IMG/VR virus record: IMGVR_UViG_3300045988_137393
Length of the DNA: 64,000 nt
DNA from: a virus
Reading direction: 5' to 3' (one strand)
Shown here: piece by piece, positions 1 to 64,000 of the stretch
Layout: each line of letters starts with the position of its first letter
Numbering within the stretch: the stretch's first letter is position 1
Notes under the pieces: model-generated
Told to the model about the DNA's origin: nothing
The model's input: the letters and a program-made list of their open reading frames with translations, nothing else
Database searches by the model: none
Program-made: the position numbers and the translations under genes

Positions 1-590
1 TATTGAATACATTGATTAATGGTATCTTTTGACATAGAGAGTTCTTTTGACATAGATTCTATACTTCGCCAAAAAGCTTCTGGTTTAGTTTCAGGGTTAT
101 ACATAGTTTCTTCATTATCTTTATTTTTGGGACGAATGAAAATATACGAATTAATATAAAGAAAAGCCATTAATATATTCTCTTTATTAATACTAGATTC
201 ATTCATCATAATAAAATCAAGCTGAGAAGATGTGATTTTTGAGAACTTATCAACAGCATCAAAATTTTCAGGAATGATCTTAATTTCAATTCCAGTATCA
301 TATCCAAGCGTGTCAAGATCCTGTTGAACTTCAATCATTTTGTTGTTAATCATATATTCCAGTACATCAAGAATTTCTTGAACAGCTTTCGGTCTGCGTT
401 TGTGTGTCTTGTATCCGTAGAAATTTAGAACTTTTCTAAGAGTAATCCAACTATAGTCTTCGTAAGACCTATATTTATCAATAAGGATGTAAGTAATATA
501 GAATTTACGACTAACTCCATATTTAGTTTTAATGTTTCCTTGAATATAGTTATTTGGAAAACGAGTAAAGTATTCTGTTCTCTGTTGCAA
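1..590 (-). CDS. hypothetical HTH-like DNA-binding protein, N-terminal part only (continues past window start)
   Basis: Not in ORF track (no stop in window). Minus frame is open from TTG 590-588, 8 nt after AAGGAGG (complement of 599-605). Translation LQQRTEYFTRFPNNYIQG...SIESMSKELSMSKDTINQCIQ looks protein-like with an HTH-like end. Confidence 0.6.
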   Translation of the reverse strand, partial: MQQRTEYFTRFPNNYIQGNIKTKYGVSRKFYITYILIDKYRSYEDYSWITLRKVLNFYGYKTHKRRPKAVQEILDVLEYMINNKMIEVQQDLDTLGYDTGIEIKIIPENFDAVDKFSKITSSQLDFIMMNESSINKENILMAFLYINSYIFIRPKNKDNEETMYNPETKPEAFWRSIESMSKELSMSKDTINQCIQ

Positions 591-621
591 TAAAAATTCC
601 TCCTTTATAGGTGATATTTAT

Positions 622-641
622 TTATTCTCCATCTGAAATTA
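622..641. repeat. 20-bp direct repeat copy 1 (TTATTCTCCATCTGAAATTA)
   Basis: Perfect 20/20 match to 913-932. Confidence 0.9.
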
Positions 642-904
642 AGTGGAAGAGAACCTTGCGAGCGTTCAGTAAAGTAGGTCTGAACCCCCACCTGTTTGTT
701 TTATTTTTGAAATTGGTAGGGGGTGAAACCCACTTTGCCGAACTGAAAGAAGATATATAACATTATTAATAAGATAGACTATTACGCTTGTATTTCGCTT
801 ACGCTTCATACAAGCTCTTTAATTTTTTGTTTGATTGTTATTGGTTGATTTGGGTACATGGTGTTTTGGATTAATGGTTTCATTTGAGTACATGTGAGAT
901 CTAC

Positions 905-1174
905 CTATAGTGTTATTCTCCATCTGAAATTATAATTCTGTTTCAAATTAACGTACTTCTCTGTGAAGATATTATCTACAAAAAATACTGGTAGCTTATC
1001 ATGATACATTTTATAAATTTCTTCACCTGATAAACTTATCCAAAAATTACTACCTATTTGTCTTTGTTTCTGCAATGTTTCGATTTCTTCCTGATATTTA
1101 CTATTTTTAATTATTCCTCCAATTTTTCCACAGATAGTACAGTAACTGCATAATGATGTATGAATACGTTCTTT
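905..1174 (-). CDS. start-less 89-codon continuation of the 1175-1315 ORF (CxxCxxC motif); same frame, separated only by TAA
   Basis: Own translation: KERIHTSLCSYCTICGKIGG...NFRWRITL*. No ATG/GTG/TTG for the first 33 codons. In frame with the upstream ORF (411 nt = 137 codons in total). Confidence 0.45.
   Translation of the reverse strand, partial: KERIHTSLCSYCTICGKIGGIIKNSKYQEEIETLQKQRQIGSNFWISLSGEEIYKMYHDKLPVFFVDNIFTEKYVNLKQNYNFRWRITL
913..932. repeat. 20-bp direct repeat copy 2 (TTATTCTCCATCTGAAATTA)
   Basis: Perfect 20/20 match to 622-641. On the minus strand it encodes the last codons of the 905-1174 reading frame. Confidence 0.9.
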
Positions 1175-1315
1175 TTATACGTTACTTTTAAAATTCCATT
1201 TATATTGAATCAGACATTCTTCATAATGATGTTTGTGCTTTGATTTGCGGTTGCTCTTTGAGATATTACTTTCTGTTGACTTGAGATATTTTGGTATTTC
1301 GTTTTCATGTATCAT
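1175..1315 (-). CDS. small basic protein (46 aa) ending at an in-frame TAA
   Basis: ATG 1315-1313 lies 7 nt after AAAGGAGG on the minus strand. MIHENEIPKYLKSTESNISKSNRKSKHKHHYEECLIQYKWNFKSNV*. Confidence 0.6.
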   Translation of the reverse strand: MIHENEIPKYLKSTESNISKSNRKSKHKHHYEECLIQYKWNFKSNV

Positions 1316-1365
1316 ATTTAATTCCTCCTTTGATGTATTATTCTCTCTTTGTGAAAATGTGATTA

Positions 1366-1394
1366 TTGCACTATTGTTCTTTTGGTAGTAAAAT
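1366..1394 (+). promoter_or_regulatory. sigma-70-like promoter (TTGCAC-17 nt-TAAAAT)
   Basis: -35 TTGCAC at 1366-1371, 17-nt spacer, -10 TAAAAT at 1389-1394. Sits ~30 nt upstream of the SD of the Big_2 gene. Confidence 0.5.
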
Positions 1395-1426
1395 AAATAT
1401 ATATAATTTTAAAGGAGGAATTGTTT

Positions 1427-2323
1427 ATGAAAAAATTGAAGAGATTAAAGAGGATATTTAGTTTTGTGTTATGCATTGTAATGGTTATTACCGTTATTCA
1501 ATTAGTACCACAAAATGTTTATGCTGCCAATAAAGTTAAATTGAACTATACAAAGCTTACTTTGTATGTTGGCGAAGTAAAGAATTTGAAAATACATGAA
1601 GGAAAAACGGAAATATATTCTGCTAGATGGTCTTCTTCTAATAAAAATGTTGTGAAAGTTACTAATTATGGACATATAGAAGCATTAAAACATGGTTCTG
1701 TTAAAATAATCGCCAAATATAATAATAAAAATTATGTTTGTAAGGTTACTGTCAAGGATGCTTTAAAAGATCATGTAAGTTATGAGTTGATTGATATTCC
1801 TGAAAATGCATATTCGGGACAGTATAATAAAATGATTAAAATTGTAAACAATAATGATGTTACTGTTAATGTTAATATTTCTATTAAACAATACGATAAG
1901 GATGGATTTTATATTAGACAAAACACAAATGATTATATAGTAAATAAAAATACTTATATTATTGCATTAATGGAATATAATAATGGACGTGTAATAGATT
2001 TTAATAATCCAATACAATATGACGAACAGTTAAAGATATCTTTGAGAAGTGTAAATAGGGCAAATTCTATTGATATAAAATATAATATTTCTGATCAATA
2101 TATTGATAATGGTTGGATATATAGAGATATTGTTTTTACTTCACCTATTACTAAATCTGCAAAATATTCTGCGTTATGTTATAATAGTAGTGGAGAATTA
2201 ACGAGAATAGTTACCGATTATGTTTATGTTCCTGCTAATGAAAAAGTAAAAAAGAAAGATGGATATAATTTGAATTTTAAAGATAAATATGATATTCAAA
2301 AAATAAATATATATTTTTATTGA
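1427..2323 (+). CDS. secreted or membrane-anchored protein with bacterial Ig-like (Big_2) domain (298 aa)
   Basis: ATG 7 nt after AAAGGAGG. N-terminal signal/TM IFSFVLCIVMVITVIQLVPQNVYA. The segment KVKLNYTKLTLYVGEVKNLKI..WSSSNKNVVKVTNYGHIEALKHGSVKIIA matches the Big_2 pattern. Confidence 0.75.
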   Translation: MKKLKRLKRIFSFVLCIVMVITVIQLVPQNVYAANKVKLNYTKLTLYVGEVKNLKIHEGKTEIYSARWSSSNKNVVKVTNYGHIEALKHGSVKIIAKYNNKNYVCKVTVKDALKDHVSYELIDIPENAYSGQYNKMIKIVNNNDVTVNVNISIKQYDKDGFYIRQNTNDYIVNKNTYIIALMEYNNGRVIDFNNPIQYDEQLKISLRSVNRANSIDIKYNISDQYIDNGWIYRDIVFTSPITKSAKYSALCYNSSGELTRIVTDYVYVPANEKVKKKDGYNLNFKDKYDIQKINIYFY

Positions 2324-2340
2324 TCAAGTATTTGTTTATT

Positions 2341-2370
2341 GGACTATGGCTTTGGCTGTAGTCCTTTTTT
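2341..2370 (+). terminator. intrinsic terminator
   Basis: GGACTA..TAGTCC hairpin (2341-2364) followed by TTTTTT. Confidence 0.7.
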
Positions 2371-2429
2371 ATTGCTGTTTTATATATAGATATCTCTATT
2401 TAAAAGGTGATTTGTGATATGGTTTTAAT

Positions 2430-2760
2430 ATACCCCCCCTATAGGTTGAGATTCTTGAGTGTGGCTTTTGATGGAAAAATCGTTATCGGTGAAAACGCTT
2501 ATATATAAGGAAGAAAATAGGATTGTTGGTGTGATTTTTGGTAAGATAGAAGTTTGAAATTTAGGGGTTGAAGTGAGTGAAATGGTTGAAAAATAATGGT
2601 TTTGACGATATGGGGTACGATAAGTGGTTTGAGATGGTAAAATTGGGATTTTGCTTGATTTTGTTGGAAATTTTGATGATTGGGGAAGGATGGATTTTTG
2701 AGTTGGTGTATGGAATAACCAGCTATAGGGTTTACTGCATTTCCAGTCCATCTAATTAGT
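2430..2760. repeat. GT-rich degenerate iteron-like tract (GGTT(T)GA / GATTTTTG units)
   Basis: Repeated GGTTGAG, GGTTGAAG, GGTTGAAAA, GGTTTTGAC, GGTTTGAG, GATTTTTGG, GATTTTTGAG. The only ORFs here are low-complexity ones. Confidence 0.35.
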
Positions 2761-2780
2761 TTTAACTACCCCGGCTAGGC

Positions 2781-2820
2781 AAAAACAATGGATAATAGAT
2801 ATATATTATACATTGTTTTT
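2781..2820. repeat. 10-bp inverted repeat AAAAACAATG / CATTGTTTTT
   Basis: Arms at 2781-2790 and 2811-2820, with a 20-nt AT-rich loop. Confidence 0.7.
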
Positions 2821-3129
2821 CTGATCCGATTTTCACAACAAATAGTATTAAAAACTATGTGTAGTAGTAGTTATTGGTTCTATGACATATAGTTTAATAT
2901 TGTTATAATCCAATATAATCTTAATATCGTTTCCATTCACCACTTTTATATCAAAATCAATAATTTTTAGGTTCACATTCTCCACTTTATACCATAAAAC
3001 CTGTCTAAAAATGGGACAGTCCACCACCACACAAAACCAACCTATAATTCTATTGTTAAAATTTCACAATAACACACACCATAACCACACTAAAACTACA
3101 CATATTTCACAAAACTATAAAATCTTATG

Positions 3130-3800
3130 AAAAAGACTTGAATATCTCACAAAAAAGGACTATTATACAGTTGTCCGAAGGGATAGGACATAAAACAAGT
3201 CCCATTGTTAGCACATCTGTAAAGAGGACACCGAACCTCACTTGACATCATTAGTTAAGATAGAACCTATCCAAGAATGATGTAAAACCTCACGGCTACT
3301 TGTACAGCCATTCCAAAGCGGATTAAAAAAGCTATCATATATAGCAACGTACAGGGCACTTGATAGCAGTTATTAAGAGGTTGAATTGATACCTTAATGA
3401 AACAATTCAGTAAAGCCACACTATAGCAGGCACGTGAATAGTAGGAACGATAGAAACCTCATTAGTAGTCAAGTGGCTACTAATTACCATTCCGGCGATG
3501 TGTAACCGGCAAGACAGCAACTCATAAACGTATTAAATAATCTTTACAAGTGTATCACTTGTTTTGTGGTAAAAACATTAAATTACATAACAGGTTTATT
3601 ATACCACATTCAAAGAGGTTGTTTCAACCTAACAAGATTAAATAGTACAATACCGCTTTATATGTCAAGCGTTAAAAGTATGGCAATATGACATAAGTAT
3701 AGCAGGGTACGCAAGCTATACAGTGTAATTGTAAATTATTACAATAAGCACATTCCGCACATTACAATAATAAGCCACCAAGTAAACATGAAAAATGTTG
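3130..3800 (+). ncRNA. candidate large structured ncRNA (ROOL/GOLLD-like context); boundaries and strand uncertain
   Basis: ~0.7 kb without an ORF in a near gap-free genome. At least 8 stems of 6-8 bp: 3245-52/3276-83, 3461-68/3477-84, 3546-52/3556-62, 3616-21/3625-30, 3661-67/3689-95, 3697-3703/3715-21. Lies directly upstream of a tRNA-like element. Confidence 0.35.
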
Positions 3801-3808
3801 AATTATCC

Positions 3809-3896
3809 AGTCGCATTGAGCAGGCTCAGTCTACGCTTTTTTAAGCGGTTGTGAATTAAGCACATTTGAGAAGTGGTTCGATTCCACTTGCGACTT
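3809..3896 (+). ncRNA. tRNA-like element with perfect acceptor stem and T-arm but non-canonical core
   Basis: AGTCGCA/TGCGACT acceptor stem (7/7). T-arm AGTGG-TTCGATT-CCACT. The interior holds three hairpins: TGAG-cagg-CTCA, CGCTT-tttt-AAGCG and TGTG-AATTAAG-CACA. No standard anticodon arm and no CCA. Confidence 0.45.
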
Positions 3897-3950
3897 TACC
3901 AAAAAAATAATTATATTGCACTCATGCGTTAAATGAGAGAAGGAGACATT

Positions 3951-4748
3951 ATGTTAAAATCTGAAAAATTCTACTCAAAAACTAATTCTTTAAAGGACAC
4001 AACTTTCGACTTTGCAGGACACGTTAGAACTTTAGTTCGTAACACTGAATTATCACGGATGCAGGATAAAAAATCATTCAAGGATGGTAAAAAAGCATTA
4101 GAGGATGCACACGCTGATATTGACGTTATGACTTGTGACGCTAGTATTATCAATCAGACTTTAGGTAACGATGCAGGTCAATTCATCAAAGACCGTGAAG
4201 AGATTATTGCTTTAAAAGATGAAATTGCTACACTTTTACCGATTGACAACGTGACCGCACTTTGTCCAACTGACCGTGTACATATTACTTTGATGGCTCA
4301 TGCTATCTATAAAAATGTACAGCTGGATGCTGATATTTTCGACACTGAAAAAGGCGGTGTTGATATTTCTAAGGCAGTACAGGTTTACTATAACAAAGGT
4401 TCTATGAAAGACTTAAAAGATGCTTTACGTTCTGTATTTAATAAATTAATCGGTTCTGAAGGTGATCACTTCTACGGCATTAAAATAAAAAAGTCCGATT
4501 TTACAGATAAGGATCTGCGTAACTTCCTTGCAACTTTTGGCGGTTCTGCCAAACGTGAACAATCTAAGTCTAAGAAGGATGGAGTAGAAATTGTAAAATT
4601 TTCCGACTTTAACTATACAGACAAGTCAGGCAATAAAAAAGTACAGATTGCAGCTTTTACAACTCTTTGTGCAGTTGTTCTTGATAATGCGTCAAAACAT
4701 GAGGTTATTAAGCCGGAAACTACAGAAGAGAAAACCGAAACAAAATAG
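3951..4748 (+). CDS. hypothetical protein (265 aa) bracketed by tRNA-like elements
   Basis: ATG 5 nt after AGGAGA (3941-3946). The ORF-track start 3933 lies inside or before the SD. Confidence 0.75.
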   Translation: MLKSEKFYSKTNSLKDTTFDFAGHVRTLVRNTELSRMQDKKSFKDGKKALEDAHADIDVMTCDASIINQTLGNDAGQFIKDREEIIALKDEIATLLPIDNVTALCPTDRVHITLMAHAIYKNVQLDADIFDTEKGGVDISKAVQVYYNKGSMKDLKDALRSVFNKLIGSEGDHFYGIKIKKSDFTDKDLRNFLATFGGSAKREQSKSKKDGVEIVKFSDFNYTDKSGNKKVQIAAFTTLCAVVLDNASKHEVIKPETTEEKTETK

Positions 4749-4800
4749 GATGATACTGCATAAGTAGTAGGTGTGCAGGGTTCGACTCCCTGCTCATCCT
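4747..4800 (+). ncRNA. truncated tRNA-like element (acceptor + T-arm, 54 nt) / possible terminator
   Basis: AGGATGA/TCATCCT acceptor stem (7/7). GCAGGG-TTCGACT-CCCTGC T-arm. Only one short internal hairpin (TACTG-cataag-TAGTA). Overlaps the stop codon of the upstream CDS. Confidence 0.4.
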
Positions 4801-4859
4801 TTAACTTTTAAAGTGAAAAATTCAGGCTATAAGTATGCCCATTTTTAAGGAGGTTAATC

Positions 4860-5087
4860 ATGTTAAAGTTTAAAAAATCAGAAATTCATAAACTTGCAAA
4901 TCAGCTCACTTGTAACTCTGAACTTTTCGGGGATGAGGTTGCGTCTGTTATTGCACAACTTACATCACTGTCAAACTCTGCAAATGAGTTTGGTTGTACA
5001 ATGGAAGGTAAAATCTTTGATTGTTGGGGTTCTTCCGTTTCGGTAATTGCTTTACCTGATAAGGCAAAACATAGTTGGGAATTTTAG
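4860..5087 (+). CDS. hypothetical protein (75 aa)
   Basis: ATG 7 nt after AAGGAGG. Confidence 0.7.
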   Translation: MLKFKKSEIHKLANQLTCNSELFGDEVASVIAQLTSLSNSANEFGCTMEGKIFDCWGSSVSVIALPDKAKHSWEF

Positions 5088-5097
5088 GAGGTGTACT

Positions 5098-5577
5098 ATG
5101 CCAAAAATCAAACACGAACCAAAATTTTACATTCGACTTTGTAAGGGAACTATCATGCAATTTCCAGATAATTTCACAATCTATCCAGGCTCAATCTATG
5201 GACGTTTTACGGATAAGCAAGGTAAACGTATATTTTGGGTATGCAATGACTACAGGCTCACAAATGGCAAACTACCTGTAAATATTTTCAATGGAACACG
5301 TTGGACTTTGTGGCTAGTAAATGCAGATCATCCATGCTATAAGTGGGTAAAATCTGTCTGCGAAAAGTTGGGTTATATTCCTAAAATCCAAAGGGAAAAT
5401 TTATCCTTTGACGATTGCCAAAGTATGATGAAAAGCTATGCTTTACATAAAAAAGGAACAGGTTCACGGATCAACACGTATCAGATCAATAATCCTTTGC
5501 GTTGGAATGAAGTAACAGAAACTGCACACTGGTATGGTCACGGAAACGCAAGTGTTGTTGCATCAAATATTAGATAA
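5098..5577 (+). CDS. hypothetical protein (159 aa)
   Basis: ATG 7 nt after AGGAGGTG. The ORF-track start 5047 overlaps the upstream gene. Confidence 0.7.
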   Translation: MPKIKHEPKFYIRLCKGTIMQFPDNFTIYPGSIYGRFTDKQGKRIFWVCNDYRLTNGKLPVNIFNGTRWTLWLVNADHPCYKWVKSVCEKLGYIPKIQRENLSFDDCQSMMKSYALHKKGTGSRINTYQINNPLRWNEVTETAHWYGHGNASVVASNIR

Positions 5578-5593
5578 TAGTATGCAGTACCGA

Positions 5594-5623
5594 AAGGCAG
5601 AACGCACTAAAAGTCTGCCTTTT
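5594..5623 (+). terminator. intrinsic terminator
   Basis: AAGGCAGA..TCTGCCTT stem followed by TTT. Confidence 0.7.
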
Positions 5624-5697
5624 CATAGTGCATATTAGCACTAGAATGGAGGTTCGATAGTATGGTAAAATTATAAAGGCAAAATAGGAGGATTGCC

Positions 5698-5961
5698 ATG
5701 CTAAAAATTAATGAATGGTCTGTAAACCGTAGAATAGAGTCTTTGCGTCAGATGGATAAAATGCTGTCCGAAATGAACGTAGGCTCACGCTATACTATAT
5801 GGCAGGAATATGGCGGAGGACTAAAGGCAAACGCAGATGATACTCATGCAAATTGGAAACGTATTGCAGAAGATGACGAACTGTACCAAAATGCTATTTT
5901 CTGTTATATGTGTTGCACGTTGGAAAAGTATACTTTACAAAATTTCAATGTAAGGGAGTAG
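5698..5961 (+). CDS. hypothetical protein (87 aa)
   Basis: ATG 6 nt after AGGAGG. Confidence 0.7.
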   Translation: MLKINEWSVNRRIESLRQMDKMLSEMNVGSRYTIWQEYGGGLKANADDTHANWKRIAEDDELYQNAIFCYMCCTLEKYTLQNFNVRE

Positions 5962-5967
5962 TCTGCC

Positions 5968-5994
5968 AAGGGCAAGGGGTAACTTTGCCCTTTT
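5968..5994 (+). terminator. intrinsic terminator
   Basis: AAGGGCAA..TTGCCCTT stem followed by a T-run. Confidence 0.7.
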
Positions 5995-6032
5995 ACAAAA
6001 GCAAAATTATATGCTAAAATGAAAGGAGATGA

Positions 6033-6293
6033 ATGACATTGGAGGCATATAAGAAAATGAGAATAGAATACAACAGGCTTTTCGATAAGCTGAAGGAAAA
6101 TAAAATTACGCAAAAAGATTTTAGGGATAATGCTGGAATTAGTGGAGCAACTATGCAAAAACTACTTCATAACGGAAATATAACAACGGAAATTATTTGC
6201 CGCATCTGCGATTATTTTCAATGTATGCCTGATGAAATAATGGAATTTATCCCTGATAATGACTATATAGAATGCAAACAGTCAATGCCTTAA
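6033..6293 (+). CDS. XRE-family HTH transcriptional regulator (86 aa)
   Basis: ITQKDFRDNAGISGATMQKLLHNGNITTEIICRICDYFQCMPDEIMEFIP is a typical XRE/YozG-like HTH. Confidence 0.75.
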   Translation: MTLEAYKKMRIEYNRLFDKLKENKITQKDFRDNAGISGATMQKLLHNGNITTEIICRICDYFQCMPDEIMEFIPDNDYIECKQSMP

Positions 6294-6691
6294 CTCCAAA
6301 GCAGATCAGTATCACAAATGCAATTCCAATCTGTGACATTGCTGGTTATTTCTATGACAAATATGGATATCTCTGCTTTGAGCTTGGCGATACAACAAAG
6401 CAGTTCAATAAGGCAGATGGATATTCGTATTCAAAAATCTGTGAGAAACTTCCGCATCTTAAAGATTTAGATGAAAACAAAACATATCCTTTGACAGCGA
6501 AAGTAACAAAGGTAAACAAAAAGAAAAACTTTGTCACTGTACAGGATTATAGCGGAAACAAATGGAAATTTCGTGGCTGTGAAGACTATAAAGATGGAGA
6601 TGTAGTATCTATACTCATGGATAGTAATGGAACAGAAAAGGTAACTGATGATATTATCTTACAGGTCAGATACAGCGGTGCAGAGTGGTAA
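6272..6691 (+). CDS. hypothetical protein (139 aa)
   Basis: ORF-track ORF overlapping the upstream stop by 22 nt. No clear SD, so the start is uncertain. Confidence 0.55.
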   Translation: MQTVNALTPKQISITNAIPICDIAGYFYDKYGYLCFELGDTTKQFNKADGYSYSKICEKLPHLKDLDENKTYPLTAKVTKVNKKKNFVTVQDYSGNKWKFRGCEDYKDGDVVSILMDSNGTEKVTDDIILQVRYSGAEW

Positions 6692-6715
6692 ATAATAAGA
6701 AAGGAAGTAAAAACA

Positions 6716-6889
6716 ATGTCAGAGAAAGCAAAACAAATTCACGCAACCTATTGTGATTATGAAGTAGCAAAAGCAAGCAAACCATCACGGATTTACAGTG
6801 TCCGGACAGAAGTAAAACGAAACCATGGAATCAAAACCCATAATATGAGCAAAGCGATGTTAGCACAGACGTTAGCATCGCTTTTTTAG
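6716..6889 (+). CDS. hypothetical protein (57 aa)
   Basis: Below the ORF-track cutoff. ATG after AAGGAAG. MSEKAKQIHATYCDYEVAKASKPSRIYSV... A terminator overlaps its 3' end. Confidence 0.55.
   Translation: MSEKAKQIHATYCDYEVAKASKPSRIYSVRTEVKRNHGIKTHNMSKAMLAQTLASLF
6853..6887 (+). terminator. intrinsic terminator
   Basis: AGCGATG..CATCGCT stem followed by TTTTTT. Confidence 0.65.
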
Positions 6890-6913
6890 TACAGATACAA
6901 GGAGGAAATGCAA

Positions 6914-7090
6914 ATGATAATTATCATTAAGGATGGTTATGATGTTATTGATAATCGTCCAGAAGCAGAAATCGCACAGGCAGAACGTGATTATTACGAA
7001 GATCGATATAACCGTGATTTAAAACGCAAACTCGAAGCAAATAAACATCCATTTGCAAAGAAGTTATTATCTGCATGTGGATTACTTTAA
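6914..7090 (+). CDS. hypothetical protein (58 aa)
   Basis: Second ATG, 8 nt after AAGGAGG. The track start 6908 is too close to the SD. Confidence 0.65.
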   Translation: MIIIIKDGYDVIDNRPEAEIAQAERDYYEDRYNRDLKRKLEANKHPFAKKLLSACGLL

Positions 7091-7106
7091 AAAGGAGAAT
7101 AATACT

Positions 7107-7223
7107 ATGAACGAAACATTGAAAAATAACTACTATGCCTTATTAATAGCAATTACAAAAGGCAAAACAGCAAAAGAATCACTTTTAGCTATGGGAATTT
7201 GCCAGATAGCGAAAATAATTTAG
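7107..7223 (+). CDS. hypothetical small protein (38 aa)
   Basis: ATG 4 nt after the GGAGAATAA junction motif (7094-7102). Confidence 0.5.
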   Translation: MNETLKNNYYALLIAITKGKTAKESLLAMGICQIAKII

Positions 7224-7255
7224 CAAGAAGAGCAGAAAGAGAGGCGAAAAAATAG

Positions 7256-7369
7256 ATGAAAGGATATGAAGTACCGGATGGTTATATGGGTTGGATCAAT
7301 GGAAAATACCAGCTTTTTGAAAGCGAAAACGAATATTACGAAACACTTTTAGAAAGGGAAGAGATCTAA
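7256..7369 (+). CDS. hypothetical small protein (37 aa)
   Basis: Own translation MKGYEVPDGYMGWINGKYQLFESENEYYETLLEREEI*. Abuts the next ORF (TAAATG). Confidence 0.5.
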   Translation: MKGYEVPDGYMGWINGKYQLFESENEYYETLLEREEI

Positions 7370-7507
7370 ATGGAAAGAGAAATTAAAGGCGAATTATTCA
7401 ATGCATTGTGTAAAAGATGCGGAGAACGTAGAACTTGTCATGGGATCTGCGTTGACATGAACAATGCAATGGTAAAGGCAAATGAAATTAAAGCGACTGC
7501 AAAATAA
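7370..7507 (+). CDS. hypothetical small Cys-rich protein (45 aa)
   Basis: ATG immediately after the upstream TAA. MEREIKGELFNALCKRCGERRTCHGICVDM... Confidence 0.5.
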   Translation: MEREIKGELFNALCKRCGERRTCHGICVDMNNAMVKANEIKATAK

Positions 7508-7524
7508 TTGTGGTCGCTATTTTA
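7492..7524 (+). terminator. possible intrinsic terminator
   Basis: AGCGAC..GTCGCT stem followed by ATTTTAAT. Confidence 0.45.
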
Positions 7525-7552
7525 ATACAAAAAATTAAAACAAGAAAGGTAA

Positions 7553-8500
7553 ATGGTGAAAATTATGTGCAAAATGTTTGAAGTTGTAACAGGAAAGAAA
7601 TCAAAGGGAAGTGTAGACAAATTAGAAGGTCTTACAAAGATGTATACGGACATCAACGAAGAAATTGCGATTATTAAAATTCCTGTTGAATTAATGGAAG
7701 TTGATTCACGGTATCAGACAGATGAGAGAACGGAAAGAGATCTTCAGTATCTTGTACGGAATTGGGATGAACGGAAACTTATGCCACTTATGGGCGTTCC
7801 GCATTGGGAAGAAGGCAAAGTATACATTGTAGATGGTTATGGTCGTTGGATTGCAAGTCAGATTGTAAACAAAAAGAAATACAAAGATTTGAAAGTACAG
7901 ATGATCTTAAATGCACCAACCAACCCAGAAGAACGCCTTGAGTTTGAAGCAGAAATGTATGCATTCCAGAATAGAGATGTAAAGGATTTAACACCTATTC
8001 AGAAACATGGAGCAATGATGGTTTTACACGATCCATCAACAGAAACATTGGAGAATATGAGAAAAAAATATGGCTTTGAATATGTTGCAAGTAAGGGAAA
8101 CAGAGAAGCTTCTGTTCTTGGTTCGTATACAGAGACATTGCGGTTATGCAAGTTAGACAACGGAAAAGCTGCTGAATATGTATTTGATATTTGTGCAGGA
8201 GCTGGGTTTGATCGGAAACCAAACGGATACTCTACATATATTATGCGATCATTAAGAGATATTTATAAGCTCTATGCGAATGACCGTGAAGCAACAAAAG
8301 AATTTTTAATTGAAGAACTTAGACAGATTACACCTGTTGGATTAAAGGCAAAGGCAACTGTAAAATATCCAATGCTTGATATGAAAACTGCTGTATCTCT
8401 TTACACAGAAGATATGGTTGTTAAAAATCTTGGACTTGAACAATCAAGGGAAGTTTCTGGAACTAGAGTCGTTCCAATTAAAAGGACAAAGACGGTATAA
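7553..8500 (+). CDS. ParB N-terminal (ParB/Srx-like nuclease) domain protein (315 aa)
   Basis: IKIPVELMEVDSRYQTDERT...YIVDGYGRWIASQIV matches the ParB/Srx-fold pattern. Confidence 0.65.
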   Translation: MVKIMCKMFEVVTGKKSKGSVDKLEGLTKMYTDINEEIAIIKIPVELMEVDSRYQTDERTERDLQYLVRNWDERKLMPLMGVPHWEEGKVYIVDGYGRWIASQIVNKKKYKDLKVQMILNAPTNPEERLEFEAEMYAFQNRDVKDLTPIQKHGAMMVLHDPSTETLENMRKKYGFEYVASKGNREASVLGSYTETLRLCKLDNGKAAEYVFDICAGAGFDRKPNGYSTYIMRSLRDIYKLYANDREATKEFLIEELRQITPVGLKAKATVKYPMLDMKTAVSLYTEDMVVKNLGLEQSREVSGTRVVPIKRTKTV

Positions 8501-8622
8501 AACAGAGAACAACATATTAGAAATTGAGGTTATGAAAATGAAACATCAGTAAAAGCGAAACTAAGATGCGCTATCAGACTATACGGGCAAACACATTATA
8601 ATAAGGAAAGGATAGATGAATT

Positions 8623-8820
8623 ATGACATATAGAAAGACAAAACAGTTGAGAGAATTTGAACCCATTTTGTATAGAAATGGATACAGATTTGCACGGTGC
8701 AAGGGAAGTCATTTTATTTACATGAATCGAACTTCTCATAAAATTATCACCGTGAATAAGGACTTAAACAGAATGGTTCGTGAAAGACTTATAAAAGAGA
8801 ATAAGTTGCAGGAGGTATAA
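8623..8820 (+). CDS. hicA: HicA-family mRNA interferase toxin-like protein (65 aa)
   Basis: LYRNGYRFARCKGSHFIYMN...ITVNKDLNRMVRERLIKE carries the HicA KGSH signature. SD AAGGAAAGGA. Confidence 0.65.
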   Translation: MTYRKTKQLREFEPILYRNGYRFARCKGSHFIYMNRTSHKIITVNKDLNRMVRERLIKENKLQEV

Positions 8821-8823
8821 ATT

Positions 8824-8994
8824 ATGCAGACAAGAAATATTAAAGTGGGAACAAAATTTAAGCATATGAAAGAAGAATGGATCTGTACATCAAATGATGG
8901 ATTCATATTTGAGGCAGATTGTTTAAACAAAAATTGTCCAATGAAAGATTTAATGCTTATTGGATCAAGCGAAGAAGTAGAAGTGATTGAATAG
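8824..8994 (+). CDS. hypothetical protein (56 aa)
   Basis: ATG 4 nt after the hicA stop. Below the track cutoff. Not HicB-like by eye. Confidence 0.5.
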   Translation: MQTRNIKVGTKFKHMKEEWICTSNDGFIFEADCLNKNCPMKDLMLIGSSEEVEVIE

Positions 8995-9007
8995 GAGGTG
9001 TAAGAAC

Positions 9008-9415
9008 ATGAAATGGACAGAGTTATTACGGAAAGACAATTATGCTTTACTGCAAAGCGAAAGTGATACACAGTATGCGGTTGTAAGTGGCTACGATCCA
9101 ACGCAGCCTGAAGATCAGCAGTGGTCACACGGAACATATTTTGAATATTGGAATGATACAAAGCGAAAAGCAGATTGCTTACAGAATGCATTGGATTGTT
9201 TTAGAGGAAAAACGGAAGAACACTATGTAACTAAAGGACAGAAATACTTTGAAATCTACAGAGAAGATTATACAGAAGGCACATTCAACGAAATTGTTAC
9301 ATCGCTTGGAGTTGATAATGAAAGAGTTGGAGATGCACTTGGTTGTTACTGCATTGTAGATGAAGAGAGCTTGAAAGAGGCAGAAGAAAGCGAAGGGTAT
9401 AATTTATGCGATTAG
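9008..9415 (+). CDS. hypothetical protein (135 aa)
   Basis: ATG 8 nt after AGGAGGTG. Confidence 0.7.
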   Translation: MKWTELLRKDNYALLQSESDTQYAVVSGYDPTQPEDQQWSHGTYFEYWNDTKRKADCLQNALDCFRGKTEEHYVTKGQKYFEIYREDYTEGTFNEIVTSLGVDNERVGDALGCYCIVDEESLKEAEESEGYNLCD

Positions 9416-9612
9416 ATGATTTATTATCATATATAAGCGAAAATGAAAATGTCTATGTATGGTTGGATGGAAAAATTGTAGCTGAATACAATGGAAGAGA
9501 TAGTATTTTTCTTAAATATAATGATTTTGAGGTTGAAAAGGGAAGTCTTAGAAAGTATGAAAACGGAATCGAAGTTACATTAACAGGAAATTTAATTGTC
9601 CCTAAAAGATAA
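9406..9612 (+). CDS. hypothetical protein (68 aa)
   Basis: ORF-track ORF overlapping the upstream stop by 10 nt. Confidence 0.6.
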   Translation: MRLDDLLSYISENENVYVWLDGKIVAEYNGRDSIFLKYNDFEVEKGSLRKYENGIEVTLTGNLIVPKR

Positions 9613-9700
9613 TGAGCAAGAAGATAAGGATTTTATTATCTCGATGAATGTAATAGCAGAGTAAACAGATATTTCATAATGAAAGGTAAAGGGTAATAGC

Positions 9701-9853
9701 ATGAAAAAAGTAAAAGTAACAATGACCGTTGTTTTAAATGATAATGCAGATGTAAAAGAAATTAAAAAGTGGGAGCATCATATTGATTATGCGATTGATA
9801 TGGATAGTTATCCAGAGATTGAACATATTGAGAATGTTAAGGTTGAAGAATAG
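9701..9853 (+). CDS. hypothetical protein (50 aa)
   Basis: Own translation MKKVKVTMTVVLNDNADVKEIKKWEHHIDYAIDMDSYPEIEHIENVKVEE*. Weak SD. Confidence 0.45.
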   Translation: MKKVKVTMTVVLNDNADVKEIKKWEHHIDYAIDMDSYPEIEHIENVKVEE

Positions 9854-9887
9854 AAAATGGATATTTCACAAGAAGGAGGATAGAATC

Positions 9888-10064
9888 ATGAAGTACAGAT
9901 TAGGTTGTTATAACACAGATGGAAGTTTAGAGTGTCTTCGTGCTGTAGATAATAAAGAGAGTGCAAAACTTGCGTACAAACATCTGAAAGAAGAATATCA
10001 GTGTACGATTTGGGTTCAGAAGATAGAGTTTGTTGATCCAAAAGAGGAGTTTAAAGAAGCATAA
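9888..10064 (+). CDS. hypothetical protein (58 aa)
   Basis: ATG 8 nt after AAGGAGG. The track start 9783 overlaps the previous ORF. Confidence 0.65.
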   Translation: MKYRLGCYNTDGSLECLRAVDNKESAKLAYKHLKEEYQCTIWVQKIEFVDPKEEFKEA

Positions 10065-10107
10065 CAAATGCGTGTTTCATTGGATTTAATAAGAAGGAGT
10101 GATAAGT

Positions 10108-10359
10108 ATGGAATTTTTAGTACAGTATACTATTGAAGGAAGTGAAAAAATTATAAACAAGATTGTAAATTCTTGTTGGATTATTGAAGCAACAAATGAA
10201 AGCGATTTTAATGGAATTGAAGAAATGCATGTGTTTGATATAACAGATCTTGGAAAAATCAAACCGTTGCATTACAGAGGATGGCAGCCAGGATGCTTAA
10301 TTGAATATGTAGACGATAAAAACAATGTAGTTATTCATGGATATGGAACAGACCATTAA
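10108..10359 (+). CDS. hypothetical protein (83 aa)
   Basis: ATG 9 nt after AAGGAG. Confidence 0.7.
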   Translation: MEFLVQYTIEGSEKIINKIVNSCWIIEATNESDFNGIEEMHVFDITDLGKIKPLHYRGWQPGCLIEYVDDKNNVVIHGYGTDH

Positions 10360-10377
10360 ATTCGCATTTATTAGGGA

Positions 10378-10610
10378 ATGGAAAAGAGTTTACATATAAC
10401 TCACCAATACATGAGAACGATACATTATTCAGTGGTTTCTCATATAGAGAAATTATGGATGTTGTAATTGCAAATTATGGTCACGACATTACAGAAGAAC
10501 AGTTTGACAAGGCACTCAAAGAGTTTATGGATATGCGAATTGAGGATATGAAAGAGAACTTAATGATGTGTAAAACGAATATGTTAAAGGAAATTAGAAA
10601 GGCAGGTTGA
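10378..10610 (+). pseudogene. frameshifted ~80-codon ORF (ATG frame closes after 29 codons; the -1 frame is coding-like through 10610)
   Basis: The ATG 10378 frame gives MEKSLHITHQ..*. The overlapping frame gives GNGKEFTYNSPIHENDTLFSGFSYREIMDVVIANYGHDITEEQFDKALKEF..RKAG* with no start codon. The frames meet at the A-run 10382-10385. Confidence 0.45.
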
Positions 10611-10615
10611 TTAGT

Positions 10616-11650
10616 ATGAGAGAAATTAAAGTTCAGTTATATAGAGGCGAAGATGATAATTATGTTGAGCTTTGGAAAACAGTTGAAGAAATCGAAGGAA
10701 AGCACAGATATTATGGAAGATACAAATTTGGAAATAAGGGAACTTGGTATTCAGTATGTGATCCACTTGGTTATTGTGAATTAAATGCACCGATGGCAGA
10801 TGATGTAATGTTTATTTGCTGTGATGAAAATGGAAATGAAGTAATCAGATATTCAAATGCTGATGGAAATAAACTTCCGAAATTTGAAACAGTAATCAAA
10901 AGAGAATGGAATAAGGTAAAAGAAAAGCTTCAGCATAACACAGAAGATTTGACTAAAAACTTTTGGGCTGAGTGCTGGAACGGAGACACTACAATGAAAA
11001 TAAATCAGTGGTTGTTATCTTATAAAGATCCAGACTTATATCCTGAAAAGGCAAAAGATTATGATGAAAACTGGACAAATTGTTGGGCAGAAAAAGAAAT
11101 TGGATATGAACCTATTCCAGATACAGAATTTGAGTATTTAGGTCATAAATATCAGTTCACAAAGGTAAAACATAAACATGAATACTGTGGTGTTGAGTGG
11201 TACGAATTTGTATGTACCGATTCTCCTTATGTAATGCAGGATACACCTTGGGTAAAAGATAGGGCATGGATTCAGTCTTATATGTATCTTGGAAATTGGT
11301 TCAATGATAAGACTTATGGAACAATGTATGATCAAAGAACAGCAAGAGAAAGGGTAGTTGCAGCACTTATTAAAAAGTTCCCTATGAAAGAGAAATGGGA
11401 CAAGTTACTTTATGTAAAGAAGAGAACTGGAAATGAATTTTATAATTGTGATTGCTGTTATGAAAAGTCATATTCCGATATGGCAGATGTACTTATTAAC
11501 AGAAATTATCACAGAAAAGATGTTGACCATCTTTGTAAGTTCATTAACAAGGAAACAGAAGGAATTGTATTTGCAAGCAATAGAGGTAATAAGTACACAA
11601 TCAGACAGATTTATCCAGATATTTATGACTATGATAATTGTTTGATATAA
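10616..11650 (+). CDS. hypothetical protein (344 aa)
   Basis: Long ORF with a weak SD (AGGCAGG). Confidence 0.75.
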   Translation: MREIKVQLYRGEDDNYVELWKTVEEIEGKHRYYGRYKFGNKGTWYSVCDPLGYCELNAPMADDVMFICCDENGNEVIRYSNADGNKLPKFETVIKREWNKVKEKLQHNTEDLTKNFWAECWNGDTTMKINQWLLSYKDPDLYPEKAKDYDENWTNCWAEKEIGYEPIPDTEFEYLGHKYQFTKVKHKHEYCGVEWYEFVCTDSPYVMQDTPWVKDRAWIQSYMYLGNWFNDKTYGTMYDQRTARERVVAALIKKFPMKEKWDKLLYVKKRTGNEFYNCDCCYEKSYSDMADVLINRNYHRKDVDHLCKFINKETEGIVFASNRGNKYTIRQIYPDIYDYDNCLI

Positions 11651-11667
11651 GAAATGAGGTGACTGAT

Positions 11668-12033
11668 ATGCAGGTCATAGATAAAGTTGTTACACCAGAC
11701 GGAATAGAAATTGAGCTTAGAGATCTAAGTGGTGAACACAAACTACCAGATTATAACGGAATGGAAATTGTCTTCCGTACAATTGCAAAGAAAACATTTC
11801 CACCAAACAAAGGATGGTATGCACAGAAAGGAAAAGAATTTCATTCATGTATTTGTTACTATAAAAATTATACATCAGATATGTTGAAAGCAGATTATGA
11901 GGAGTTAAAAAATGGTACAAAAACTCTTGCAGATTTGAAATCATATTTCTGGAATGGTAAGAGAGACAGTTATGTACTTGGATTAGAAGGAAGTGAGAAT
12001 TATGCAGAAAACATTAATGGAAATGCTGATTGA
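11668..12033 (+). CDS. hypothetical protein (121 aa)
   Basis: ATG 6 nt after GAGGTG. Confidence 0.7.
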   Translation: MQVIDKVVTPDGIEIELRDLSGEHKLPDYNGMEIVFRTIAKKTFPPNKGWYAQKGKEFHSCICYYKNYTSDMLKADYEELKNGTKTLADLKSYFWNGKRDSYVLGLEGSENYAENINGNAD

Positions 12034-12235
12034 AGCAGGTTATCCGAAAGAAGAAATGTATCATCCTTCGTATGGATCTGATTTATATGTATATGTAATA
12101 CCACTCACAACAAAAGTAATTGAGGAATGGTGCAAAATACATAATTATAGAATGGCTTGGCATTGTCCTACATTCAAAGATCAGATAACAGGCAAAATGA
12201 TGTATGATTGTGCATTTCAGTGGTATGAAAATTAA
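12002..12235 (+). CDS. hypothetical protein (77 aa)
   Basis: ATG after GAAGTGAG. Overlaps the upstream gene by 32 nt. Confidence 0.6.
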   Translation: MQKTLMEMLIEAGYPKEEMYHPSYGSDLYVYVIPLTTKVIEEWCKIHNYRMAWHCPTFKDQITGKMMYDCAFQWYEN

Positions 12236-12254
12236 CAGATAGGAGCGTGATTAT

Positions 12255-12461
12255 ATGGCGAAACATATTATTGATAAAGATAATACATTAAAAGCGTTGG
12301 GAAGCATTAACACATTATTATCTCAATCGTTACAGATAATTAAAAAGGTAAACGAAGATGAACAATGGGATTTTTGTACAGATGATGTTTTGGCAAGACG
12401 AGTCAATGCTGCTGAAAGATTAATAAAAGAAATATCTGACATTGTATTTCAGAATAATTAA
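12255..12461 (+). CDS. hypothetical protein (68 aa)
   Basis: ATG 9 nt after AGGAG. Confidence 0.65.
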   Translation: MAKHIIDKDNTLKALGSINTLLSQSLQIIKKVNEDEQWDFCTDDVLARRVNAAERLIKEISDIVFQNN

Positions 12462-12561
12462 GCACAGGAAATTGTAATTTCTTGGTAGAATAATTACAAG
12501 ATATAGTAGTATATAAAACAAGAAACCACAATATATAGTATAAGAAAAGGAGATTAAAACT

Positions 12562-13038
12562 ATGAAACGTAATGAACAGAAAATAACAAAAGAAGTAACA
12601 GAAACTATTGTAACATTTATTGCAAGTGATGGAAAAGAATTTAAAAACGAGGAAGATTGTGCGAAATACGAGAAGTCTTATGTATGCACTATTAAGACTT
12701 GCTTTAAGAAAATTCCACACTTAGAGAAAGCAGCTTCGTCTTTATATATGCAGTATGGAAACGAGGAAGATGAAGCATATATGTTAATTCCAAGAAATAT
12801 TGAAGATGTGTGTGCTGTAAACAGAATCCTTGATTATTGCGATGGAATTTATGGAGCAATCGGTCAGACACCAGGAAGACTTACGCATGATGATATTGGC
12901 AAGACAATTCTTATTAACTTTGGATATGAAGGAATGGAAAGTGGATGGTATACAATGTTAAGAAAGGATGAATATCTCAAGAGAATTTCAGATGAGCTTA
13001 ATAAATATGAAACTGAAATTGCTAATCAGGAACAGTAA
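12562..13038 (+). CDS. hypothetical protein (158 aa)
   Basis: ATG 10 nt after AAGGAG. Confidence 0.7.
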   Translation: MKRNEQKITKEVTETIVTFIASDGKEFKNEEDCAKYEKSYVCTIKTCFKKIPHLEKAASSLYMQYGNEEDEAYMLIPRNIEDVCAVNRILDYCDGIYGAIGQTPGRLTHDDIGKTILINFGYEGMESGWYTMLRKDEYLKRISDELNKYETEIANQEQ

Positions 13039-13051
13039 TACAGAGAATAAT

Positions 13052-13087
13052 AAGGCAGACGCAAACAAATGTGTCTGTCTTATTTAT
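13052..13087 (+). terminator. intrinsic terminator
   Basis: AAGGCAGAC..GTCTGTCTT stem followed by ATTTATT. Confidence 0.6.
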
Positions 13088-13102
13088 TGGAAGGAGAACG
13101 AA

Positions 13103-13396
13103 ATGCAGTTGATGAAATTTGTAACAAAAGACACCAAAGACAAAAATAAAATTCTTGTATGGTGTACAACAAACAGACTAATTACATTCAGAGATTTCAT
13201 GCAGTATGTATTGGACAATGTGAAAAATCCAAAAGATTTTATGATTATTGATACGGAAAAGGATCTTGTTTATGACATGTATAAAGTTGCAACAGAAATG
13301 TATGGAATGAGAAAGAGAACCTTTGAAGAAAGAATGAATGGTGTGGCGACTGGTAAATGGAATAAATATTCTAACAGTGAAGTAAAAGGAATGTAA
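13103..13396 (+). CDS. hypothetical protein (97 aa)
   Basis: ATG 7 nt after AAGGAG. The track start 12968 overlaps the upstream gene and the terminator. Confidence 0.7.
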   Translation: MQLMKFVTKDTKDKNKILVWCTTNRLITFRDFMQYVLDNVKNPKDFMIIDTEKDLVYDMYKVATEMYGMRKRTFEERMNGVATGKWNKYSNSEVKGM

Positions 13397-13409
13397 AGGA
13401 GAATGTGAA

Positions 13410-13868
13410 ATGAATAAAAGTAATTTACGGATTAATTATCATATTGAGATTATCAATGATGCAAAAACATGGGATAAATTTGTAAAGGCAACGGAAAGTC
13501 TTAATGTTCCACATAGCGATGCACCCTGGGAGCTATACACAAATAGAGATTTTGACAGCTTTGAAAAAGCATTAGAATATTACATGGTTTGGTATGTAAG
13601 CGATGAATGCTTTGATATTAAAATGTGGGAACAGATTTTTATAGACAATGAAATGGTTTATGAAGAATATTGTGAACCGCATTGTTGTACTAAAAGCGAA
13701 ATGAGAAGAATCATAGACAGAGATACTTATGACAGATTGCGCAATTATGATATGCAAACAAAAGAACTTGAAGAATCCAATGAGTTGATGAGTGGATTTA
13801 TCAAGCGAATGGGAAAGCAGTTTGAAGAAATGTTTAACAAATATGTAAAGGAGATTGCAAATGAGTAA
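13410..13868 (+). CDS. hypothetical protein (152 aa)
   Basis: ATG 9 nt after AAGGAG. Confidence 0.7.
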   Translation: MNKSNLRINYHIEIINDAKTWDKFVKATESLNVPHSDAPWELYTNRDFDSFEKALEYYMVWYVSDECFDIKMWEQIFIDNEMVYEEYCEPHCCTKSEMRRIIDRDTYDRLRNYDMQTKELEESNELMSGFIKRMGKQFEEMFNKYVKEIANE

Positions 13869-14088
13869 TACAGAATATGTAAGACATAGTGCAGATAAAT
13901 ATGGGTGGAAAAAATATTATTCCACATTGCGTCCTGTAAGTATGGGGACGCAGCCTAAAGATGGATTTATGGATTTTATAAATTATGATGACAGAACGGA
14001 AGTTGACGGAAAAATGGTGTGGGCTGAGTTGTATTACAACAGGGAACTTACTGAAAAAGAAATGAGAGATTACGACTTAGTTAAATAG
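13861..14088 (+). CDS. hypothetical protein (75 aa)
   Basis: ATG 7 nt after AAGGAG. Confidence 0.65.
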   Translation: MSNTEYVRHSADKYGWKKYYSTLRPVSMGTQPKDGFMDFINYDDRTEVDGKMVWAELYYNRELTEKEMRDYDLVK

Positions 14089-14106
14089 AAAGTGAGGTTG
14101 ATTGAT

Positions 14107-14730
14107 ATGGTAGAAATCAAAATAGATAACACAGGCGATGGAACATGGTGGCTGTACAATAGTAATCATGGATGGAAAGATTATTGTGGTTGTGGAAACT
14201 TCGATGAACAGGTTGTTCTTACAGGTAATAGAGATTTTACAGGATGTACTGAGGCAGAATGGTATCAGAATGCAAAAAAGATTTTGGATGATATTGATTG
14301 TTATGACGAATATCCAACGGATGTATCTGATGAAGTGAATTCAAAATTAAAAGAAATGTATGATAAATGCAGATGTACAGAAGATATTCTGGTTGATGTA
14401 ATTAGGCTTCTTTATCCAGAAGACACCTTTAAAACCGGAACAATCAGAGGGTATAGCCAAGGAGATTGGCAAGATTACATTGTCATGGGAGATGTGGATA
14501 CAGATTTGCTTGAAGCAATGTATTTTGGAAAGATTTCTGATATTACTGTAACAACGGACGAAGAAGAATTTGGAGATGTAATCACTCATGATGAACTATG
14601 GAGAGCAGAAAGAGAAGAGGGGTTAAAAGAATTTTTCAGAAATCATTATGAACTTGATAAGAATGAAGAAATTCATATATTACAGGCAGACGGATATAAG
14701 CAGGTAGTTGATTGGAAAGAGGTGTCTTAA
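14107..14730 (+). CDS. hypothetical acidic protein (207 aa)
   Basis: ATG 9 nt after GAGG. Confidence 0.7.
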   Translation: MVEIKIDNTGDGTWWLYNSNHGWKDYCGCGNFDEQVVLTGNRDFTGCTEAEWYQNAKKILDDIDCYDEYPTDVSDEVNSKLKEMYDKCRCTEDILVDVIRLLYPEDTFKTGTIRGYSQGDWQDYIVMGDVDTDLLEAMYFGKISDITVTTDEEEFGDVITHDELWRAEREEGLKEFFRNHYELDKNEEIHILQADGYKQVVDWKEVS

Positions 14731-14964
14731 ATGAAAAGTGTAGTGATGTTATTCGATGCAAGAAAAGGTGAGTTTGTTAAAGAAGAAATCTACACATTAT
14801 CACCTATGAAAGCAATGATAAGTGCAGTTATGCAATATAAAGGAGATTTTAATACACAAAATTATCCTAGTAAGTTAGATGGAATATATAAGTCAAATGT
14901 TATTAAAGACAGGCTTTTATATAATTTATCTGATGATTTTATTATGTATAGTCAAAAGGCATAA
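14731..14964 (+). CDS. hypothetical protein (77 aa)
   Basis: ATG directly after the upstream TAA, with GAGGTG 6 nt upstream. Confidence 0.65.
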   Translation: MKSVVMLFDARKGEFVKEEIYTLSPMKAMISAVMQYKGDFNTQNYPSKLDGIYKSNVIKDRLLYNLSDDFIMYSQKA

Positions 14965-14988
14965 AACCAAAGGAAAGAACTGTTTATT

Positions 14989-15019
14989 GAGACTAGATTT
15001 TTCTAGTCTCTTTTATTTT
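14989..15019 (+). terminator. intrinsic terminator
   Basis: GAGACTAGA-tttt-TCTAGTCTC stem followed by TTTTATTTT. Confidence 0.8.
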
Positions 15020-15035
15020 GAAAAGGAGTATATAT

Positions 15036-15389
15036 ATGAGAGCATACAAGCTACTTAGAAAATTGTCTAATGGAAAATTGTACCCACTATTTATTCATAA
15101 AACATATTCGACTCCATTTAATGAATGGCTATATGCAGAATGCTATCCTACAAAGGGATTTGCAGTACGAAAGGGATATCATTGCTGCTTTAAACCTTTT
15201 GCTCCGCATCTTTCAATGCAACTTGCAAACGGAGAACAGAGAGTATGGGTTGAGTGTGAAGTTGAAGATTGGGATAGCTATAATAGGCCAGAAAGTCAGG
15301 GTGGTAGTTGGATTTTGGCACAGCAAATGAAAATTGTAAGGGAACTTACAGAAAATGAAGTTGAGCAGATATTGAAAGGAGCAGCTTAA
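15036..15389 (+). CDS. hypothetical protein (117 aa)
   Basis: ATG 8 nt after AAGGAG. Confidence 0.7.
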   Translation: MRAYKLLRKLSNGKLYPLFIHKTYSTPFNEWLYAECYPTKGFAVRKGYHCCFKPFAPHLSMQLANGEQRVWVECEVEDWDSYNRPESQGGSWILAQQMKIVRELTENEVEQILKGAA

Positions 15390-15390
15390 A

Positions 15391-15582
15391 ATGGAAAAAG
15401 ATATTAGAATTTGTCCAGTATGCAATAAAGAAGTAGAAAGAAATGATATGAATTTCACAAAAGACTGTCATGGAATTACATTCAGATTAGTGTGTAATGA
15501 TTGTTGGGAGAAATTAATGGAAAAGGGATATGATGGTGAGTATTACAGCGAAGCCGATGAATGTATTGATGAGGATTATTAG
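15391..15582 (+). CDS. small Zn-ribbon protein (63 aa)
   Basis: CPVCNK...CNDCW Cys pairs. SD AAGGAG. Confidence 0.65.
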   Translation: MEKDIRICPVCNKEVERNDMNFTKDCHGITFRLVCNDCWEKLMEKGYDGEYYSEADECIDEDY

Positions 15583-15595
15583 GAGGTAGCGTAAT

Positions 15596-16009
15596 ATGAC
15601 ATACTACGAAACAAAAATAGGAAAGATTATTGAAGAAGAGTTCGATTCACGAATGGGAAATGCAGTTATTTCTTACATTATGGATAAAGGTATGAGCAAC
15701 GTAAAGGAGATTACTGACGAGCAAATTGAAAAACTTGAAGGTAATGGATTAATGACTCATGATTTCGTTCAGTCATTAGTAAGGTGTGCAAGACGGATAT
15801 GCAATGAGTGTGAGTGGATTGAGTTGATTGAGTTCATTCGATTACATTTATGGTGTACTCCAACAGTACATGACGTGTATTTATATAAGGAAAATTTCAA
15901 CGATGAGTCATTTGCAGAGCTGCTTGATAATCTGGATCTTGATGAAAGCGAAGTCGGTGAAGAGATTAAGTTATTTGCAGTAGTTGATAAGGATTGTTTA
16001 AAGGAGTGA
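15596..16009 (+). CDS. hypothetical protein (137 aa)
   Basis: ATG 9 nt after AGGAGG. Confidence 0.7.
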   Translation: MTYYETKIGKIIEEEFDSRMGNAVISYIMDKGMSNVKEITDEQIEKLEGNGLMTHDFVQSLVRCARRICNECEWIELIEFIRLHLWCTPTVHDVYLYKENFNDESFAELLDNLDLDESEVGEEIKLFAVVDKDCLKE

Positions 16010-16014
16010 TTGAT

Positions 16015-16188
16015 ATGATGACAGAAGAGAGATTTAAAGAGACAAATTATAAAATGAGTTACGAGGAATATAAGAAATGTTGTTGTCACAGATGCATGAA
16101 GGAAGATTGCATTCACAGAGATACATATAGAAGATTACCTGAGATTGATGGTGGTCTTGGCTTGTGTCCTAATTTGAAGGGAGAGTGA
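16015..16188 (+). CDS. hypothetical Cys-rich protein (57 aa)
   Basis: ATG 9 nt after AAGGAG. Confidence 0.6.
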   Translation: MMTEERFKETNYKMSYEEYKKCCCHRCMKEDCIHRDTYRRLPEIDGGLGLCPNLKGE

Positions 16189-16193
16189 TTAAG

Positions 16194-16544
16194 ATGTATC
16201 AGCATATAGAATTTATTGATGGCAGTAATTCTTATATCAGCAAAACGGAAAAGGATTTCAAATGGATGTGTGAACATTATGTTCTCATTCCAATTGCAGA
16301 AAATTTCTGGAAGGCAACTGACAGAATTTATTATAAGGTGGTTGGCTTTGCGGATAAAAATAAGATGGCTACTTTTAATAGAAATTACAAATCAAAAGCA
16401 GGTGCAATGAGAGTAATTCGCAAGGCAATTAAAGAGAATAAATTTGAGTGTATTGTACTTAGAAAAGAGGTTGAAGATTTACGGAATGATGAACACTTTG
16501 ATATTTCAGTGAGTACACCTATTAAAACATGGAATTTAGCATAG
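16194..16544 (+). CDS. hypothetical protein (116 aa)
   Basis: ATG after GGGAGAG. Confidence 0.65.
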   Translation: MYQHIEFIDGSNSYISKTEKDFKWMCEHYVLIPIAENFWKATDRIYYKVVGFADKNKMATFNRNYKSKAGAMRVIRKAIKENKFECIVLRKEVEDLRNDEHFDISVSTPIKTWNLA

Positions 16545-16559
16545 ATTGGAGTGATGAAA

Positions 16560-16796
16560 ATGACAAAATTAGAAAGTATTAAATGTGAAAAGTTACTGAA
16601 TGAAGCTATTGAATATGCGATTGATGCAAAAGACAAATTGGATGTAGCTGCAAGACATCCTAATGCAACGGAAAGATATGTTCTGGAAAATACCGCACAT
16701 AATCACAGAGGATATGCAGAAGGAATTAATCAGGCTCTTGCAGTTATAGGTTTTAAGCATGAACAAATGGCAGAGTTAGGGAGACTGATAAGTTAA
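16560..16796 (+). CDS. hypothetical protein (78 aa)
   Basis: Third in-frame start, 8 nt after GGAG. The track start is 16551. Confidence 0.65.
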   Translation: MTKLESIKCEKLLNEAIEYAIDAKDKLDVAARHPNATERYVLENTAHNHRGYAEGINQALAVIGFKHEQMAELGRLIS

Positions 16797-16834
16797 GAAA
16801 TAGCAATTTCATTTTAAGATTGGAGGACAAGACT

Positions 16835-17053
16835 ATGGATAATATCACAGTAATTACATTAAATGCAAACGATGAACAAATAGAAACAGTCTTGACGGTG
16901 GATGAATTAATCTATGCTTGGCAGCACGATATAGATATTCCAACCAATGATGATACTGTTGTTAGTTGTGTATTAGGCAAAACACAGTTGTATTTTGAAA
17001 CATTTGGAGAGCTGATGCAAGCATTGACTGGAAGCGATAGGAAGGATGGTTGA
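16835..17053 (+). CDS. hypothetical protein (72 aa)
   Basis: ATG 8 nt after GGAGG. Confidence 0.65.
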   Translation: MDNITVITLNANDEQIETVLTVDELIYAWQHDIDIPTNDDTVVSCVLGKTQLYFETFGELMQALTGSDRKDG

Positions 17054-17057
17054 TTAT

Positions 17058-17531
17058 ATGGCAAGATATAAAATGATAATTAATACAGATACATATAAAT
17101 GCGGAAGATGTAGTAAAAAGAATTGGGAACCTGGTACACGGAATGATTACATGATTGCAATAAACGGAATAACGAGAACTCTTTATAATATGAGAGAAGT
17201 AATGTGGCAGCTTGAATTATTCCACGGAAATTCATTTGTTACGTCAGAATACAGTGATGATAACCCAGAAGAAAATTATGGATTATCTGATAGATATATT
17301 AAATTTCTAAAGAAAAATACAATCAAATATCATGACAGACTGTGTAATTTGGATAGACAACAGTATTTATCTGGCTATGGTTGGATGCAGGGCTATTTTT
17401 CTATTGGAGAAGTAATGGAAAAATTGAAAAAAGAGGGAACTGTTAAAGTTCCGTTTAGTTGGCTCTATGATATCAGACAGTATGATAAAGCTATGAATGG
17501 TTGCTATATGGAAATAACGAAGATTGGATAA
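17058..17531 (+). CDS. hypothetical protein (157 aa)
   Basis: ATG after AGGAAGGA. Confidence 0.7.
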   Translation: MARYKMIINTDTYKCGRCSKKNWEPGTRNDYMIAINGITRTLYNMREVMWQLELFHGNSFVTSEYSDDNPEENYGLSDRYIKFLKKNTIKYHDRLCNLDRQQYLSGYGWMQGYFSIGEVMEKLKKEGTVKVPFSWLYDIRQYDKAMNGCYMEITKIG

Positions 17532-17544
17532 GGAGTGATTGATT

Positions 17545-17781
17545 ATGACAGTAAGAGAATTAAATAGAGATCAGTTACACGAACTGAAACAGGCATATTA
17601 TTTAGAACTTGTAAATGAAGGTACTTTTGCAGAAGTGATTGGAGTTAATATCAATGAGCCATCATATGAAATGATTGCAAGTATTGATGAATATGTAAGT
17701 GATGAATTTATTTATGAACACTATGATGGATATAGTTTTACAGAAGATGATTTTTTCTGTAGTGCGGAAAGGAGTGCTTAA
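17545..17781 (+). CDS. hypothetical acidic protein (78 aa)
   Basis: ATG 9 nt after AAGGAG. Confidence 0.65.
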   Translation: MTVRELNRDQLHELKQAYYLELVNEGTFAEVIGVNINEPSYEMIASIDEYVSDEFIYEHYDGYSFTEDDFFCSAERSA

Positions 17782-17782
17782 A

Positions 17783-18103
17783 ATGTTAGATTATACAAAA
17801 ATTACATTTAATGAGTTAGATGACACAGGCAAGCCATTACAGGCATTTTACAATTATGATTTAAAAGAAAGCGAAATTGATAGCTTTTTGGAAGAGTACG
17901 CAACAGTCGAAGAAGTTCCAGAAGGTGTATCTATTCAGAAAGTAGAATTATGCTTAACAATTTACGCACAGCATGATTTCAAATTAGAAGCTTGTTGTAC
18001 AGATACAAATAACGAACAGTATTTGGTTGAAATCAATAAACAGTTTACAAACGCAGATGAATTTATTCAGATGACTCCCGATTATGGGAAGATAAAATTA
18101 TAA
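17783..18103 (+). CDS. hypothetical protein (106 aa)
   Basis: ATG 8 nt after AAGGAG. The track start 17699 overlaps the upstream gene. Confidence 0.7.
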   Translation: MLDYTKITFNELDDTGKPLQAFYNYDLKESEIDSFLEEYATVEEVPEGVSIQKVELCLTIYAQHDFKLEACCTDTNNEQYLVEINKQFTNADEFIQMTPDYGKIKL

Positions 18104-18116
18104 AGAGGTGATGATT

Positions 18117-18344
18117 ATGCTAGATATTACAAACTTATATGCTTACAGGATTGAAGAATTGGCTGTTGGAATTGTAAAGGCAGAGTCATATGAAGATGCA
18201 AGAGAAAAGGTGAAAGCAGCTTATTTGAAACACAACGATTGTTTTGATTCTGAAAGAGATGTTATTGAGTTAAATGAAATTGCAGAAGATGATTCGTGGT
18301 TTAGTGATAATCCTGATGTAGTTGAAGTCGATGAGTTAATATAG
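18117..18344 (+). CDS. hypothetical protein (75 aa)
   Basis: ATG 6 nt after AGAGGTG. Alternative starts at 18108 and 18111. Confidence 0.6.
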   Translation: MLDITNLYAYRIEELAVGIVKAESYEDAREKVKAAYLKHNDCFDSERDVIELNEIAEDDSWFSDNPDVVEVDELI

Positions 18345-18362
18345 AAATGGGATGATAACATA

Positions 18363-18698
18363 ATGAATGATGCTTATTTTAGAAATAGAATTGAAAGAAG
18401 TCCATTAGGAAATATGGGACTACATTTATTAGAAGCTCAAGAGAAATTAGTTTCTCAGGAATATGAAGTTGAGAATCTTAGAATTAAAGCAGCTATGTAT
18501 AAAGCATATTTCTTTCGTAATTTCATATTAGCAGAAAAATTAGAAAAACAAAGTAAAGAAAACAGAGATGCACTTATCGGAGAGTTTGATGGTTTTTCAT
18601 ATGCAAGTTGGAGAGCTAATGCTATATATAGAACGCTTGAAGATATGTGCGATGAAGGACTATTAACTGAAAAAGAATATAGAGAATGCAAAGTATGA
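18363..18698 (+). CDS. hypothetical protein (111 aa)
   Basis: ORF-track ORF with a weak SD. Confidence 0.6.
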   Translation: MNDAYFRNRIERSPLGNMGLHLLEAQEKLVSQEYEVENLRIKAAMYKAYFFRNFILAEKLEKQSKENRDALIGEFDGFSYASWRANAIYRTLEDMCDEGLLTEKEYRECKV

Positions 18699-18731
18699 AA
18701 CAAGAGTTTCTTTAGAAGAATGGAGGCAGAC

Positions 18732-18962
18732 ATGGAAAAAATTGATAATAATATTCAATTAGCTTTCTTAGGTGGTATGAAAGCTGGATTAGAAGCATTA
18801 ATTCATGGACTTGAAGTAGTAGCAGAGAATAATAACGGGCAAGTATCATTTGAGTTTGTTAAAATGGTTTCTGCTAGTACGATAGCTGATGTAGAATTAA
18901 AATTATCTAGTATAGAGAACGGGAAAGGTCTTATAGATGCTTTAAATAATAAAAGCAAATGA
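18732..18962 (+). CDS. hypothetical protein (76 aa)
   Basis: ATG 6 nt after GGAGG. Confidence 0.65.
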   Translation: MEKIDNNIQLAFLGGMKAGLEALIHGLEVVAENNNGQVSFEFVKMVSASTIADVELKLSSIENGKGLIDALNNKSK

Positions 18963-19009
18963 AAGATAATTTACAATGCTCAGGATTTGTTATAAAGGAG
19001 AGATGTATT

Positions 19010-19201
19010 ATGGTAAGAATTAAAGATGGAAATTATATAGCAATATTCCACGATAGAATGATTGAAGTAAAAGCAGATTCAAAAAAAGATGCTTATAATA
19101 AAGCAAAAAGATATTTTGAATCAAGAGAACATAGAGAATTATTTGATGGCGAACTAAAAGTGTGTCAGATACCATCTATGATAGGTGTTCTGGATGAGTG
19201 A
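19010..19201 (+). CDS. hypothetical protein (63 aa)
   Basis: ATG 9 nt after AAGGAG. Confidence 0.65.
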   Translation: MVRIKDGNYIAIFHDRMIEVKADSKKDAYNKAKRYFESREHRELFDGELKVCQIPSMIGVLDE

Positions 19202-19241
19202 AATAAATAGAAAAATATTTATTGGAAAGTAAGGTGGCTAC

Positions 19242-19412
19242 ATGAATATTGTATTAGAAATGGAAATTTGGATTGTTAATGATGAGTATTTTATCACACA
19301 AGGACTAAACGGATATGAAGTGTATGATTGTGGCGATGATACAAAAGAAGCAAAAGACTTATATACGGGTACATTTGAAGAATGTTTGACTTGGATATGG
19401 AATAGTATCTAA
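19242..19412 (+). CDS. hypothetical protein (56 aa)
   Basis: Below the track cutoff. ATG 5 nt after AAGGTGG. MNIVLEMEIWIVNDEYFITQGLNGYEVYDCGDD... Confidence 0.55.
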   Translation: MNIVLEMEIWIVNDEYFITQGLNGYEVYDCGDDTKEAKDLYTGTFEECLTWIWNSI

Positions 19413-19459
19413 GTCGAATGAAAGGATGATTTCTTGTTTTAGAAATGGAGGAAATAATT

Positions 19460-19720
19460 ATGAGCCAAACAGTATTTGATGAGAATGATTTTATAAAACG
19501 AGTACCAAAAAAGATTTTGGAACGTACAAGAGAAAATATGGAAGTGTATCATATGGATTTAGCAGATTCATTTCAGGAAGCAACAAGGGAATTAGCAAAG
19601 AAAGGTACAACTTTGTGGAAAGCATGGTATTATGATGATTTTAGAGAATATGTACCATGTATTTACTGCCCAGAATATTTGGATTTATCAAAATATCCAT
19701 TAAAATACAAAGGGAAATAA
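19460..19720 (+). CDS. hypothetical protein (86 aa)
   Basis: ATG 9 nt after GGAGG. Confidence 0.65.
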   Translation: MSQTVFDENDFIKRVPKKILERTRENMEVYHMDLADSFQEATRELAKKGTTLWKAWYYDDFREYVPCIYCPEYLDLSKYPLKYKGK

Positions 19721-19807
19721 TTCAATGAATCGGAAATTTACTTGGAGAATATGTAAGAGGTTGGAATATTCAATCTCTTATTTTTTTGGAAAGGAATGGT
19801 GAAAATT

Positions 19808-20032
19808 ATGTTTGATTACAAAGAATTTAAAAAGGAAATGTCTAAAAGAGGACATGAAGTACATAAGAATGGAAAGTATCTTATAATTATTCCTAATAAT
19901 AATTACGAAGGATACAATAAAGGATTTTTGTTTGCAACGGATATCATTAAAGGTTTTGAGGATGTATTGAAGTTACTAAATATGGATCATTTTAATACTT
20001 GGATATATAGTGCAAAATTTAAAGTCATGTGA
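19808..20032 (+). CDS. hypothetical protein (74 aa)
   Basis: ATG after GGAAAGGAATGGTG. Confidence 0.6.
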   Translation: MFDYKEFKKEMSKRGHEVHKNGKYLIIIPNNNYEGYNKGFLFATDIIKGFEDVLKLLNMDHFNTWIYSAKFKVM

Positions 20033-20082
20033 TAAAATTATAGTAATGATATTCAACAGTTGGAAAAACGGAGGTAATTATT

Positions 20083-20235
20083 ATGTCACAGTTAATCGGA
20101 TTTTTAATTGCAGGATACTTATGTATATATCTTCCATGGAGAGCGAACAAAAAGGAAGAATCTCGTAAGAGACAAGATATGTATAATAATCTCAACAAGA
20201 AGTCGGTAGATGAAATGGATAAATGGCGAAAATAA
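20083..20235 (+). CDS. small membrane protein (50 aa)
   Basis: ATG 8 nt after GGAGG. TM segment LIGFLIAGYLCIYL. Its TAA is in frame with the next ORF. Confidence 0.6.
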   Translation: MSQLIGFLIAGYLCIYLPWRANKKEESRKRQDMYNNLNKKSVDEMDKWRK

Positions 20236-20253
20236 TATAGAAGAGAAAAGAGG

Positions 20254-20883
20254 TTGACGAATATATTCGGTGGACTATTGGCATTCTTAGGAATTTATGC
20301 AGGAAGTGCTGCAAAGGCAGCTAAAGATAACTATGATATGAAGAAAACTACTCGCACTGTTGATAAAGATGGAAATATACATTACATGGACAGATTGTGC
20401 AATGATTACATCAATAGTGAGCGAGTAAAGAGGGTTGAAACTACTGATAGAAACGGAGTTAAGTTATATTCAACTGTTGGTGTGAATAGCAGTAAGGTGT
20501 ACGACACTTCTTATGGAAGGGGTACACAGCAATTATTCGAAATGAGTGAACATGATAAACAGGAAAATCTAAAATATGGAAAAAATGTATATAGTCAATA
20601 CAATCCATATTTCGGAAAAACTGTTACAACAGAAATTAGTTCGGGCAGAACAATTACCTGTTTGTTTAGCGGTAAAAATAGTAAGACTGGTAAAGAGTTC
20701 TATAGAGTATGGTATTTCCGTCCAGAATGTCAAGGAAAGCTTGATTACAATACTACTGTTGATGGCGATATGGGAATTGAAATTACAAAAGAAGAATTTA
20801 ATAAGTTGAATTTTGGAGCCTTGACATGTACATGTATGCCAAGTGATTATGATGTAGTCCATGCATTATGGGGTGATAGGTAA
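20254..20883 (+). CDS. hypothetical protein with N-terminal hydrophobic segment (209 aa)
   Basis: The TTG start abuts AGAGG (poor spacing), so the start is uncertain. Same frame as 20083-20235. Confidence 0.6.
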   Translation: MTNIFGGLLAFLGIYAGSAAKAAKDNYDMKKTTRTVDKDGNIHYMDRLCNDYINSERVKRVETTDRNGVKLYSTVGVNSSKVYDTSYGRGTQQLFEMSEHDKQENLKYGKNVYSQYNPYFGKTVTTEISSGRTITCLFSGKNSKTGKEFYRVWYFRPECQGKLDYNTTVDGDMGIEITKEEFNKLNFGALTCTCMPSDYDVVHALWGDR

Positions 20884-21131
20884 TGAATAATCAGAGAAGA
20901 GAAAAGATAAGGCAACTCAAAACTCAAATTGATTTGATTAAAACCGATTTGAAGAAAGTTTCAGGTGAGCTATCTTCTATATTAAACGAAGAACAGAATG
21001 CATTTGATAATATGCCAGCAGGATTACAGAGCAGCTATAGAGGAATGTGTTCTGAAGATGCAATTGATGATATGGAAGAAGCGAGTGAGAAACTTGACGA
21101 AGTAATTGAGTTGTTAAATGATATTGTGTAG
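20883..21131 (+). CDS. hypothetical coiled-coil protein (82 aa)
   Basis: TAATG overlap with the upstream stop. Confidence 0.65.
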   Translation: MNNQRREKIRQLKTQIDLIKTDLKKVSGELSSILNEEQNAFDNMPAGLQSSYRGMCSEDAIDDMEEASEKLDEVIELLNDIV

Positions 21132-21154
21132 AATGTAGAAAGGAGAATAGTATT

Positions 21155-21343
21155 ATGAATGATACGCCAATATATGAATGGGAAGATGCAATAAATTTTA
21201 TTGCAGAAAGATGTAATATTGACAAAGATACCATTGAGACAGTGCTTACGTTAGAAGAGGACTATATGAAAAGTATTGGAATTATCATGGAAGAACAATC
21301 TAATTTTGAGATTGATGGTCAACAAAGAGAACAAAGTAAATAA
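21155..21343 (+). CDS. hypothetical protein (62 aa)
   Basis: ATG 9 nt after AGGAG. Confidence 0.65.
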   Translation: MNDTPIYEWEDAINFIAERCNIDKDTIETVLTLEEDYMKSIGIIMEEQSNFEIDGQQREQSK

Positions 21344-21372
21344 TAGATTCATTGGAAAATTGGAGGTTAATT

Positions 21373-21630
21373 ATGAGTAAAGATGAAGTGAAATATTATA
21401 TAGATCATATGGACGCAAATGGTTTATTAAATTTGTGCAATGATATAAATGAATGGAAATATAAATACGGGAAACTTAAACCAGATTGTACATTAAATCA
21501 TCTAGCAGAAAATTTACAGTATTGGGAATTAAGAGATTTGGAAAAACTTATTCTTAATGCAGCTCATGAAAAATTTGGGAATTTAGTTAGTTTATTAATA
21601 AAGAGTGAACCAAGTATCTATATAAAATAA
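21373..21630 (+). CDS. hypothetical protein (85 aa)
   Basis: ATG 7 nt after GGAGG. Confidence 0.65.
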   Translation: MSKDEVKYYIDHMDANGLLNLCNDINEWKYKYGKLKPDCTLNHLAENLQYWELRDLEKLILNAAHEKFGNLVSLLIKSEPSIYIK

Positions 21631-21666
21631 GCCAATGAATCCAAGTTTTCGTTAGGAGATATGAAT

Positions 21667-21819
21667 ATGATTACATTTAAGTGTTTATATAAGTTAACAA
21701 AAGAAGAAGTAGCTGGAATTGTATTTGATATCAAAAATGGTAAATCTTATACTGTTCTAGGCTGGGAGAATTATTATGCTACAGATGCAGATATTATTAA
21801 GTATTATAATTCACTTTAA
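21667..21819 (+). CDS. hypothetical protein (50 aa)
   Basis: Below the track cutoff. ATG 8 nt after AGGAG. Confidence 0.5.
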   Translation: MITFKCLYKLTKEEVAGIVFDIKNGKSYTVLGWENYYATDADIIKYYNSL

Positions 21820-21867
21820 ATAAAAATTACAGACTAAGAAATCTAAGTTTCAGGAGGTAATATTAAA

Positions 21868-22104
21868 ATGATTAAATGGATTAGTGCAGAAACACCACCA
21901 ACCGAATATAGTATGACAAAAGAATACTTTGTCACTTGTGAATATAAGGGAGAAGGAAATGTGAATGGAAGATTAACTTTTGTTATGACTTATGAAGAGA
22001 AGGGAAGAAAGAAAGTTCCTACATGGTGCTGGAATGGAAGAATAGCAATTTGGAAAGTATTATTTTGGGCTGAGTTTCCAACACCATGTCAGGATGAAAT
22101 TTAA
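21868..22104 (+). CDS. DUF551-like phage protein (78 aa)
   Basis: MIKWISAETPP...WAEFPTP matches the DUF551 pattern (WIS..LP...W.PLP). SD AGGAGG. Confidence 0.6.
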   Translation: MIKWISAETPPTEYSMTKEYFVTCEYKGEGNVNGRLTFVMTYEEKGRKKVPTWCWNGRIAIWKVLFWAEFPTPCQDEI

Positions 22105-22181
22105 CTTTCAAAGGGGATGATTTTATAAAAAAGACTGAAAAATTAGAAATTATTAAGTGGTATATAAAACACAATATTAAT

Positions 22182-22439
22182 ATGACTAAATCAATAAATA
22201 TAGATTCTATAAGTGATTTGAAAAAACTTGAAGAAATAATTAGAACAAATAAAAATGTTTTTGAAAAAGTATCAAGATGTTACCAATGTACCTCTGACGG
22301 AAAGAGTTTTTGTAATAGATGTGCAAATTGTGTAGAATGGCATTGGGATTTTGATATTCCTGATGAGGAACGTGTGGATAATTATAGATTTAGATATCAA
22401 TACTGGAAGACATTTTATGATATTGAGAACAGGAAATAA
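22182..22439 (+). CDS. hypothetical Cys-rich protein (85 aa from ATG; frame open from 22098)
   Basis: The ATG has no SD. AAGGGGA at 22111-22117 is followed 7 nt later by in-frame ATA (22125), and the upstream codons look coding. Confidence 0.6.
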   Translation: MTKSINIDSISDLKKLEEIIRTNKNVFEKVSRCYQCTSDGKSFCNRCANCVEWHWDFDIPDEERVDNYRFRYQYWKTFYDIENRK

Positions 22440-22472
22440 ATAGAAATTCGACTTTCCTTTGGAGGTGATATT

Positions 22473-22652
22473 TTGAAAAAAGTTAGATATGCGATTGAAA
22501 AAGTAATAGAAGTTCCTGAAACAGAAGGAGAAAAATCTATTAATAATATAATCAATAAAAAGTGTAAAGAAGAAAATGGATTAAGTTATATTTATGTAAG
22601 AGAAGATGATATGAAGGAAAATGGATGGAATAGCCTTTTTGATGAAATGTAA
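22473..22652 (+). CDS. hypothetical protein (59 aa), TTG start
   Basis: TTG 5 nt after GGAGGTGA, preceded by the TTTCCTTTGG motif. Below the track cutoff. Confidence 0.55.
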   Translation: MKKVRYAIEKVIEVPETEGEKSINNIINKKCKEENGLSYIYVREDDMKENGWNSLFDEM

Positions 22653-22714
22653 TCAAAAAATATTAAAGCCAATGAATGAATGATTTACTCGGAAGATTGA
22701 AAGAGGTGATATAA

Positions 22715-22897
22715 ATGAAACAGTATGAAAAATTACAAACAGATATGCAACAGAATTTATCAATAGATGAAATATCTGGGTATTTATTTGCATTAAAAGA
22801 TGAATACGTTGCATATTGCAATCAAAATGATAAAAGAGTTGATGATATATATTCATTGGCTTCATTTTTAGACACTGAGTACAAAGAGGTACAATAA
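22715..22897 (+). CDS. hypothetical protein (60 aa)
   Basis: ATG 7 nt after AGAGGTGA. Confidence 0.6.
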   Translation: MKQYEKLQTDMQQNLSIDEISGYLFALKDEYVAYCNQNDKRVDDIYSLASFLDTEYKEVQ

Positions 22898-22900
22898 ATA

Positions 22901-23077
22901 ATGGAACAATGGGATATTACATGCTGTAAATGTGGGAAATTCATTCTAACAGAACAAAAGCAAGATGTGACAGGCAATATAAAATGTGTCAGAGGTAGTT
23001 ATGACAATGGATTCTATAATGGAATTGAGGATCAATTCTATTGTAAAAAATGTGCTGATAAATTAGGATTGAGGTGA
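22901..23077 (+). CDS. small Zn-ribbon protein (58 aa)
   Basis: CCKCGK...CKKC. Below the track cutoff. Confidence 0.55.
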   Translation: MEQWDITCCKCGKFILTEQKQDVTGNIKCVRGSYDNGFYNGIEDQFYCKKCADKLGLR

Positions 23078-23081
23078 TGTA

Positions 23082-23258
23082 ATGTACGAATTTTCAAAAG
23101 AGATTATCGAAAAAATCAATACAGCAAAATGTCTTACTGTAAAAGAATTAAGGATAACCGAAGTTGCATTAAGAATGTATGAATTAAATGAAGATATTTT
23201 AGATGAATCTACTGGATTATCGAATAACGATAAATACGAATTAAAATATAAGTGTTAA
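23082..23258 (+). CDS. hypothetical protein (58 aa)
   Basis: ATG 4 nt after GAGGTGA. Below the track cutoff. Confidence 0.55.
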   Translation: MYEFSKEIIEKINTAKCLTVKELRITEVALRMYELNEDILDESTGLSNNDKYELKYKC

Positions 23259-23298
23259 AATAAATGATTTACTTGGAAGATTAGAAGAGGTGGTATTG

Positions 23299-23454
23299 AT
23301 GGATAGAAAACGAAATAATTCTACATGGTGTTGTGATCAAATTGAAGAGAAAATTAAAGATTATAAAATATCTCTTACAGAAATTAAAGAAGAAGAGGTA
23401 AAGAGGCAGCTGAAAATTGTGATTGATGATTTAGAATCAATTCTATACAAGTAG
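23299..23454 (+). CDS. hypothetical protein (51 aa)
   Basis: ATG 6 nt after AGAGGTGG. Below the track cutoff. Confidence 0.55.
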   Translation: MDRKRNNSTWCCDQIEEKIKDYKISLTEIKEEEVKRQLKIVIDDLESILYK

Positions 23455-23474
23455 ATTAGAGGAGGTGATATAAA

Positions 23475-23711
23475 ATGACCAATGGCATTAAAGAGAAAGA
23501 CATTCGTGATATGCAAAAATGCTTTGATAAAATGGAATATATTCTAAAAAGGATTCAGGTGTATAATCCTGAAGCACGAATTATTTGTATTGAAAGTGAT
23601 ACAATAGCTCTAGTTAATTTCAATGGTGAGTTTATTGATTCAGCTCCACAAATAAAAGATGAACATATTGTTGCAAGTCAAGACATACCAGCAATGGATA
23701 ACTATTGTTAA
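23475..23711 (+). CDS. hypothetical protein (78 aa)
   Basis: ATG 7 nt after GGAGGTGA. Confidence 0.65.
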   Translation: MTNGIKEKDIRDMQKCFDKMEYILKRIQVYNPEARIICIESDTIALVNFNGEFIDSAPQIKDEHIVASQDIPAMDNYC

Positions 23712-23739
23712 AAGAAATGACGATTTCTTGGTAAATAGA

Positions 23740-24288
23740 ATGGAGATGATAAAAGTGAAAATAACCAAATTTAAAGATATTCCACAATTGACAAGAGCTG
23801 GATCATACAACACGAATATTCCATTAACTCACATGTTAAAAACGATTTCAGAATGGGAACAAGATGAATATTATCAGTTACAATTGAATCCTAATTTTCA
23901 GCGTGGACATGTATGGACGGAAAAACAACAAATAGCATTTGTTGAATTTTTACTTCGAGGAGGAAAATCAGCGAGGGTAATTTATTTTAATAAACCAAGT
24001 TGGCAAATGACGAAAACCGTAAATGATTATGATGATTTTGTATGTGTTGATGGTTTACAGAGAATTACAGCGGTAACTAAATTCTTAAAAAATGAAATTA
24101 AAGTTTTTGGTAGTTATTACAAAGATTTTGAAGATAAAATACCACTAAGTATAGATTTAATTTTCAATGTAAATGATTTAAAAACTGAAAAAGAGGTTCT
24201 TCAGTGGTATGTGGATATGAATGCAGGAGGTACTCCTCATACAAGTGAAGAAATTAACAGGATTAAGAAGATGATTGAGGAATTATAA
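23740..24288 (+). CDS. DUF262 (ParB-like/GmrSD N-terminal type) domain protein (~180 aa)
   Basis: LQLNPNFQRGHVWTEKQQIAFVEFLLRGG...VCVDGLQRITAV carries the DUF262 core with DGxQR. The start is ambiguous (ATG 23740/23746 or GTG 23755). Confidence 0.65.
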   Translation: MEMIKVKITKFKDIPQLTRAGSYNTNIPLTHMLKTISEWEQDEYYQLQLNPNFQRGHVWTEKQQIAFVEFLLRGGKSARVIYFNKPSWQMTKTVNDYDDFVCVDGLQRITAVTKFLKNEIKVFGSYYKDFEDKIPLSIDLIFNVNDLKTEKEVLQWYVDMNAGGTPHTSEEINRIKKMIEEL

Positions 24289-24330
24289 AGCAAATGAAAA
24301 ATTGCATTTATATAAGGGAGGTGAATAATA

Positions 24331-24489
24331 ATGAATGAACGTGTCTTATATAATGCGCAAAAATCTGTTATTGAGGAAGTAAAACAAGAGTTGCTTAAAA
24401 AAGCAGAAACAGAAAGACAGAGAAATGTTATCAAAGAAGTATGCAGAGCCGTGGCTAGAAAACATAAATTTGATGATTTGAAAACCTGA
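24331..24489 (+). CDS. hypothetical protein (52 aa)
   Basis: ATG 7 nt after GGGAGGTGA. Below the track cutoff. Confidence 0.55.
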   Translation: MNERVLYNAQKSVIEEVKQELLKKAETERQRNVIKEVCRAVARKHKFDDLKT

Positions 24490-24515
24490 TGAAACAGACA
24501 TTTGGAGGGGAAATT

Positions 24516-24782
24516 ATGATAAATTTGGACTTGTTAAAAAATAAACTATCTACAATTGAGGTTGTTTGGGATAAAATCCGAATGTACGGAGAGGAGGAAC
24601 ATCAATTCGACTATTGGATAATGGCAGACATCTCTACGGATAACAAGATAGATTGGTATGTAAAAAATACGGCTATTGACGAAGTTATTTTCGAAGGAAA
24701 GACATATGATTCATGTGTTGATTTTCTTGAAAAACTTATAAATAAGTTGGTTGAAACTGGAAAATATAAATACTTGGAGTAA
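24516..24782 (+). CDS. hypothetical protein (88 aa)
   Basis: ATG 5 nt after GGAGGGG. The track start is 24489. Confidence 0.65.
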   Translation: MINLDLLKNKLSTIEVVWDKIRMYGEEEHQFDYWIMADISTDNKIDWYVKNTAIDEVIFEGKTYDSCVDFLEKLINKLVETGKYKYLE

Positions 24783-24790
24783 ATAAAAGT

Positions 24791-24822
24791 AGAAGCAGAA
24801 AATAAACTGCTTCTTTTATTTT
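24791..24822 (+). terminator. intrinsic terminator
   Basis: AGAAGCAG-aaaataaa-CTGCTTCT stem followed by TTTATTTT. Confidence 0.8.
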
Positions 24823-24912
24823 ACTTATAAATATGGTAAAATAGATACAATTATAAACCATAACATGAGATGTGCCGTTTTGCGGAAATAATTATAACAG
24901 GAGGTTCAAAAT

Positions 24913-25299
24913 ATGAATTACGATGAAAAGAAAGATCTACTTAAAAGAGTAAAAGAAGGTGCAGAAAAGAAAGAACTCCGTGTAAACAACATCGAAGAAT
25001 GGGGATTTATTTGTGGCGCATGGGTGGAATATGTTTTAAAGAACAGTAAATTACCAGATAGAATTTACAAAGGTAGAGAAACATGGATGGTGAAAGAACT
25101 TAATGGGAATAATATAGAGCCTTTTAAACAAAAATTGATGGAAACTTTCACAAAACAGTATATGGAAAATGTTGGAGAAACTGAATTTTTAAATGGAGTT
25201 TTTCTTGCAGTTATTAGCTATGATCTTGAAGATGGCGAGAAATGGTCTGATGCGGCTGAGATGTTTTCTGTTGGATTGGTTTCGGAAGTAAATTGGTAA
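24913..25299 (+). CDS. hypothetical protein (128 aa)
   Basis: ATG 8 nt after AGGAGG. Confidence 0.7.
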   Translation: MNYDEKKDLLKRVKEGAEKKELRVNNIEEWGFICGAWVEYVLKNSKLPDRIYKGRETWMVKELNGNNIEPFKQKLMETFTKQYMENVGETEFLNGVFLAVISYDLEDGEKWSDAAEMFSVGLVSEVNW

Positions 25300-25385
25300 T
25301 TGAAATATAAATTTAATATTATAGTAAACAAATCAACTAGATTAATGTCTGGTTGCTTTTTTGTTGCAGAAAAGGAGTGATAGTA

Positions 25386-25652
25386 ATGAATATGGGAAAT
25401 CCAAAACGTAGTAGTCAATTTCTCTGTCTCCATTGCATGAAGATTAATCAGTTAGGATCTGGTATACAGAGAAATGGAAATCAACGTAAGAAGAAACATA
25501 TCAAAAACTTAACATGTTTTAATGAAGGTTGCAACGGAGAAATTACGAAAAACGTAGAAATTCGTTGGTGTGATGATTATTTGGAAATGTTGGATTATGC
25601 TCAACGAATTAGATCACGTTATTATACGGATAAAGTAGAGAATAATATGTAG
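25386..25652 (+). CDS. Zn-ribbon protein (88 aa)
   Basis: CLHC...CFNEGC. ATG 9 nt after AAGGAG. Confidence 0.6.
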   Translation: MNMGNPKRSSQFLCLHCMKINQLGSGIQRNGNQRKKKHIKNLTCFNEGCNGEITKNVEIRWCDDYLEMLDYAQRIRSRYYTDKVENNM

Positions 25653-25668
25653 GAAGGTGGAACATAGC

Positions 25669-25938
25669 ATGGAAAATTATAAAATTAGTTATAATGGTGA
25701 TACTCAAATAAAAAATATTCACCATATAGGTATTGATTATAATGGAAATTATTATAGTGTGATTTTCGGAGAATATGTAAATGGAGGATTCTTTAGTATT
25801 CCGAATTGGAATTGCGGTGGTGAGTTAGCTGGACTTAGCGATGTGTTTTGGAATACTGAATCTATTCAGAGATCATTAAAAAGTAAAAGAGCTTCTAAAG
25901 CTATTGCAAAAGCGATAGCAGATTATGTAAAGGAGTGA
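25669..25938 (+). CDS. hypothetical protein (89 aa)
   Basis: ATG after GGAAGGTGG. Confidence 0.6.
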   Translation: MENYKISYNGDTQIKNIHHIGIDYNGNYYSVIFGEYVNGGFFSIPNWNCGGELAGLSDVFWNTESIQRSLKSKRASKAIAKAIADYVKE

Positions 25939-25943
25939 TTGGT

Positions 25944-26963
25944 ATGTGTTATAAGATAGAAGTGCAAAATAGAAATGCAGAGAAACTTAATAGAAAGTTA
26001 GATGAGTTAAACGCACCACAGTTTTTAAGAGGTTATTTGAATGAGTTGGAAAGTAAAAGCGGAGCGTTAAATTATTTAGTGGCAATTAAAGATTTTTTAC
26101 AGTGGTTGATTGAAAGCAATATTATCAAAAAGAAATCAATTTCTGAAATAGAAGTTTCTGATTTTAGTGACCTGCGACCACAAAATGTTAGTTCATATCT
26201 TAGATATAAGGAAATGAATGGGATGTCACCGACTACAACGGAGACAAGAAAGAATATTATAAAAAGTTTTATAAAAAATGTATATTCGTATAGAGAATGT
26301 TTATTGAGAGAACTCTATAACAGTATGGAAGATTTTAGTAAACAAATAAAATATAAAGGAATATCCTCTAAAAACAACTTAACACAAAAACTTCCAACAG
26401 AAAAACAACTTAATGATATGGAAGAGAAAATAATGTGGAAAAAGGATGAATGTGTAAGAAATAGGAATATTGCAATCTTTCAAGTGTTAAGGGGAACTGG
26501 AATAAGAGAATCTGAACTTGCTGGCTTGGATTTATCAGATTTACATTTAGATGAAAATAGTGAATGTATTGATCTTAATGATATGTCACATATTATGGTT
26601 TTACCAAAAGGATATCAAAGAGAAACTGAAAAAAGATCTGTATATCTTACTGGATCTGCTCTGAAAGCATTAAGAGAATGGCTAGAATACAGAAATACAT
26701 TAGATAACATTGTAGATACGGAAGCTGTATTTATTAATAAAAACGGAACTCGTACAACGGAAAGAAATATCAAACAGATATTTGAGAATTATGGAAATGG
26801 TATTACTCCACATATGATGCGACATTATTATGCTAGTATAATGAACAGAAATGGAAATCTTGCATTTGTTCAGCAGCAGTTGGGGCATAGTAGTGTAAAT
26901 ACAACAGTTAATAATTATGCAAACGGAGCTGTTGGTATGAGAGAAAAATTGATGGAGATGTGA
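25944..26963 (+). CDS. tyrosine recombinase / phage integrase family protein (339 aa)
   Basis: Catalytic pattern RGTGIRESEL ... HMMRHYYAS ... LGHSSVNTTVNNY (R, HxxR, H, Y). Confidence 0.8.
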   Translation: MCYKIEVQNRNAEKLNRKLDELNAPQFLRGYLNELESKSGALNYLVAIKDFLQWLIESNIIKKKSISEIEVSDFSDLRPQNVSSYLRYKEMNGMSPTTTETRKNIIKSFIKNVYSYRECLLRELYNSMEDFSKQIKYKGISSKNNLTQKLPTEKQLNDMEEKIMWKKDECVRNRNIAIFQVLRGTGIRESELAGLDLSDLHLDENSECIDLNDMSHIMVLPKGYQRETEKRSVYLTGSALKALREWLEYRNTLDNIVDTEAVFINKNGTRTTERNIKQIFENYGNGITPHMMRHYYASIMNRNGNLAFVQQQLGHSSVNTTVNNYANGAVGMREKLMEM

Positions 26964-26965
26964 TT

Positions 26966-27160
26966 ATGGTTGAATATATTGGAAAGAAAATCAGAACCGA
27001 AAAGAGAATAACGCTAAGAGGGTTAGCGAAAATGGCTGATATTGCACCAAGTACAATTAGCAAATGGGAAAATGGAAGTGCTGTTCCTGATTTAGCTGTA
27101 CTTGATTTGGTTGCTAAGGCAATGGAAGTGAATCCGTTCGATCTTGTTAAATTTGTGTAA
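26966..27160 (+). CDS. XRE-family HTH regulator (64 aa)
   Basis: ITLRGLAKMADIAPSTISKWENGSAVPDLAVLDLVAKAMEVNPFDL. Confidence 0.75.
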   Translation: MVEYIGKKIRTEKRITLRGLAKMADIAPSTISKWENGSAVPDLAVLDLVAKAMEVNPFDLVKFV

Positions 27161-27168
27161 TATGTATA

Positions 27169-27189
27169 CGACACTATTTCTTAGTGTCG
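27169..27189. terminator. bidirectional hairpin between convergent XRE genes
   Basis: CGACACTA-tttct-TAGTGTCG, an 8-bp stem. Confidence 0.5.
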
Positions 27190-27377
27190 CAGATAAAAAT
27201 ATCATTTGGTGTGCAATTTAACGCCTGACATATTTTCTCTATGGTATCAAAACGAATGCTTTTTGTTTTTCCATTACAAATGTCACCAATATTATTACTA
27301 GAAATTCCAGTAGTTTTAGATAACCAATATTGAGTTTTTTCTTGATTGTCAAGAATTTGTTTAAGGTTTATTTTCAT
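27174..27377 (-). CDS. XRE-family (Cro/CI-like) HTH regulator (67 aa)
   Basis: KTQYWLSKTTGISSNNIGDICNGKTKSIRFDTIEKICQALNCTPNDIF. The only clear minus-strand gene in the long plus-strand arm. Confidence 0.75.
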   Translation of the reverse strand: MKINLKQILDNQEKTQYWLSKTTGISSNNIGDICNGKTKSIRFDTIEKICQALNCTPNDIFICDTKK

Positions 27378-27448
27378 ATTTATTTTCCTCCTTATAAACT
27401 ACCTATTGGTATAATAGCAAAAAATATTATATTTTTCAATGATATATC

Positions 27449-27477
27449 TTGACATATGATATGTATAAGTATATAAT
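27449..27477 (+). promoter_or_regulatory. consensus sigma-70 promoter (TTGACA-17 nt-TATAAT)
   Basis: TTGACA 27449-27454, exact 17-nt spacer, TATAAT 27472-27477. Sits ~70 nt upstream of the MazF-like gene. Confidence 0.75.
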
Positions 27478-27546
27478 GCAAAGCATAAGAAGTAGACAAA
27501 AGATAAAAACGTAGGACATTACATAAGAAGAAAGGAGGTAAAAGGA

Positions 27547-27912
27547 ATGACTGTAAACTTTGGGGATGTTATGATGATTGACTTTGGAGAAGACAAAATT
27601 AATTCGGTTCAAGTAGGAGTAAGACCAGGTGTGATCATTCAGAACGACATCGGGAACAAATATTCTCCAACCTCAATAGCTGTTCCTTTGACCAGTGAAA
27701 TCAAGAAATTAAATATGCCATGTCATAAAGTCCTACATATGAATGAACAAAATGGCTTGACGGAAGATTCAATGGTGCTTGGAGAGCAAGTAAGGGTAAT
27801 TGACAAAAATTCGATATTATACAAAATGGGCACTTTAAACGATGGTGAATGTGATCTTGTCGTTAAAGCATATTTTGCAAATGTACCTAGAAGGAGGGTT
27901 AGTTGTGGCTGA
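27547..27912 (+). CDS. PemK/MazF-family toxin-like endoribonuclease (121 aa)
   Basis: GDVMMIDFGEDKINSVQVGVRPGVIIQNDIGNKYSPTSIAVPLTSEIKK matches the MazF/PemK N-terminal signature. SD AAAGGAGG. Confidence 0.75.
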   Translation: MTVNFGDVMMIDFGEDKINSVQVGVRPGVIIQNDIGNKYSPTSIAVPLTSEIKKLNMPCHKVLHMNEQNGLTEDSMVLGEQVRVIDKNSILYKMGTLNDGECDLVVKAYFANVPRRRVSCG

Positions 27913-28207
27913 ATATAAGACTATCACAAAGAAAGAATTGACAGAATTGTTAGATAAATATCCAGAAGATAAAGAGTTTAGTATTATCCAAACTCAACTT
28001 GGAATGACAATTATTCCATTAGGAGAGAGGATAGCAAATAAAGTAGATATTTTGGAAATTGCGAATGCAGCAAAAACAATGATTTATTCAGAGAATAAAT
28101 TTATGTCACAGGTTGATATGCACAGTGTAAGACAGGATATATTTAATATAGAAAGAAATGGAATAATGGATACGTTGTTGCTACCGAGATTTTCTAATAA
28201 GGAATAA
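27905..28207 (+). CDS. hypothetical protein (100 aa) overlapping the MazF-like 3' end; candidate downstream partner
   Basis: GTG 6 nt after AGGAGGG, overlapping the toxin gene by 8 nt. Confidence 0.55.
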   Translation: MAEYKTITKKELTELLDKYPEDKEFSIIQTQLGMTIIPLGERIANKVDILEIANAAKTMIYSENKFMSQVDMHSVRQDIFNIERNGIMDTLLLPRFSNKE

Positions 28208-28247
28208 CTTTAGTGTCCTGATTATAGGACACAATACATATTAAAAT

Positions 28248-28261
28248 GCAAACATGAACAA
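28248..28261. repeat. target-site duplication, left copy (GCAAACATGAACAA)
   Basis: Identical 14-mer at 30000-30013, immediately outside the IS inverted repeats. Confidence 0.8.
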
Positions 28262-29999
28262 CCTAAAATGAAAAATTAAACCTGTACTTTGACAACTGAA
28301 AATGGCTATAAAAGGTCTAGTTTACTTTTTCTACAGCCCTTTCCAAGGCATGATATATTGGTTATATCGATTACTATCTGCTGGGAAAGGAGCAGATATG
28401 AATTATTACAATGCTAGCGGACAAATGGATCTGTCAGATCGAATAGCAATAGAAACTGGGATATGCATCGGGGAGTCATTCAAAAAAATAGCAAAAAGAC
28501 TTCGCAGACATCCATCTACTATTGCACATGAAGTTAAAGAAAACAGAACCTTCATTAAAGGTAATTACCCGAATGGAAAAGATTGCCGCATGGCAAGACA
28601 ATTCACAGTAAGGAATTTGTGCGGCTGTGATGAAGAAGCCTGTAATACAAAGTGTAGACTTTGCAGAGGAGTGGATTGTACCAAGGTATGCGATAGATAT
28701 GTATCAGTTGCTTGCCATAAGTTTGATTCGCCTCCGTATGTTTGTAATAACTGTAAGGATAAAAAGCTTTGCAACAAAGATAAGTATATTTACAGTGCGA
28801 AATTCGCTGATGCAGCTGTAACTCGTCGTAGATCGGAGAGTCGACAAGGAGTTAGACTTTCTGATGAAAAGAAGGAAGAATTGGATGAACTTGTGACTCG
28901 ACTTGTTAAGAAAGGCCAGCCTTTAACACACATATATGCAGAACATGAAAATGAAATGCCAGTGTGTTTGAGAACACTTTATAACTATATCGATGAAGGT
29001 GCCTTATCTATTAAAAACATAGATTTAAGAAGAAAGACAGGCTACAAACCACGAAAGAAAAAGTACAACGATATCAATGGATTTCACTCAATGGAGTATA
29101 GACAGTGTAGGACATATGAGGATTTTGAGTATGCGATGAAATTCAAATATTCAGAAGATGAAGTAACAGAAATGGATACTGTAAAAGGCGTTAGAGAATC
29201 TGGAAAGCGTTTGCTTACAATGATCTTTAGAAAGAACAACGTAATGCTACTATTCCTGATGCCAGATGGAAAAGCAGAATCCGTAAAAAGGGTTCTGGAC
29301 TATCTCGAGACAGGATTGGGAATAGATGTTTTTAGACGGTTGTTTCCGGTTATATTAACTGACAACGGCAGCGAATTCAAGAAGGTAGATGAGTTAGAAC
29401 TTACGCTGGATGAGGATGGCTTCCTAGTTTATAGAACAAGCCTTTATTACTGTGATCCAATGGCTTCATGGCAAAAAGGGTGTATCGAGAAGAATCATGA
29501 ATTTATTCGTTATGCCGTGCCAAAAGGAAAAAGCTTAAACCCATACACGCAAGAAGATATGACTTTATTAATGAATCATATCAATAGTGTAAAACGTCCT
29601 GGACTTGGAAATAAAAGTCCATACGAGCTCGTAGAAGAGGATGATGAAGATTTCAAAGCATTAATGTCATTATTAAAAATGCACCTCATCCCGCCAGATG
29701 AAGTGCATTTAATGCCAGATTTATTCGTTAAAAAGTAATTAGACCGAAGCTGCAGATAGTAATCGATTTGTCAATAGGTATTAAATAGACGGGTCGCATT
29801 TACTTTTGCATAACAAGTAGCCAGCCGTCTGTTAATCATGCAAACAAATATATACCTGCTATCTGGAATGCCTTAATTATAGCATGATATTTGAATTTGA
29901 ACATCCATTATTAGGGCTTTATTTGACCTTTATTTGACCTCAGAACAGAATTTTGATTATTAGACGTATTTTCAGTTGGGTTTTAGTTTTTCATTCAAG
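28262..29999 (+). mobile_element. IS30-family insertion sequence (~1.74 kb)
   Basis: Imperfect terminal inverted repeats: IRL CCTAAAATGAAAAATTAAACC..CAACTGAAAAT (28262-28303) against the reverse complement of 29966-30000, CCTTGAATGAAAAACTAAAACC-CAACTGAAAATAC. One DDE transposase ORF. Flanked by 14-bp direct repeats. Confidence 0.85.
28398..29738 (+). CDS. IS30-family DDE transposase (446 aa)
   Basis: N-terminal HTH LSDRIAIETGICIGESFKKIAKRLRRHPSTIAHEVKEN. TDNGSEF and WQKGCIEKNHEFIRYAVPKGKSL match IS30 catalytic-region signatures. ATG 7 nt after AAAGGAG. Confidence 0.85.
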   Translation: MNYYNASGQMDLSDRIAIETGICIGESFKKIAKRLRRHPSTIAHEVKENRTFIKGNYPNGKDCRMARQFTVRNLCGCDEEACNTKCRLCRGVDCTKVCDRYVSVACHKFDSPPYVCNNCKDKKLCNKDKYIYSAKFADAAVTRRRSESRQGVRLSDEKKEELDELVTRLVKKGQPLTHIYAEHENEMPVCLRTLYNYIDEGALSIKNIDLRRKTGYKPRKKKYNDINGFHSMEYRQCRTYEDFEYAMKFKYSEDEVTEMDTVKGVRESGKRLLTMIFRKNNVMLLFLMPDGKAESVKRVLDYLETGLGIDVFRRLFPVILTDNGSEFKKVDELELTLDEDGFLVYRTSLYYCDPMASWQKGCIEKNHEFIRYAVPKGKSLNPYTQEDMTLLMNHINSVKRPGLGNKSPYELVEEDDEDFKALMSLLKMHLIPPDEVHLMPDLFVKK

Positions 30000-30013
30000 G
30001 CAAACATGAACAA
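30000..30013. repeat. target-site duplication, right copy (GCAAACATGAACAA)
   Basis: Identical to 28248-28261. Confidence 0.8.
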
Positions 30014-30040
30014 GAAATCGAACAAACGTTTGCTTTACAC

Positions 30041-30069
30041 TTGACACAAACACATGTTTGGACTATGAT
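30041..30069 (+). promoter_or_regulatory. sigma-70-like promoter (TTGACA-17 nt-TATGAT)
   Basis: TTGACA 30041-30046, 17-nt spacer, TATGAT 30064-30069. Upstream of the tRNA cluster. Confidence 0.55.
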
Positions 30070-30266
30070 TATTGTTGTAAGAGAAATAATGGAAATAAAA
30101 AACAGTCCGAATGACGTGGCTGCAACCACATATGTCACTCAGACTGTAACTCAACCAACCAAGATTAAGTCATTACATATTTTGGCATAATTTTCCAGTT
30201 ATGTCAAGTTCAGTATGGCTAAAATCATAGCCTATTTCCAATATTTTATCAAAATTTAATATTTAT

Positions 30267-30339
30267 AGGGCATTCGCCAAGCGGAGAAGGCATTGCACTT
30301 TGATTGCAAAATTCATCAGTTCGAATCTGATATGCCCTG
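30267..30339 (+). tRNA. tRNA-Gln (anticodon UUG), no encoded CCA
   Basis: AGGGCAT-TC-GCCAAGCGGAGAAGGC-A-TTGCA-CTTTGAT-TGCAA-AATTC-ATCAG-TTCGAAT-CTGAT-ATGCCCT-G. The D-arm is near-identical to that of E. coli tRNA-Gln. Confidence 0.9.
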
Positions 30340-30498
30340 CTTTGTGACATTCCACCCGGTATGTTACAGAACGCAAGAGATTTCCTTGTAAGAGCAAAAT
30401 GTGTAGTTGCTAAAGTTCTACCATAGTTTAATCCACTAACGGATTACAAGCTGATACTATAGAACTTCCTGATAAACTTGCGATAGTGTCAGCTACTT

Positions 30499-30572
30499 GG
30501 ATCATTAGCACAATTGGTTAGTGCATTCGGCTCATAACCGAAAGGCTCAGAGTTCAAGTCTCTGATGATCCA
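30499..30572 (+). tRNA. tRNA with CAU anticodon (elongator Met or Ile2), no encoded CCA
   Basis: GGATCAT-TA-GCAC-AATTGGTTA-GTGC-A-TTCGG-CTCATAA-CCGAA-AGGCT-CAGAG-TTCAAGT-CTCTG-ATGATCC-A. Lacks the three G-C pairs of an initiator anticodon stem. Confidence 0.9.
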
Positions 30573-30597
30573 TTGCTAAATCAAACAAAGAGAGGAG

Positions 30598-31215
30598 ATG
30601 ATTACGTTGGCACAATATGTAATTACAGACGGTTCTCGTTGGATTATGAGAAATCGTAATGGTAAATATGTTCCAACATCTTGCGAGGCATTGGCTGATA
30701 CATTTTCAAATAAAGCAGCCAATAATCTATATAATAACTCGCTACCTAAAGCCTTGAAATCAGTATTTCATATCCAGAAAATTGATACCCCACCCGATAA
30801 TGTAAAGCAGATTACACAATCAGAAGTGGAAAATAATACCGAAAAAGTTATGGTTGCTGAAAATATCCAGAAATGGATTGACAAAATAACTGATCTTAAT
30901 GGATTAGCAACAGATGCATTACATAGAAAAGAAGAGTTGTGTGAAGAACTTAGCTTTGTAGACAGGGAATTATCCGATATCAATCATTATATAGAATTTT
31001 GTAATCTTAATGCAGCACAAGGATGGAAAGCATATAAGATGATAAAGGAACGGAGAATAAAAAGAAGAAGTATTAAAAATGAGATACAAATTCTTAACAT
31101 TATTCTTGATAAAAAGATTTCTGACACAGTTACAAATGAGATTTTGGAATCCATGTCGAAAATGGATAAGCGTACATATGAACCACGAGTAATGAACGAG
31201 CTGTTTGATTTGTAA
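30598..31215 (+). CDS. hypothetical coiled-coil protein (205 aa)
   Basis: ORF-track ORF. The ATG is very close to GAGGAG; alternative TTG at 30607. Confidence 0.65.
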   Translation: MITLAQYVITDGSRWIMRNRNGKYVPTSCEALADTFSNKAANNLYNNSLPKALKSVFHIQKIDTPPDNVKQITQSEVENNTEKVMVAENIQKWIDKITDLNGLATDALHRKEELCEELSFVDRELSDINHYIEFCNLNAAQGWKAYKMIKERRIKRRSIKNEIQILNIILDKKISDTVTNEILESMSKMDKRTYEPRVMNELFDL

Positions 31216-31228
31216 AGGAAGGATATAT

Positions 31229-31411
31229 ATGGTGATTTGTAAAAATTGTTATATTCCGATGATTGGAGTTATGTCGTTCTCAAAGGACAAGCATGAGAAA
31301 TTCTGTCGTTGTTCGAAATGTTGTTCAGAGACACGACATATAAAAATCAATGATAATGAGTTGAGTTTTGGAGAATATTTGTATAGAGAGTTAGACAGAA
31401 AAAGGAAATGA
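31229..31411 (+). CDS. small Zn-ribbon protein (60 aa)
   Basis: CKNC...CRCSKCC. ATG 8 nt after AAGGAAGG. Confidence 0.6.
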   Translation: MVICKNCYIPMIGVMSFSKDKHEKFCRCSKCCSETRHIKINDNELSFGEYLYRELDRKRK

Positions 31412-31421
31412 AGTAAGGCAG

Positions 31422-33629
31422 GTGCATGAAGTGAAAGACGAAATATTGCGTGAAAAATTAAATAATCTTTCATCACAACAGTTGGAATGGATTAATGAAT
31501 ACTGTGTAAATGATATGTCAAAATTGAAGAAAATTAGTTACAATGCATTTTTCAGGTATGGGATTCCAGCACATGAACATGACGAATTGTACGATGATGC
31601 AATGAATGTTCTGATGGAAAGTGTTATCAACTTTGATTCATCTCAAGGTGCGAGTTTTAAAACTTACCTTATTAATAATATTAAAAAATCTGTTATTGAC
31701 TGGTATAGAGACAACTATCAGAGATGTAAAAGAAAAAATCTATTAACTGATAAAAATGGAAAGATAGTAAAGGTTGATAAAAATGGAAATGTAACAGATG
31801 ACGATAAAGGAAAACCAGTTATTATTCCAGATACTTCATTTGATGCACCTACTGAAGAAGATAATGATTTAGTAGAAAAAATTGCATCTGACTTTAACGT
31901 AGAAGACAAGAGTGAGTTCGATTTTAGTGCCGATGAAAAAGTTGATAATTTTATTGATTCTTTGCCGAGGATACAAAAAAATATTTTGCTGATGCGGATG
32001 GAGAATGTTCCTGCTGATAATATAAAACAAAAATTGAATATATCAGACAGAGAATATAGTAGTGCTATGAAGTCAATTAAGATAAATAAAGGACTTTCAG
32101 TATTTTCAAAGAATAAAAATGATGGGAATTATGATGTGGAGGTAAATAATATGGAAGACAGAATTATTGAAATTAGCGAATCTGAAAATTACAGGACGGA
32201 CAAGTATAGCATGTATTCGTTGTTACAGGATAAGAAAAATGGAGACGTGAACTGCAACTACATCTTGCAACGTGAACCTTTTCAGTGGACTACAGAAGAA
32301 GCGAATAGATATTTTTGTCGTATTCTTAGTAATCTTCCTATTCCAGAAATTATTCTTTGTGAACAGAAGAAAAAGGGATTGACAATCTCTCATTTAATTG
32401 ACGGATTGCAGAGACTTTCATATGCTGAGGCATTCAAGGAAAATCGTATTAAGATTGGTTCAGCAGGAGCAGAGAGACATTTAATTCAGTATAGAGATTA
32501 TGTCTTAGATGATAATGGAAATCGTGTACTTGATGAAGATGGCTTACCAGAATATGAGATGAAAATATTTGATGTTATAGGGAAATATTATAAAGATCTT
32601 CCTGATGAGTTAAAGAAACGATTCAATAATTTCAATATAAACGTAACAAAATTCTTTGATTGTACAGATGAGCAGATTGCAGATCATATTCGTGATTATA
32701 ACAATCATGCGAGTATGAATAAGGAACAGGGTGGTTTTCTTAATGTATCTGCACAGACAGCGGGATATATTAAAAATATTTCACAGAAAAACACATTCTT
32801 TAAAAATTGTGGGAAGTTTACAGATAATAATGTTATTAAGGGAAAGTTGGAACGTGTTGTTGCAGAATCAATAATGTTAATGTTCTTCCGTGATTCATGG
32901 AAAGCAAAACTTGATACAATTTACAAATATGTTGATGAAAATGCAACAGAACAGCAGTTCTTAAAACTTAATTCACATTTTAATAGATTGGAATTAGCAT
33001 TAGGCGATGACAATAAAGACTTGAAGTCATTACTTACTCCAACTACAATGCCAATGTGGATTGCAGTATTTGATAAATTTACTACATATAATATTGAAGA
33101 TTCAAGATTCATTGATTTCTTAAGAGCATATAATACAGAACTTAAAGATAAAGAAGTTGATGGTGTATCTATGGCAGATTTTAAAGACCAACAGACAAAG
33201 AAAAAGGCAACTATTACAGGTAAAATTGATTTACTTATAAAACTGATGAATGAATTTTTACATATTGGTACAAGAGAAGTAAATAACACAGAATTGGAGA
33301 ATAACAATACGAAAGAAAGTGCTGAAGAAAATACGGAAGAAAGTGTTCTTTCCTTTGTTCAAGAAAATGCAAATCCAAATGTGACAGACGAAGATATAAA
33401 CCTTTACACAGACATGGTAGAAGATTGTGTTAAGATTGACGATCCAGTTTATAAAGAGTGTGGAATGGCATTAGTAGCACTCATGGCATATGCTTGTCAA
33501 AATGATAAGGATCAGGATTTTGAAAAATGGATTGAGAATTACAGAAATAAATCTGATTTTAGTTCATCACAGAAAGTTAATTATACATATATGAAACGCA
33601 GCTTTGATAATTTTATAGCAAATGCGTAA
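31422..33629 (+). CDS. sigma-70-family-like N-terminal module fused to a DUF262 (ParB-like) domain (735 aa)
   Basis: Region-2-like DELYDDAMNVLMESVINFDSSQGASFKTYLINNIKKSVIDWYRD. Region-4-like LPRIQKNILLMRMENVPADNIKQKLNISDREYSSAMKSI. Then the DUF262 core LQREPFQWTTEEANRYFCRIL...SHLIDGLQRLSYA. Confidence 0.65.
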   Translation: MHEVKDEILREKLNNLSSQQLEWINEYCVNDMSKLKKISYNAFFRYGIPAHEHDELYDDAMNVLMESVINFDSSQGASFKTYLINNIKKSVIDWYRDNYQRCKRKNLLTDKNGKIVKVDKNGNVTDDDKGKPVIIPDTSFDAPTEEDNDLVEKIASDFNVEDKSEFDFSADEKVDNFIDSLPRIQKNILLMRMENVPADNIKQKLNISDREYSSAMKSIKINKGLSVFSKNKNDGNYDVEVNNMEDRIIEISESENYRTDKYSMYSLLQDKKNGDVNCNYILQREPFQWTTEEANRYFCRILSNLPIPEIILCEQKKKGLTISHLIDGLQRLSYAEAFKENRIKIGSAGAERHLIQYRDYVLDDNGNRVLDEDGLPEYEMKIFDVIGKYYKDLPDELKKRFNNFNINVTKFFDCTDEQIADHIRDYNNHASMNKEQGGFLNVSAQTAGYIKNISQKNTFFKNCGKFTDNNVIKGKLERVVAESIMLMFFRDSWKAKLDTIYKYVDENATEQQFLKLNSHFNRLELALGDDNKDLKSLLTPTTMPMWIAVFDKFTTYNIEDSRFIDFLRAYNTELKDKEVDGVSMADFKDQQTKKKATITGKIDLLIKLMNEFLHIGTREVNNTELENNNTKESAEENTEESVLSFVQENANPNVTDEDINLYTDMVEDCVKIDDPVYKECGMALVALMAYACQNDKDQDFEKWIENYRNKSDFSSSQKVNYTYMKRSFDNFIANA

Positions 33630-33663
33630 TCAATTTGGTAATAAGCAATAGCTTTTACATAAA

Positions 33664-33704
33664 AGATGGGCAACGATATGTCGTGAAGTTGCTGTTGCCC
33701 ATCT
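33664..33704 (+). terminator. strong hairpin (11-bp stem) downstream of the sigma-DUF262 gene
   Basis: AGATGGGCAAC..GTTGCCCATCT. No clear T-run. Confidence 0.5.
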
Positions 33705-33895
33705 CGCATATCAACTAGGAATAATCCAGAAGTCGATATACATATATAGTATCTCATTTCTATGGCTGAATCAATATCCAAATGACATTCTTCTCGTTCT
33801 GAGTTGGATTATTCCATTATTAAAAATGGTAAATGAACAGAAATTAAAATAGAAATATCAAAATAAAGTTCGTTTCTTTAGAAGAGAGGTGAAAG

Positions 33896-34306
33896 ATGAA
33901 AATTATGGGAACAATTCGTAGATTTGACGACTTAGGTAGAATAGTAATTCCAAAGGAAATTAGAAGACTGGTGTTTGGAAAAGCAGACGCAATTGGTGAG
34001 CCAATGGAAATATTTATTGACGGAGGAAATGTTGTACTCCGAAGATACGAGGAAATACAAACTTGTAAATGGATAAAATACGATTATAGAACGATTTGCC
34101 CGAAAGAACATGACGATGCTGATGATCCATATTGGAGGATACCTGAAAATATGGCAAATTTAAAATATTGTCCTTATTGTGGCAAAGAGATAGTTGTTGT
34201 AAATAAAATCACAGTAAAACTTCGTTTCATTGTAAAAAATTTCTGGGCAATTCAGCTCAATAAAATTCCCAAATTAAAAAGAGAATATAGATATGTAACC
34301 AATTAA
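33896..34306 (+). CDS. AbrB/SpoVT-type DNA-binding domain protein with C-terminal Zn-ribbon (136 aa)
   Basis: GTIRRFDDLGRIVIPKEIRRLVF is the AbrB/MazE swapped-hairpin signature. CPYCGK near the C-terminus. Confidence 0.7.
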   Translation: MKIMGTIRRFDDLGRIVIPKEIRRLVFGKADAIGEPMEIFIDGGNVVLRRYEEIQTCKWIKYDYRTICPKEHDDADDPYWRIPENMANLKYCPYCGKEIVVVNKITVKLRFIVKNFWAIQLNKIPKLKREYRYVTN

Positions 34307-34346
34307 CATTCATATATAAAAATTATAGAAAAGGATAGTAAAACAG

Positions 34347-36947
34347 ATGAATGGATTGAGTAGTAAAGAAGTTCTCAAAAGTAGAGAGCTTCATGGAAGT
34401 AATAAGCTTCCTGAACCAAAGTTGGACAAGTGGTATGACTTCGCAAAGGAGGCATTAAGTGAGAAAATCACAATGATTCTTATTGCAATTGCAGTATTAC
34501 AGTTATTCCTTGGAGTCATGGGATTAATGGATTTATCAGATCCAATTATGATTCTTGTTGTATTAGCAATTGTAACATGTATTGCTGTTAAGACTGGACT
34601 TGGTGTTCAAAAATCAGCAGCAGAGTTGAGAGCCAAAACATCAGTCAGGTATTGTGACGTAATTCGTGATGGCAAAGTTCAAACAATTAATAAGGATGAA
34701 TTGGTAGTTGGTGATATTGTTTGTGTAGGAATGGGACAAGAGATTTTTGCAGATGGATATCTCATTGAAGGTAAGATTTCTGTAAACAATGCAGCTATTA
34801 ATGGAGAAACAAAAGAGTGTAAGAAAACACCAATTGAAGGATACGTTCATAAGAAAACTACTTCAACAGATGCTTATACGAATAAGAATTGCTTATTTGC
34901 TGGCACAACAGTAATGTCAGGCGAAGGAAAAATGATTGTTACTGATGTAGGTGTGAATACAGTAAATGGTGATACACTTGTTAAAATGCAAACACTTGAA
35001 GCACCAAAGACAGCACTTGATATTGCACTTGATAATCTGAGTGACTTCATTTCTAAGTGGGGAACAATCGCAGCCGTTATTACATTTGCGGTACTTACAA
35101 TTTCAGGAATTGTGCAGGTTGGATTTGGAGAATATTTTAGCGGTGGCGTTCTGAATATTATTCAGAAAATTGCACAGAACTTCTCAGTAGCATTAACAAT
35201 TATTGTAGCTGCTGTTCCCGAAGGATTGCCTCTTATTGTAAAACTTGTAACAAAACAGAATGTAAAGACAATGGAGAAATTCAATATTCTTGCTAAGAAT
35301 CCTGGTAAAATTCCAGAGTTAGCATATGTTGATATTATCTGTACTGATAAGACAGGTACTCTTACGACAGGTGTTATGACTCCAAAGAAGATTATTGATG
35401 GCTTTGGTAACGATGTAAATAAGGATTCAGTTCTTTGGAATAATATCAAGGCAAACATTTCTTTAAATAATAGTGCAACATTTGATTCAGAAAACAATAT
35501 TACAGGTGGTAATTCAATTGATAGAGCAGTTCTTAGCCTTGTAAATCCTGAAACATATGCTGACATTCAGAAAAAATATCCAGTTAAGTTAAAGCAGGTA
35601 TTTAATAGTAGTAATAAGTATTCAGCTTTTACGACAAAGGATGGAATTACATACTATAAGGGTGCACCTGAGAAACTGATTGAGCATTGCACAAAAGTAA
35701 TGGACTCAAGTGATAAAATTGTAGACAATAACGACAATGACACATTAAGTAATGCAATTACAGCAATGACAAGTAATGCAATGAGATGTATTGCAGTTAC
35801 AATGGCAGATGGTGATTTAGTAGAGAATGAAATACCGAATGATATGACATTCCTTGGAATTATTGGTGTTGTAGATCCTGTAAGAGATGAAGTACCGAGT
35901 GCAGTAAAAACAGCACATAAGGCTGGTATTCAAGTTATTGAAATTACAGGCGATTGTATTGAGACAGCAGTTGCAGTTGCTACAGAGTGTGGAATTTACA
36001 AAGATGGAGATTTAGCACTTACAAATGATGAATTTGAAGCGATGTCAGATGATGAAGTAAAGAGTATAATTCCTCGATTGAGAGTTATTTCAAGGTGTTC
36101 ACCAAACACAAAACTCAGACTTGTCACATTAGCACAGGAGATTGGAAAATCAGTTGCAATGACAGGTGATGGAGTAAATGATAGTCCTGCTTTAAAGAGA
36201 GCCGATGTTGGTTTTGGTATGCAAGGTGGTTCAGATGTTGCAAAAGAAGCATCAGATATTGTATTAACAGATGATAACTTTGCAAGCGTTGTAAAGGCAG
36301 TAGAACTTGGAAGAACATTTATGCACAATATTATGATGTTCCTTGAATTCCAGTTACCTATCAATATTTCACTTCTGATTCTCAGTGTTATCTATCCAAT
36401 GATTGTAACAGGTGCATTGCTCGCTTCAGTTCAGATTCTGATTGTAAATATCATTATGGATTCCCTTAATTCACTATCATTCGGTGGCGAACCACCAAAA
36501 GATGAGTATATGACAGAGAAACCTATCAAGAAGGGTTCTGGCTTATTCATTAGAGGAGCAAAGAAACGTATTGCAATTAGTACAGTAGCATTTATTGTAC
36601 TCTATGGAATTATTACATTTAGTCCAATTTCAGATATGTTTGCAACTGAAACAGAGGCTATAACAGCGAGATTTGCATTATTATGTTTCATGGCTGTATT
36701 TAATGGATTTAACATTCGTACAGAGCATATTAATTTATTCAATGGTATTGGAAAGAACAAGTTATTTTCAGCCATTGCAATCGGAATTTTTGTAATGACG
36801 ATTGCTCTTTGTAGCTTTGCGGAAAATCTTATTAAGGTCACAGCTTTAGATTTCAAACATTGGGTAGTAGTTGTAATTTTAGCCTTTATGGTTATTCCAA
36901 TTGATCTTATCAGAAAGATTATTGAGAAGAAAAGAGAGAATAAGTAA
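34347..36947 (+). CDS. P-type (P2-like) cation-transporting ATPase, probably Ca2+ (866 aa)
   Basis: N-terminal LSSKEVLKSRELHGSNKLPEPK. Phosphorylation site ICTDKTGTLT. Hinge MTGDGVNDSPALKRADVGFGM. PEGLP in M4. Multiple TM segments. Confidence 0.9.
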   Translation: MNGLSSKEVLKSRELHGSNKLPEPKLDKWYDFAKEALSEKITMILIAIAVLQLFLGVMGLMDLSDPIMILVVLAIVTCIAVKTGLGVQKSAAELRAKTSVRYCDVIRDGKVQTINKDELVVGDIVCVGMGQEIFADGYLIEGKISVNNAAINGETKECKKTPIEGYVHKKTTSTDAYTNKNCLFAGTTVMSGEGKMIVTDVGVNTVNGDTLVKMQTLEAPKTALDIALDNLSDFISKWGTIAAVITFAVLTISGIVQVGFGEYFSGGVLNIIQKIAQNFSVALTIIVAAVPEGLPLIVKLVTKQNVKTMEKFNILAKNPGKIPELAYVDIICTDKTGTLTTGVMTPKKIIDGFGNDVNKDSVLWNNIKANISLNNSATFDSENNITGGNSIDRAVLSLVNPETYADIQKKYPVKLKQVFNSSNKYSAFTTKDGITYYKGAPEKLIEHCTKVMDSSDKIVDNNDNDTLSNAITAMTSNAMRCIAVTMADGDLVENEIPNDMTFLGIIGVVDPVRDEVPSAVKTAHKAGIQVIEITGDCIETAVAVATECGIYKDGDLALTNDEFEAMSDDEVKSIIPRLRVISRCSPNTKLRLVTLAQEIGKSVAMTGDGVNDSPALKRADVGFGMQGGSDVAKEASDIVLTDDNFASVVKAVELGRTFMHNIMMFLEFQLPINISLLILSVIYPMIVTGALLASVQILIVNIIMDSLNSLSFGGEPPKDEYMTEKPIKKGSGLFIRGAKKRIAISTVAFIVLYGIITFSPISDMFATETEAITARFALLCFMAVFNGFNIRTEHINLFNGIGKNKLFSAIAIGIFVMTIALCSFAENLIKVTALDFKHWVVVVILAFMVIPIDLIRKIIEKKRENK

Positions 36948-36963
36948 TTGAGGAGATGAGAGC

Positions 36964-37167
36964 ATGGTAAGGAGAGATAAAAGTTATAAAAAAGTAGAGA
37001 TTATTACTATTATATGCTTTTCAATTAGTGTTATTACAGTATGTATTACACGCTTTATTCCATTTATTTTTCTGACGTTACTCACATTCCCAATTTCTTT
37101 TAAATTATTAAAAGGGAAGGTTGACAGCCTTCCCAAGAATAAGGAGGACAAACAATATGTCAATTAG
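36964..37167 (+). CDS. small membrane protein (67 aa)
   Basis: ATG 8 nt after AGGAG. Two hydrophobic segments. Confidence 0.55.
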   Translation: MVRRDKSYKKVEIITIICFSISVITVCITRFIPFIFLTLLTFPISFKLLKGKVDSLPKNKEDKQYVN

Positions 37168-37735
37168 TTTAGTTAAAGGTCAGAAGATTGACCTTACAAA
37201 AGGTAATGCAGGTTTAAACAAAGTCGTATTTGGTCTTGGATGGGATACAAATAGATACGATGGTAATGCAGATTTCGATTTGGATGTATCAGCATTTTTT
37301 ACTGATGATTCAGGAAAGGTAACAGGCGAACAGGATTTTGTATTTTATGGTCAGCCACAGCATCCAAGCGGAGCATTGATTTATTCTGGCGATAATAGAA
37401 CAGGTGTAGGTGATGGCGATGACGAGACAATGATTGTTGAGTTAAATAAGATTCCATCTAATATTACAAAGATTAGCTTCTCAGCGACAATTTATGATGC
37501 AGAAAATCGTTTACAGAATTTCGGAATGGTTGATAATTCGTACATTAGAGCATACAACGCTGATACAAATGAGGAACTTTTCAAATATGAACTTAATGAG
37601 GATTTCTCATTAGAGACAGGTGTTATTGCAGGTGAGTTGTATCGTAAGAACGGTGAATGGAAGTTTAATGCAGTTGGTTCAGGTTACAATGGTGGTTTAG
37701 CTGCTATTGGTAGAAATTTTGGTCTTGATTTATAA
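37157..37735 (+). CDS. terD: TerD-family (tellurium-resistance/Ca2+-binding) protein, paralog 1 (192 aa)
   Basis: MSISLVKGQKIDLTK..GLGWD..DFDLDVSAF..GDNRTGVGDGDDE..GEWKFNAVGSGY. ATG 8 nt after AAGGAGG. Confidence 0.9.
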   Translation: MSISLVKGQKIDLTKGNAGLNKVVFGLGWDTNRYDGNADFDLDVSAFFTDDSGKVTGEQDFVFYGQPQHPSGALIYSGDNRTGVGDGDDETMIVELNKIPSNITKISFSATIYDAENRLQNFGMVDNSYIRAYNADTNEELFKYELNEDFSLETGVIAGELYRKNGEWKFNAVGSGYNGGLAAIGRNFGLDL

Positions 37736-37753
37736 AATGGAAGGAGAATATAT

Positions 37754-38329
37754 ATGTCAGTAAATTTAGTAAAAGGACAGAAAATTAATTTATCTAAGGA
37801 AGTAGCAGGTGGTCTTACAAAGATTATGGTAGGACTTGGATGGGATGCTGCTAAGAAAGGATTATTTGGTTCTAAGCCAAACATTGATTGCGATGCTTCA
37901 GCAATTATTTTAGGAAAAGATGATAAGTATCGCACATGTGTTTATTATGGTGACAGATCAGCGGAAGACAGATGTGTGTATCATCATGGCGACAACCTCA
38001 CAGGAGATGGAGACGGTGATGATGAGCAGATTACAGTTGATCTTGCGAATATTACAAATAAGGTTGAGAAGATTGTATTTGTAGTAAATATCTATGATTG
38101 TATTTCAAGAAAGCAGGATTTTGGACTTATCAAGAATGCGTACATTAGACTTGTTGATGAGTCAACTGGTAAGGAAATTTGTAAATACAATCTTTCAGAT
38201 GATTATGCTGGCAAGACAGCAATGATATTTGCAGAGGTTTATAAGAAAGACGGAGAGTGGAAATTTAACGCTATCGGTCAGGGAACAAATGATTCAAGTG
38301 TTAGCGAATTAACAAGAAGATACAAATAG
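37754..38329 (+). CDS. terD: TerD-family protein, paralog 2 (191 aa)
   Basis: MSVNLVKGQKINLSK..GLGWD..GDNLTGDGDGDDE..GEWKFNAIGQG. Confidence 0.9.
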   Translation: MSVNLVKGQKINLSKEVAGGLTKIMVGLGWDAAKKGLFGSKPNIDCDASAIILGKDDKYRTCVYYGDRSAEDRCVYHHGDNLTGDGDGDDEQITVDLANITNKVEKIVFVVNIYDCISRKQDFGLIKNAYIRLVDESTGKEICKYNLSDDYAGKTAMIFAEVYKKDGEWKFNAIGQGTNDSSVSELTRRYK

Positions 38330-38341
38330 GAGGATTTAATT

Positions 38342-38923
38342 ATGTCAGTTTCGTTAAGTAAAGGACAGAGAGTAGATTTAACAAAGGGTAGACCGTCATT
38401 AAAAAACATTCTTGTTGGACTTGGATGGGATATTAATCATTATGATGGAGAAGCAGATTTTGACCTCGATGCATCCGTGTTTATGACAAAAGAGAATGGT
38501 AAGGTTGGCAAGGATGAGGATTTCATTTTCTATGGTAATCTTGAACATAGTTCAAAGAGTGTAAAGCATATGGGAGATAACCGTACAGGTGAGGGAGATG
38601 GAGATGATGAGGTTATTAAGATTAAACTTGATAAAATCCCATCAGACTACGAGACTCTTGCTGTGACGGTCACAATTTATGATGCTGAGAGTAGACTTCA
38701 GAACTTCGGTATGGTTGGAAATGCATATGTGCGTGTAGTAGACGAAGAGACAGGCGAGGAACTTATTCGTTTTGATTTAAGTGAAGACTTCTCTACCGAG
38801 ACTGCGTTAGTCGTAGCTGAAATTTATAAACATAATGGTGAATGGAAGTTTAAGGCTGTAGGAAGTGGCTATAACGGTGGATTAAAAGCATTATGTAATC
38901 AGTATAGAATTGATGCAGAGTAG
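38342..38923 (+). CDS. terD: TerD-family protein, paralog 3 (193 aa)
   Basis: MSVSLSKGQRVDLTK..GLGWD..GDNRTGEGDGDDE..GEWKFKAVGSGYNGGLKALC. Very close to the B. subtilis YceD pattern. Confidence 0.9.
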   Translation: MSVSLSKGQRVDLTKGRPSLKNILVGLGWDINHYDGEADFDLDASVFMTKENGKVGKDEDFIFYGNLEHSSKSVKHMGDNRTGEGDGDDEVIKIKLDKIPSDYETLAVTVTIYDAESRLQNFGMVGNAYVRVVDEETGEELIRFDLSEDFSTETALVVAEIYKHNGEWKFKAVGSGYNGGLKALCNQYRIDAE

Positions 38924-38932
38924 GAGGATTGT

Positions 38933-39682
38933 ATGACAAATTTTATGTTTATTATAATTGTGGCGATTGTATTAATTGCACTGATCCTTTTCTTTACTCC
39001 TTTTGGTAAACAGCTTCGAGTAAAATTTAAAGGAAGAACGGATGAAGTGATGCGTCAGGATGCACAGACACCAGAAGGTGCTAGAGATTATTACAATGCA
39101 GCCATTAGAGAAAAGGAAGACTTTTATAACAAGGCATCTGCTACATATGCTGAAATTTCAGGAAAGCGTGATACAGCAGAAAAAGACTTATATCAGGCGA
39201 ATAAAGATATTATGCGTGTTACACAGCAGATTAATGCTTGTCTTGATGAAAATAAAGAAAATGAAGCAATGCAGTATGCAATGAAGAAGTCTACTTTGGA
39301 GAATAAGATTAATGTACTAAAAGATACAATTGAAGAGATGAAAGAAGCACAGGTTCACCAAAAAGACATTCGTGATCAGGTAGCCGAAGAATTGCAGAAA
39401 CTTAAAGAGGAAAAGGAACAGGTTCTTTTTCAGATGGAAGCTGATAGTCAGATTATCGAACTTCATCAGAGTATGGATAGTCTTAATACGAATAATGAGA
39501 GCGATAGAATGCTTGAAAGAGTTCGTGAAGGAGCAAGAAAGACAAGAGAACGTGCAGAAGGAAGTAGAATTGCATATGATTCTAGCGCACAGGCTAATGA
39601 GAGAAGACTTGCTAATTCTGAAAGAGAGCGCAATGCTCGTCAGATCCTTGATGATATGAAGAGACAGAGGGGTAATAAGTAA
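38933..39682 (+). CDS. membrane-anchored coiled-coil protein, PspA/IM30-like (249 aa)
   Basis: N-terminal TM FMFIIIVAIVLIALILFF, then long heptad-rich helices resembling PspA/LiaH. TelA-like is not excluded. Confidence 0.5.
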   Translation: MTNFMFIIIVAIVLIALILFFTPFGKQLRVKFKGRTDEVMRQDAQTPEGARDYYNAAIREKEDFYNKASATYAEISGKRDTAEKDLYQANKDIMRVTQQINACLDENKENEAMQYAMKKSTLENKINVLKDTIEEMKEAQVHQKDIRDQVAEELQKLKEEKEQVLFQMEADSQIIELHQSMDSLNTNNESDRMLERVREGARKTRERAEGSRIAYDSSAQANERRLANSERERNARQILDDMKRQRGNK

Positions 39683-39774
39683 TGATTGTATTAAACATTG
39701 GAGTTTTCGTAATCTGTCTTGGAGTATGCTTTGGAGCAGGTTTTATTGTAGGAAAACGTAAAAAGAATAAATAA
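39682..39774 (+). CDS. small membrane peptide (30 aa)
   Basis: TAATG overlap with the upstream stop. MIVLNIGVFVICLGVCFGAGFIVGKRKKNK*. Confidence 0.45.
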   Translation: MIVLNIGVFVICLGVCFGAGFIVGKRKKNK

Positions 39775-39879
39775 TTCAAGAGTTAGTAGGTGTCATAGCC
39801 TACTGACTCTATCAATACACCATATGTAGTGATTGGAGAATGTAATATATACTTTATATGGTGTATAAATTGCATTAGA

Positions 39880-39914
39880 AAGAAACGCACATTTCTTGCG
39901 GATTTTTGGAGGTG
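39880..39914 (+). promoter_or_regulatory. AAGAAA-loop-TTTCTT hairpin followed by GGAGGTG SD (recurrent motif, exemplar)
   Basis: AAGAAA 39880-85 pairs with TTTCTT 39892-97. SD at 39908-14, TTG start at 39922. Confidence 0.5.
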
Positions 39915-39921
39915 AAATCTT

Positions 39922-40170
39922 TTGAAAGTTGTTGGAAACAAAGAAGATGTTAATCGAATAGAATTGTCACATAAAGGTTTGAATGTCAGTTTTAATTGTT
40001 CTATGAAGCCATTGCCTTATGATTATAATATTGATATATCTAAACCTAAAACAATTGAGATAATATTCAAAGATTCTTACGAAATAGAAGCTTTGATAGA
40101 TGTATTAGAAAAATTTAAAAAAGAGTGTTTTGGGCTTATTGGAGAATGGAGACAATATTATGACGAATAA
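39922..40170 (+). CDS. hypothetical protein (82 aa), TTG start
   Basis: TTG 7 nt after GGAGGTG. Overlaps the Tpt1 start by 11 nt. Confidence 0.6.
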   Translation: MKVVGNKEDVNRIELSHKGLNVSFNCSMKPLPYDYNIDISKPKTIEIIFKDSYEIEALIDVLEKFKKECFGLIGEWRQYYDE

Positions 40171-40702
40171 AGAGCAAAATAATTTAAGCAAATACATAGC
40201 ATTAATTCTTAGACATAGACCTGATGTTGTTGGCATCACATTAGACGAACATGGCTGGGCTAATGTATCAGATTTATTAAAGGGAATCAATAAAACTCAG
40301 ACAATTACAATGAAAATGCTTGAAAAAATTGTAGAAGAAGATTCTAAACAGAGATATTCATTTAATCGAGAGAAGACGCTTATCAGAGCAAATCAAGGTC
40401 ATTCTGTAAAAGTCGATGTAGAATTGAAAGAGTGTATGCCACCAGATATTTTATATCATGGAACAGGTGTTAAATATTGCTCTTCAATCAATAAACAAGG
40501 GTTAATATCCAAGAGTCGTTTATATGTCCATCTATCAAAAGATATTGAAACAGCAACAAATGTTGGCAGTAGACATGGAGAACCGTTTATTTATAAGGTT
40601 AGAGCAAAAGATATGTATAATGACGGATATAAATTCTTTTTATCTCAAAATGATGTATGGCTTACAAAAGAAGTACCAATCTGTTATTTAGAAGGAGAAT
40701 AA
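40160..40702 (+). CDS. kptA: RNA 2'-phosphotransferase, Tpt1/KptA family (180 aa)
   Basis: LSKYIALILRHRPDVVGITLDEHGWANVSDLL..IRANQGHSV..LYHGT..SRLYVHLS reproduces the Tpt1 R-H-R-R motif context. Confidence 0.85.
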   Translation: MTNKEQNNLSKYIALILRHRPDVVGITLDEHGWANVSDLLKGINKTQTITMKMLEKIVEEDSKQRYSFNREKTLIRANQGHSVKVDVELKECMPPDILYHGTGVKYCSSINKQGLISKSRLYVHLSKDIETATNVGSRHGEPFIYKVRAKDMYNDGYKFFLSQNDVWLTKEVPICYLEGE

Positions 40703-40706
40703 TACA

Positions 40707-41255
40707 ATGTCAAATTTATATGTATATTTAATTCGTTCTCGTAACAAGGATAATAAGGATATTCCAAATTTTAAGCAACGAGATAAGACAATTCTTGAAT
40801 ATAAAGAGAATGAAGACGAAATAATTGAAGAATTTAAAAGTTTTGCAACTAAAGGAGTTCCTGGTGAACAGACAAGATTATATAGATCAGTTAATTCTAG
40901 GAACGAAGAGAAAATCAGGGAAGAATTTATTATTCGTCTGCTGAGAGACAAGCCAAGTATGACACAGCTTAATCGTACATTAGCTTCAGTTGCACAGCAA
41001 GTACAAAATCGTGACGAGAGTAAATGGTTGTTTGACTTTGATGTGGACAATGAAGAAAAAGTAGAAGATTTTATTGACGATATTTATTTTTATTCAGAAT
41101 TGGATAATCACGAATTGCATAAGACTCCACATGGCTATGCAATCATTGTTCCGCATAGATTTGATACAAGAGAGTTGATGGAAAAGTGGAAAGATTATGA
41201 TATCACATTGAAGAAAGATGAGTTGTTGTTTTTGGATATGATAACGAATAAGTGA
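40707..41255 (+). CDS. hypothetical protein (182 aa) embedded in the Tpt1-CCA-DHH operon
   Basis: ATG 4 nt after the GGAGAATAA junction. No family recognised by eye. Confidence 0.7.
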   Translation: MSNLYVYLIRSRNKDNKDIPNFKQRDKTILEYKENEDEIIEEFKSFATKGVPGEQTRLYRSVNSRNEEKIREEFIIRLLRDKPSMTQLNRTLASVAQQVQNRDESKWLFDFDVDNEEKVEDFIDDIYFYSELDNHELHKTPHGYAIIVPHRFDTRELMEKWKDYDITLKKDELLFLDMITNK

Positions 41256-41292
41256 TATTTTATTGATATACCAAAAATTGAGGTGAATTTGG

Positions 41293-42702
41293 ATGAAAAG
41301 ATTGAAAATTGAAATTCCATCTGGTGCAAATGAAATTATCCATAGTCTACAAAACAATGGATATGAAGCTTTCTTAGTTGGAGGGTGCGTAAGAGATAGT
41401 ATTCTTGGCAGAATAATTCACGATTATGACATTACAACTTCTGCCACACCAGATGAAATGATGGAAGTATTTAAGGATAAAAGAATTATTGAAACTGGAT
41501 TACAACATGGAACTATTACCATTATAATTGACGGTGAAGGATATGAATGTACCACTTACAGAATTGACGGTAATTACTCAGATAGTCGTAGACCTGATAG
41601 CATAACATTTACACGAAATCTTAAAGAAGATTTAAAGCGTAGAGATTTTACAATCAATGCGATGGCATACAATGATGAAGTTGGACTTGTAGATCCGTTT
41701 AATGGCATGGAAGATATTGAGCATTATAAAATCAGATGTGTTGGTAGAGCAGAGGATAGATTTTCAGAAGATGCTTTAAGGATTTTACGTGCTATTCGGT
41801 TTGCTTCACAACTGGGATTTGTCCTTGAACCTGATACAGATTGGAATATCTCTAAAATGTATAAGAATTTGGAGAATATATCTATTGAAAGGATCAATAG
41901 TGAGTTCTGTAAAATTGCTGCATCGAGTGATTTCTGTGTACAAATGGTCTTATATCACGAAGTATTCTCATTGTTCATTCCTGAAATTAAAGATATGTTT
42001 GGCTTTCAACAGAATAATCCATATCACATGTATGATGTATGGAATCATACCGTACATGCAGTACAAGCATATTCTTGTGATTGTGAAGAAGACTTAAATC
42101 CAATAGATTTAATTACGTCATTAGCGGTGTTCTTTCATGACATAGGAAAGCCACACTGTTATCAAGACGGTGAGGATGGCATTAGACATTTTAAAGGGCA
42201 TGGAAAAGTCAGTGCTGATATGACTGATACAATTATGAAAAGACTTCGTTTTGATAATGATACAAGAGAAAAAGTAGTGCAGCTTGTTTATTATCATGAT
42301 GCAACTTTTGAAGTGGGTGAAAAGTATATCAAGAGATGGCTCAATAAGATTGGAGAAGAACAATTTAGAAGATTACTGAATGTTCGTAGAGCTGATATTA
42401 AAGCGCAGGCTTATACAGAGCAAGAGAGTAGGCTTCAGAAAATTGACAATATCGAATATATCTTAGAGGAAGTTTTACAGAAAGACGAATGTTTCTCACT
42501 GAAAGATTTGGCTGTTAATGGCAATGATTTGATTGAGATTGGATATAAGCCAGGAAAAGAAATAGGGAATACACTGAATTGTCTTTTACAGTTAGTAATT
42601 GAAGGTGTATATCTAAACGAGAAAAGTGAGTTACTTAAATATGTTGAGACAACAAAAGAATGGATGAAGTTAGGAGAGAATTATAATGGTAAGATTATTT
42701 AG
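41293..42702 (+). CDS. cca: CCA-adding enzyme (class II tRNA nucleotidyltransferase with HD domain) (469 aa)
   Basis: GGCVRDSILGR, HDYDITT, EDLKRRDFTINAMAY, and the C-terminal HD motif FFHDIGKPH. Confidence 0.88.
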   Translation: MKRLKIEIPSGANEIIHSLQNNGYEAFLVGGCVRDSILGRIIHDYDITTSATPDEMMEVFKDKRIIETGLQHGTITIIIDGEGYECTTYRIDGNYSDSRRPDSITFTRNLKEDLKRRDFTINAMAYNDEVGLVDPFNGMEDIEHYKIRCVGRAEDRFSEDALRILRAIRFASQLGFVLEPDTDWNISKMYKNLENISIERINSEFCKIAASSDFCVQMVLYHEVFSLFIPEIKDMFGFQQNNPYHMYDVWNHTVHAVQAYSCDCEEDLNPIDLITSLAVFFHDIGKPHCYQDGEDGIRHFKGHGKVSADMTDTIMKRLRFDNDTREKVVQLVYYHDATFEVGEKYIKRWLNKIGEEQFRRLLNVRRADIKAQAYTEQESRLQKIDNIEYILEEVLQKDECFSLKDLAVNGNDLIEIGYKPGKEIGNTLNCLLQLVIEGVYLNEKSELLKYVETTKEWMKLGENYNGKII

Positions 42703-43609
42703 CCACAGTGATTTAGACGGAATCGGTTGTGCAGTTTTGGCAAAACTTGCATTTGGTAAAGATGTAGATATTTCATACTGTGATTACGACAATATTGATT
42801 CAACTGTAAAGGAATATTTGGAAACAGAACAGGACGACACAATCCCAATTTATATTACCGATATTCGTGTCAATGAAGAAACTGCTGAGTTGCTAAATAA
42901 AAGAGGCAATGTTCAGTTATTAGATCATCATCCAACAGCTCTTGGATTAAATAAGTATGATTGGTGTGATGTAGTTATCGAAGATTCCAAAGGAATTAAA
43001 ACATCGGGAACTATGTTGTTTTATCATTGGTTAGGTATGAATGGTAGCCTGAGTGAAGAGTTAGAGAATAATAATGCGTTAGAGAGATTTGCTGAATTAG
43101 TGAGAGATTATGACACTTGGAGATGGTCAGAACTTGGTGAAGATGGAGTTATTTGTAAGCAGGTGAACGATTTACTTTATCTGTATGGTCGAGATGATTT
43201 TATTCATTGGTGTATTTCGGAGATACGTGGTGAAATATTCCCATTGTTATCTGCTAAAGATGAGGTTGTTCTGAAGATTAAGCAGGATGAAATTGATAGA
43301 TATATCAAGGAGAAGAATGAAACCATGTTTACCAGTCCTATGTGTGGTAAGGTTTGTGGTTTTGTATTTGCAGATAGGTTTGTTAGTGAATTAGGTAATA
43401 GACTTTGTAAAATGCATCCTGAAATTGATTTTGTGGCAATGATTGATATTGATGGTTGTACGGTATCTTATAGAACCGTTAAAGAAGATATTGATCTTGG
43501 TAAAGATGTAGCAAGTTTATTTGGTGGCGGTGGTCATCCAAAAGCTGCTGGTTCAGAATTTGGTCAGAGTATTAAGTTGAAAATTATTGGGGAAATCTTT
43601 GGACAGTGA
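42686..43609 (+). CDS. DHH/DHHA1-family phosphoesterase (NrnA-like) (307 aa)
   Basis: SHSDLDGIGCA (motif I), ITDIR (II), LDHHP (III), GGGGHPKAAG (DHHA1). Overlaps cca by 17 nt. Confidence 0.8.
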   Translation: MVRLFSHSDLDGIGCAVLAKLAFGKDVDISYCDYDNIDSTVKEYLETEQDDTIPIYITDIRVNEETAELLNKRGNVQLLDHHPTALGLNKYDWCDVVIEDSKGIKTSGTMLFYHWLGMNGSLSEELENNNALERFAELVRDYDTWRWSELGEDGVICKQVNDLLYLYGRDDFIHWCISEIRGEIFPLLSAKDEVVLKIKQDEIDRYIKEKNETMFTSPMCGKVCGFVFADRFVSELGNRLCKMHPEIDFVAMIDIDGCTVSYRTVKEDIDLGKDVASLFGGGGHPKAAGSEFGQSIKLKIIGEIFGQ

Positions 43610-43622
43610 GGTGAGAGAATAA

Positions 43623-43829
43623 TTGGAATGGATTAAATGTGTCGAAGGACAAATGCCCGAAGATGATAAAAGATACGAAGGTAAGAAAGTAATTAATGTA
43701 CTTGTTACTACGAATAGAGGCATGGTAACAAAAGTACAAAGACAACGCTATGATGGGACATGGTTTTGGGGAAGAATTAATGGTGGCATGAAAGCTTGGA
43801 TGCCGTTGCCTGAACCATACAGAGAATAA
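43623..43829 (+). CDS. DUF551-like phage protein (68 aa), TTG start
   Basis: MEWIKCVEGQMPEDD...WMPLPEPYRE. Second DUF551-like copy in the window. Confidence 0.6.
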   Translation: MEWIKCVEGQMPEDDKRYEGKKVINVLVTTNRGMVTKVQRQRYDGTWFWGRINGGMKAWMPLPEPYRE

Positions 43830-43841
43830 GCGAGGTAAAAT

Positions 43842-44039
43842 ATGAGAAAAAGTAAATTTACATATCCAAAATGTCCATATTGCAAGAAAGAATATCAAGA
43901 TGGATTTATGGAATATGGTTTGATGAATTTGGTAACACAAGGTTGGTGTGAAGAAGTAAAAGTAAAATGTCATAATTGTGGTGAGTATTTCAAAGTGAAG
44001 GTACACATCACATATTATGGTTCAAAGTTGGCGAGGTGA
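43842..44039 (+). CDS. small Zn-ribbon protein (65 aa)
   Basis: CPYCKK...CHNCG. SD GAGGT. Confidence 0.6.
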   Translation: MRKSKFTYPKCPYCKKEYQDGFMEYGLMNLVTQGWCEEVKVKCHNCGEYFKVKVHITYYGSKLAR

Positions 44040-44043
44040 GAGA

Positions 44044-44337
44044 GTGAAAATAACAATTGATATTCCGAGAGAATATGAACGAGATTTTAGCGCTGGCAAG
44101 TTCAAGGATTTCTTTTCAAGAGTAATTGCAGATATTGATTTCAAAGGTATATGTGGTAATTATGAAAAGGAAATTGCAGAAATGTTTTTAGAAGCGTTTG
44201 ACAAAGCTATTATTGGTGATGTTAATCTAAATGCAAAAGTTATTCCAGTTGCAAATATATCTTTTGACAAAGAAGATATGCAGAAGATGATTCAAGATGA
44301 ATTAAAAAAGTTTCAAATAGAGAATAATCTAATATAG
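44044..44337 (+). CDS. hypothetical protein (97 aa), GTG start
   Basis: GTG after GAGGTGAGAGA. The track start 44017 overlaps the upstream gene. Confidence 0.6.
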   Translation: MKITIDIPREYERDFSAGKFKDFFSRVIADIDFKGICGNYEKEIAEMFLEAFDKAIIGDVNLNAKVIPVANISFDKEDMQKMIQDELKKFQIENNLI

Positions 44338-44385
44338 AAGTAATTCTATTCACGGCTGATCAGCCAAATTAAGCGAGGTGATAAA

Positions 44386-44685
44386 GTGAAGAAATATTGG
44401 GAAACAGGTGAAAAGAATGACTTTGGTAAGGAATGTTACAGGTTACATTTTAGTCAATTTTATGAAGAAGATGATGAAAATGTAGTAGCTGGTTTTGTAC
44501 AAGATGAGACAGACGAAAACATATTTATATATGTATCAAAAGAACTAAATGTTGAATATGATACGTTGTTTGCAGACAGTATAGAAGATGCAAAGCATCA
44601 AATCGAAGACATGCTAATAGACCATTGGAATGATGAGATTGATTATTTAGAAAATCGAATTAAATCATTTCAAGACGAAGAATAA
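44386..44685 (+). CDS. hypothetical acidic protein (99 aa), GTG start
   Basis: GTG 6 nt after GAGGTGA. Confidence 0.65.
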   Translation: MKKYWETGEKNDFGKECYRLHFSQFYEEDDENVVAGFVQDETDENIFIYVSKELNVEYDTLFADSIEDAKHQIEDMLIDHWNDEIDYLENRIKSFQDEE

Positions 44686-44956
44686 TCATACATAGAAATT
44701 TCTATCTTGGCGACTCAGCCAAATTTCCCAAAAGTAAAAGTAACAAGAAATATTTTTTTTATTATTCTCTGTCAAAATACACTATTTTACAGAGGTTACG
44801 TAACCATAATTACCTAGGAGTTACTGCTTAATTCCTTTCTTCTTAATTATTTTGTTGTAAAATCCTATGGAATTTGCACGTCTGCAAAAACCATAAGAAA
44901 AAAATAATTCTCAAGGGCTACGAGTATTAAGTTTATGTGGTGGCGTTGAAACAGGA

Positions 44957-45805
44957 TTGTATGCGTTACAGCAGCTCGGAATATTTATAAGAGAATATCA
45001 TACATATGAAATTTTGCCAGAAGCCATAGCAGTTTCTCAGTACCATTTTCCGTTTGTGGTACATCATGGCGATTTATATGAAGCGGATTTTGAACAGTTC
45101 AAAGGATTTGATTTACTGTTGGCAGGAACTTGTTGCCAGTCACTTTCAAGAGTGCGAATTGAAAGCAAAGAGGTTAATAATGGGCTTGATGGTAAGTCAG
45201 GAATTTTCTTTAAAGCAGTTGAGTGTCTCAGGGCAATTCAGCCCAAATATTTCATGTTTGAAAATGTAATACCAAGTAGTGATGAAGACCTGAAGACAAT
45301 GACAGAATGCATTGGTGTAGAACCTATTTTGATTGATTCAGGAAGATTTTCGTCTCAAAATCGTGAAAGATATTATTGGACAAACATACCATTAGGTAAA
45401 TTACCCGATGAATCTCCATTAGTTTTGAAGGATATTATGGAGAATGGTGTAGATGAGAAATATTTTTATAAGAAAGATTTTGAAATCTTGGATATGAGTA
45501 AACGTGTATGTGCAGAGTTGAAAGTTAATACAACTGAGATGTGCAAACGTATTTTTAATCCCGATTTCAAAATGTCTACATTAACTTGCGTGTCAGGTGG
45601 ATATCAGGAAAAGAAGGTATTAGATAGGGGTAGACCACGAAAACTTACAGAAGTTGAATATGAAAGATTACAGGGATTGCCTGATAATTTTACAAAAATT
45701 CAGCTTAACAATCGTTGGTTATCATACTCAAAAAGATGTAGTTTGATGGGCAATGGATGGAATGAACCTACTGTTGAATGGATTTTGAGTGGGTTAAAAG
45801 AATAA
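44957..45805 (+). CDS. dcm: DNA (cytosine-5)-methyltransferase; first canonical start (TTG) lies after motif I, frame open from 44897
   Basis: Motifs TCCQSLS (IV), FMFENV (VI), QNRERYYW (VIII), GNGWN (X). Motif I (LRVLSLCGGVETG) is encoded at 44918-44956, upstream of any ATG/GTG/TTG. Confidence 0.75.
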   Translation: MYALQQLGIFIREYHTYEILPEAIAVSQYHFPFVVHHGDLYEADFEQFKGFDLLLAGTCCQSLSRVRIESKEVNNGLDGKSGIFFKAVECLRAIQPKYFMFENVIPSSDEDLKTMTECIGVEPILIDSGRFSSQNRERYYWTNIPLGKLPDESPLVLKDIMENGVDEKYFYKKDFEILDMSKRVCAELKVNTTEMCKRIFNPDFKMSTLTCVSGGYQEKKVLDRGRPRKLTEVEYERLQGLPDNFTKIQLNNRWLSYSKRCSLMGNGWNEPTVEWILSGLKE

Positions 45806-45853
45806 CATAATATGAAGTTCGCAGGAATGCGGAATTTCTTTGAGGAGGTTTAA

Positions 45854-46039
45854 ATGGGATTAATTGAAAAATATGAAAAAAGAAAACTAAGGTATGAGAA
45901 GCAGCTTTCTCAGATGTCAGATGATAGTGAACTATCAGAGTATGGATTTTGGGATAAAGGATATCTGCGTGGGGAAATTGCAATATGTGATGACATTATA
46001 GACGATTTGAATAAGATTTTAGTTGGGGAAGGAGAATAA
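45854..46039 (+). CDS. hypothetical protein (61 aa)
   Basis: ATG 6 nt after GAGGAGG. Ends in the GGAGAATAA junction. Confidence 0.65.
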   Translation: MGLIEKYEKRKLRYEKQLSQMSDDSELSEYGFWDKGYLRGEIAICDDIIDDLNKILVGEGE

Positions 46040-46040
46040 T

Positions 46041-46301
46041 ATGGCAGGATTTGTATCAAAGCAACCGAACGGATTATATTGTAGATTTTCGACTGTCACA
46101 GATTGTCCTACTGCATGGAATATGACACGAGAAGATTATATCAATATGAAAATGCAGGAAGCAAAAGAAGATGCTGAAGATGTGTTGGATAATTATTTGA
46201 AGCCGTTTGATATGGTGTTGGATATGTATTATCCAAACAATATGACAAAAGAGGAATTTGATAAATTCCTTGAAGAGACTGGATATAGCAAAGGAGAATA
46301 A
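46041..46301 (+). CDS. hypothetical protein (86 aa)
   Basis: ATG 1 nt after the junction TAA. Ends in GGAGAATAA. Confidence 0.65.
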   Translation: MAGFVSKQPNGLYCRFSTVTDCPTAWNMTREDYINMKMQEAKEDAEDVLDNYLKPFDMVLDMYYPNNMTKEEFDKFLEETGYSKGE

Positions 46302-46306
46302 ACAAC

Positions 46307-46579
46307 ATGAAGAAGAAAATTTTAGCAGTTGCATTAGGATTAACATTGTGTTTTGGAATGACTGGATGCCAGTCTGTTACAAAAGATTTTGGTGGATCGA
46401 CAACAATTAAGCTTGAACCAAACCAGAAACTTGAAGAGATTACATGGAAAGATGATTCATTATGGTATCTTACAAGACCTATGACAGATGACGACATTGC
46501 GGAGACACATACATTTCAACAGTCATCAAATTTTGGAGTGTTTGAGGGTACTGTAACTATTATTGAAAAGAAGGAGTAG
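46307..46579 (+). CDS. putative lipoprotein (90 aa)
   Basis: MKKKILAVALGLTLCFGMTGC: signal peptide with a lipobox-like Cys. Confidence 0.65.
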   Translation: MKKKILAVALGLTLCFGMTGCQSVTKDFGGSTTIKLEPNQKLEEITWKDDSLWYLTRPMTDDDIAETHTFQQSSNFGVFEGTVTIIEKKE

Positions 46580-46723
46580 TATGATAGACAACGAATTACG
46601 TCAGCAATATAGACAATCTGCTGATGATTTAAAATAGCATTTAAGAAGACTTGTTTGTACAGATTTTGCGAAGAAGTTGTGAAGAGATTAAGTAAGATTT
46701 TGAGATAGTAAGGAGATTAATAT

Positions 46724-47050
46724 ATGATATATAAACATAGCAAAATAACAATGCCACGAATGAATTTATTTCAGAGTAATGCATTTAGATTGAAAAATGG
46801 AGCAATTTACGAATCTATTAAATTAGCATATGTTTCAGAAAATGGTCTTGTAGAAAAAGAAATTACTAACTATGAGTATGATACGGAATCAAGAATTGTA
46901 TATCTTCCAGATTATGAGAAAGAAAATGTATCTGTTAATCGAAGAGTTCTTGTTAGATACGAAGTAGAAGTAGATTGTGTAAGACATTCAGATAGTTTTA
47001 CAGATGGTAATTTTGTATCATTTCAGATTACTAAAGATAGAACACAGTAA
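46724..47050 (+). CDS. hypothetical protein (108 aa)
   Basis: ATG 8 nt after AGGAG. Confidence 0.65.
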   Translation: MIYKHSKITMPRMNLFQSNAFRLKNGAIYESIKLAYVSENGLVEKEITNYEYDTESRIVYLPDYEKENVSVNRRVLVRYEVEVDCVRHSDSFTDGNFVSFQITKDRTQ

Positions 47051-47176
47051 ACCGAAGTTTCTTTGGAAAATCTAAGAGCAAGTCGCTCAAAAAATCACAA
47101 CAATTAAGAGAATAAGAATAATGAAAGGAGACGAGGTTCGTGTACACAAGAAGGAATTCCTTACTCCAAGTAATTT

Positions 47177-47899
47177 ATGAAATACGTTGGTAGCAAAAAT
47201 AGATTAAGTAAAGATTTAGCACCAATTATTCAATCATATATAACTAATGAGACGGAAGGATATTTAGAGCCTTTTGTCGGAGGTGCTAATATGATTGATA
47301 AAATTAAATGTAATAAAAGGATAGGTACAGACAATCATAAATATTTAATTGCTGTACTTAAAAAGTTATCAGAAGGTTGGATACCGCCAGAAGAAATTAC
47401 AGAAGAAAAATATCAAGATATTAAGAACAATAAAGAAAAATATCCAGATTATTTAGTTGGGTATGTTGGTTTTCAGCTTTCATATGGTGGTAAGTGGTTT
47501 GGTGGATACAGAAGAGATAAGGTTGGAAAACGTAATTATTCCTTAGAGGCATATAAAAATACTATCAAACAAATCCCAAATCTTAAAAATATTCAATTTG
47601 AAGTATTCGACTTCAGAGATATCCCATTAGATAAAATTAAAAATTATGTTATTTATTGTGACATTCCGTATCGTGATACAACAAAGTATTCAACTGGAGG
47701 CTTCCCATATGAAGAATTTTACGAATGGGTTAAGAAGGCAAGTGCAAATAATACTGTTTTAATTAGTGAATATAACATGCCTGATGATTTTAAGTGCATT
47801 TGGCAGAAAGAAACAAAAACACTTTTAGATAGTAATAAAGAAAAAAGTGATAATAAGAATATTAGAATTGAGAAGTTGTTTACATATAACGGAGAATAA
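47177..47899 (+). CDS. dam: DNA N6-adenine methyltransferase, D12/Dam class (240 aa)
   Basis: MKYVGSKNRL...EPFVGGANM (FxGxG) ... YCDIPY (DPPY-type). ATGA overlap with an 18-codon upstream ORF. Confidence 0.8.
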   Translation: MKYVGSKNRLSKDLAPIIQSYITNETEGYLEPFVGGANMIDKIKCNKRIGTDNHKYLIAVLKKLSEGWIPPEEITEEKYQDIKNNKEKYPDYLVGYVGFQLSYGGKWFGGYRRDKVGKRNYSLEAYKNTIKQIPNLKNIQFEVFDFRDIPLDKIKNYVIYCDIPYRDTTKYSTGGFPYEEFYEWVKKASANNTVLISEYNMPDDFKCIWQKETKTLLDSNKEKSDNKNIRIEKLFTYNGE

Positions 47900-47903
47900 T
47901 AAA

Positions 47904-48062
47904 ATGTTTAATATTAAAGATTTGGTAATAGAAAAAATTATTTCTTGTAATGTTTGTGATGCAGAAGGAAAGATAATTGGCAAAACAACACGATCTCTCG
48001 ATAATAATGAGCCTATTTATCACGATTATAAAAGCAATGACAACATAATAAAAATAAAATAA
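47904..48062 (+). CDS. hypothetical protein (52 aa)
   Basis: ATG 4 nt after the GGAGAATAA junction. Confidence 0.5.
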   Translation: MFNIKDLVIEKIISCNVCDAEGKIIGKTTRSLDNNEPIYHDYKSNDNIIKIK

Positions 48063-48105
48063 CAAAAACTATCAAGAAATTTTGGTTTCCTATGGAGGTG
48101 GTCTG

Positions 48106-48312
48106 TTGGAATTAGACAGAGCAATAAGAATCATAAATCATGATATTGATGAAAATGCGTCAGAATCAGAACAATTAGAAGCATTTAAAGTATTCTTTAA
48201 AGAATTATTTGATACAGATATACAAAATAGTGATGGTGGATATAGAAGTATCTATGATGTATTTTCAGAAGCAAGCAAAAAATACAATCAAAAAAACGAC
48301 AAAGGTGATTGA
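48106..48312 (+). CDS. hypothetical protein (68 aa), TTG start
   Basis: TTG 7 nt after GGAGG. Confidence 0.55.
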   Translation: MELDRAIRIINHDIDENASESEQLEAFKVFFKELFDTDIQNSDGGYRSIYDVFSEASKKYNQKNDKGD

Positions 48313-48314
48313 TT

Positions 48315-48506
48315 ATGAGAATTGAAGAAGGAGAATATATTGAACCAGAGTCCATAAATGAAGACATCATAAATGCTATAAATACAGTTAAAGAGTATTG
48401 TAGCGCACATGAAGAATATGAAGATTGTAGAAGATGTGTTCTTGGAGACGGTATTCATAATTGTGGATGTAGCAGTCCTTATTTATGGAGCATTAGAAAG
48501 AAGTAA
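48315..48506 (+). CDS. hypothetical Cys-rich protein (63 aa)
   Basis: ATG after AAAGGTGA. Confidence 0.6.
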   Translation: MRIEEGEYIEPESINEDIINAINTVKEYCSAHEEYEDCRRCVLGDGIHNCGCSSPYLWSIRKK

Positions 48507-48594
48507 CAGAGAATATAACAAAGTAATTACAATTAAGGAAAGGAAAATGTTCACATGTGAGTAAAGCTGCGCAGCTACTATCGGTGAACGAATA

Positions 48595-49137
48595 TTGGCA
48601 TTAAATATTGGATATTTAACATCAGATAAGGAAGATAATGAGTTATACACGCCCTATTACGCAACAGATCACATTATTAAATATCTTCCAAAGGATAAAA
48701 TTATATGGTGTCAATTTGATGAAGACTGGTCTGCTTTCTATAACAGGCTAAAAGAGGAAGGATACAATGTAGTCAGAAGTTCATTAGCTGAAGGTCAGGA
48801 TTTCTTCAATTACGAACCTGAAAAATGGGATATCATAGTTAGCAATCCACCCTTCTCAATCAAAGATAAAGTCTTAGAAAGACTCTATTCATTCAATAAA
48901 CCATTTGCGGTTCTTCTACCGCTTAATTCCCTACAAGGTAAAACAAGATATAAATATTTCAAAGATGGTATTCAGATCCTTAGTTTTGATGCAAGAATTT
49001 GCTATCACAATAAAGAGCATATGGACTCTGTAGTAAAGGGTAGTCCATTTGCAACGGCATATTTCTGTAGAGATTTATTACCAAAGGATCTAATTGTTGA
49101 AAAATTGGTTACATATGAAAGACCATTAGGAGAATAA
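48595..49137 (+). CDS. putative NPPF-motif (N6-adenine/N4-cytosine type) methyltransferase (180 aa), TTG start
   Basis: DIIVSNPPFSIKDK catalytic-type motif. The start is unclear: an in-frame ATG at 48547 with an SD is followed by TAA at 48562. Confidence 0.55.
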   Translation: MALNIGYLTSDKEDNELYTPYYATDHIIKYLPKDKIIWCQFDEDWSAFYNRLKEEGYNVVRSSLAEGQDFFNYEPEKWDIIVSNPPFSIKDKVLERLYSFNKPFAVLLPLNSLQGKTRYKYFKDGIQILSFDARICYHNKEHMDSVVKGSPFATAYFCRDLLPKDLIVEKLVTYERPLGE

Positions 49138-49141
49138 AAGT

Positions 49142-49342
49142 ATGAGAATGTATGAATGTACCAAAGAATTTAAAACAACCTTATTTGATAAAAATGAGGT
49201 AGAAAGAATAAAAATAGAAATTGGTTCTATTTGGTTCGTAGCACAGAAATTATCAGATGGCAGATATATTCTCAGTAATAACAAAATAGAACTTACTCTA
49301 TGTGAAAATTTATTAAAAAGTAATTTTGAGAAATATGGATAG
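49142..49342 (+). CDS. hypothetical protein (66 aa)
   Basis: ATG 4 nt after the GGAGAATAA junction. Confidence 0.6.
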   Translation: MRMYECTKEFKTTLFDKNEVERIKIEIGSIWFVAQKLSDGRYILSNNKIELTLCENLLKSNFEKYG

Positions 49343-49439
49343 TTTTATTAAAATCTCAATTTCTGAAACGCCCTAAAATCAAGGCTTTCAGAGGTTGAAA
49401 AAGGCAATGAAAACCACGTTTCATTCGAGGAGGTAAATT

Positions 49440-49964
49440 ATGGGTAAATCATTAAAATTTGTAAAAGAACGAATTGCATCAGGTCAGTGCAATGGTTTGG
49501 AAAATAATAAATATGAATATATGATTGAACAGGATATACGAGAGTTATTTACAGTTGTTAGTTGCACAAAAGATGGAACAATTTTAGCAGATATTCCTTA
49601 TCTTAAAGCAGATGTTCCTTATCTTAAGGGCGACAAACCTTATTTTAATGTAATTATTAAGCGTGATCCAGATGCAGATTTTGAATATTTCACAATGCAG
49701 CGTTGTAATTGTGATGGAACGTTTGTATTCTTTCAAGATTTAATGGATGAGTGCATAGATAAAATGATTCATCTTAAAACATGTAATGTAAATAAAGAGA
49801 TTCCAAAAGATTTAACTGGATATTCTATCATCTATACTGTTGGAGATTTTGTATTGGCAGAAGAGTTTGGAGATGAATTTGCAACAAAAGAAAAACCTTG
49901 GATGAAGAGTAGATTCACTGCTATGTTGCCAATTAAGTTTGATGTAATAAGGAATGGAGAATAA
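49440..49964 (+). CDS. hypothetical protein (174 aa)
   Basis: ATG 7 nt after GAGGAGG. Contains an in-frame 18-nt duplication (IPYLKADVPYLKG). Confidence 0.7.
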   Translation: MGKSLKFVKERIASGQCNGLENNKYEYMIEQDIRELFTVVSCTKDGTILADIPYLKADVPYLKGDKPYFNVIIKRDPDADFEYFTMQRCNCDGTFVFFQDLMDECIDKMIHLKTCNVNKEIPKDLTGYSIIYTVGDFVLAEEFGDEFATKEKPWMKSRFTAMLPIKFDVIRNGE

Positions 49965-50350
49965 TGTATTTTGATTTAAATATTGGAGAATGGGAGTTTG
50001 AAAATAATTATGAAGACATCTACTTTCTGCTTCATTGTTTATACAATGCAAAAACTGAGTTATACGACAGAACTCTTACTGATATGAAAAGTAGATATGA
50101 TCCGACTGAAGCATTTATTGATGGCTGGAATAAAAGTAAATCGAATTTGTATTCCAGGAAACTATATGATAAATGTGTGAAGTGCATTGAGTTAAAAACA
50201 AAAAGTCGTTTTATACACAGATACTGGAAAGAATGTGTTTGGAAGTTTCAAAGTCTTTCTGCACAAGAATGGATAAATTTATATCAGCAGTTGATTAAAG
50301 AAAATAAATACGATAGTTGGATAATGAAATATATAGAAATTGGAGAATAA
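49964..50350 (+). CDS. hypothetical protein (128 aa)
   Basis: TAATG overlap within the GGAGAATAA junction. Confidence 0.65.
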   Translation: MYFDLNIGEWEFENNYEDIYFLLHCLYNAKTELYDRTLTDMKSRYDPTEAFIDGWNKSKSNLYSRKLYDKCVKCIELKTKSRFIHRYWKECVWKFQSLSAQEWINLYQQLIKENKYDSWIMKYIEIGE

Positions 50351-50354
50351 CAAT

Positions 50355-50789
50355 TTGAAAAACGCACTATTAGATGTAGCTCAGAACTTTGATAAGATGA
50401 GTGATTCAGAAAAAGCAGAAGTAAACGATAATGTCAGAAAACAATTTGACAATATTATTCATGGTAAACCTCCGAAAACGGAACGAGAAAAAGAGATTGA
50501 CAAGCTTGCAAGAGAAGAATTAGAAGAGTACAGACGAAAGAAGAAAGCTTTTTATGACAATCCTATCCATTGGAATAACAACAAGCGTAGAAGGCACGGA
50601 CTTCCTGTATTAAGAGGTAGTGTTAATAAATATCGTTTAAAAAAATATCCAGGATTCTTTCCATCTGTACGATTCTTTTGTATGATGGAAGATTTATTTG
50701 ATGAGATATTGATTACAACTATGGAAGATAATCTAAATTCTTTTGTAGAAGTAAAAGATTTGGCAGTTGGTGATGCGAAGGTGTTTTAG
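50355..50789 (+). CDS. hypothetical protein (144 aa), TTG start
   Basis: TTG 4 nt after the GGAGAATAA junction. Confidence 0.6.
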   Translation: MKNALLDVAQNFDKMSDSEKAEVNDNVRKQFDNIIHGKPPKTEREKEIDKLAREELEEYRRKKKAFYDNPIHWNNNKRRRHGLPVLRGSVNKYRLKKYPGFFPSVRFFCMMEDLFDEILITTMEDNLNSFVEVKDLAVGDAKVF

Positions 50790-50814
50790 AGTGAGCGAAT
50801 AGGAGAATAACAGT

Positions 50815-51066
50815 ATGGAGTTATCACAAGATGAAAGACAAAGATTTTTAGAGTTAATAGATAAAGTAAGTCCATGTGCTGCAATTTCTGAAAAAGAAAA
50901 TCTTGAAAAGTTTAAAGAGTGGCTGGATAGTGATAGATCAAAAAGAGTTACATTTGTTGAAGCTCCAAAAATATTTAAAGATCAGGTTGGAGCTGACAAA
51001 GTGATTCTTATACCAACAAATGACGAAACTATAAAGCCAATAAGAGTAATATTCGAAGGAGAATAA
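50815..51066 (+). CDS. hypothetical protein (83 aa)
   Basis: ATG 4 nt after GGAGAATAA. Confidence 0.65.
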   Translation: MELSQDERQRFLELIDKVSPCAAISEKENLEKFKEWLDSDRSKRVTFVEAPKIFKDQVGADKVILIPTNDETIKPIRVIFEGE

Positions 51067-51070
51067 CAGT

Positions 51071-51370
51071 ATGAAAAGATACAAATTAACCAGAAGTCCT
51101 AATCCAGAAACTCATGCATCTGGTGAAGTAATATTTATAAAAGATGAAAATGGTAATGAGCTTAATGTCGGATTTGGTGATCAATGTGATGCATTTGATT
51201 ATATAAAATTGCAAGTAGAAAACGACAAAGAGTATACTGACTGTCTTAATAATCCAAGCAAACATATTATGGATATGTATAATTCATTGGATGAGTTTGA
51301 TAAAAAGATGATCGAACAGAGTTTAATACAAAAATATAGAAACGAATGCATGTATCAATATTTTAGGTAG
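51071..51370 (+). CDS. hypothetical protein (99 aa)
   Basis: ATG 4 nt after GGAGAATAA. Confidence 0.65.
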   Translation: MKRYKLTRSPNPETHASGEVIFIKDENGNELNVGFGDQCDAFDYIKLQVENDKEYTDCLNNPSKHIMDMYNSLDEFDKKMIEQSLIQKYRNECMYQYFR

Positions 51371-51379
51371 GTGAGAAAT

Positions 51380-51661
51380 ATGAATAAGAGACAGAGAAAG
51401 AAATCATTTAAACAGACACTTATTAAGGTTAGAAAACTGCATCCACAGAAGGGTGATGTGATTTGTTTTCAGCCTAATTTTGATTATGTTGACTTGGGAA
51501 CTATGTGTGATTTTTTGAGAGTATATGAAGATAATAAGATTTTTGGAGAAGCTAAACTTACTATTATTCCGTCAGATATTAGACATATATATGGGGGTAA
51601 AGAATCAGCACAAGTCTTTGTTGACAAGTTACAGAGTATTGTAGATCAGATGGGAGAATAA
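51380..51661 (+). CDS. hypothetical protein (93 aa)
   Basis: ATG 5 nt after AGGTGAG. Confidence 0.65.
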   Translation: MNKRQRKKSFKQTLIKVRKLHPQKGDVICFQPNFDYVDLGTMCDFLRVYEDNKIFGEAKLTIIPSDIRHIYGGKESAQVFVDKLQSIVDQMGE

Positions 51662-51665
51662 AACT

Positions 51666-51944
51666 ATGGGGTTGACAAAAGATCAACAGATATATGCAGC
51701 CATAGACTTATTAAAACATCATGGATACAAAGTATATAAAGATTATTCAATGTTGATTGGTAAGTGGGTTGCATTTTGGCAGGAAGGAATGACACATATT
51801 TTGCATGGAAAAGTCATAGAAGTTTGTGGTGAAGATAATACATATTTTAAAGTTAAATGTAAGAATTCTTATTATAGATATGTTGCTATGATCGATGTAA
51901 TTGAGTTCTGCGACAATAAAAGTGATTGTTATGCGATAAGATGA
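51666..51944 (+). CDS. hypothetical protein (92 aa)
   Basis: ATG 4 nt after GGAGAATAA. Confidence 0.65.
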   Translation: MGLTKDQQIYAAIDLLKHHGYKVYKDYSMLIGKWVAFWQEGMTHILHGKVIEVCGEDNTYFKVKCKNSYYRYVAMIDVIEFCDNKSDCYAIR

Positions 51945-52019
51945 AAGAAGCATTTCCTTCGAATTTTTGAACGATAAAGAGAGAATAAATACATAGAAAA
52001 TAGAAAGAGAGGTACTGAA

Positions 52020-53183
52020 ATGGCAGAAAGAGCATTAGCACATGTAGAAAAGATTGAGTGGATCAGACCGATTGAAGGAGCTGATAATATTGAACTTATT
52101 GGAGTTTTAGGGTGGGTTTGTATCGCTAAGAAGGGTGAGTTTAATGTAGGAGATATGGCTGTTTATATTGAAATTGACAGCAAGTGTCCTGAAACAGATG
52201 AGAGGTTTGCATTTTTGGCAAATAAGAAATTCAAAGTTAAAACTATGAAACTTGGCAAGTTCAAGGTAATTAGCCAGGGATTAGCCCTACCATTATCACT
52301 TTTCCCAGAATTACAGGATAGAAATATTGGTGATGATGTTACAGAAGCTTTGAAGATTACATATGCTTCTGAAGAAGATGCTGCAAGAAAGACCAATAAG
52401 GTTGATCCAAATGCTAAATATAAGTTAATGGCAAAGCGTAGACCAAAGTTATTTGCTAACCCAATTGTAAGAAGGATTATGAGATACAGCATTGGTCGTA
52501 AGATTATGTTTTTATTGTTTGGTCGCAAGAAAGATAATCCAAAGAAGTTCCCAGATTGGATTGTCAAAACAGATGAGACGAGAATTGAGAATGCACCATT
52601 TTATCTTCAGAGTACCGAAAAGTGGATTAAGACTGAGAAATGCGATGGTACAAGCTGCACATTTGCAGTTGATAGATTGAAGAAGGACAAGAACAAATTT
52701 GATTTTATTGTATGCAGTAGAAATGTAAGACAGGCTGATAGAGAACAGGCTTGTTATCACGAGTCAAATATTTATTGGGAATTGGCTGACAAATATGACA
52801 TTGAAAAGATTCTTACACAGTTTGCAACAGAGAATAATTATAACAGAGTTGTGTTACAAGGTGAAGGAGTTGGCTTAGTTCATGGCAATCCATATAAATT
52901 TACGGAGAATAAGTTATTTGTATTCAATCTGATTATTGATGGTACAAGACTTGGAACTGTAGAAATGGCTGATTTCTGTAAGAGTCATGGATTAACAAGT
53001 GTGCCAATTATTGATACGGCTTATGAGTTACCTAAGACTATGGAAGAAATGAAACTTGAAGCTGATGGATATAGTGAATTAAATCCAAAGGTTAAGAGAG
53101 AGGGGTTTGTATATCGCAGTATTAATGGTCAGCAGAGTTTTAAAAATGTAAGCCGAGAGTATTTATTAAAACACAACGGATAG
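52020..53183 (+). CDS. ATP-dependent RNA ligase, Rnl5-like (DraRnl/NgrRnl type) (387 aa)
   Basis: N-terminal OB-like module VEKIEWIRPIEGADNIELIGVLGWVCIAKKGEFNVGDMAVYIEIDS. Nucleotidyltransferase motif I EKCDGTS, then LQGEGVG and SFKNVS (motifs IV/V type). Confidence 0.75.
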   Translation: MAERALAHVEKIEWIRPIEGADNIELIGVLGWVCIAKKGEFNVGDMAVYIEIDSKCPETDERFAFLANKKFKVKTMKLGKFKVISQGLALPLSLFPELQDRNIGDDVTEALKITYASEEDAARKTNKVDPNAKYKLMAKRRPKLFANPIVRRIMRYSIGRKIMFLLFGRKKDNPKKFPDWIVKTDETRIENAPFYLQSTEKWIKTEKCDGTSCTFAVDRLKKDKNKFDFIVCSRNVRQADREQACYHESNIYWELADKYDIEKILTQFATENNYNRVVLQGEGVGLVHGNPYKFTENKLFVFNLIIDGTRLGTVEMADFCKSHGLTSVPIIDTAYELPKTMEEMKLEADGYSELNPKVKREGFVYRSINGQQSFKNVSREYLLKHNG

Positions 53184-53192
53184 GAGTTATTT

Positions 53193-54077
53193 ATGAATAA
53201 ACCTACATTGTATATCATGTGCGGTTTGAGTGGTAGTGGCAAGTCAACTATTGCCGCTCAGATTGCCAATGAGAATCCAAATACAATAATCGTATCATCA
53301 GACGCAATTCGTGAAGAATTGACTGGTAATTACGAAGACCAAGAACATAATGAAGAAGTATTTAAAATTTTTCACAATAGAATCCGCAAGAATTTAGAGA
53401 ATAAAAAGAATGTAATTGCAGACGCAACTAACCTGACTATGAAATCTCGTAGAGCAATTATGATGAAAGTAAATTGGTTAAATATCAGAAAAGTGTGTGT
53501 AATTATACCAAAGCCGTTTGAACAGTGTAAAGAAGATAATTTACATAGAGAACACCCTGTACCTGACTTTGTGTTGGATAAGCAGATTAGAAAATTCCAG
53601 ATTCCGTTCTATGAGGAAGGATTCGATGAGATTATCATTCATAATTTATTAAATAATTATGAACCAAATGATATTCCAGATATAAGAGGATTTGACCAGA
53701 AAAACCCACATCACACAATGGATTTATTTGAACACTGTAAATATGCATCGAGATTATTTTGTACAAAATATTCTTATCCTGCAAGATTCAGAATAGGTGC
53801 TTTGTATCATGATTTAGGCAAATTGAGTACACAAACATTTGATGAAAATGGAATAGCTCATTATTATCAGCATCATTGTTATGGTTCATACCAATATATG
53901 ACAGCTATGTATCATGTTGATTCTGATGTTGTTTTAGATACATGTTTCCTTATCAATTATCATATGATGCCTTTTAATTGGGATACTGATAAAGCAAAAC
54001 AGCGTTGGAAAGAAAGGTTTGGAGAATACAAATACAAGATGCTTTTAGATTTTAATGAATGTGATAGAGCGAGGTAG
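53193..54077 (+). CDS. bifunctional polynucleotide 5'-kinase (P-loop) / HD-domain phosphoesterase (Pnk-HD) (294 aa)
   Basis: Walker A CGLSGSGKST plus SSDAIRE (T4 Pnk-like). C-terminal HHTMDLFEH ... YHDLGK HD motifs. Confidence 0.7.
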   Translation: MNKPTLYIMCGLSGSGKSTIAAQIANENPNTIIVSSDAIREELTGNYEDQEHNEEVFKIFHNRIRKNLENKKNVIADATNLTMKSRRAIMMKVNWLNIRKVCVIIPKPFEQCKEDNLHREHPVPDFVLDKQIRKFQIPFYEEGFDEIIIHNLLNNYEPNDIPDIRGFDQKNPHHTMDLFEHCKYASRLFCTKYSYPARFRIGALYHDLGKLSTQTFDENGIAHYYQHHCYGSYQYMTAMYHVDSDVVLDTCFLINYHMMPFNWDTDKAKQRWKERFGEYKYKMLLDFNECDRAR

Positions 54078-54223
54078 TTATATAAGTAGTATTTCAGTTG
54101 GTGATTTAAAATCTATTCTCTAAAGAAGAAGGTCTTAAAGATTGGTGTGCTTATATCAATGGCGTAAAAGCCGATGACGATTTTAGAGAGATTAGGTTGG
54201 TGAATTAAGTTAGGAGAATAAAT

Positions 54224-54637
54224 ATGTATAAACAGATTATTATTGCAAGAAAAGACCTCGTAATGTCGTCAGGAAAGCTTGCGGCTCAAGTCAGTCACGG
54301 CTCTATGGCATTTCTCAGTTGGTTTATTAGAAATAATTCCGATTTAGATGGTCATGTCGATGGCTATATTGACGAAGATATTCTTCACAATTGGATTGAG
54401 GGCGAATTTACAAAATGTGTTCTTCAAGCCAAAAATAAGAATCAGTTGCTAAAAGCTAAGACTATGGCAGAAGAATTAAGAATGGTTGAAGGTAAAGATT
54501 TCTGGCTTATAAAGGATAACTGTCACACTGAATTGGAACCTGAAGAGGATGGTAGGACACTTACTGTAATTGGTTTTAGACCAATGGACAGTGAGATTAT
54601 TGATCAGATTGGAAGAAAATATCATTTGTATATGTAG
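54224..54637 (+). CDS. peptidyl-tRNA hydrolase, PTH2 family (137 aa)
   Basis: IIARKDLVMSSGKLAAQVSHGSMAF ... TVIGFRP is the PTH2 signature. ATG after the GGAGAATAA motif. Confidence 0.75.
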   Translation: MYKQIIIARKDLVMSSGKLAAQVSHGSMAFLSWFIRNNSDLDGHVDGYIDEDILHNWIEGEFTKCVLQAKNKNQLLKAKTMAEELRMVEGKDFWLIKDNCHTELEPEEDGRTLTVIGFRPMDSEIIDQIGRKYHLYM

Positions 54638-54671
54638 AAAAGGAGAATATTAAAGCAAGGAGGTAAGAAAA

Positions 54672-55322
54672 ATGTCGTATTGGACTTATATCAACGGTAC
54701 AATAACAGTTCGTCCTATGGGTAGAACACAGCCTGAGAAGAGATATATTCTTGAAACAGTGCTAAATCATCTGCCAAGAGTAACAGGTTCTGAAGGTGAC
54801 ATGAATACATATATCATTCAGAAAAATGGTTATAACAGTTCATGCTCATGTGATGAATTTGGCGAAGTGACAAATAATTTAGTAGATAGATACGGATATA
54901 AGAGTCGTAGTAGAGGATGGTTACAAACACAGGACGAATATATCCTTGTGGTAAATGCAGCTTTAAGAGACAGAGAATTTGAAGAAACCTATAGAGAATT
55001 TATGAAGTGGTTTGTAAGACTCTGTAAGAGAGTAGGTTGTGAAGATGTTCTTGTAGAAATAAAAGGATATGACAAATCAACTATTATCAAAGACAGAAAT
55101 ATTCAGAGAAAAAAGTATTCTTGGAAGAGTGTTTTTGATGGCTTATTTGAAGATCCAAGCTGGTGTAATGACAGTAAAGAAGGGTATAAAGAGCCGAACT
55201 GGTGCGAATTTATGATATACGACAGAGCAAAGGATTCTGATTATCCTATGACACTTGCTTACAAATATTTCAACGATGAAGAAAATGATAAGGAAGTTGA
55301 GAGAAGAATGAATTATAGATAA
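54672..55322 (+). CDS. hypothetical protein (216 aa)
   Basis: ATG 9 nt after AAGGAGG. Confidence 0.7.
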   Translation: MSYWTYINGTITVRPMGRTQPEKRYILETVLNHLPRVTGSEGDMNTYIIQKNGYNSSCSCDEFGEVTNNLVDRYGYKSRSRGWLQTQDEYILVVNAALRDREFEETYREFMKWFVRLCKRVGCEDVLVEIKGYDKSTIIKDRNIQRKKYSWKSVFDGLFEDPSWCNDSKEGYKEPNWCEFMIYDRAKDSDYPMTLAYKYFNDEENDKEVERRMNYR

Positions 55323-55371
55323 TTTCAAAAGAATGCAACATATCCTTGAATTATTGAAAAGAGGTGATTAA

Positions 55372-55872
55372 GTGTTAGTACCTGCAATTCTGTATAAAGA
55401 GCAGATCAAGAAAGAATTTCAGAAATATTACTATACAACAGATATGATGTATGAAACTGGTTGCATGTGCAATTGGAGTCCTGAAATTGCAGAATGTCCA
55501 AATGAGAGTCAATTCCAATATGCAATAGTTAATAAGAACGAAAAACTCATTGGCTACTTAGGATATTCCGTTGATTGGTATGCATCTAAAGCATATAACT
55601 TTGGGTTGTTCTCATTTGACAGAGGGAATGTTCTGGTTGGTAAGGACGTATTCGATAAATTAGAAGAGCTGATTAAAACATTACATAGAGTTGAATGGAG
55701 AGCTGTTGGTGGCAATCCTGCTTGTAGATGTTATGATAGCTTTATCGAGAGACACAATGGAACGAAACATATTCTGAAAGATTCAATTAAAGATAAGAAT
55801 GGTGAATATCACGATGATATTATTTATGAAATTGTGAGTGAGAATAATACATTGGAGGTGAAAAAAATATGA
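55372..55872 (+). CDS. hypothetical protein (166 aa), GTG start; GNAT-like fold only suspected
   Basis: GTG 5 nt after GAGGTGA. Confidence 0.6.
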   Translation: MLVPAILYKEQIKKEFQKYYYTTDMMYETGCMCNWSPEIAECPNESQFQYAIVNKNEKLIGYLGYSVDWYASKAYNFGLFSFDRGNVLVGKDVFDKLEELIKTLHRVEWRAVGGNPACRCYDSFIERHNGTKHILKDSIKDKNGEYHDDIIYEIVSENNTLEVKKI

Positions 55873-56090
55873 GAAAATGTAAAGGAAAAGTAAATATTTA
55901 CACAAATGGAATGCAGCAAGAACAGACTTTTGATATTGGGTATTTCCATGAGTGGGGATGTAACTATGAAGAATTTGAAACTAATGCAGGAAACTATTCG
56001 GTAGCCATTGTAGAATTACCAGATGGGAAAATTATAACTCCATCACCAAATGATATTGAATTTATTGATAAGATTGTGAGTGAAGAATAA
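55869..56090 (+). CDS. hypothetical protein (73 aa)
   Basis: ATG 8 nt after GGAGGTG, with a 4-nt overlap. Confidence 0.65.
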   Translation: MRKCKGKVNIYTNGMQQEQTFDIGYFHEWGCNYEEFETNAGNYSVAIVELPDGKIITPSPNDIEFIDKIVSEE

Positions 56091-56108
56091 TATATTGGAG
56101 GTGAAAAT

Positions 56109-56531
56109 ATGTATCAAAATTGTTGTAAGAAATGTGGAAGCGTTTCGCTACATACAGAAGTAAAAGGCAATAACACAGGACTTTATTGTGATGATTGCGG
56201 TGCATGGATCAAATGGCTTGGTAAAGATGAATTGAGAGCTTTTGAACATGCAAAACAGATAGAAAAACAAATAGAAAAGAAAATATACATAAACAGTTAT
56301 GGATTTCAAGATAATAAAGCAGACATTGAACTTGGTAGATTATGTTGTTTTAAGCCATTGGACAAAGATGAGATTTATTTTGGTCATATGGCTGGAAAAG
56401 TTGTTGATGATTTTGAAAACATGACTTTTATGTATGTTTTAAATATTGATAGTAGATATTTCTTTTCTCGCAATGTAATCATAAAACCAGAAGATGTACA
56501 TACATCTAACGATGCAAAGAGATATTTCTAA
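56109..56531 (+). CDS. hypothetical protein with N-terminal Zn-ribbon (140 aa)
   Basis: CCKKCGS..CDDCG. ATG 5 nt after GGAGGTG. Confidence 0.65.
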   Translation: MYQNCCKKCGSVSLHTEVKGNNTGLYCDDCGAWIKWLGKDELRAFEHAKQIEKQIEKKIYINSYGFQDNKADIELGRLCCFKPLDKDEIYFGHMAGKVVDDFENMTFMYVLNIDSRYFFSRNVIIKPEDVHTSNDAKRYF

Positions 56532-56655
56532 GTAAACCAATCTTTCTTGTGAAAATTTTTAATCATATCTAAGCCATTCGGCTATGGGAATCCCGACAAA
56601 TAAGAGAATAGTACAGTGTAACTAATAAAAATATTACATATAAAGGAGATTTTAA

Positions 56656-57207
56656 ATGAAGAACACAAATTGGAAAGTGCCAGTAATTATTGGCGTAGGA
56701 GTATTAGCAGTTATTTTAATGATTGTATTTGGTGTACAGAGTTCGCAGAATAAAGCTATTGCACTTGAGGAGCAGGTAAATACAGCGTCATCAGATATTA
56801 AGGTACAGGAAAAGCGAAGAGTTGATCTTGTATATAACCTTGCTGATTGTGTAAAACAGTATGACAAACATGAAGCTGATACATTGACAGCAGTTGCAGA
56901 TGGTCGTGGATCAACAGGAGATATTGAGAATGTAACAACAGCTATTACAGCAGTTGCAGAAGCATATCCTGAGCTGAAGTCCAATGAGAACTATAAGACT
57001 CTTATGAATGAGTTATCTATGACAGAGAATATGATTGCAGAGTATCGCAGCAATTACAATAAGCAGATTAAGGAATACAAGAGATATGTAAGAAAGTTCC
57101 CTACAAGACAGTTCCTTGGATTACTTGGATATGAAGTGCAGGAATATGAGTATTTAGATTACAATGCGCCAGTTGACGCTCCACAGTCGTTATTCAAAGA
57201 GGATTAG
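56656..57207 (+). CDS. lemA: LemA-family membrane protein (183 aa)
   Basis: N-terminal TM, then ALEEQVNTASSDIKVQEKRRVDLVYNL...AYPELKSNENYKTLMNELSMTENMIAEYRSNYNKQIKEYKRYVRKFPTRQF. Confidence 0.8.
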   Translation: MKNTNWKVPVIIGVGVLAVILMIVFGVQSSQNKAIALEEQVNTASSDIKVQEKRRVDLVYNLADCVKQYDKHEADTLTAVADGRGSTGDIENVTTAITAVAEAYPELKSNENYKTLMNELSMTENMIAEYRSNYNKQIKEYKRYVRKFPTRQFLGLLGYEVQEYEYLDYNAPVDAPQSLFKED

Positions 57208-57210
57208 TCT

Positions 57211-57972
57211 ATGAGATATGGTAGAAAAGGTTTTGATTTTGGCGATTTTGAAATAACAAAACGTGAAATTTTGGCTAGTATTTCTATCATTGCAGTTATG
57301 ATTCTGTTTGGTATTCTGATTTTTTCCAAGATTTCAGAACAACAAATGGATAAAAATGAGATTTATAACAAGGCTGTTAAGATAGAAAGTCAAGAAATGT
57401 TCCAATATGGAATGGATACAAATGTTGGTAATGCGTTTGTATATGGTGATTTGAAAGCAGTAGATACAGTTACATATCCTGAAATTGGTGGAGAATATAT
57501 GTATGTAGAGAAAGTCAAAGAGCGATATACGATGCATACAAGACAAGTAGCTCATACAAGAACTGTTAATGGCAAATCACAAACTTATTATACAACAGAA
57601 ACATATTGGACTTGGGATAGAGTTGGAAGTGAAGATATTAAGTGCAAAGAAATATCATTTTGTGGAGTGAATTTCGCAAGTAATAAGATTGATTTACCTG
57701 GTACTGATTATATTAACACAGTTAAAGAGTCAAGTAATGTGAGGTATAAATATTATGGTGTTGGTACTGAATATAAAGGAACAATTTTTACAGATTTGAG
57801 AGATAAAACCATTTCAGATAATACATCATTTTATAATGATTCGACTATTGATGATACGATAGAAAGACTAGAATCTGATTTTCCAATTATTATTTTCTGG
57901 ATCTTTTGGGTTATTTTAATCGGTGGAATGGTATTTGGGTTCTACTATTTGGATAATAGGTGGTTAGATTAG
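57211..57972 (+). CDS. membrane protein (253 aa), LemA-associated
   Basis: N-terminal TM ILASISIIAVMILFGILIF and C-terminal TM IIIFWIFWVILIGGMVFGFYY. 3-nt gap after lemA. Confidence 0.65.
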   Translation: MRYGRKGFDFGDFEITKREILASISIIAVMILFGILIFSKISEQQMDKNEIYNKAVKIESQEMFQYGMDTNVGNAFVYGDLKAVDTVTYPEIGGEYMYVEKVKERYTMHTRQVAHTRTVNGKSQTYYTTETYWTWDRVGSEDIKCKEISFCGVNFASNKIDLPGTDYINTVKESSNVRYKYYGVGTEYKGTIFTDLRDKTISDNTSFYNDSTIDDTIERLESDFPIIIFWIFWVILIGGMVFGFYYLDNRWLD

Positions 57973-58007
57973 CAAGAAATTTTTCTTTCCTTTGGAGGTG
58001 ACTGAAA

Positions 58008-58202
58008 ATGAATAATGGAGTAAATTACACAATCATAAGTAGACCTTCTTATATTACATTTAAGTGTCCATTTTGTCATGAAGAAGTAGAAGTGAATTTT
58101 GATGAAGTTGATTTCAATAGTGATTATTGGGGAGATGGTGCTTGGTGTGATTGTCCTGAATGTGGTGAGAAAGTGGAACTTGATGATTATGAGTACGATT
58201 AG
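58008..58202 (+). CDS. small Zn-ribbon protein (64 aa)
   Basis: CPFCHE..CPECGE. Preceded by TTTCTTTCCTTTGGAGGTG. Confidence 0.65.
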   Translation: MNNGVNYTIISRPSYITFKCPFCHEEVEVNFDEVDFNSDYWGDGAWCDCPECGEKVELDDYEYD

Positions 58203-58214
58203 GAGAATAATTAT

Positions 58215-58499
58215 ATGGGACAATTGATAGATAAAACAATCCTACGAAAAGAATTATCTAAGCTGCCATCTGAAATGGGATTTGTAAGGAAGTCTGATGT
58301 AATGCAGATTCTTGGCAGTCAGAACTGTGCTTACAATATAGATAAAGTCGTGAAAGAATTAGAAGAAACACATAAACGATTCTGTAATTCAGTAGTTTGT
58401 GGTGGAAAGGGTAATTCATATTTATGCGAAGATTGTGAGGAATACATTTTAGTAAGCCATTATATAAAAGCAGTTAAGGATGGTGGAACATGTCAATAG
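58215..58499 (+). CDS. hypothetical protein (94 aa)
   Basis: ATG 4 nt after GGAGAATAA. Confidence 0.65.
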   Translation: MGQLIDKTILRKELSKLPSEMGFVRKSDVMQILGSQNCAYNIDKVVKELEETHKRFCNSVVCGGKGNSYLCEDCEEYILVSHYIKAVKDGGTCQ

Positions 58500-58780
58500 G
58501 TGATGGAAGAAAAACATATTCCGACAGTACATTAAAATCTATGACAAAAGATGAGCTGATTGATATTATTCGTTGCTTAGAAAGTAATCTTAGAAATGCT
58601 CGTGAGACAAATAATATTCAGTATGAGAATTGTAAGAGATTGTTGAGTGGAAATGAGACAATTCAAGATAAGTATAAGAAGAAAATTGATGAACAGACAG
58701 AAGCTTGGATTAAAGCAGGATTGACATTACCAGAATCAGAAAAAGAAGAATTGATGAGAATGTCGCAGTTAAGAGAATAA
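58490..58780 (+). CDS. hypothetical protein (96 aa)
   Basis: ORF-track ORF with a 10-nt overlap. Confidence 0.6.
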   Translation: MSIGDGRKTYSDSTLKSMTKDELIDIIRCLESNLRNARETNNIQYENCKRLLSGNETIQDKYKKKIDEQTEAWIKAGLTLPESEKEELMRMSQLRE

Positions 58781-58799
58781 GTATCTGTGAGGTGATGAA

Positions 58800-59702
58800 G
58801 TGAAATATATAGAACGAAAAGATTATAACAAGGTGATAACAGTTAAACTTGTGATTCCAGGTGGTTGTAATGCGAAATGTCCGTTTTGTTACAATAAAGA
58901 TAAAGATAAAGATATGTCGTGTGATAAGCAACAGTTTTTAGATAATTTCATCGAATCACTTGATGATATTATAACAAGAATAGGTGATAAAAATCCTATA
59001 TCAGTTGATATAACTGGTGGTGAACCAACTTTAGATCCTGAATATTTATCAAAAGTGTTTATCAAATTGAAAGAGTTCAATATTAAATCAAAGGTTCTTA
59101 GAGTAACTATGACAACAAATGGCACTCATCTAAAAGAAGTAATCCCATATATGAAAGATGTTGTTGATTATGTAAATATTTCAATTCATGATTGGCGACC
59201 AATAAGAAGAGAAGAAATACTTGGATTTTGTTTCAATAGAATTGGCTATAAAGATATGATTCAGCAGCTTAACAATATCGGAATTACAGTATCAGCGTGT
59301 GCAGTTATATTTAAGAAAATTCCAAACTTTGTAAAGTGGAGAGACTTCTTTATTGATTGGGCGAAAGGAATAGGGTTCATTGCGGTAAGATTTAGATGTG
59401 ATGTATTCTGGAACGATTCTGATGTGTTTGATTCCTATTTAACAGAGTCGATGAGTGAGGCTGATAAATTTGATGTTATAGATTATGAAAACACAACGGA
59501 TTCTCATTGGTGTAGACTTCGCAGAAAAGATAAGATGAGAGTATTTTTCTTGCATGGTGTTTTAGACACCTCAATCAAGACAAAAGGTATTGAATATGTA
59601 ATAGATACTGATGGTCACTGTTATTGCGATTATTACAGAAGAACAAAAGTAGAAGATTATCAATATGAAATTGGAAAGATTTATGATGCAGTGAGTGATT
59701 AA
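58800..59702 (+). CDS. radical SAM enzyme of unknown specificity (300 aa), GTG start
   Basis: IPGGCNAKCPFCYN (CxxxCxxC cluster) and ITGGEPTLDP (SAM-binding GGE). GTG 5 nt after GAGGTG. Confidence 0.75.
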   Translation: MKYIERKDYNKVITVKLVIPGGCNAKCPFCYNKDKDKDMSCDKQQFLDNFIESLDDIITRIGDKNPISVDITGGEPTLDPEYLSKVFIKLKEFNIKSKVLRVTMTTNGTHLKEVIPYMKDVVDYVNISIHDWRPIRREEILGFCFNRIGYKDMIQQLNNIGITVSACAVIFKKIPNFVKWRDFFIDWAKGIGFIAVRFRCDVFWNDSDVFDSYLTESMSEADKFDVIDYENTTDSHWCRLRRKDKMRVFFLHGVLDTSIKTKGIEYVIDTDGHCYCDYYRRTKVEDYQYEIGKIYDAVSD

Positions 59703-59769
59703 ACAGAGAATAAATTAACAGTAAAGATTCGTTTCTTTTGGAAATAAGACTAAGAAAGGTGTGTACTGA

Positions 59770-60069
59770 ATGAGAAGAAAATTAAAAACGATTGCAAGAA
59801 AAGTACATAATTTTATTGAACGAGCGAGGATGTCTGAATCGGATTATTTAACTATGAAAGAACAGTCAAATAAGTTTGAAAATATGATGTCATCTTGTGA
59901 ATTTAAGTTAGACGAACCAGAATATACAGATGTTAAAGATGCAGATGGAAATATCCTGCATAGATTTAAAAAGTCTCAGTCTGCAAGTCTTAATATTAAC
60001 ATAGATGAAATGTTGAAAAACGGTGGAATTTTATATGATAAAGAAAGAGTCAAGTTAAATATTGAGTAA
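59770..60069 (+). CDS. hypothetical protein (99 aa)
   Basis: ATG after AAAGGTG. Confidence 0.6.
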   Translation: MRRKLKTIARKVHNFIERARMSESDYLTMKEQSNKFENMMSSCEFKLDEPEYTDVKDADGNILHRFKKSQSASLNINIDEMLKNGGILYDKERVKLNIE

Positions 60070-60087
60070 AAAGAGGAGAATAAATAT

Positions 60088-60609
60088 ATGAACACAAAAA
60101 TTATTAGTGTGTTTCATGCTTGTGGTAAGACATATGCTTTTAAAAAATTAAATGAAAAAGGTTATAAGATTCTCGATAGCGATAGCAGTCAGTTTAGTTG
60201 GTGCTATGATTATAATCTGGTTAATTCAGATAAAATTGAAAAGTATCGTAATCCTGAATTTCCAAAAAATTATATTCAGCACATTAAAGAGAATATTGGG
60301 AAAGTTGATTATATCTTTGTAAGCAGCCATAAAGAAGTTAGAGACGCTTTGATTGAAAATGGAATTTATTTCACATTAGTTTATCCTGGCAGAAAGATGA
60401 AAGCTGAATGGGTTGGCAGATGTTTCTTGCGTGGAAGTGGCGAAAAGTTCTGTCAGCTAATTGCAGACAATTGGGATAAATGGATTGATGAAATGGAAGA
60501 AGTAGAAGGTTGTGATAGATATATTCTTGGCGAAGACGACTCTATTGATCCAGATGACTTAGATAGATATTACTACTTAGGAGAATTAATCGAAAAAGGA
60601 TTGATTTAA
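60088..60609 (+). CDS. P-loop NTPase/kinase-like protein (173 aa)
   Basis: ISVFHACGKTYAFKKL is Walker-A-like, followed by ILDSDSS. ATG 4 nt after GGAGAATAA. Confidence 0.55.
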   Translation: MNTKIISVFHACGKTYAFKKLNEKGYKILDSDSSQFSWCYDYNLVNSDKIEKYRNPEFPKNYIQHIKENIGKVDYIFVSSHKEVRDALIENGIYFTLVYPGRKMKAEWVGRCFLRGSGEKFCQLIADNWDKWIDEMEEVEGCDRYILGEDDSIDPDDLDRYYYLGELIEKGLI

Positions 60610-60682
60610 AGAGCGAATAACAATAAGTAGGAAGTATTCTGAAAGAGTAATCAATCAGGAAAAGAAAGGAGAAGACAACAGA

Positions 60683-61822
60683 ATGAACAGTAGCATTTTT
60701 GTTCCTAAAACGATAAATGTTGGATATCAAAATCGTTCAGGAACATACACAGGGAAGCTTGCTTATGTAATTTACTATGACGAAAAGGGAAAGCTGCGAA
60801 AAGAGACTTCATGGAATGGTTGGCGAGACAAGGATATTCCGAATGATGAATTTGATAATGTCCCAACAGAAGGATTTGTATTGAATAAGAAAGCTGGCGA
60901 TTACTCTACAGGATGGGATCACAGACATGCTTATTGTAGAGTATATGATCCAAGAGGATTTGAGTTTGAAATTACTATTGAAAATTTATTATACATTCTC
61001 GAAAATGCGAATTGTATCAAGGGTAAGGGACTTGAGGGAGAATTTATATATGGATGGGATGGTAAGGATTTAGTTCTTATGCCAGTTGAGTCACCTGACT
61101 ATAAGCAGATTAGTGAGTTTAATAAAATTATCCATAATAATGAAACCATTAAAGCAAAAGATTTAATTATCGGTGCTACATATCTCACAAAAGATAATGA
61201 GAATTGGATTTATATGGGTAAATTTGAAGCTTTTGACTATTGGGAAGGAACAAATAAAGGTAAACATTTTTGGTTTTGGCATAATGGTATTTTTGAACAT
61301 TATAAATCTTTACCAAAGAATAAATTTATCAAATGTATTGATAACAAATGCAGTGAAAAATATGCAAATATCTACAATAATTTAGAAAGAAACTGTGAGT
61401 ATTCTCCATACGACAGTTCAAAAAATGAATATAAATATTTCACCTTTGATGAATTTAAGGAAACGCCAAACACAGACTATTGGATAAGAGGGAATTTTAT
61501 AAGCGAATATTACAATGGTTGTAAATATGAGTTTGATGTTCAGCCAATAGAAAAAGGTAAAGATCTATTTATTGTTCGTCAAAAGGAGAACATATCAAAT
61601 AATACTTATTGGGGTTCTTATACAGAATATGTTGAAGTAACCGATATTTTTCCGACTACATCTAAAATGGTTAAATCAAACCGTTATCCATATAAAGACA
61701 TAGAAGAAAAGCATATGATTCCAGTTACGTTAGAAAAGATTTTTGAAGTGATGAAGCCGATGTATATTCAAAAATATTTAGCAAATGGTAGAGAATATAA
61801 AAAGGAGTACGAAATTAAATGA
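60683..61822 (+). CDS. hypothetical protein (379 aa)
   Basis: Long ORF with SD AAGGAG. Confidence 0.75.
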   Translation: MNSSIFVPKTINVGYQNRSGTYTGKLAYVIYYDEKGKLRKETSWNGWRDKDIPNDEFDNVPTEGFVLNKKAGDYSTGWDHRHAYCRVYDPRGFEFEITIENLLYILENANCIKGKGLEGEFIYGWDGKDLVLMPVESPDYKQISEFNKIIHNNETIKAKDLIIGATYLTKDNENWIYMGKFEAFDYWEGTNKGKHFWFWHNGIFEHYKSLPKNKFIKCIDNKCSEKYANIYNNLERNCEYSPYDSSKNEYKYFTFDEFKETPNTDYWIRGNFISEYYNGCKYEFDVQPIEKGKDLFIVRQKENISNNTYWGSYTEYVEVTDIFPTTSKMVKSNRYPYKDIEEKHMIPVTLEKIFEVMKPMYIQKYLANGREYKKEYEIK

Positions 61823-62226
61823 GTAAAAACGATGACAGAATTTTAGAATTAAAGAAACAGATTGAGACAAAAAAGAAATCAATTTCTGAGAAGAAAATCA
61901 GATTTATTCCTGAAACAAATTGTGTTCTTAATATGGATGGAATGACAATTAATCTCAACGTGTGTTCAGATGATGCGTTGTTGTTACTTTTGATTAGATT
62001 GAATTCATATTTAATGTCTGCTAAGGATCTTAATATGACTGATTTTGAAATTTCAGGATACAGTGTGACAGCATGGATTAAAGATATTAAGAGTAAGTTA
62101 GAGGTATCTGGTCTAAAGAAAGAAGAGTCTGATTTGAAGAAAATGGAGAGCAAGCTGGACAAATTACTTTCTGATGATAAGAAAACAGAGCTGGAAATTG
62201 ATGAGATTGCTGCTTTATTGAAGTAA
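61819..62226 (+). CDS. hypothetical coiled-coil protein (135 aa)
   Basis: ATGA overlap with the upstream stop. Confidence 0.65.
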   Translation: MSKNDDRILELKKQIETKKKSISEKKIRFIPETNCVLNMDGMTINLNVCSDDALLLLLIRLNSYLMSAKDLNMTDFEISGYSVTAWIKDIKSKLEVSGLKKEESDLKKMESKLDKLLSDDKKTELEIDEIAALLK

Positions 62227-62269
62227 AAGAGAGAATAATACAATAGGTAGTATATTTCATAAAAATACA

Positions 62270-62314
62270 TACTATATATAGTAGTTAAATAAATTTAAAC
62301 TACTATATATAGTA
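62270..62314. repeat. 17-bp perfect inverted repeat (TACTATATATAGTAGTT / AACTACTATATATAGTA)
   Basis: Arms at 62270-62286 and 62298-62314, with an 11-nt loop. Downstream of 61819-62226. Confidence 0.85.
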
Positions 62315-62326
62315 ATAAAAAAGGAC

Positions 62327-62353
62327 AAGAAATATCGGTTTCTTTTGGAGGTG
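62327..62353 (+). promoter_or_regulatory. AAGAAA-tatcgg-TTTCTT hairpin fused to GGAGGTG SD (recurrent motif)
   Basis: AAGAAA 62327-32 pairs with TTTCTT 62339-44. SD at 62347-53, TTG start at 62359. Confidence 0.5.
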
Positions 62354-62358
62354 AAGTA

Positions 62359-62742
62359 TTGGGGCGATTATGGAAAGAAGTAGAAAATAAACTGAATAAT
62401 AGTGGGCGAAAGTGGGGAGAAACCGATTATATGCCATATAGATGTGCTGAACTATTTTGCGAAAAATGCGGTAAGAGTATGGGAGTGCAAGATATTGTAT
62501 GCACTGATTTACGAACACTTATGTACTGTAATGATTGCGTTAAACCATATATACGACAAGTACCATATAATTTGGCAGACGATAAAGAAATAGTTTGTGA
62601 TAATGGATTAACAGTAGAAATTAAATATAAGGACAATTATTATCATGAACTAACTTGTAATAAGATTTGTTATTTTAATAAAAAGGGAAGATATATAAAA
62701 ATTAAAGGAAAAACTTATTACTTGAATATTAATCAAGAATAA
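62359..62742 (+). CDS. hypothetical Cys-rich protein (127 aa), TTG start
   Basis: TTG 5 nt after GGAGGTGA. Confidence 0.6.
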   Translation: MGRLWKEVENKLNNSGRKWGETDYMPYRCAELFCEKCGKSMGVQDIVCTDLRTLMYCNDCVKPYIRQVPYNLADDKEIVCDNGLTVEIKYKDNYYHELTCNKICYFNKKGRYIKIKGKTYYLNINQE

Positions 62743-62778
62743 GCACAAAAATTATTAATTTTCCTTGGAGGTGAAAAA

Positions 62779-63063
62779 GTGAGAATAGAAGAAATTGCTT
62801 TAAGGCAAGAAGCAAGACAAATGTTATGTGAAGCTGGTTTAAGTAAAGAGGAACTTAAAGAACTGGTATTAAAAGATATAGATGATAAGGTAATTCAAGC
62901 AATTGAAAGTAAAATCAAGGGTGTTGATTTTGAACAAATGATTATGGATAGAGTTGATAAAGCTTTAACCAAAGCAATTGATGATATTGTTCGAAGAGAA
63001 GTAGAGGGATATTTTTATAACAGAAGGCTCAACATTCATGCAACTGCTTCATTTGAAGAATAA
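62779..63063 (+). CDS. hypothetical protein (94 aa), GTG start
   Basis: GTG 5 nt after GGAGGTGA. Confidence 0.6.
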   Translation: MRIEEIALRQEARQMLCEAGLSKEELKELVLKDIDDKVIQAIESKIKGVDFEQMIMDRVDKALTKAIDDIVRREVEGYFYNRRLNIHATASFEE

Positions 63064-63105
63064 AAAATTGCAGTAAATTTCGATTTCTTGCGAGGAGGTG
63101 AAATC

Positions 63106-63219
63106 TTGGAGAAAGTAATTAAATATAGATGTTCTGAATGTGGAGAATTATTTGATACATCTGAAGATGCTTTGGATGAATTAAAAACGGGTAAGTCGTT
63201 TTTAGTTAAATGGAATTAA
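63106..63219 (+). CDS. small Zn-ribbon-like protein (37 aa), TTG start
   Basis: TTG 5 nt after GGAGGTGA. MEKVIKYRCSECGELFDTSEDALDELKTGKSFLVKWN*. Confidence 0.45.
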   Translation: MEKVIKYRCSECGELFDTSEDALDELKTGKSFLVKWN

Positions 63220-63244
63220 TAAGAATAGAGAATATATAAGTGAG

Positions 63245-63562
63245 GTGAAAAAAATAGAGGATTTTATAAACTTATCAGATATTATTATTGATAAATTATA
63301 TAATATACATATAGATGCAAAAGGTACTATTAAAGACAAATCAGAAAGTATAAATATCAGAATTGATATTTCGAATTTAAATGACGCAAAGATAGAAATT
63401 ACTTGTTGTGATGAAAAGAATCCTATAACTGGGAAAATAGAACATAAGGAAAAAGCAACAATTAGTTTCGAAGATATGAAATGGACTTATAAATTCCAAG
63501 ATAAAAACAAAACTAATATATTAGAATGTTTATGGAAAGCAAGTAAGACAGAGAATACATAA
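63245..63562 (+). CDS. hypothetical protein (105 aa); start ambiguous (GTG inside the SD, or ATA 63254)
   Basis: The GTG is part of GAGGTGA. In-frame ATA lies 6-7 nt downstream, where sibling genes carry GTG/TTG. Confidence 0.55.
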   Translation: MKKIEDFINLSDIIIDKLYNIHIDAKGTIKDKSESINIRIDISNLNDAKIEITCCDEKNPITGKIEHKEKATISFEDMKWTYKFQDKNKTNILECLWKASKTENT

Positions 63563-63578
63563 TTAAGAGGTGATAAAC

Positions 63579-64000
63579 TTGGATACGCAGCTATGTAAAG
63601 CAAAATTACTAAATTCTAACACATGGGTTACAGGATTTTATGCGAGTAAACAAGAGACTACATATTGTTTTAAAGAAGATTATGATAGAAATCCTGTTCA
63701 GACACATCATTATATCATCCGTGATGAGATGACAGATTGGGGATTACCAAATGTGTTTAGAGAATATGAAATAGATCCAAAGACATTGTGTAGATGTACA
63801 GACAGTCATGATAAGAATGGTAAGTTAATCTTTGAAAACGACATTCTAAACGGAGAATTATGTAATGTGGTCTCTTATGGAAATGGTGAGAATGAATTTC
63901 TCGGAATGAATGTTGGTTGGTATGTTCAGAGAGATAACTTTGAATCATGGTGCGAATTAAATGATTTGGAAATGTATGAAGTAACAGGAAATATCTTAGA
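63579..64000 (+). CDS. YopX-family phage protein, N-terminal part (runs off window end), TTG start
   Basis: Not in ORF track (no stop). TTG 5 nt after GAGGTGA. CRCTDSHDKNGKLIFENDIL...GWYVQ...YEVTGNIL matches the YopX pattern. Confidence 0.65.
   Translation, partial: MDTQLCKAKLLNSNTWVTGFYASKQETTYCFKEDYDRNPVQTHHYIIRDEMTDWGLPNVFREYEIDPKTLCRCTDSHDKNGKLIFENDILNGELCNVVSYGNGENEFLGMNVGWYVQRDNFESWCELNDLEMYEVTGNIL

Follow-up and report, generated by a model that had tools for sequence, protein, structure and literature searches.

Proteins of the PspA/Vipp1 type stabilise damaged membranes, and the classical inducer of PspA is membrane stress of the phage secretin or holin type; in eukaryotes, membrane repair by ESCRT-III is triggered by Ca2+ influx. 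TerD proteins bind Ca2+, which is the documented ligand in the 2KXT family. Virus-encoded Ca2+ pumps are exemplified by the Ca2+-ATPase of Chlorella viruses, which comes from a eukaryotic giant virus; we know of no link between this pump and TerD or PspA. The terZABCDEF operon, present on IncHI plasmids and in E. coli O157, encodes several TerD-family paralogues that carry the Ca2+-binding motif, and the clostridial and other Firmicute Ter loci of the yceCDE-yceGH type combine two to three TerD genes with YceG, TelA, PRTases, ATP-grasp_Ter, HAD and HpcH. Ter operons are known to confer resistance to phages and colicins, as echoed in PMC8123226. A 2024 survey of PSP systems mentions neither TerD, Ca2+ and P-type ATPases nor a viral context.

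The closest described phage systems are those of PMC12880540 (Sci Adv 2026; preprint 10.1101/2025.08.10.669567), which reports Ca2+ P-type ATPases in Jug and other huge gut phages and cites the Chlorella-virus enzyme as a functional virus-encoded pump of this type. According to that paper, terD adjoins a pspA-like gene in the Jug phages (Bacteroides/Phocaeicola hosts, 360–402 kb), each phage has several terD genes, and the ATPase and terD/pspA-like genes, described as separate operons, show high transcript levels in active phage populations. The pump is co-transcribed with a small protein of 77–91 aa encoded upstream of it. The same paper describes four smaller phages of 159–197 kb, in keeping with the contig sizes of the lineage studied here, and finds phage ATPases whose closest counterparts are from Bacillota; its main text draws no connection between the pump and either TerD/PspA or the Ter loci of bacteria. 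The individual parts of the locus described below have thus already been reported in phages in 2025–26, which reduces its novelty, but their fusion into a single cassette differs from the separate operons described for Jug.

Here, we analysed this cassette within a 64-kb stretch of phage DNA (the window). All eight ORFs that an initial annotation had placed between 33896 and 39774 are present on the + strand at these positions, and both hairpins that it had listed (33664–33704 and ~39783–39810) are real as judged by dG and z. The features are:

33664..33704, + strand: upstream hairpin (dG -18.6 kcal/mol, z -2.9), right after the stop of a sigma/GmrSD_N gene
33896..34306, + strand: AbrB/SpoVT/MazE-type ORF with a Cys-rich C-terminal part (phrog_4681, 5.8e-13; TIGR02851 at the N-terminus, 5e-12; Pfam below cutoff)
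34215..34346, + strand: conserved non-coding ATPase leader including the ribosome-binding site, ~130 nt, with approximate boundaries drawn from conservation in relatives
34347..36947, + strand: putative PMCA-type (P2B-like) Ca2+-translocating P-type ATPase, 866 aa, from domain, profile and structure matches
36964..37167, + strand: small two-TM protein, 67 aa with a conserved core of ~50 aa, directly 3' of the ATPase
37157..37735, + strand: TerD paralogue 1, 192 aa (PF02342, 4e-75), Ca2+ motif intact
37754..38329, + strand: TerD paralogue 2, 191 aa (PF02342, 5e-68), a distinct subtype
38342..38923, + strand: TerD paralogue 3, 193 aa (PF02342, 1e-83), the most similar of the three to bacterial TerD and to the Klebsiella TerD of known structure
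38933..39682, + strand: membrane-anchored PspA/IM30/Vipp1-like protein, 249 aa, with an N-terminal TM helix followed by a long helical hairpin
39682..39774, + strand: 30-aa single-TM micro-protein (MIVLNIGVF...GKRKKNK), its start overlapping the PspA-like stop by 1 nt
39779..39810, + strand: 3'-boundary stem-loop with a 13-bp stem and GGTGTCATAGCC apex (dG -20.6, z -6.1)

Successive genes from the AbrB ORF to the 30-aa peptide are spaced by 40, 16, -11, 18, 12, 9 and -1 nt, so that gaps inside the block from the ATPase to the peptide run from -11 to 18 nt. The motifs DKTGTLT, TGDGVNDSPALKRADVG and GDNxTGxGDGDDE were all found in the cluster. For the first TerD, the most likely start is the ATG at 37157, which gives 192 aa and is the start called in relatives; it was favoured over starts at 37121 or 37154.

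The cassette is a conserved accessory unit of two lineages of large phages, whose ATPases are ~49% identical between lineages. Relatives occur on >200 IMG/VR contigs, and among the IMG/VR loci with enough downstream sequence, ATPase, TerD(s) and PspA-like protein co-occur in fixed order in 118 of 119, accompanied by the 30-aa peptide; intact cassette ORFs were likewise counted in 118/119 loci, and in a single locus, L006, the part beyond TerD1 is missing altogether. The earlier inference that the unit rides on a phage is supported by these loci. Three arrangements exist, with one to three TerD genes and, in some, a vWA-TerF-like gene, and the block itself is fixed while its flanks are hypervariable. 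The phages are those of gut Bacillota, with hosts that are probably Lachnospiraceae, for instance Agathobacter rectalis.

On its 5' side the cassette is bounded by a conserved leader, on its 3' side by a hairpin that covaries. The leader is near-identical among all close relatives regardless of the upstream gene, its core (GAGAATAT..ATGTAAC) is retained in L028, L047 and L062, and a cassette promoter is presumed to lie within it. The cluster had been described as standing behind an AbrB-type regulator, a description that did not hold up: no more than 4/79 loci have an AbrB-type gene in the 1.6 kb upstream, the upstream region is hypervariable, and the 136-aa ORF of the window is a read-through fusion, in which a 104-aa protein is extended by ~32 codons that run into the leader. 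In L016 the homologue is 104 aa long and another gene stands between it and the ATPase, and tblastn "AbrB" matches at about -130 in relatives correspond to their intergenic region. We therefore read the AbrB gene as a strain-specific neighbour and no core part of the cassette. The upstream hairpin is probably a 3' element of the sigma/GmrSD_N gene, outside the cassette. Conservation is shown for the downstream hairpin, which lies 4–6 nt past the peptide stop in almost all lineages and shows compensatory changes at 9 of 11 pairs. Neither hairpin of the window has a U-tract, and terminator calling picks neither; the lineage 2 counterpart of the downstream hairpin does have a U-tract. The downstream stem-loop probably serves to form the 3' end or to stabilise the mRNA, or else acts as a terminator of an atypical kind. 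Synteny, hypervariable flanks, conserved small TM proteins, leader, covarying hairpin and tight spacing together argue that selection acts on the whole unit.

The ATPase, which carries E1-E2, Cation_ATPase_N/C and HAD domains, had been called Ca2+-type, and its placement among PMCA/SERCA-like versus Mg/K types came out as PMCA-type. TIGR01517 (PMCA-type) is the best NCBIfam model and the sole one above cutoff, by a margin of only ~5 bits (512.6 against 507.05), the second-best being the PMR1 type; the closest solved structures are ACA8, SPCA1 and LMCA1. There is a single ion site, site II, with its residues conserved; in alignment the N-x-x-M-D signature of M6 is that of ACA8, a plant pump of PMCA type, and there is no room for a calmodulin-binding extension. 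By sequence class, which cannot tell ion specificity, the protein is a PMCA-type single-site Ca2+ pump. PMR1/SPCA-type relatives carry Mn2+ as well as Ca2+, and TerC in Bacillus exports Mn2+ for the metalation of secreted proteins. An unlikely alternative is accordingly that the ATPase functionally replaces TerC in the export of Mn2+ or other divalent metals, with the TerDs as metal chaperones or buffers for metal homeostasis rather than Ca2+ signalling. The PMR1-type second-best model, the single site-II geometry common to SPCA1 and the position of the ATPase in TerC's place in clostridial Ter loci would fit this, but the only model above cutoff is that of a PMCA-type Ca2+ pump, the M6 signature is that of ACA8, and the documented TerD ligand is Ca2+. 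The neighbouring 67-aa protein, noted earlier as a membrane peptide, is indeed a conserved membrane protein, with two TM segments instead of one. It had no family match in domain and phage-family searches and is missing from some sub-lineages; its core, RD(K/R)xYKxVENITLICY..T(R/K)F(I/L)PFI(F/L)L..(Y/F)PIS, is kept in both phage lineages. It is a candidate pump-associated subunit. Like the Jug partner it is a small protein beside the pump, but it is encoded downstream.

The pairing of a pump with TerD is not a phage invention, contrary to what the annotation's emphasis on an ATPase in the TerC slot had implied. Within 80 clostridial Ter loci fetched via TerD similarity (+/-10 kb each), 64 contain a P-type ATPase match, usually directly beside the TerD genes; those tested are PMCA-type with the same ion-site residues as the phage pump, and no recurrent TerC-like gene was seen in the loci fetched. 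Shared with these loci are the tandem TerDs, including the TerD2 subtype, the adjacent PMCA-type ATPase and an occasional vWA-TerF, whereas the phage cassette lacks TelA, YceG, rhomboid and all of the nucleoside-like biosynthetic module and has instead the TM-anchored PspA-like protein, which is not a TelA homologue, and two small TM proteins. Compared with terZABCDEF, it lacks TerB, TerC and the TerA architecture, and its membrane component is a P-type ATPase. The phage cassette thus looks like a trimmed, re-tooled clostridial Ter stress-response locus whose arrangement was inherited from a host-type Ter locus. The phage ATPase is only 35–37% identical to the ter-linked bacterial ATPases, with which it is linked in a neighbour-joining tree drawn without support values from a biased sample; six unplaced representatives of 40–43% identity are nearer the phage clade than the ter-linked set. 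That the cassette is a functionless piece of a host Ter locus which a single phage acquired recently is scarcely credible despite the homologous ATPase and TerD blocks in host-type genomes. This low ATPase identity, the synteny over two phage lineages with ORFs intact in nearly every locus, and phage-specific components (the phrog_33389 PspA-like protein and the small TM proteins) effectively refute it; the unit is not a recent host fragment, since phages carry it and related phages conserve it strongly.

The TerDs are cytoplasmic proteins. All three TerD domains of the window are unambiguous (PF02342, E 5e-68 to 1e-83) and keep the acidic GDNxTGxGDGDDE-type Ca2+-binding motifs already recognised in the first reading. 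The second matches the third TerD of bacterial loci and groups with L002:14196 and L001:2213 (IDCDAS, short C-terminus), and the third is ~60% identical to Klebsiella TerD 2KXT (E 8e-73) and 60–68% identical to clostridial TerDs. In the single TerD of cassette variant B the acidic motif is disrupted, and Ca2+ binding is therefore not universal among cassette TerDs.

The 249-aa protein, earlier described as a TM-anchored coiled-coil PspA-like protein, is assigned by profile and fold searches to the PspA/Vipp1 (ESCRT-III) superfamily, which agrees with that description. Its score against PspA_IM30 (PF04012) is 27.1 bits, below the Pfam cutoff of 33.9, but it falls in phrog_33389 (4e-31), and in a profile search against the PDB the top seven matches are all Vipp1/PspA (best 2.2e-7) with in-register alignment. 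Foldseek with the structure model (pLDDT 80.5) also puts Vipp1/PspA on top, but weakly, with E of at least 8e-3. The protein shares the helical-hairpin core and the length of ~220–250 aa with PspA, LiaH and Vipp1 (IM30), but a true TM helix replaces the usual membrane-binding amphipathic N-terminal helix and PspBC/PspF or LiaFSR partners are absent; a TelA relationship was rejected on comparison. A small membrane-protein partner gene beside it is loosely reminiscent of LiaI-LiaH. The 30-aa peptide is kept in nearly all loci of both lineages, and its identity stays at ~78% in comparisons in which that of the PspA-like protein is down to 33%, that of TerD to 38% and that of the ATPase to 70%. 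This peptide, the single tightly spaced unit of fixed order, the optional vWA-TerF and the covarying 3' hairpin set the present cassette apart from Jug as described in PMC12880540.

All members of the PspA-like family found so far come from phage contigs (phrog_33389, phage G gp247 and the IMG/VR loci). Several small TM proteins are encoded together with a membrane-stabilising protein, and PspA responds to secretin or holin-type stress; the PspA-like protein and TM peptides might thus oppose premature holin-induced depolarisation in an antiholin-like manner, with Ca2+ as the timing signal. Such a lysis-timing device is nevertheless very unlikely: no holin, endolysin or spanin genes lie near the cassette in the loci inspected, its neighbours are RNA-repair and DNA-modification genes, and in phage G the same PspA-like family neighbours ABC-transporter and OmpA/MotB genes.

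The wider setting bears on who benefits. The 64-kb window contains tRNA genes and, of phage type, genes for RNA repair, a methylase and an integrase, along with a transposase and a ParB-like gene, but no structural genes. Around the cassette is a hypervariable island that also includes toxin-antitoxin and GmrSD-like genes as well as genes for methylases and RNA repair. One identical-cluster protein is labelled "Caudoviricetes sp." in nr. Identical ATPases occur in isolate-derived assemblies and on 0.5–0.8 Mb contigs, which suggests a resident state, and some IMG/VR ids of relatives derive from isolate genomes. It is possible, if doubtful, that the cassette is a lysogenic-conversion or exclusion moron of a resident prophage or episome, giving the lysogen, not the lytic cycle, a Ter-like resistance to other phages (Phi), colicins/bacteriocins, oxidants or tellurite. 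The integrase, transposase and ParB-like genes, the island, the leader and 3' hairpin resembling those of an autonomous unit, and the resistance conferred by ter operons (PMC8123226) are consistent with this. However, all genes of the window are co-oriented, so that independent cassette expression is not evident; the ATPase and TerDs match no PADLOC defence model; TerC, TerB and TelA of the classical resistance determinant are absent; and the homologous Jug genes are, according to PMC12880540, highly transcribed in active phage populations. Mechanistically, conversion overlaps the explanation that we favour and differs mainly in expression timing and beneficiary.

With about an even chance of being right, we infer a re-tooled Ter-locus cassette of large gut-Bacillota phages that works in Ca2+-linked membrane maintenance. 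The suggestion of the first reading that the phage manipulates host Ca2+ or envelope-stress signalling, for superinfection exclusion, lysis timing or against abortive infection, is plausible. The cassette would be expressed as a single transcript in the phage-carrying cell, where membrane stress or a breach would let Ca2+ leak in from the Ca2+-rich gut lumen. The damage could come from replication of the phage itself, from superinfection by another phage, from bacteriocins or bile, or from abortive-infection effectors that form pores. Acting as sensors or buffers, the TerDs would bind the incoming Ca2+, the anchored PspA-like protein would polymerise on the membrane and stabilise or reseal it, and the pump would bring cytosolic Ca2+ back to a low level, with the two small TM proteins as likely accessory subunits of the pump or the PspA-like protein. 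The host would thereby stay energised and intact until the large phage completes its replication. The cassette thus suggests that these phages may manage the calcium and membrane integrity of their hosts.

The cluster of eight genes proposed in the initial annotation was recovered completely from the window, with 8/8 ORFs on the plus strand and with domains assigned by Pfam, PHROGs, and NCBIfam. The intergenic gaps between the AbrB-like ORF and the 30-aa peptide are 40, 16, −11, 18, 12, 9, and −1 nt, and the start of TerD1 is most likely the ATG at 37157, as judged by gene calls in relatives. The 67-aa membrane peptide does exist as an ORF and contains two hydrophobic segments rather than one.

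Genes of the cluster in the window, all taken from the ORF listing; further sources are named in brackets
33896-34306, plus strand, AbrB-like ORF
34347-36947, plus strand, P-type ATPase of 866 aa (Pfam, PHROGs, NCBIfam)
36964-37167, plus strand, 67-aa protein with two hydrophobic segments
37157-37735, plus strand, TerD1 (TerD domain)
37754-38329, plus strand, TerD2 (TerD domain)
38342-38923, plus strand, TerD3 (TerD domain)
38933-39682, plus strand, coiled-coil PspA-like protein of 249 aa
39682-39774, plus strand, 30-aa peptide

Synteny was mapped by tblastn across 80 related loci and extended with the gene tables of further copies. Both flanks differ between phages, with toxin-antitoxin, GmrSD-like, YopX, RlaP, methylase, and DUF8224 genes in variable positions, while the genes running from the ATPase through the 30-aa peptide stay constant. 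In the lineage of the window this cassette occurs either as arrangement A (ATPase, an optional small transmembrane (TM) protein, three TerDs, the PspA-like protein, and the peptide) or as arrangement B, in which a vWA-TerF-like protein (255 aa, PF10138 at 1.4e-59) and one divergent TerD stand between the ATPase and a PspA-like protein of 33–36% identity that is again followed by the peptide. An exhaustive search of representatives yielded an ATPase relative of 48% identity, P0242, whose kin are spread over 41 more viral contigs, up to 222 kb long, with the same cassette; a third arrangement, vWA-TerF plus three TerDs, was found among these contigs. The co-occurrence of TerD and P-type ATPases in phages, which had been left for a database search, was confirmed, as the ATPase, one or more TerDs, and the PspA-like gene follow each other in this order in 118 of the 119 loci with enough downstream sequence. 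The sole exception (L006, 13390-17200) is a near-identical phage copy with unrelated genes after TerD1, reflecting either loss or a chimeric assembly. When checked against related phages, a recent, non-conserved host fragment without function could be ruled out, because the gene order is kept in nearly all of these loci and across two lineages. What the genes are, how closely they are linked, and that five to seven of them have long been conserved together are direct observations.

The ATPase translation contains DKTGTLT and TGDGVNDSPALKRADVG, the P-type ATPase motifs for phosphorylation and hinge; the phosphorylated Asp is invariant in an alignment of all phage and ter-linked (bacterial Ter locus) homologues. 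Every Pfam domain (Cation_ATPase_N, E1-E2, HAD/Cation_ATPase, plus Cation_ATPase_C) scores over its cutoff, and the architecture is that of a complete P-type ATPase of the 10 TM form. Its subtype, first given as Ca2+-type, can now be placed: TIGR01517 (PMCA-type) is the only NCBIfam model over its cutoff, marginally passed with 512.6 bits against 507.05 (509.7 bits for the arrangement B orthologue), while the PMR1-type (408 bits), SERCA-type (333 bits), and Mg2+ (220 bits) models lie far under theirs; the H+ model reaches 252 bits. Among solved structures, Arabidopsis ACA8 (4e-98), human SPCA1, and Listeria LMCA1 come nearest to it. The phage protein aligns to residues 139-1025 of ACA8 only and has no calmodulin-binding autoinhibitory extension, which bacterial PMCA-type members usually lack. 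Site II is kept in all phage ATPases, with the Glu of PEGLP in M4 and the Asn and Asp of N-x-x-M-D in M6, and the M5 Asn is also conserved in the alignment of phage and ter-linked pumps. The positions matching Glu771 and Glu908, the acidic site-I residues of SERCA, are occupied by Leu and Ala. Since site II is present and the acidic residues of site I are absent, the signature is that of a PMCA-like pump carrying one Ca2+, and we regard the ATPase as a predicted single-site, PMCA-type Ca2+ pump. Transport of Mn2+ is also compatible with the sequence, and Mn2+ export is kept among the minor readings of the cassette.

All three TerD paralogues match PF02342 over its full length (229–280 bits, E-values from 5e-68 to 1e-83), and TerD3 is ~60% identical (8e-73) to 2KXT, the solved Ca2+-binding TerD of Klebsiella. 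The acidic Ca2+-binding motif GDNxTGxGDGDDE and an upstream D-x-D-x-D are intact in 3/3 TerDs of the window. TerD2 represents a separate subtype, to which the TerD in third place in bacterial loci also corresponds. Arrangement B has a disrupted motif in its one TerD, where GKHYDE replaces GDGDDE and an 8-residue insertion is present.

The PspA-like protein of the window matches PF04012 over its full length at 27.1 bits, under the gathering cutoff of 33.9, and a precomputed match to this family is present in most of its orthologues. A profile built from 16 diverse orthologues, including gp247 of Bacillus phage G, gave exclusively Vipp1/PspA chains as its seven best PDB matches (top E-value 2.2e-7), aligned in register (profile 55-211 versus chain 29-186). 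The AlphaFold2 model (mean pLDDT 80.5, >90 within the hairpin) has a TM helix at residues 2-21 and a long hairpin of helices 47-105 and 109-214. Its best Foldseek matches, 6zvr, 8qbs, 8qbw, 4whe, 8qhx, and 7o3x, are Vipp1/PspA structures, with weak E-values of 8e-3 to 9e-2, and E. coli PspA (4WHE) superposes with an rmsd of 2.5 Å across 119 columns. On the basis of profile and predicted fold, we accept the protein as a putative member of the PspA/IM30/Vipp1 (bacterial ESCRT-III) superfamily. In all orthologues a hydrophobic TM helix (residues 2-21) stands where the amphipathic alpha0 would be expected, so that the peripheral amphipathic helix of PspA and Vipp1 is replaced by a TM anchor in the phage protein; the anchor is followed by the conserved motif DA(S/Q)TPEGA(K/R)xYYNAAI. 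The family corresponds to phrog_33389 (544 homologues) and was seen on phage sequences only; the two MAG contigs that carry it among the 80 bacterial Ter loci discussed below are phage copies. TelA was rejected as a remote homologue (hhalign probability 0.25%), and PADLOC returned only a weak coiled-coil match (PbeC, 5.5e-5). The family also occurs without TerD or ATPase in Bacillus phage G (L003, 5678-12763) and a fecal contig (L004, 1469-5528). There the gene is preceded by a conserved gp246-like 'MAKKSFFE(K/R)(I/L)G' protein and adjoined by ABC-transporter permease/ATPase genes, and OmpA/MotB-domain proteins come after it; this arrangement is a second phage membrane module around the PspA-like family.

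Two very small proteins accompany these genes. The 67-aa protein has a core, RD(K/R)xYKxVENITLICY...T(R/K)F(I/L)PFI(F/L)L...(Y/F)PIS, that is common to both phage lineages, and this two-TM protein is lost in some sub-lineages. The 30-aa peptide (MIVLNIGVF...GKRKK) abuts or overlaps the stop of the PspA-like gene in nearly all loci, and its conservation follows the ATPase more closely than the adjoining PspA-like protein: it is ~78% identical where the PspA-like protein is 33%, TerD 38%, and the ATPase 70% identical.

Close relatives share a conserved stretch of ~110–130 nt before the ATPase start, whichever gene precedes. A recurring phage promoter in this leader was rejected, as the 20-nt leader motif occurs once in the window, and the enriched 9-mer GAGAATATA was discarded as a promoter because it mostly represents ribosome-binding context. 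Within the leader (34294-34299), an ATG-TAA start-stop mini-ORF comes 9 nt after an SD-like GAGA, maybe by coincidence. Both hairpins noted around the cluster fold stably, the upstream one with a dG of −18.6 (z −2.9) and the downstream one with a dG of −20.6 (z −6.1); neither has a U-tract or is called by a consensus terminator scan. The 3′ stem-loop lies 4–6 nt past the stop of the 30-aa peptide in almost all lineages, with stem sequences that differ greatly, and an alignment of 11 versions contains compensatory double changes at 9 of 11 pairs; its apex is not repeated elsewhere in the window. As the U-tract is missing in this lineage, it may serve as a 3′-end or stability element, or as a non-classical terminator, rather than as a classical one.

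The AbrB-type regulator that was thought to head the cluster does not hold its place in relatives, where only 4/79 loci have an AbrB-type gene in the 1.6 kb upstream of the cassette. In L016 the homologue has 104 aa, ends with ...CPYCGKEIVVVDK, and is separated from the ATPase by another gene. The 136-aa ORF of the window reads through into the conserved ATPase leader; for an N-terminal SpoVT-AbrB domain it scores below the cutoffs of PF04014 (18.9 versus 24.7 bits) and TIGR01439 (22.8 versus 28.3 bits), and matches phrog_4681 at 5.8e-13 and the N-terminus of TIGR02851 at 5e-12. The AbrB gene is outside the cassette unit.

The initial annotation had also placed a Ca2+-pump-like ATPase in the slot usually taken by TerC, and bacterial loci show that this is not peculiar to the phage. 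With TerD3 as query against GTDB genomes, 80 loci were retrieved with ±10 kb each, mainly from Lachnospiraceae, Ruminococcus, Blautia, Oscillospiraceae, and C. difficile. A P-type ATPase match was present within this distance in 64/80 loci, usually right beside the TerD genes, and no recurrent TerC-like family was seen in the 80 loci. A Ca2+ pump in the TerC position is thus what clostridial Ter loci normally have, and the pairing of pump and TerD is no phage novelty. The commonest order is YceG-TelA-TerD x2-3-ATPase, and the phage-like order ATPase-TerD x3-4 occurs in some loci. The extracted ter-linked ATPase ORFs are full-length and 35–37% identical to the phage pump (compared with 31% for a Listeria pump and 24% for MgtA), have identical ion-site residues to the phage pumps throughout, and passed the TIGR01517 cutoff in 4/4 cases tested. 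On a high-GC fecal contig (L001, MT840059, 19-3436) a partial PMCA-like ATPase, 33% identical to that of the window, is directly followed by two TerD genes, with no PspA-like gene after them, so the order from pump to TerD reaches beyond low-GC Clostridia.

Like Ter systems in general, the phage cassette has tandem TerD paralogues, and vWA-TerF is found in some of its versions. It differs from clostridial Ter loci in that it keeps pump and TerDs without TelA, YceG, and the biosynthetic genes. YceG and TelA occur in 56/80 of the bacterial loci and had no tblastn match in the window, the lineage-1 flanks, or the lineage-2 loci. PRTase, ATP-grasp_Ter, HAD, and HpcH are known Ter-locus genes; the PRTase/HpcH module is present in 33–38 of the 80 loci, in which HAD phosphatase and ATP-grasp_Ter also recur, and the whole set is absent from the window and the phage loci. 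None of the eight cluster proteins has a Pfam match to TerC or TerB. In bacterial loci L092-L169, a rhomboid protease (21 loci), a fusion of a YceG domain with a trypsin-like peptidase (23 loci), AIM24-family proteins, and a protein kinase recur as well.

In a neighbor-joining tree that included 56 of the ter-linked ATPases, calculated without support values from a biased sample, the phage pumps fall into a single clade next to the clostridial ter-linked ones. Six representatives of 40–43% identity lie nearer to the phage clade than the ter-linked pumps do, and one of the relatives at 43%, P0243, had no match in IMG/VR. The transfer to the phages is old. Several candidate carriers were set aside: the records for 'Listeria phage LM 4-14-1', Enterococcus, and Salmonella look fragmented, host-contaminated, or outright bacterial, and MT836648 ('Bacteriophage sp.') is a bacterial-type Ter locus with MetRS, Moa genes, YceG, and TelA. 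OR848199, OR846620, AFYI01000007, MT836648, and other GenBank 'phage' records have the appearance of host chromosomal fragments or bacterial contigs. As bacterial records are misfiled among phage entries, ATPase/TerD matches there were not read as phage carriage.

The window has a GC content of ~32% and nearly all its long ORFs on one strand. It encodes tRNAs, an integrase, a transposase, a ParB-like protein, and several DNA methylases, and no structural genes were found within it. Relatives of the ATPase with 70–99% identity are present on at least 163 IMG/VR contigs, many of 100–250 kb, and near-identical proteins occur by the thousands in a collection of 5.8 billion proteins. One near-identical copy is labelled 'MAG TPA: Cation transport ATPase [Caudoviricetes sp.]' and another 'calcium-translocating P-type ATPase, PMCA-type [Agathobacter rectalis]'. 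Identical proteins are found on a 124-kb contig of the isolate-type assembly GCA_039751555.1 and on an 818-kb contig, which makes a temperate or episomal life in Lachnospiraceae likely. The integrase (25935-26963), transposase (28302-29738), and ParB-like partition protein (7553-8500) belong to the same phage region, and identical cassette proteins also occur on contigs of 0.5–0.8 Mb, observations that point tentatively to a prophage or phage-plasmid. With such a lifestyle the cassette could provide the lysogen with stress resistance or exclusion, a lysogenic conversion that we consider a tentative possibility; the PADLOC defense models returned nothing for the ATPase or the TerDs.

Around the cassette, at 40130-43609 and 52020-54077, lie genes for a Tpt1/KptA 2′-phosphotransferase, CCA-adding enzyme, DHH phosphoesterase, RNA ligase, and polynucleotide kinase, and in relatives RlaP adjoins the ATPase directly. 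This RNA-repair set looks like a counter-measure to tRNA-cleaving defenses. Upstream (31422-33629, plus strand), a 735-aa ORF has a Sigma70 region-2-like N-terminus (PF04542, phrog_351) fused to GmrSD_N/DUF262 (PF03235), with a PADLOC match to NsnA at 1.6e-10; in relatives this region holds either a single gene of 734 aa (L085) or a sigma-like gene of 216 aa and a separate GmrSD_N gene of 499 aa (L086-L088). ARAGORN called tRNA-Gln(ttg) and tRNA-Met(cat) at 30267-30340 and 30498-30573, as well as an 88-nt tRNA-like gene at 3809-3896 with an ambiguous two-base anticodon ('tt'), which may bear an intron or be a false call.

From these components we infer that the parts of the cassette act together at the membrane around Ca2+. 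Membrane stress or a breach would lead to an influx of Ca2+, which the TerDs would bind; the anchored PspA-like polymer would then stabilize or reseal the membrane and the pump would bring cytosolic Ca2+ back down, with the small TM proteins as putative accessory subunits. We give an even chance to the reading that the cassette serves infection maintenance, i.e., that the phage profits from it while a long lytic cycle runs. Whatever probability this reading and lysogenic conversion leave is shared by Mn2+ export, lysis timing, and a lack of function. A bolder and rather unlikely proposal is that the cassette is a self-contained viral/bacterial counterpart of the eukaryotic membrane repair by Ca2+-triggered ESCRT-III. 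In such a counterpart, Ca2+ entering at a lesion would be sensed by TerD and vWA-TerF (a copine-like domain), TerD would recruit or activate the membrane-anchored ESCRT-III-superfamily polymer formed by the PspA-like protein, sealing the lesion, and the PMCA-type pump, tuned by regulin-like micro-proteins, would reset cytosolic Ca2+. If true, this would give the enigmatic TerD family and the Ter loci a job in sensing a breached envelope through Ca2+.

That gut phages carry genes of these types is already known from a recent report (PMC12880540, Sci Adv 2026; preprint August 2025), which describes high transcription of a phage Ca2+-ATPase gene, co-transcription of a small protein encoded upstream of it, and Jug phages with three terD genes each, one of which is beside a pspA-like gene. 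The ATPase and the terD/pspA-like genes are treated there as separate operons, and the main text draws no connection between the ATPase and either the terD/pspA-like genes or bacterial Ter loci (PMC12880540). A 2024 survey of PSP systems has no mention of TerD, Ca2+, P-type ATPases, or viruses, and our literature search found nothing nearer to the cassette than PMC12880540. As far as can be told, the new elements are the single conserved cassette, which occurs in three arrangements, a branch of PspA with a TM anchor, two micro-proteins that are conserved, the 3′ hairpin with its covariation, and the pairing of pump and TerD as the rule in clostridial Ter loci.

To our knowledge, TerD and the Ter loci have for decades gone without a clear mechanism, and Ca2+ signalling in bacteria is poorly defined. 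The cassette represents a Ter system reduced to a predicted Ca2+ pump, putatively Ca2+-binding TerDs, and an ESCRT-III-type membrane protein that has stayed intact across deep divergence, and being stripped down and kept by phages it offers a compact, tractable unit in which to test the coupling of Ca2+ influx to membrane protection by TerD. It also defines a phage-specific TM-anchored branch of PspA, and its two conserved micro-proteins may regulate the P-type pump. The phages that carry it are common in data sets from the human gut, and their host is probably one of the major producers of butyrate, so that the cassette may influence how fit the host is in the gut.

Follow-up and report, generated by a model that had tools for sequence, protein, structure and literature searches.

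An RNA ligase gene paired with a kinase–HD gene in a gut phage: a probable heal-and-seal RNA repair module

A temperate phage of Lachnospiraceae (gut bacteria) carries, side by side, genes for an Rnl5-type RNA ligase and for a protein that we call Pnk-HD, in which a predicted polynucleotide kinase domain is followed by a predicted HD domain. The two genes probably form a heal-and-seal RNA repair module, a reading to which we assign a probability of about 0.7. It builds on domain identities, residue conservation and gene linkage, from which we infer the activities, the end chemistry and a tRNA target. Pnk-HD would heal both ends of a broken RNA, its N-terminal P-loop kinase phosphorylating the 5′-OH and its HD domain opening and then removing the 2′,3′-cyclic phosphate to give 2′-OH/3′-OH; the ligase would then adenylylate the 5′-phosphate and seal the break. 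The substrates would most likely be tRNAs. A PTH2-type peptidyl-tRNA hydrolase encoded just downstream, probably acquired separately, would recycle peptidyl-tRNA and would be a neighbour of the module by chance, outside it.

The window, that is, the whole 64,000-nt stretch of IMG/VR record IMGVR_UViG_3300045988_137393 that was analysed, contains the features listed in Table 1. An earlier note, made from the letters alone, had described three open reading frames, a set of motifs and a 9-nt gap, and each is present exactly as described, on the + strand: TEKCDGTS, GLSGSGKST, VSSDAIRE and NPHHT...YHDLGK all occur in the translations, and 9 nt (53184-53192) separate the ligase stop from the kinase start. 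A GGAG ribosome-binding site is present and a terminator is absent between the ligase and Pnk-HD genes, a layout that, with the short gap, supports an arrangement of the operon kind. For the ligase, the kinase and PTH2, the profile matches given below stand well clear of chance.

Table 1. Coordinates of the ligase/Pnk-HD locus and of two upstream genes in the window
Feature	Coordinates	Strand	Length	Basis
Rnl5-type ATP-dependent RNA ligase	52020..53183	+	387 aa	
Pnk-HD, whole ORF	53193-54077	+	294 aa	
Pnk-HD N-terminal half, P-loop 5′-OH polynucleotide kinase domain (predicted)	53193..53642	+		
Pnk-HD C-terminal half, linker and predicted HD metal-dependent phosphoesterase domain of CCA-adding-enzyme type	53643..54077	+		
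Broken remnant of small gene c53	54055..54208	+		tblastn
PTH2-type peptidyl-tRNA hydrolase	54224..54637	+	137 aa	
Tpt1/KptA RNA 2′-phosphotransferase	40130..40702	+		PF01885 5.1e-46
Class II CCA-adding enzyme with its own HD domain	41293..42702	+		PolyA_pol head 7.7e-38, HD 2.3e-6

First, the assignment of the ligase to the Rnl5 type, already proposed from its motifs, is borne out by its domains and by its closest solved relative. Profile searches place the protein in RNA ligase families, with an OB domain (PF21189, aa 6-92, 5.8e-23) ahead of an adenylyltransferase domain (PF09414 RNA_ligase, aa 200-375, 2e-19), and phrog_968 covers its whole length (4.6e-61). The best solved relative, NgrRnl (5cot, E 1.7e-35), aligns in two stretches, 3-115 and 176-386, on either side of a basic linker of ~60 aa (aa 116-175) between the domains that NgrRnl does not have. 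The active-site alignment with NgrRnl that had been suggested as a check matches all motif residues, R188, K207, D209, E282, E361 and K375 aligning (HMMER) to R149, K170, D172, E227, E312 and K326. Motif I, K207-x-D209-G210 (K-C-D-G), lies in the nucleotidyltransferase domain; the lysine of motif V, K375, lies close to the end of the 387-aa protein, and the alignment reaches the end of NgrRnl, with nothing appended C-terminally. Because its match to TIGR02306 (RNA_lig_DRB0094; 2.8e-29), at 102.1 bits, falls under the equivalog cut-off of 151.15, the ligase is best classed from its profile score as a relative, not an equivalog, of that set.

That the ligase is encoded beside an end-healing enzyme implies that it helps to repair breaks ending in cyclic phosphate. 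The anticodon loop may be the target, but it is not an obvious substrate for an Rnl5 ligase, because the characterised enzymes, DraRnl and NgrRnl, seal nicks in duplexes and not breaks in single-stranded loops. The nicked duplexes that they seal have RNA as the 3′-OH strand, a property that also suits an improbable alternative in which the pair acts not on tRNA but on DNA or RNA:DNA hybrids, for example at 5′-OH/3′-phosphate nicks in the phage's DNA or at ribonucleotide-containing nicks, with the Rnl5 enzyme sealing nicks in duplexes. We return to it with the linkage data below.

Second, the N-terminal half of Pnk-HD (aa 1-150) has polynucleotide kinases as its best sequence and fold matches, in agreement with the kinase predicted earlier. 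It matches AAA_33 (2.6e-24) in profile searches, and its closest solved homologue is CthPnk (4gp7, E 4.9e-11), in which the SSDxxR motif aligns so that D37/R40 correspond to D38/R41; Pnkp1 (4xrp) follows at E 2.3e-5. Foldseek ranks CthPnk, mammalian PNKP and T4 Pnk at the top. The key residues, namely G11, S15, G16, K17 and S18 of the P-loop, D37 (the predicted general base), R40, D77, R86 and R119, show conservation of 90% or more across a diverse set of 124 representatives (28-54% identity). Comparison with T4 Pnkp, also suggested earlier, gives a fold match limited to the kinase (~140 columns, Foldseek) and a different C-terminal half. A T4-type Pnkp assignment was rejected, that half being HD and without the DxDxT (HAD) 3′-phosphatase; no HAD match to it was found. 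Bacterial Pnkp (kinase-metallophosphoesterase-ligase) was likewise rejected, TIGR04075 reaching just 57.7 bits (cut-off 750) and aligning over no more than positions 9-153 of 851.

Third, the predicted C-terminal HD domain (aa 165-294) stands on the agreement of BLASTP, a family profile, a fold model and homologue scores. PF01966 alone is weak on the window protein (E 0.06/0.027, under the gathering score); it is matched by 23 of 32 family members, and the homologues in Bacillus phage Thrax5 and Lysinibacillus phage LC76P1 reach 31-33 bits where the cut-off is 22. BLASTP aligns the domain to the HD domain of the phage's own CCA enzyme (E 7e-13), and the Pnk-HD family profile finds in the PDB the HD regions of class II CCA/A-adding enzymes (3wfp/3wfr, E 4e-10). 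A predicted model of the HD domain by itself (pLDDT 96.7) has only HD-superfamily folds as its nearest PDB neighbours, the best TM-score being 0.71, with 3wfs; ranked by E-value, the oxygenases TmpB and PhnZ come on top. The candidate metal ligands, H181, H206-D207, H227, H257 and D291, together with H174, K210 and H223, are 92-100% conserved in the 124 representatives, with H181, H206, D207, H227, H257 and D291 at 99-100%. Several independent routes thus confirm the C-terminal half as an HD domain of CCA-adding-enzyme type, with its predicted catalytic residues all conserved. As reported in PMC6961547, which cites Yakunin 2004 for the point, the HD domain of the CCA enzyme strips 2′,3′-cyclic phosphate from tRNA 3′ ends, acting as a 2′,3′-cyclic phosphodiesterase/phosphatase. 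As a counterpoint to a healing role, the ligand pattern (H..HD..H..H..D) is common to non-phosphatase HD proteins.

The order of the two domains is, as had been proposed, the reverse of that in Runella HD-Pnk, with the kinase at aa 1-150 and the HD domain at aa 165-294. The further suggestion that this architecture is unusual did not hold: clustering of the family gives 1,106 groups at 90% identity and, at 50% identity (E<=1e-10), 407, of which nearly all have an identical domain order, and members occur in phages cultured on Bacillus, Lysinibacillus and Campylobacter and in many gut Clostridia phages. Against the profile of the phage HD-Pnk family phrog_6931, the HD half of Pnk-HD matches 61-151 and the kinase half 183-337, that is, with the order swapped, and Pnk-HD is the domain-permuted counterpart of that family, homologous in both halves. 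Within Pnk-HD, two discrete alleles of the HD half recombine behind a constant kinase.

Kinase and HD domains have other uses, and in a very improbable alternative Pnk-HD would be no end-healer at all, its kinase acting on a small molecule or tRNA moiety in the manner of PSTK or KTI12 and its HD domain hydrolysing a nucleotide signal such as an oligonucleotide, cyclic or linear, that belongs to a host defence system. The kinase does match the KTI12 (1.1e-12) and PSTK (1.1e-14) models, and many hydrolases of nucleotides and second messengers have HD domains; PgpH, RelH and YqeK are among the weak fold matches of the model. Polynucleotide kinases are nevertheless the best matches in both sequence and fold, the 5′-OH-binding D-x-x-R motif is conserved, RNA ligases adjoin the gene persistently (below), and the homologous permuted family, phrog_6931, shares its order of domains with Runella HD-Pnk, for which PMC6097658 cites published end-healing activities.

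Fourth, the pairing of ligase and Pnk-HD as a heal-and-seal unit, as put forward in the earlier note, is made credible by strong conservation of gene neighbourhood. Across 80 IMG/VR sister phage loci with Pnk-HD, the open reading frame just 5′ of it nearly always encodes an RNA ligase, of varying type: it is Rnl5 in 26 loci and a deeply diverged OB-plus-ligase protein, also of phrog_968, in 49, and at one locus (L057) an Rnl1-type ligase and another ligase lie 5′ of it. In Thrax5, an Rnl1-type ligase gene overlaps Pnk-HD by 4 nt; in LC76P1, the order is OB-plus-ligase, RlaP, Pnk-HD. A ligase is also encoded 5′ of Pnk-HD in E. segne, Lacrimispora, Konateibacter and one Bacilli MAG, and among six distant metagenomic members an RNA ligase lies within 2.5 kb in five, the other (P0230) having no ligase within 4 kb. 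Ligase adjacency thus persists over Pnk-HD members at 28-100% identity, and genomes of Lachnospiraceae are among those in which the pair recurs. Ligase plus Pnk-HD is a conserved module in which, in sister phages, the healing enzyme is constant and the sealing enzyme interchangeable. An HNH homing endonuclease gene often lies beside the ligase slot.

The choice of partners bears on the substrate. Rnl1 is the ligase that classically works with T4 Pnkp on the tRNA anticodon loop (PMC6097658), and tRNA is pointed to as the target because Rnl1-type enzymes are among the alternative partners of Pnk-HD. A DNA substrate, improbable as we judge it, keeps some weight because a reference given in PMC6097658 calls Runella HD-Pnk a ‘DNA/RNA end-healing enzyme’ in its title; the top folds matched by the kinase include mammalian PNKP, which repairs DNA, and in Thrax5 a DNA ligase gene lies ~650 bp 3′ of Pnk-HD, beyond a gene for the ClpP protease. 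Against this, the partner in the adjacent slot is always of an RNA ligase family (PF09414/PF09511), Rnl1-type enzymes included, and never a DNA ligase; RlaP, which sits between ligase and Pnk-HD in LC76P1, is an RNA-repair nucleotidyltransferase; and the nearest relatives of the HD domain are tRNA CCA-adding enzymes.

The third open reading frame encodes, as claimed, a PTH2, matching the full PF01981 profile (1-115 of 115; 4.6e-21) with 75.6 bits, above the gathering score of 23. PDB entries 1wn2 and 1rlk match at ~2-3e-10 with GK(L/I)AAQV(S/A)H and D...T motifs aligned, K18 (SGKLAAQVSH) and D98/T102 (IKDNCHTEL) corresponding to their GK(L/I)AAQV and D-x-G-x-T motifs. The catalytic Lys/Asp pair of S. 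solfataricus Pth2 is K18/D86, as Fromant et al. 2005 reportedly found. Scores below the equivalog cut-offs (NF003314, 74.5 against 126; TIGR00283, 57 against 82) and a ~20 aa insert relative to archaeal Pth2 mark the window PTH2 as a divergent member. PTH2 in large phages has been described already by Iyer et al. 2021 (PMC7824862), and annotated phage homologues include those of XacN1, phiM12 and Myrna.

PTH2 had been regarded as integral to the locus, a view that the neighbourhood counts do not sustain: PTH2 lies within 6 kb 3′ of Pnk-HD in 14 of 80 sister loci and, conversely, Pnk-HD lies within 5 kb 5′ of PTH2 in only 18 of 70 PTH2 loci. PTH2 is a variable accessory gene in a hypervariable stretch and no fixed member of the module. 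The spacer between Pnk-HD and PTH2 is filled by a decayed gene, c53, whose start overlaps the Pnk-HD end; tblastn with intact c53 recovers two fragments that lie in separate frames, match at 80-83% identity and lack aa 21-38, as left by an internal deletion and a frameshift. Intact c53 (~70 aa) stands between Pnk-HD and PTH2 in four loci (L029, L077, L079 and L080).

A still broader claim joined ligase, Pnk-HD and PTH2 with the upstream Tpt1, CCA enzyme and DHH genes in one coordinated tRNA-pool maintenance regulon, with PTH2 integral to the second locus. The idea is appealing but unsupported, and we consider it unlikely. The six genes do lie in one genome, on one strand and within 14.5 kb, and every one of their products can act on tRNA; Runella has Tpt1 clustered with ligase and HD-Pnk (PMC6097658), and Iyer et al. 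(PMC7824862) put PTH2 together with the CCA enzyme, KptA, kinases and ligases in a group of phage functions for RNA repair and ribosome rescue. The genes nonetheless vary independently in sister phages. Tpt1, 11.3 kb 5′ of the ligase in the window, occurs in just 7 of 80 contigs with Pnk-HD; of 25 close Tpt1 loci, 21 have the CCA enzyme and 12 DHH. PTH2 is near Pnk-HD in 4 of the 7 contigs that have both Pnk-HD and Tpt1, against 14/80 overall, an enrichment that comes from seven related genomes. The upstream cluster, whose last gene encodes a weak DHH-like protein, ends 8.4 kb before the ligase, the interval holding DNA methylases and unrelated small open reading frames; c53 interrupts the second locus, and we saw no sign of co-regulation.

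Phage RNA repair is a classic counter to host tRNA-cutting nucleases, and few end-healing designs have been studied biochemically. The window locus is a clean example of the common kinase-then-HD design, and our literature search found no biochemistry of any Pnk-HD member. The comparative data yield predictions as to residues to mutate and partner ligases, and the two HD alleles could differ in end specificity. A sealing enzyme exchangeable around a fixed healing enzyme informs the evolution of counter-defence modules. It is conceivable, if doubtful, that Pnk-HD is a widespread third class of phage RNA end-healing enzyme, besides the T4 HAD and metallophosphoesterase types, and the hub of a combinatorial arms-race cassette, in which a constant kinase, two HD alleles and non-orthologous ligases in the adjacent slot are reshuffled to match host ribotoxins or end chemistries; on this view, a 2′-phosphate that needs Tpt1 might be left by one of the HD alleles.

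Several known systems resemble parts of the locus. The window PTH2 shares with those of jumbo and large phages (Iyer et al. 2021, PMC7824862) its archaeo-eukaryotic type and its carriage alongside RNA repair genes; it is distinguished from deposited phage PTH2 by <40% identity and the insert, and by nothing else. The ligase shares with NgrRnl (Naegleria gruberi) and DraRnl (Deinococcus radiodurans) an N-terminal OB-like domain, a following nucleotidyltransferase domain and an end just past motif V, and its catalytic residues align with those of NgrRnl; it differs from both in its interdomain insert, its membership of the phage family phrog_968, its own score below the TIGR02306 cut-off and its adjoining end-healing gene. 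Among characterised domains, the HD domain of bacterial class II CCA enzymes is nearest to that of Pnk-HD and has the same HxxxxxxH / HDxGK / HYxxH / H / D motif series, with HD fused there to a Pol-beta nucleotidyltransferase and here to a polynucleotide kinase.

Clostridium thermocellum Pnkp and Pnkp1-Rnl-Hen1 provide the closest solved kinase and likewise couple RNA end-healing to a ligase; CthPnkp, however, has a dinuclear metallophosphoesterase as its phosphatase and its ligase fused in one polypeptide, and no Hen1 methyltransferase is seen at the window locus. T4 Pnkp with Rnl1 is, like the window pair, a phage-encoded two-protein heal-and-seal system with kinase N-terminal, 3′-end phosphoesterase C-terminal and kinase folds alike, and an Rnl1-type ligase is the Pnk-HD partner in some relatives. 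The 3′-healing domain is an HD metal-dependent hydrolase in the window and a DxDxT acylphosphatase in T4, and the window ligase is Rnl5-type, not Rnl1. With Runella slithyformis HD-Pnk (Munir & Shuman 2017, as presented in PMC6097658), the window protein shares bifunctionality through HD phosphoesterase and P-loop kinase domains, a gene directly 3′ of an ATP-dependent ligase gene and a Tpt1 gene in the same genome; phrog_6931 has Runella's order, HD then Pnk, a likeness drawn from that description. The Runella ligase, according to the same account, did not seal standard 3′-OH/5′-PO4 substrates, which speaks against the heal-and-seal reading. By contrast with Runella, the window phage has no MTase-HIT partner, its Tpt1 is 11 kb off and missing from most relatives, its ligase partner is Rnl5-type and swappable, and its kinase is N-terminal with the HD domain C-terminal.

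The ligase, the kinase-HD protein (Pnk-HD) and the peptidyl-tRNA hydrolase (PTH2) that the earlier note had described as one RNA-repair locus are all present on the + strand at the coordinates it assigned them (tabulated below). The translated ligase and Pnk-HD contain the motifs that had been quoted for them, and the ligase stop codon and the kinase start codon are indeed 9 nt apart, a gap that holds a GGAG ribosome-binding site. No terminator-like site was found between these two genes, and promoter-like matches are not commoner than in shuffled sequence. The spacer between Pnk-HD and PTH2 is filled by a degenerate member of a small-gene cluster (c53), which in sister phages is intact and encodes about 70 aa; the remnant carries an internal deletion and a frameshift, and its start overlaps the stop region of Pnk-HD. 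The window as a whole has a low G+C content (about 0.31), its identified genes lie on the + strand, and a blastn search of the locus against deposited phages returned no match.

Coordinates of features in the window and in loci compared with it
Sequence	Feature	Coordinates	Strand	Length
Window	ARAGORN 'tRNA-???'	3809-3896		88 nt
Window	Tyrosine integrase	25935-26963
Window	tRNA-Gln	30267
Window	tRNA-Met	30498
Window	Sigma-70 region 2 + GmrSD_N protein	31422-33629		735 aa
Window	Stretch upstream of Tpt1	34347-39682
Window	Three tandem ORFs resembling TerD paralogues	37121-38923
Window	ORF between Tpt1 and CCA-adding enzyme	40707-41255		182 aa
Window	C5-cytosine DNA methylase	44957-45805
Window	ORF of the DNA methylase region	47177-47899		240 aa
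Window	ORF of the DNA methylase region	48595-49137		180 aa
Window	Rnl5-type ligase	52020-53183	+	387 aa
Window	Pnk-HD	53193-54077	+	294 aa
Window	HD-allele region, compared with L001-L080	53600-54050
Window	Decayed c53 copy	54055-54208
Window	PTH2	54224-54637	+	137 aa
L084 (Lacrimispora)	ORF between Rnl5 ligase and Pnk-HD	4205-5008		266-267 aa
L085 (Konateibacter)	ORF between Rnl5 ligase and Pnk-HD	4205-5005		266-267 aa
L093 (GCA_965296095.1, CBDKHR010000009.1)	Metallophos, Rnl1-type ligase, Pnk-HD cassette	1810-4918

The N-terminal 150 residues of Pnk-HD are a P-loop polynucleotide kinase. They match AAA_33 in Pfam (2.6e-24), and their best solved sequence match is the kinase of Clostridium thermocellum Pnkp (E = 4.9e-11), with SSDxxR aligned. 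For an AlphaFold model of the full-length protein (pLDDT 89.6, pTM 0.87), the top PDB folds returned by Foldseek were CthPnk, mammalian PNKP and T4 Pnk; all matches in that search were to the kinase and none to the HD half. Bacillus phage G gp264 is among the structural twins of Pnk-HD (TM 0.83). Across 124 family representatives, 28-54% identical to the query, the kinase residues G11, S15, G16, K17, D37, R40, D77, R86 and R119 are nearly invariant, as are H174, H181, H206, D207, K210, H223, H227, H257 and D291 of the HD half.

The HD domain was called through relatives and profiles, because PF01966 remained below threshold on the window protein alone (E = 0.06 and 0.027). A phmmer search of the HD half against the PDB gave noise only (OS-9 at E = 0.056, CCA enzymes at E of about 1). 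Within the phage itself, the C-terminal 145 residues of Pnk-HD align with the HD domain of its own CCA-adding enzyme (27% identity over 149 aa, E = 7e-13). A profile built from 32 diverse C-terminal domains finds the HD region of class II CCA/A-adding enzymes in the PDB (E = 4e-10), followed by Cas3-HD and PhnZ; 23 of the 32 domains match PF01966 individually, and the homologues from Bacillus phage Thrax5 and Lysinibacillus phage LC76P1 score above the HD gathering threshold. An HD-only model (pLDDT 96.7) has leading PDB neighbours that are all of the HD superfamily, the top TM-score being 0.71 for a tRNA nucleotidyltransferase entry, 3wfs, with weak E-values (0.01 or worse); these model-based matches support an HD fold, without favouring a specific subfamily. 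The proposed N-terminal kinase joined to a C-terminal HD domain is thus borne out.

The architecture had also been called unusual, and it is not rare: homologues of full-length Pnk-HD fall into 1,106 clusters at 90% identity, and those of the HD half alone into 407 at 50% identity (E ≤ 1e-10). Among the best 150 HD-half clusters, nearly all are 280-340 aa long with the HD domain at about 160-310, and the N-terminal kinase is present in all 10 sampled distant members, for whose clusters no name appeared in any source searched. By tblastn the family occurs in 89 deposited phages, including 38 of Bacillus and 33 of Campylobacter, under the labels 'polynucleotide kinase', 'AAA family ATPase', 'HD-domain containing protein' and 'hypothetical protein'. 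In GTDB genomes, a pattern scan from the single protein came up empty, and relatives were recovered by an alignment-based scan. One distant metagenomic member (L093) lies in an apparently chromosomal cassette of Metallophos, Rnl1-type ligase and Pnk-HD genes, with DUF711 and fucosidase genes on its flanks and a HipA toxin module close by; the family is therefore not confined to phages.

The order of the two domains is, as had been stated, opposite to that of the Runella slithyformis enzyme HD-Pnk. In the phage family phrog_6931 (343 positions), the HD half of the window protein matches positions 61-151 (3.1e-8) and the kinase half positions 183-337 (4e-26). From these swapped matches it follows that there is a phage family with HD-then-kinase order that is homologous in both domains, and its order is that of Runella HD-Pnk. 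Judged by these alignments, the window protein is a permuted version of the HD-then-kinase family, and Pnk-HD a common but uncharacterised, domain-permuted relative of HD-Pnk.

The ligase carries a PHA02142 OB-fold domain at residues 6-92 (5.8e-23) and an RNA_ligase domain at residues 200-375 (2e-19) in Pfam, and phrog_968 'RNA ligase' matches it over its full length (4.6e-61). Its best solved relative is the Naegleria gruberi RNA ligase, NgrRnl (5cot, E = 1.7e-35), with both domains aligned and with R188, K207, D209, E282, E361 and K375 corresponding to NgrRnl R149, K170, D172, E227, E312 and K326. Like Rnl5 enzymes, it ends soon after motif V, 12 residues past the motif V lysine. Unlike NgrRnl, it has an extra basic insert of about 60 aa (residues 116-175) between the domains, and it scores 102 bits against the DraRnl equivalog model, below the 151-bit cut-off. 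The Rnl5-type assignment of the earlier note therefore stands and, on its sequence, we place the enzyme in the phage clade phrog_968; annotations of similar ligases occur in 331 deposited phage records.

Several observations link the ligase to Pnk-HD. First, we clustered the ORFs of 80 sister IMG/VR loci anchored on Pnk-HD and scored the slot directly upstream of it. The slot holds an Rnl5 ligase of the window's type (c13) in 26 loci, a 439-aa OB+ligase protein (c2; phrog_968 at 1.6e-67), usually preceded by an HNH endonuclease, in 49, and an Rnl1-type ligase with a second PF09414 ligase in one (L057). Protein c2 is barely alignable to c13 (BLASTP E = 0.09); in this single slot the ligase has been replaced non-orthologously. 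Second, Thrax5 has an Rnl1-type ligase that overlaps Pnk-HD by 4 nt, LC76P1 has the order OB+ligase, RlaP, Pnk-HD, and a ligase lies upstream of Pnk-HD in Eubacterium segne BX4, a Lacrimispora MAG, Konateibacter massiliensis and a Bacilli MAG. Third, an RNA ligase lies within 2.5 kb of Pnk-HD in five of six distant metagenomic members. With adjacency conserved in sister loci, other phages and bacterial genomes, the suggested heal-and-seal pairing holds up: the ligase is the predicted functional partner of Pnk-HD, and the pair a conserved module.

Other genes occur around this slot. A free-standing HNH endonuclease (c4, about 240 aa) is often found just upstream of it, and in one sister locus (L039) a 247-aa ORF with no Pfam match, resembling a homing endonuclease, separates ligase and Pnk-HD. 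The ORF between the two genes in the Lacrimispora and Konateibacter loci, also with no Pfam match, occupies the position of the RlaP nucleotidyltransferase in LC76P1. Directly downstream of Pnk-HD, 11 sister loci (L006, L026, L032, L038, L040, L042-L044, L046, L053 and L056) carry a 192-aa calcineurin-like metallophosphoesterase (c46; PF00149 at 1.1e-5), which is absent from the window and may provide a second 3′-end-healing activity.

Nucleotide identity to the sister loci is 95-99% from the ligase start through the kinase half of Pnk-HD, drops to about 60% in the HD half and rises again at PTH2. At the protein level (77 loci), identity in the kinase half is 81-99% (median 94%) and identity of the HD half to the window is bimodal, with 30 loci at 91-100%, 47 at 58-70% and none between. 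Sliding identity places the recombination breakpoint inside Pnk-HD, near the domain boundary, and not at the ligase/Pnk-HD junction. HD allele class is independent of ligase type, and all 18 catalytic positions are kept in both alleles. The locus is therefore a three-way mosaic of swappable ligase, constant kinase and two HD alleles.

PTH2 is correctly identified: PF01981 gives 75.6 bits (cut-off 23), and it matches archaeal Pth2 structures at about 2-3e-10 with the conserved Lys and Asp/Thr motifs aligned, although it is divergent and falls below NCBIfam equivalog cut-offs. Its inclusion in the repair locus does not hold. Only 14 of the 80 loci have the gene within 6 kb downstream of Pnk-HD, where its position varies inside a hypervariable stretch, and Pnk-HD lies within 5 kb upstream in only 18 of the 70 PTH2 loci with enough upstream sequence. 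PTH2 in large phages, with a proposed ribosome-rescue role beside RNA repair genes, has already been published (PMC7824862), and the gene is annotated in XacN1, phiM12, Myrna and others. The upstream genes are likewise real, comprising Tpt1 (5e-46), an HD-containing CCA enzyme and a weakly DHH-like protein. The regulon that was to unite them with the ligase locus is not supported: Tpt1 is on only 7 of the 80 Pnk-HD contigs, and in another phage clade a second Tpt1 group (62-68% identical) has no ligase nearby. A shared genome and a related theme are supported; PTH2 and Tpt1-CCA-DHH vary between relatives as accessory genes rather than belonging to a single unit.

The ORF between Tpt1 and the CCA-adding enzyme has no family match. 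Its conservation there, in 24 of the 25 close Tpt1 loci, suggests that it may belong to the cluster as a component not yet recognised; the three genes travel together in about 21 of the 25. Upstream of Tpt1, inspection of the sequence alone suggests an 866-aa ORF resembling a P-type cation ATPase, TerD-like paralogues and a coiled-coil 249-aa ORF. The DNA separating the two RNA-related loci encodes a C5-cytosine DNA methylase, a 180-aa ORF with a weak adenine-methylase match and a 240-aa ORF with no Pfam match; all three may serve anti-restriction functions unrelated to RNA repair. The only supported tRNAs in the window are tRNA-Gln and tRNA-Met. The ARAGORN call with a two-base anticodon is probably spurious, since the Rfam tRNA model stays below threshold there.

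The closest cellular match is a 340-kb Eubacterium segne BX4 contig, which carries the Rnl5 ligase at 98% identity and Pnk-HD at 72%, plus other window genes. Together with the integrase and the sigma-70/GmrSD_N protein, the ligase match points to a probable temperate phage infecting Lachnospiraceae. Different window segments match different IMG/VR contigs at about 100%, and no single retrieved contig is identical; for contig 3300045988_110423, for example, the match of about 100% is limited to the stretch between the ligase and LemA, and this contig differs upstream and was without Tpt1 in our scan.

We infer a mechanism in which the kinase half would phosphorylate the 5′ end, the HD domain would open and remove the cyclic phosphate, and the ligase would seal the break last. 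The HD step is modelled on the related domain of CCA enzymes, which opens and removes cyclic phosphate on tRNA 3′ ends (PMC6961547). Because most Pnk-HD relatives are without detectable Tpt1, the HD product would be a clean 2′-OH/3′-OH end rather than a 2′-phosphate junction. Characterised Rnl5 enzymes prefer nicked duplexes, and the main caveat is that an anticodon loop is not an obvious substrate for this ligase. The true target may instead be a nick in a stem, or the basic insert might suit the enzyme to loops.

Two known systems offer parallels. In T4 RNA repair, T4 Pnkp has Rnl1 as its partner ligase (PMC6097658); the use of Rnl1 as an alternative partner of Pnk-HD is the best pointer to the repair of RNA breaks, probably in tRNA. 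In Runella, the ligase ORF directly precedes HD-Pnk (PMC6097658), an arrangement that the window mirrors, with its ligase directly before the healing enzyme.
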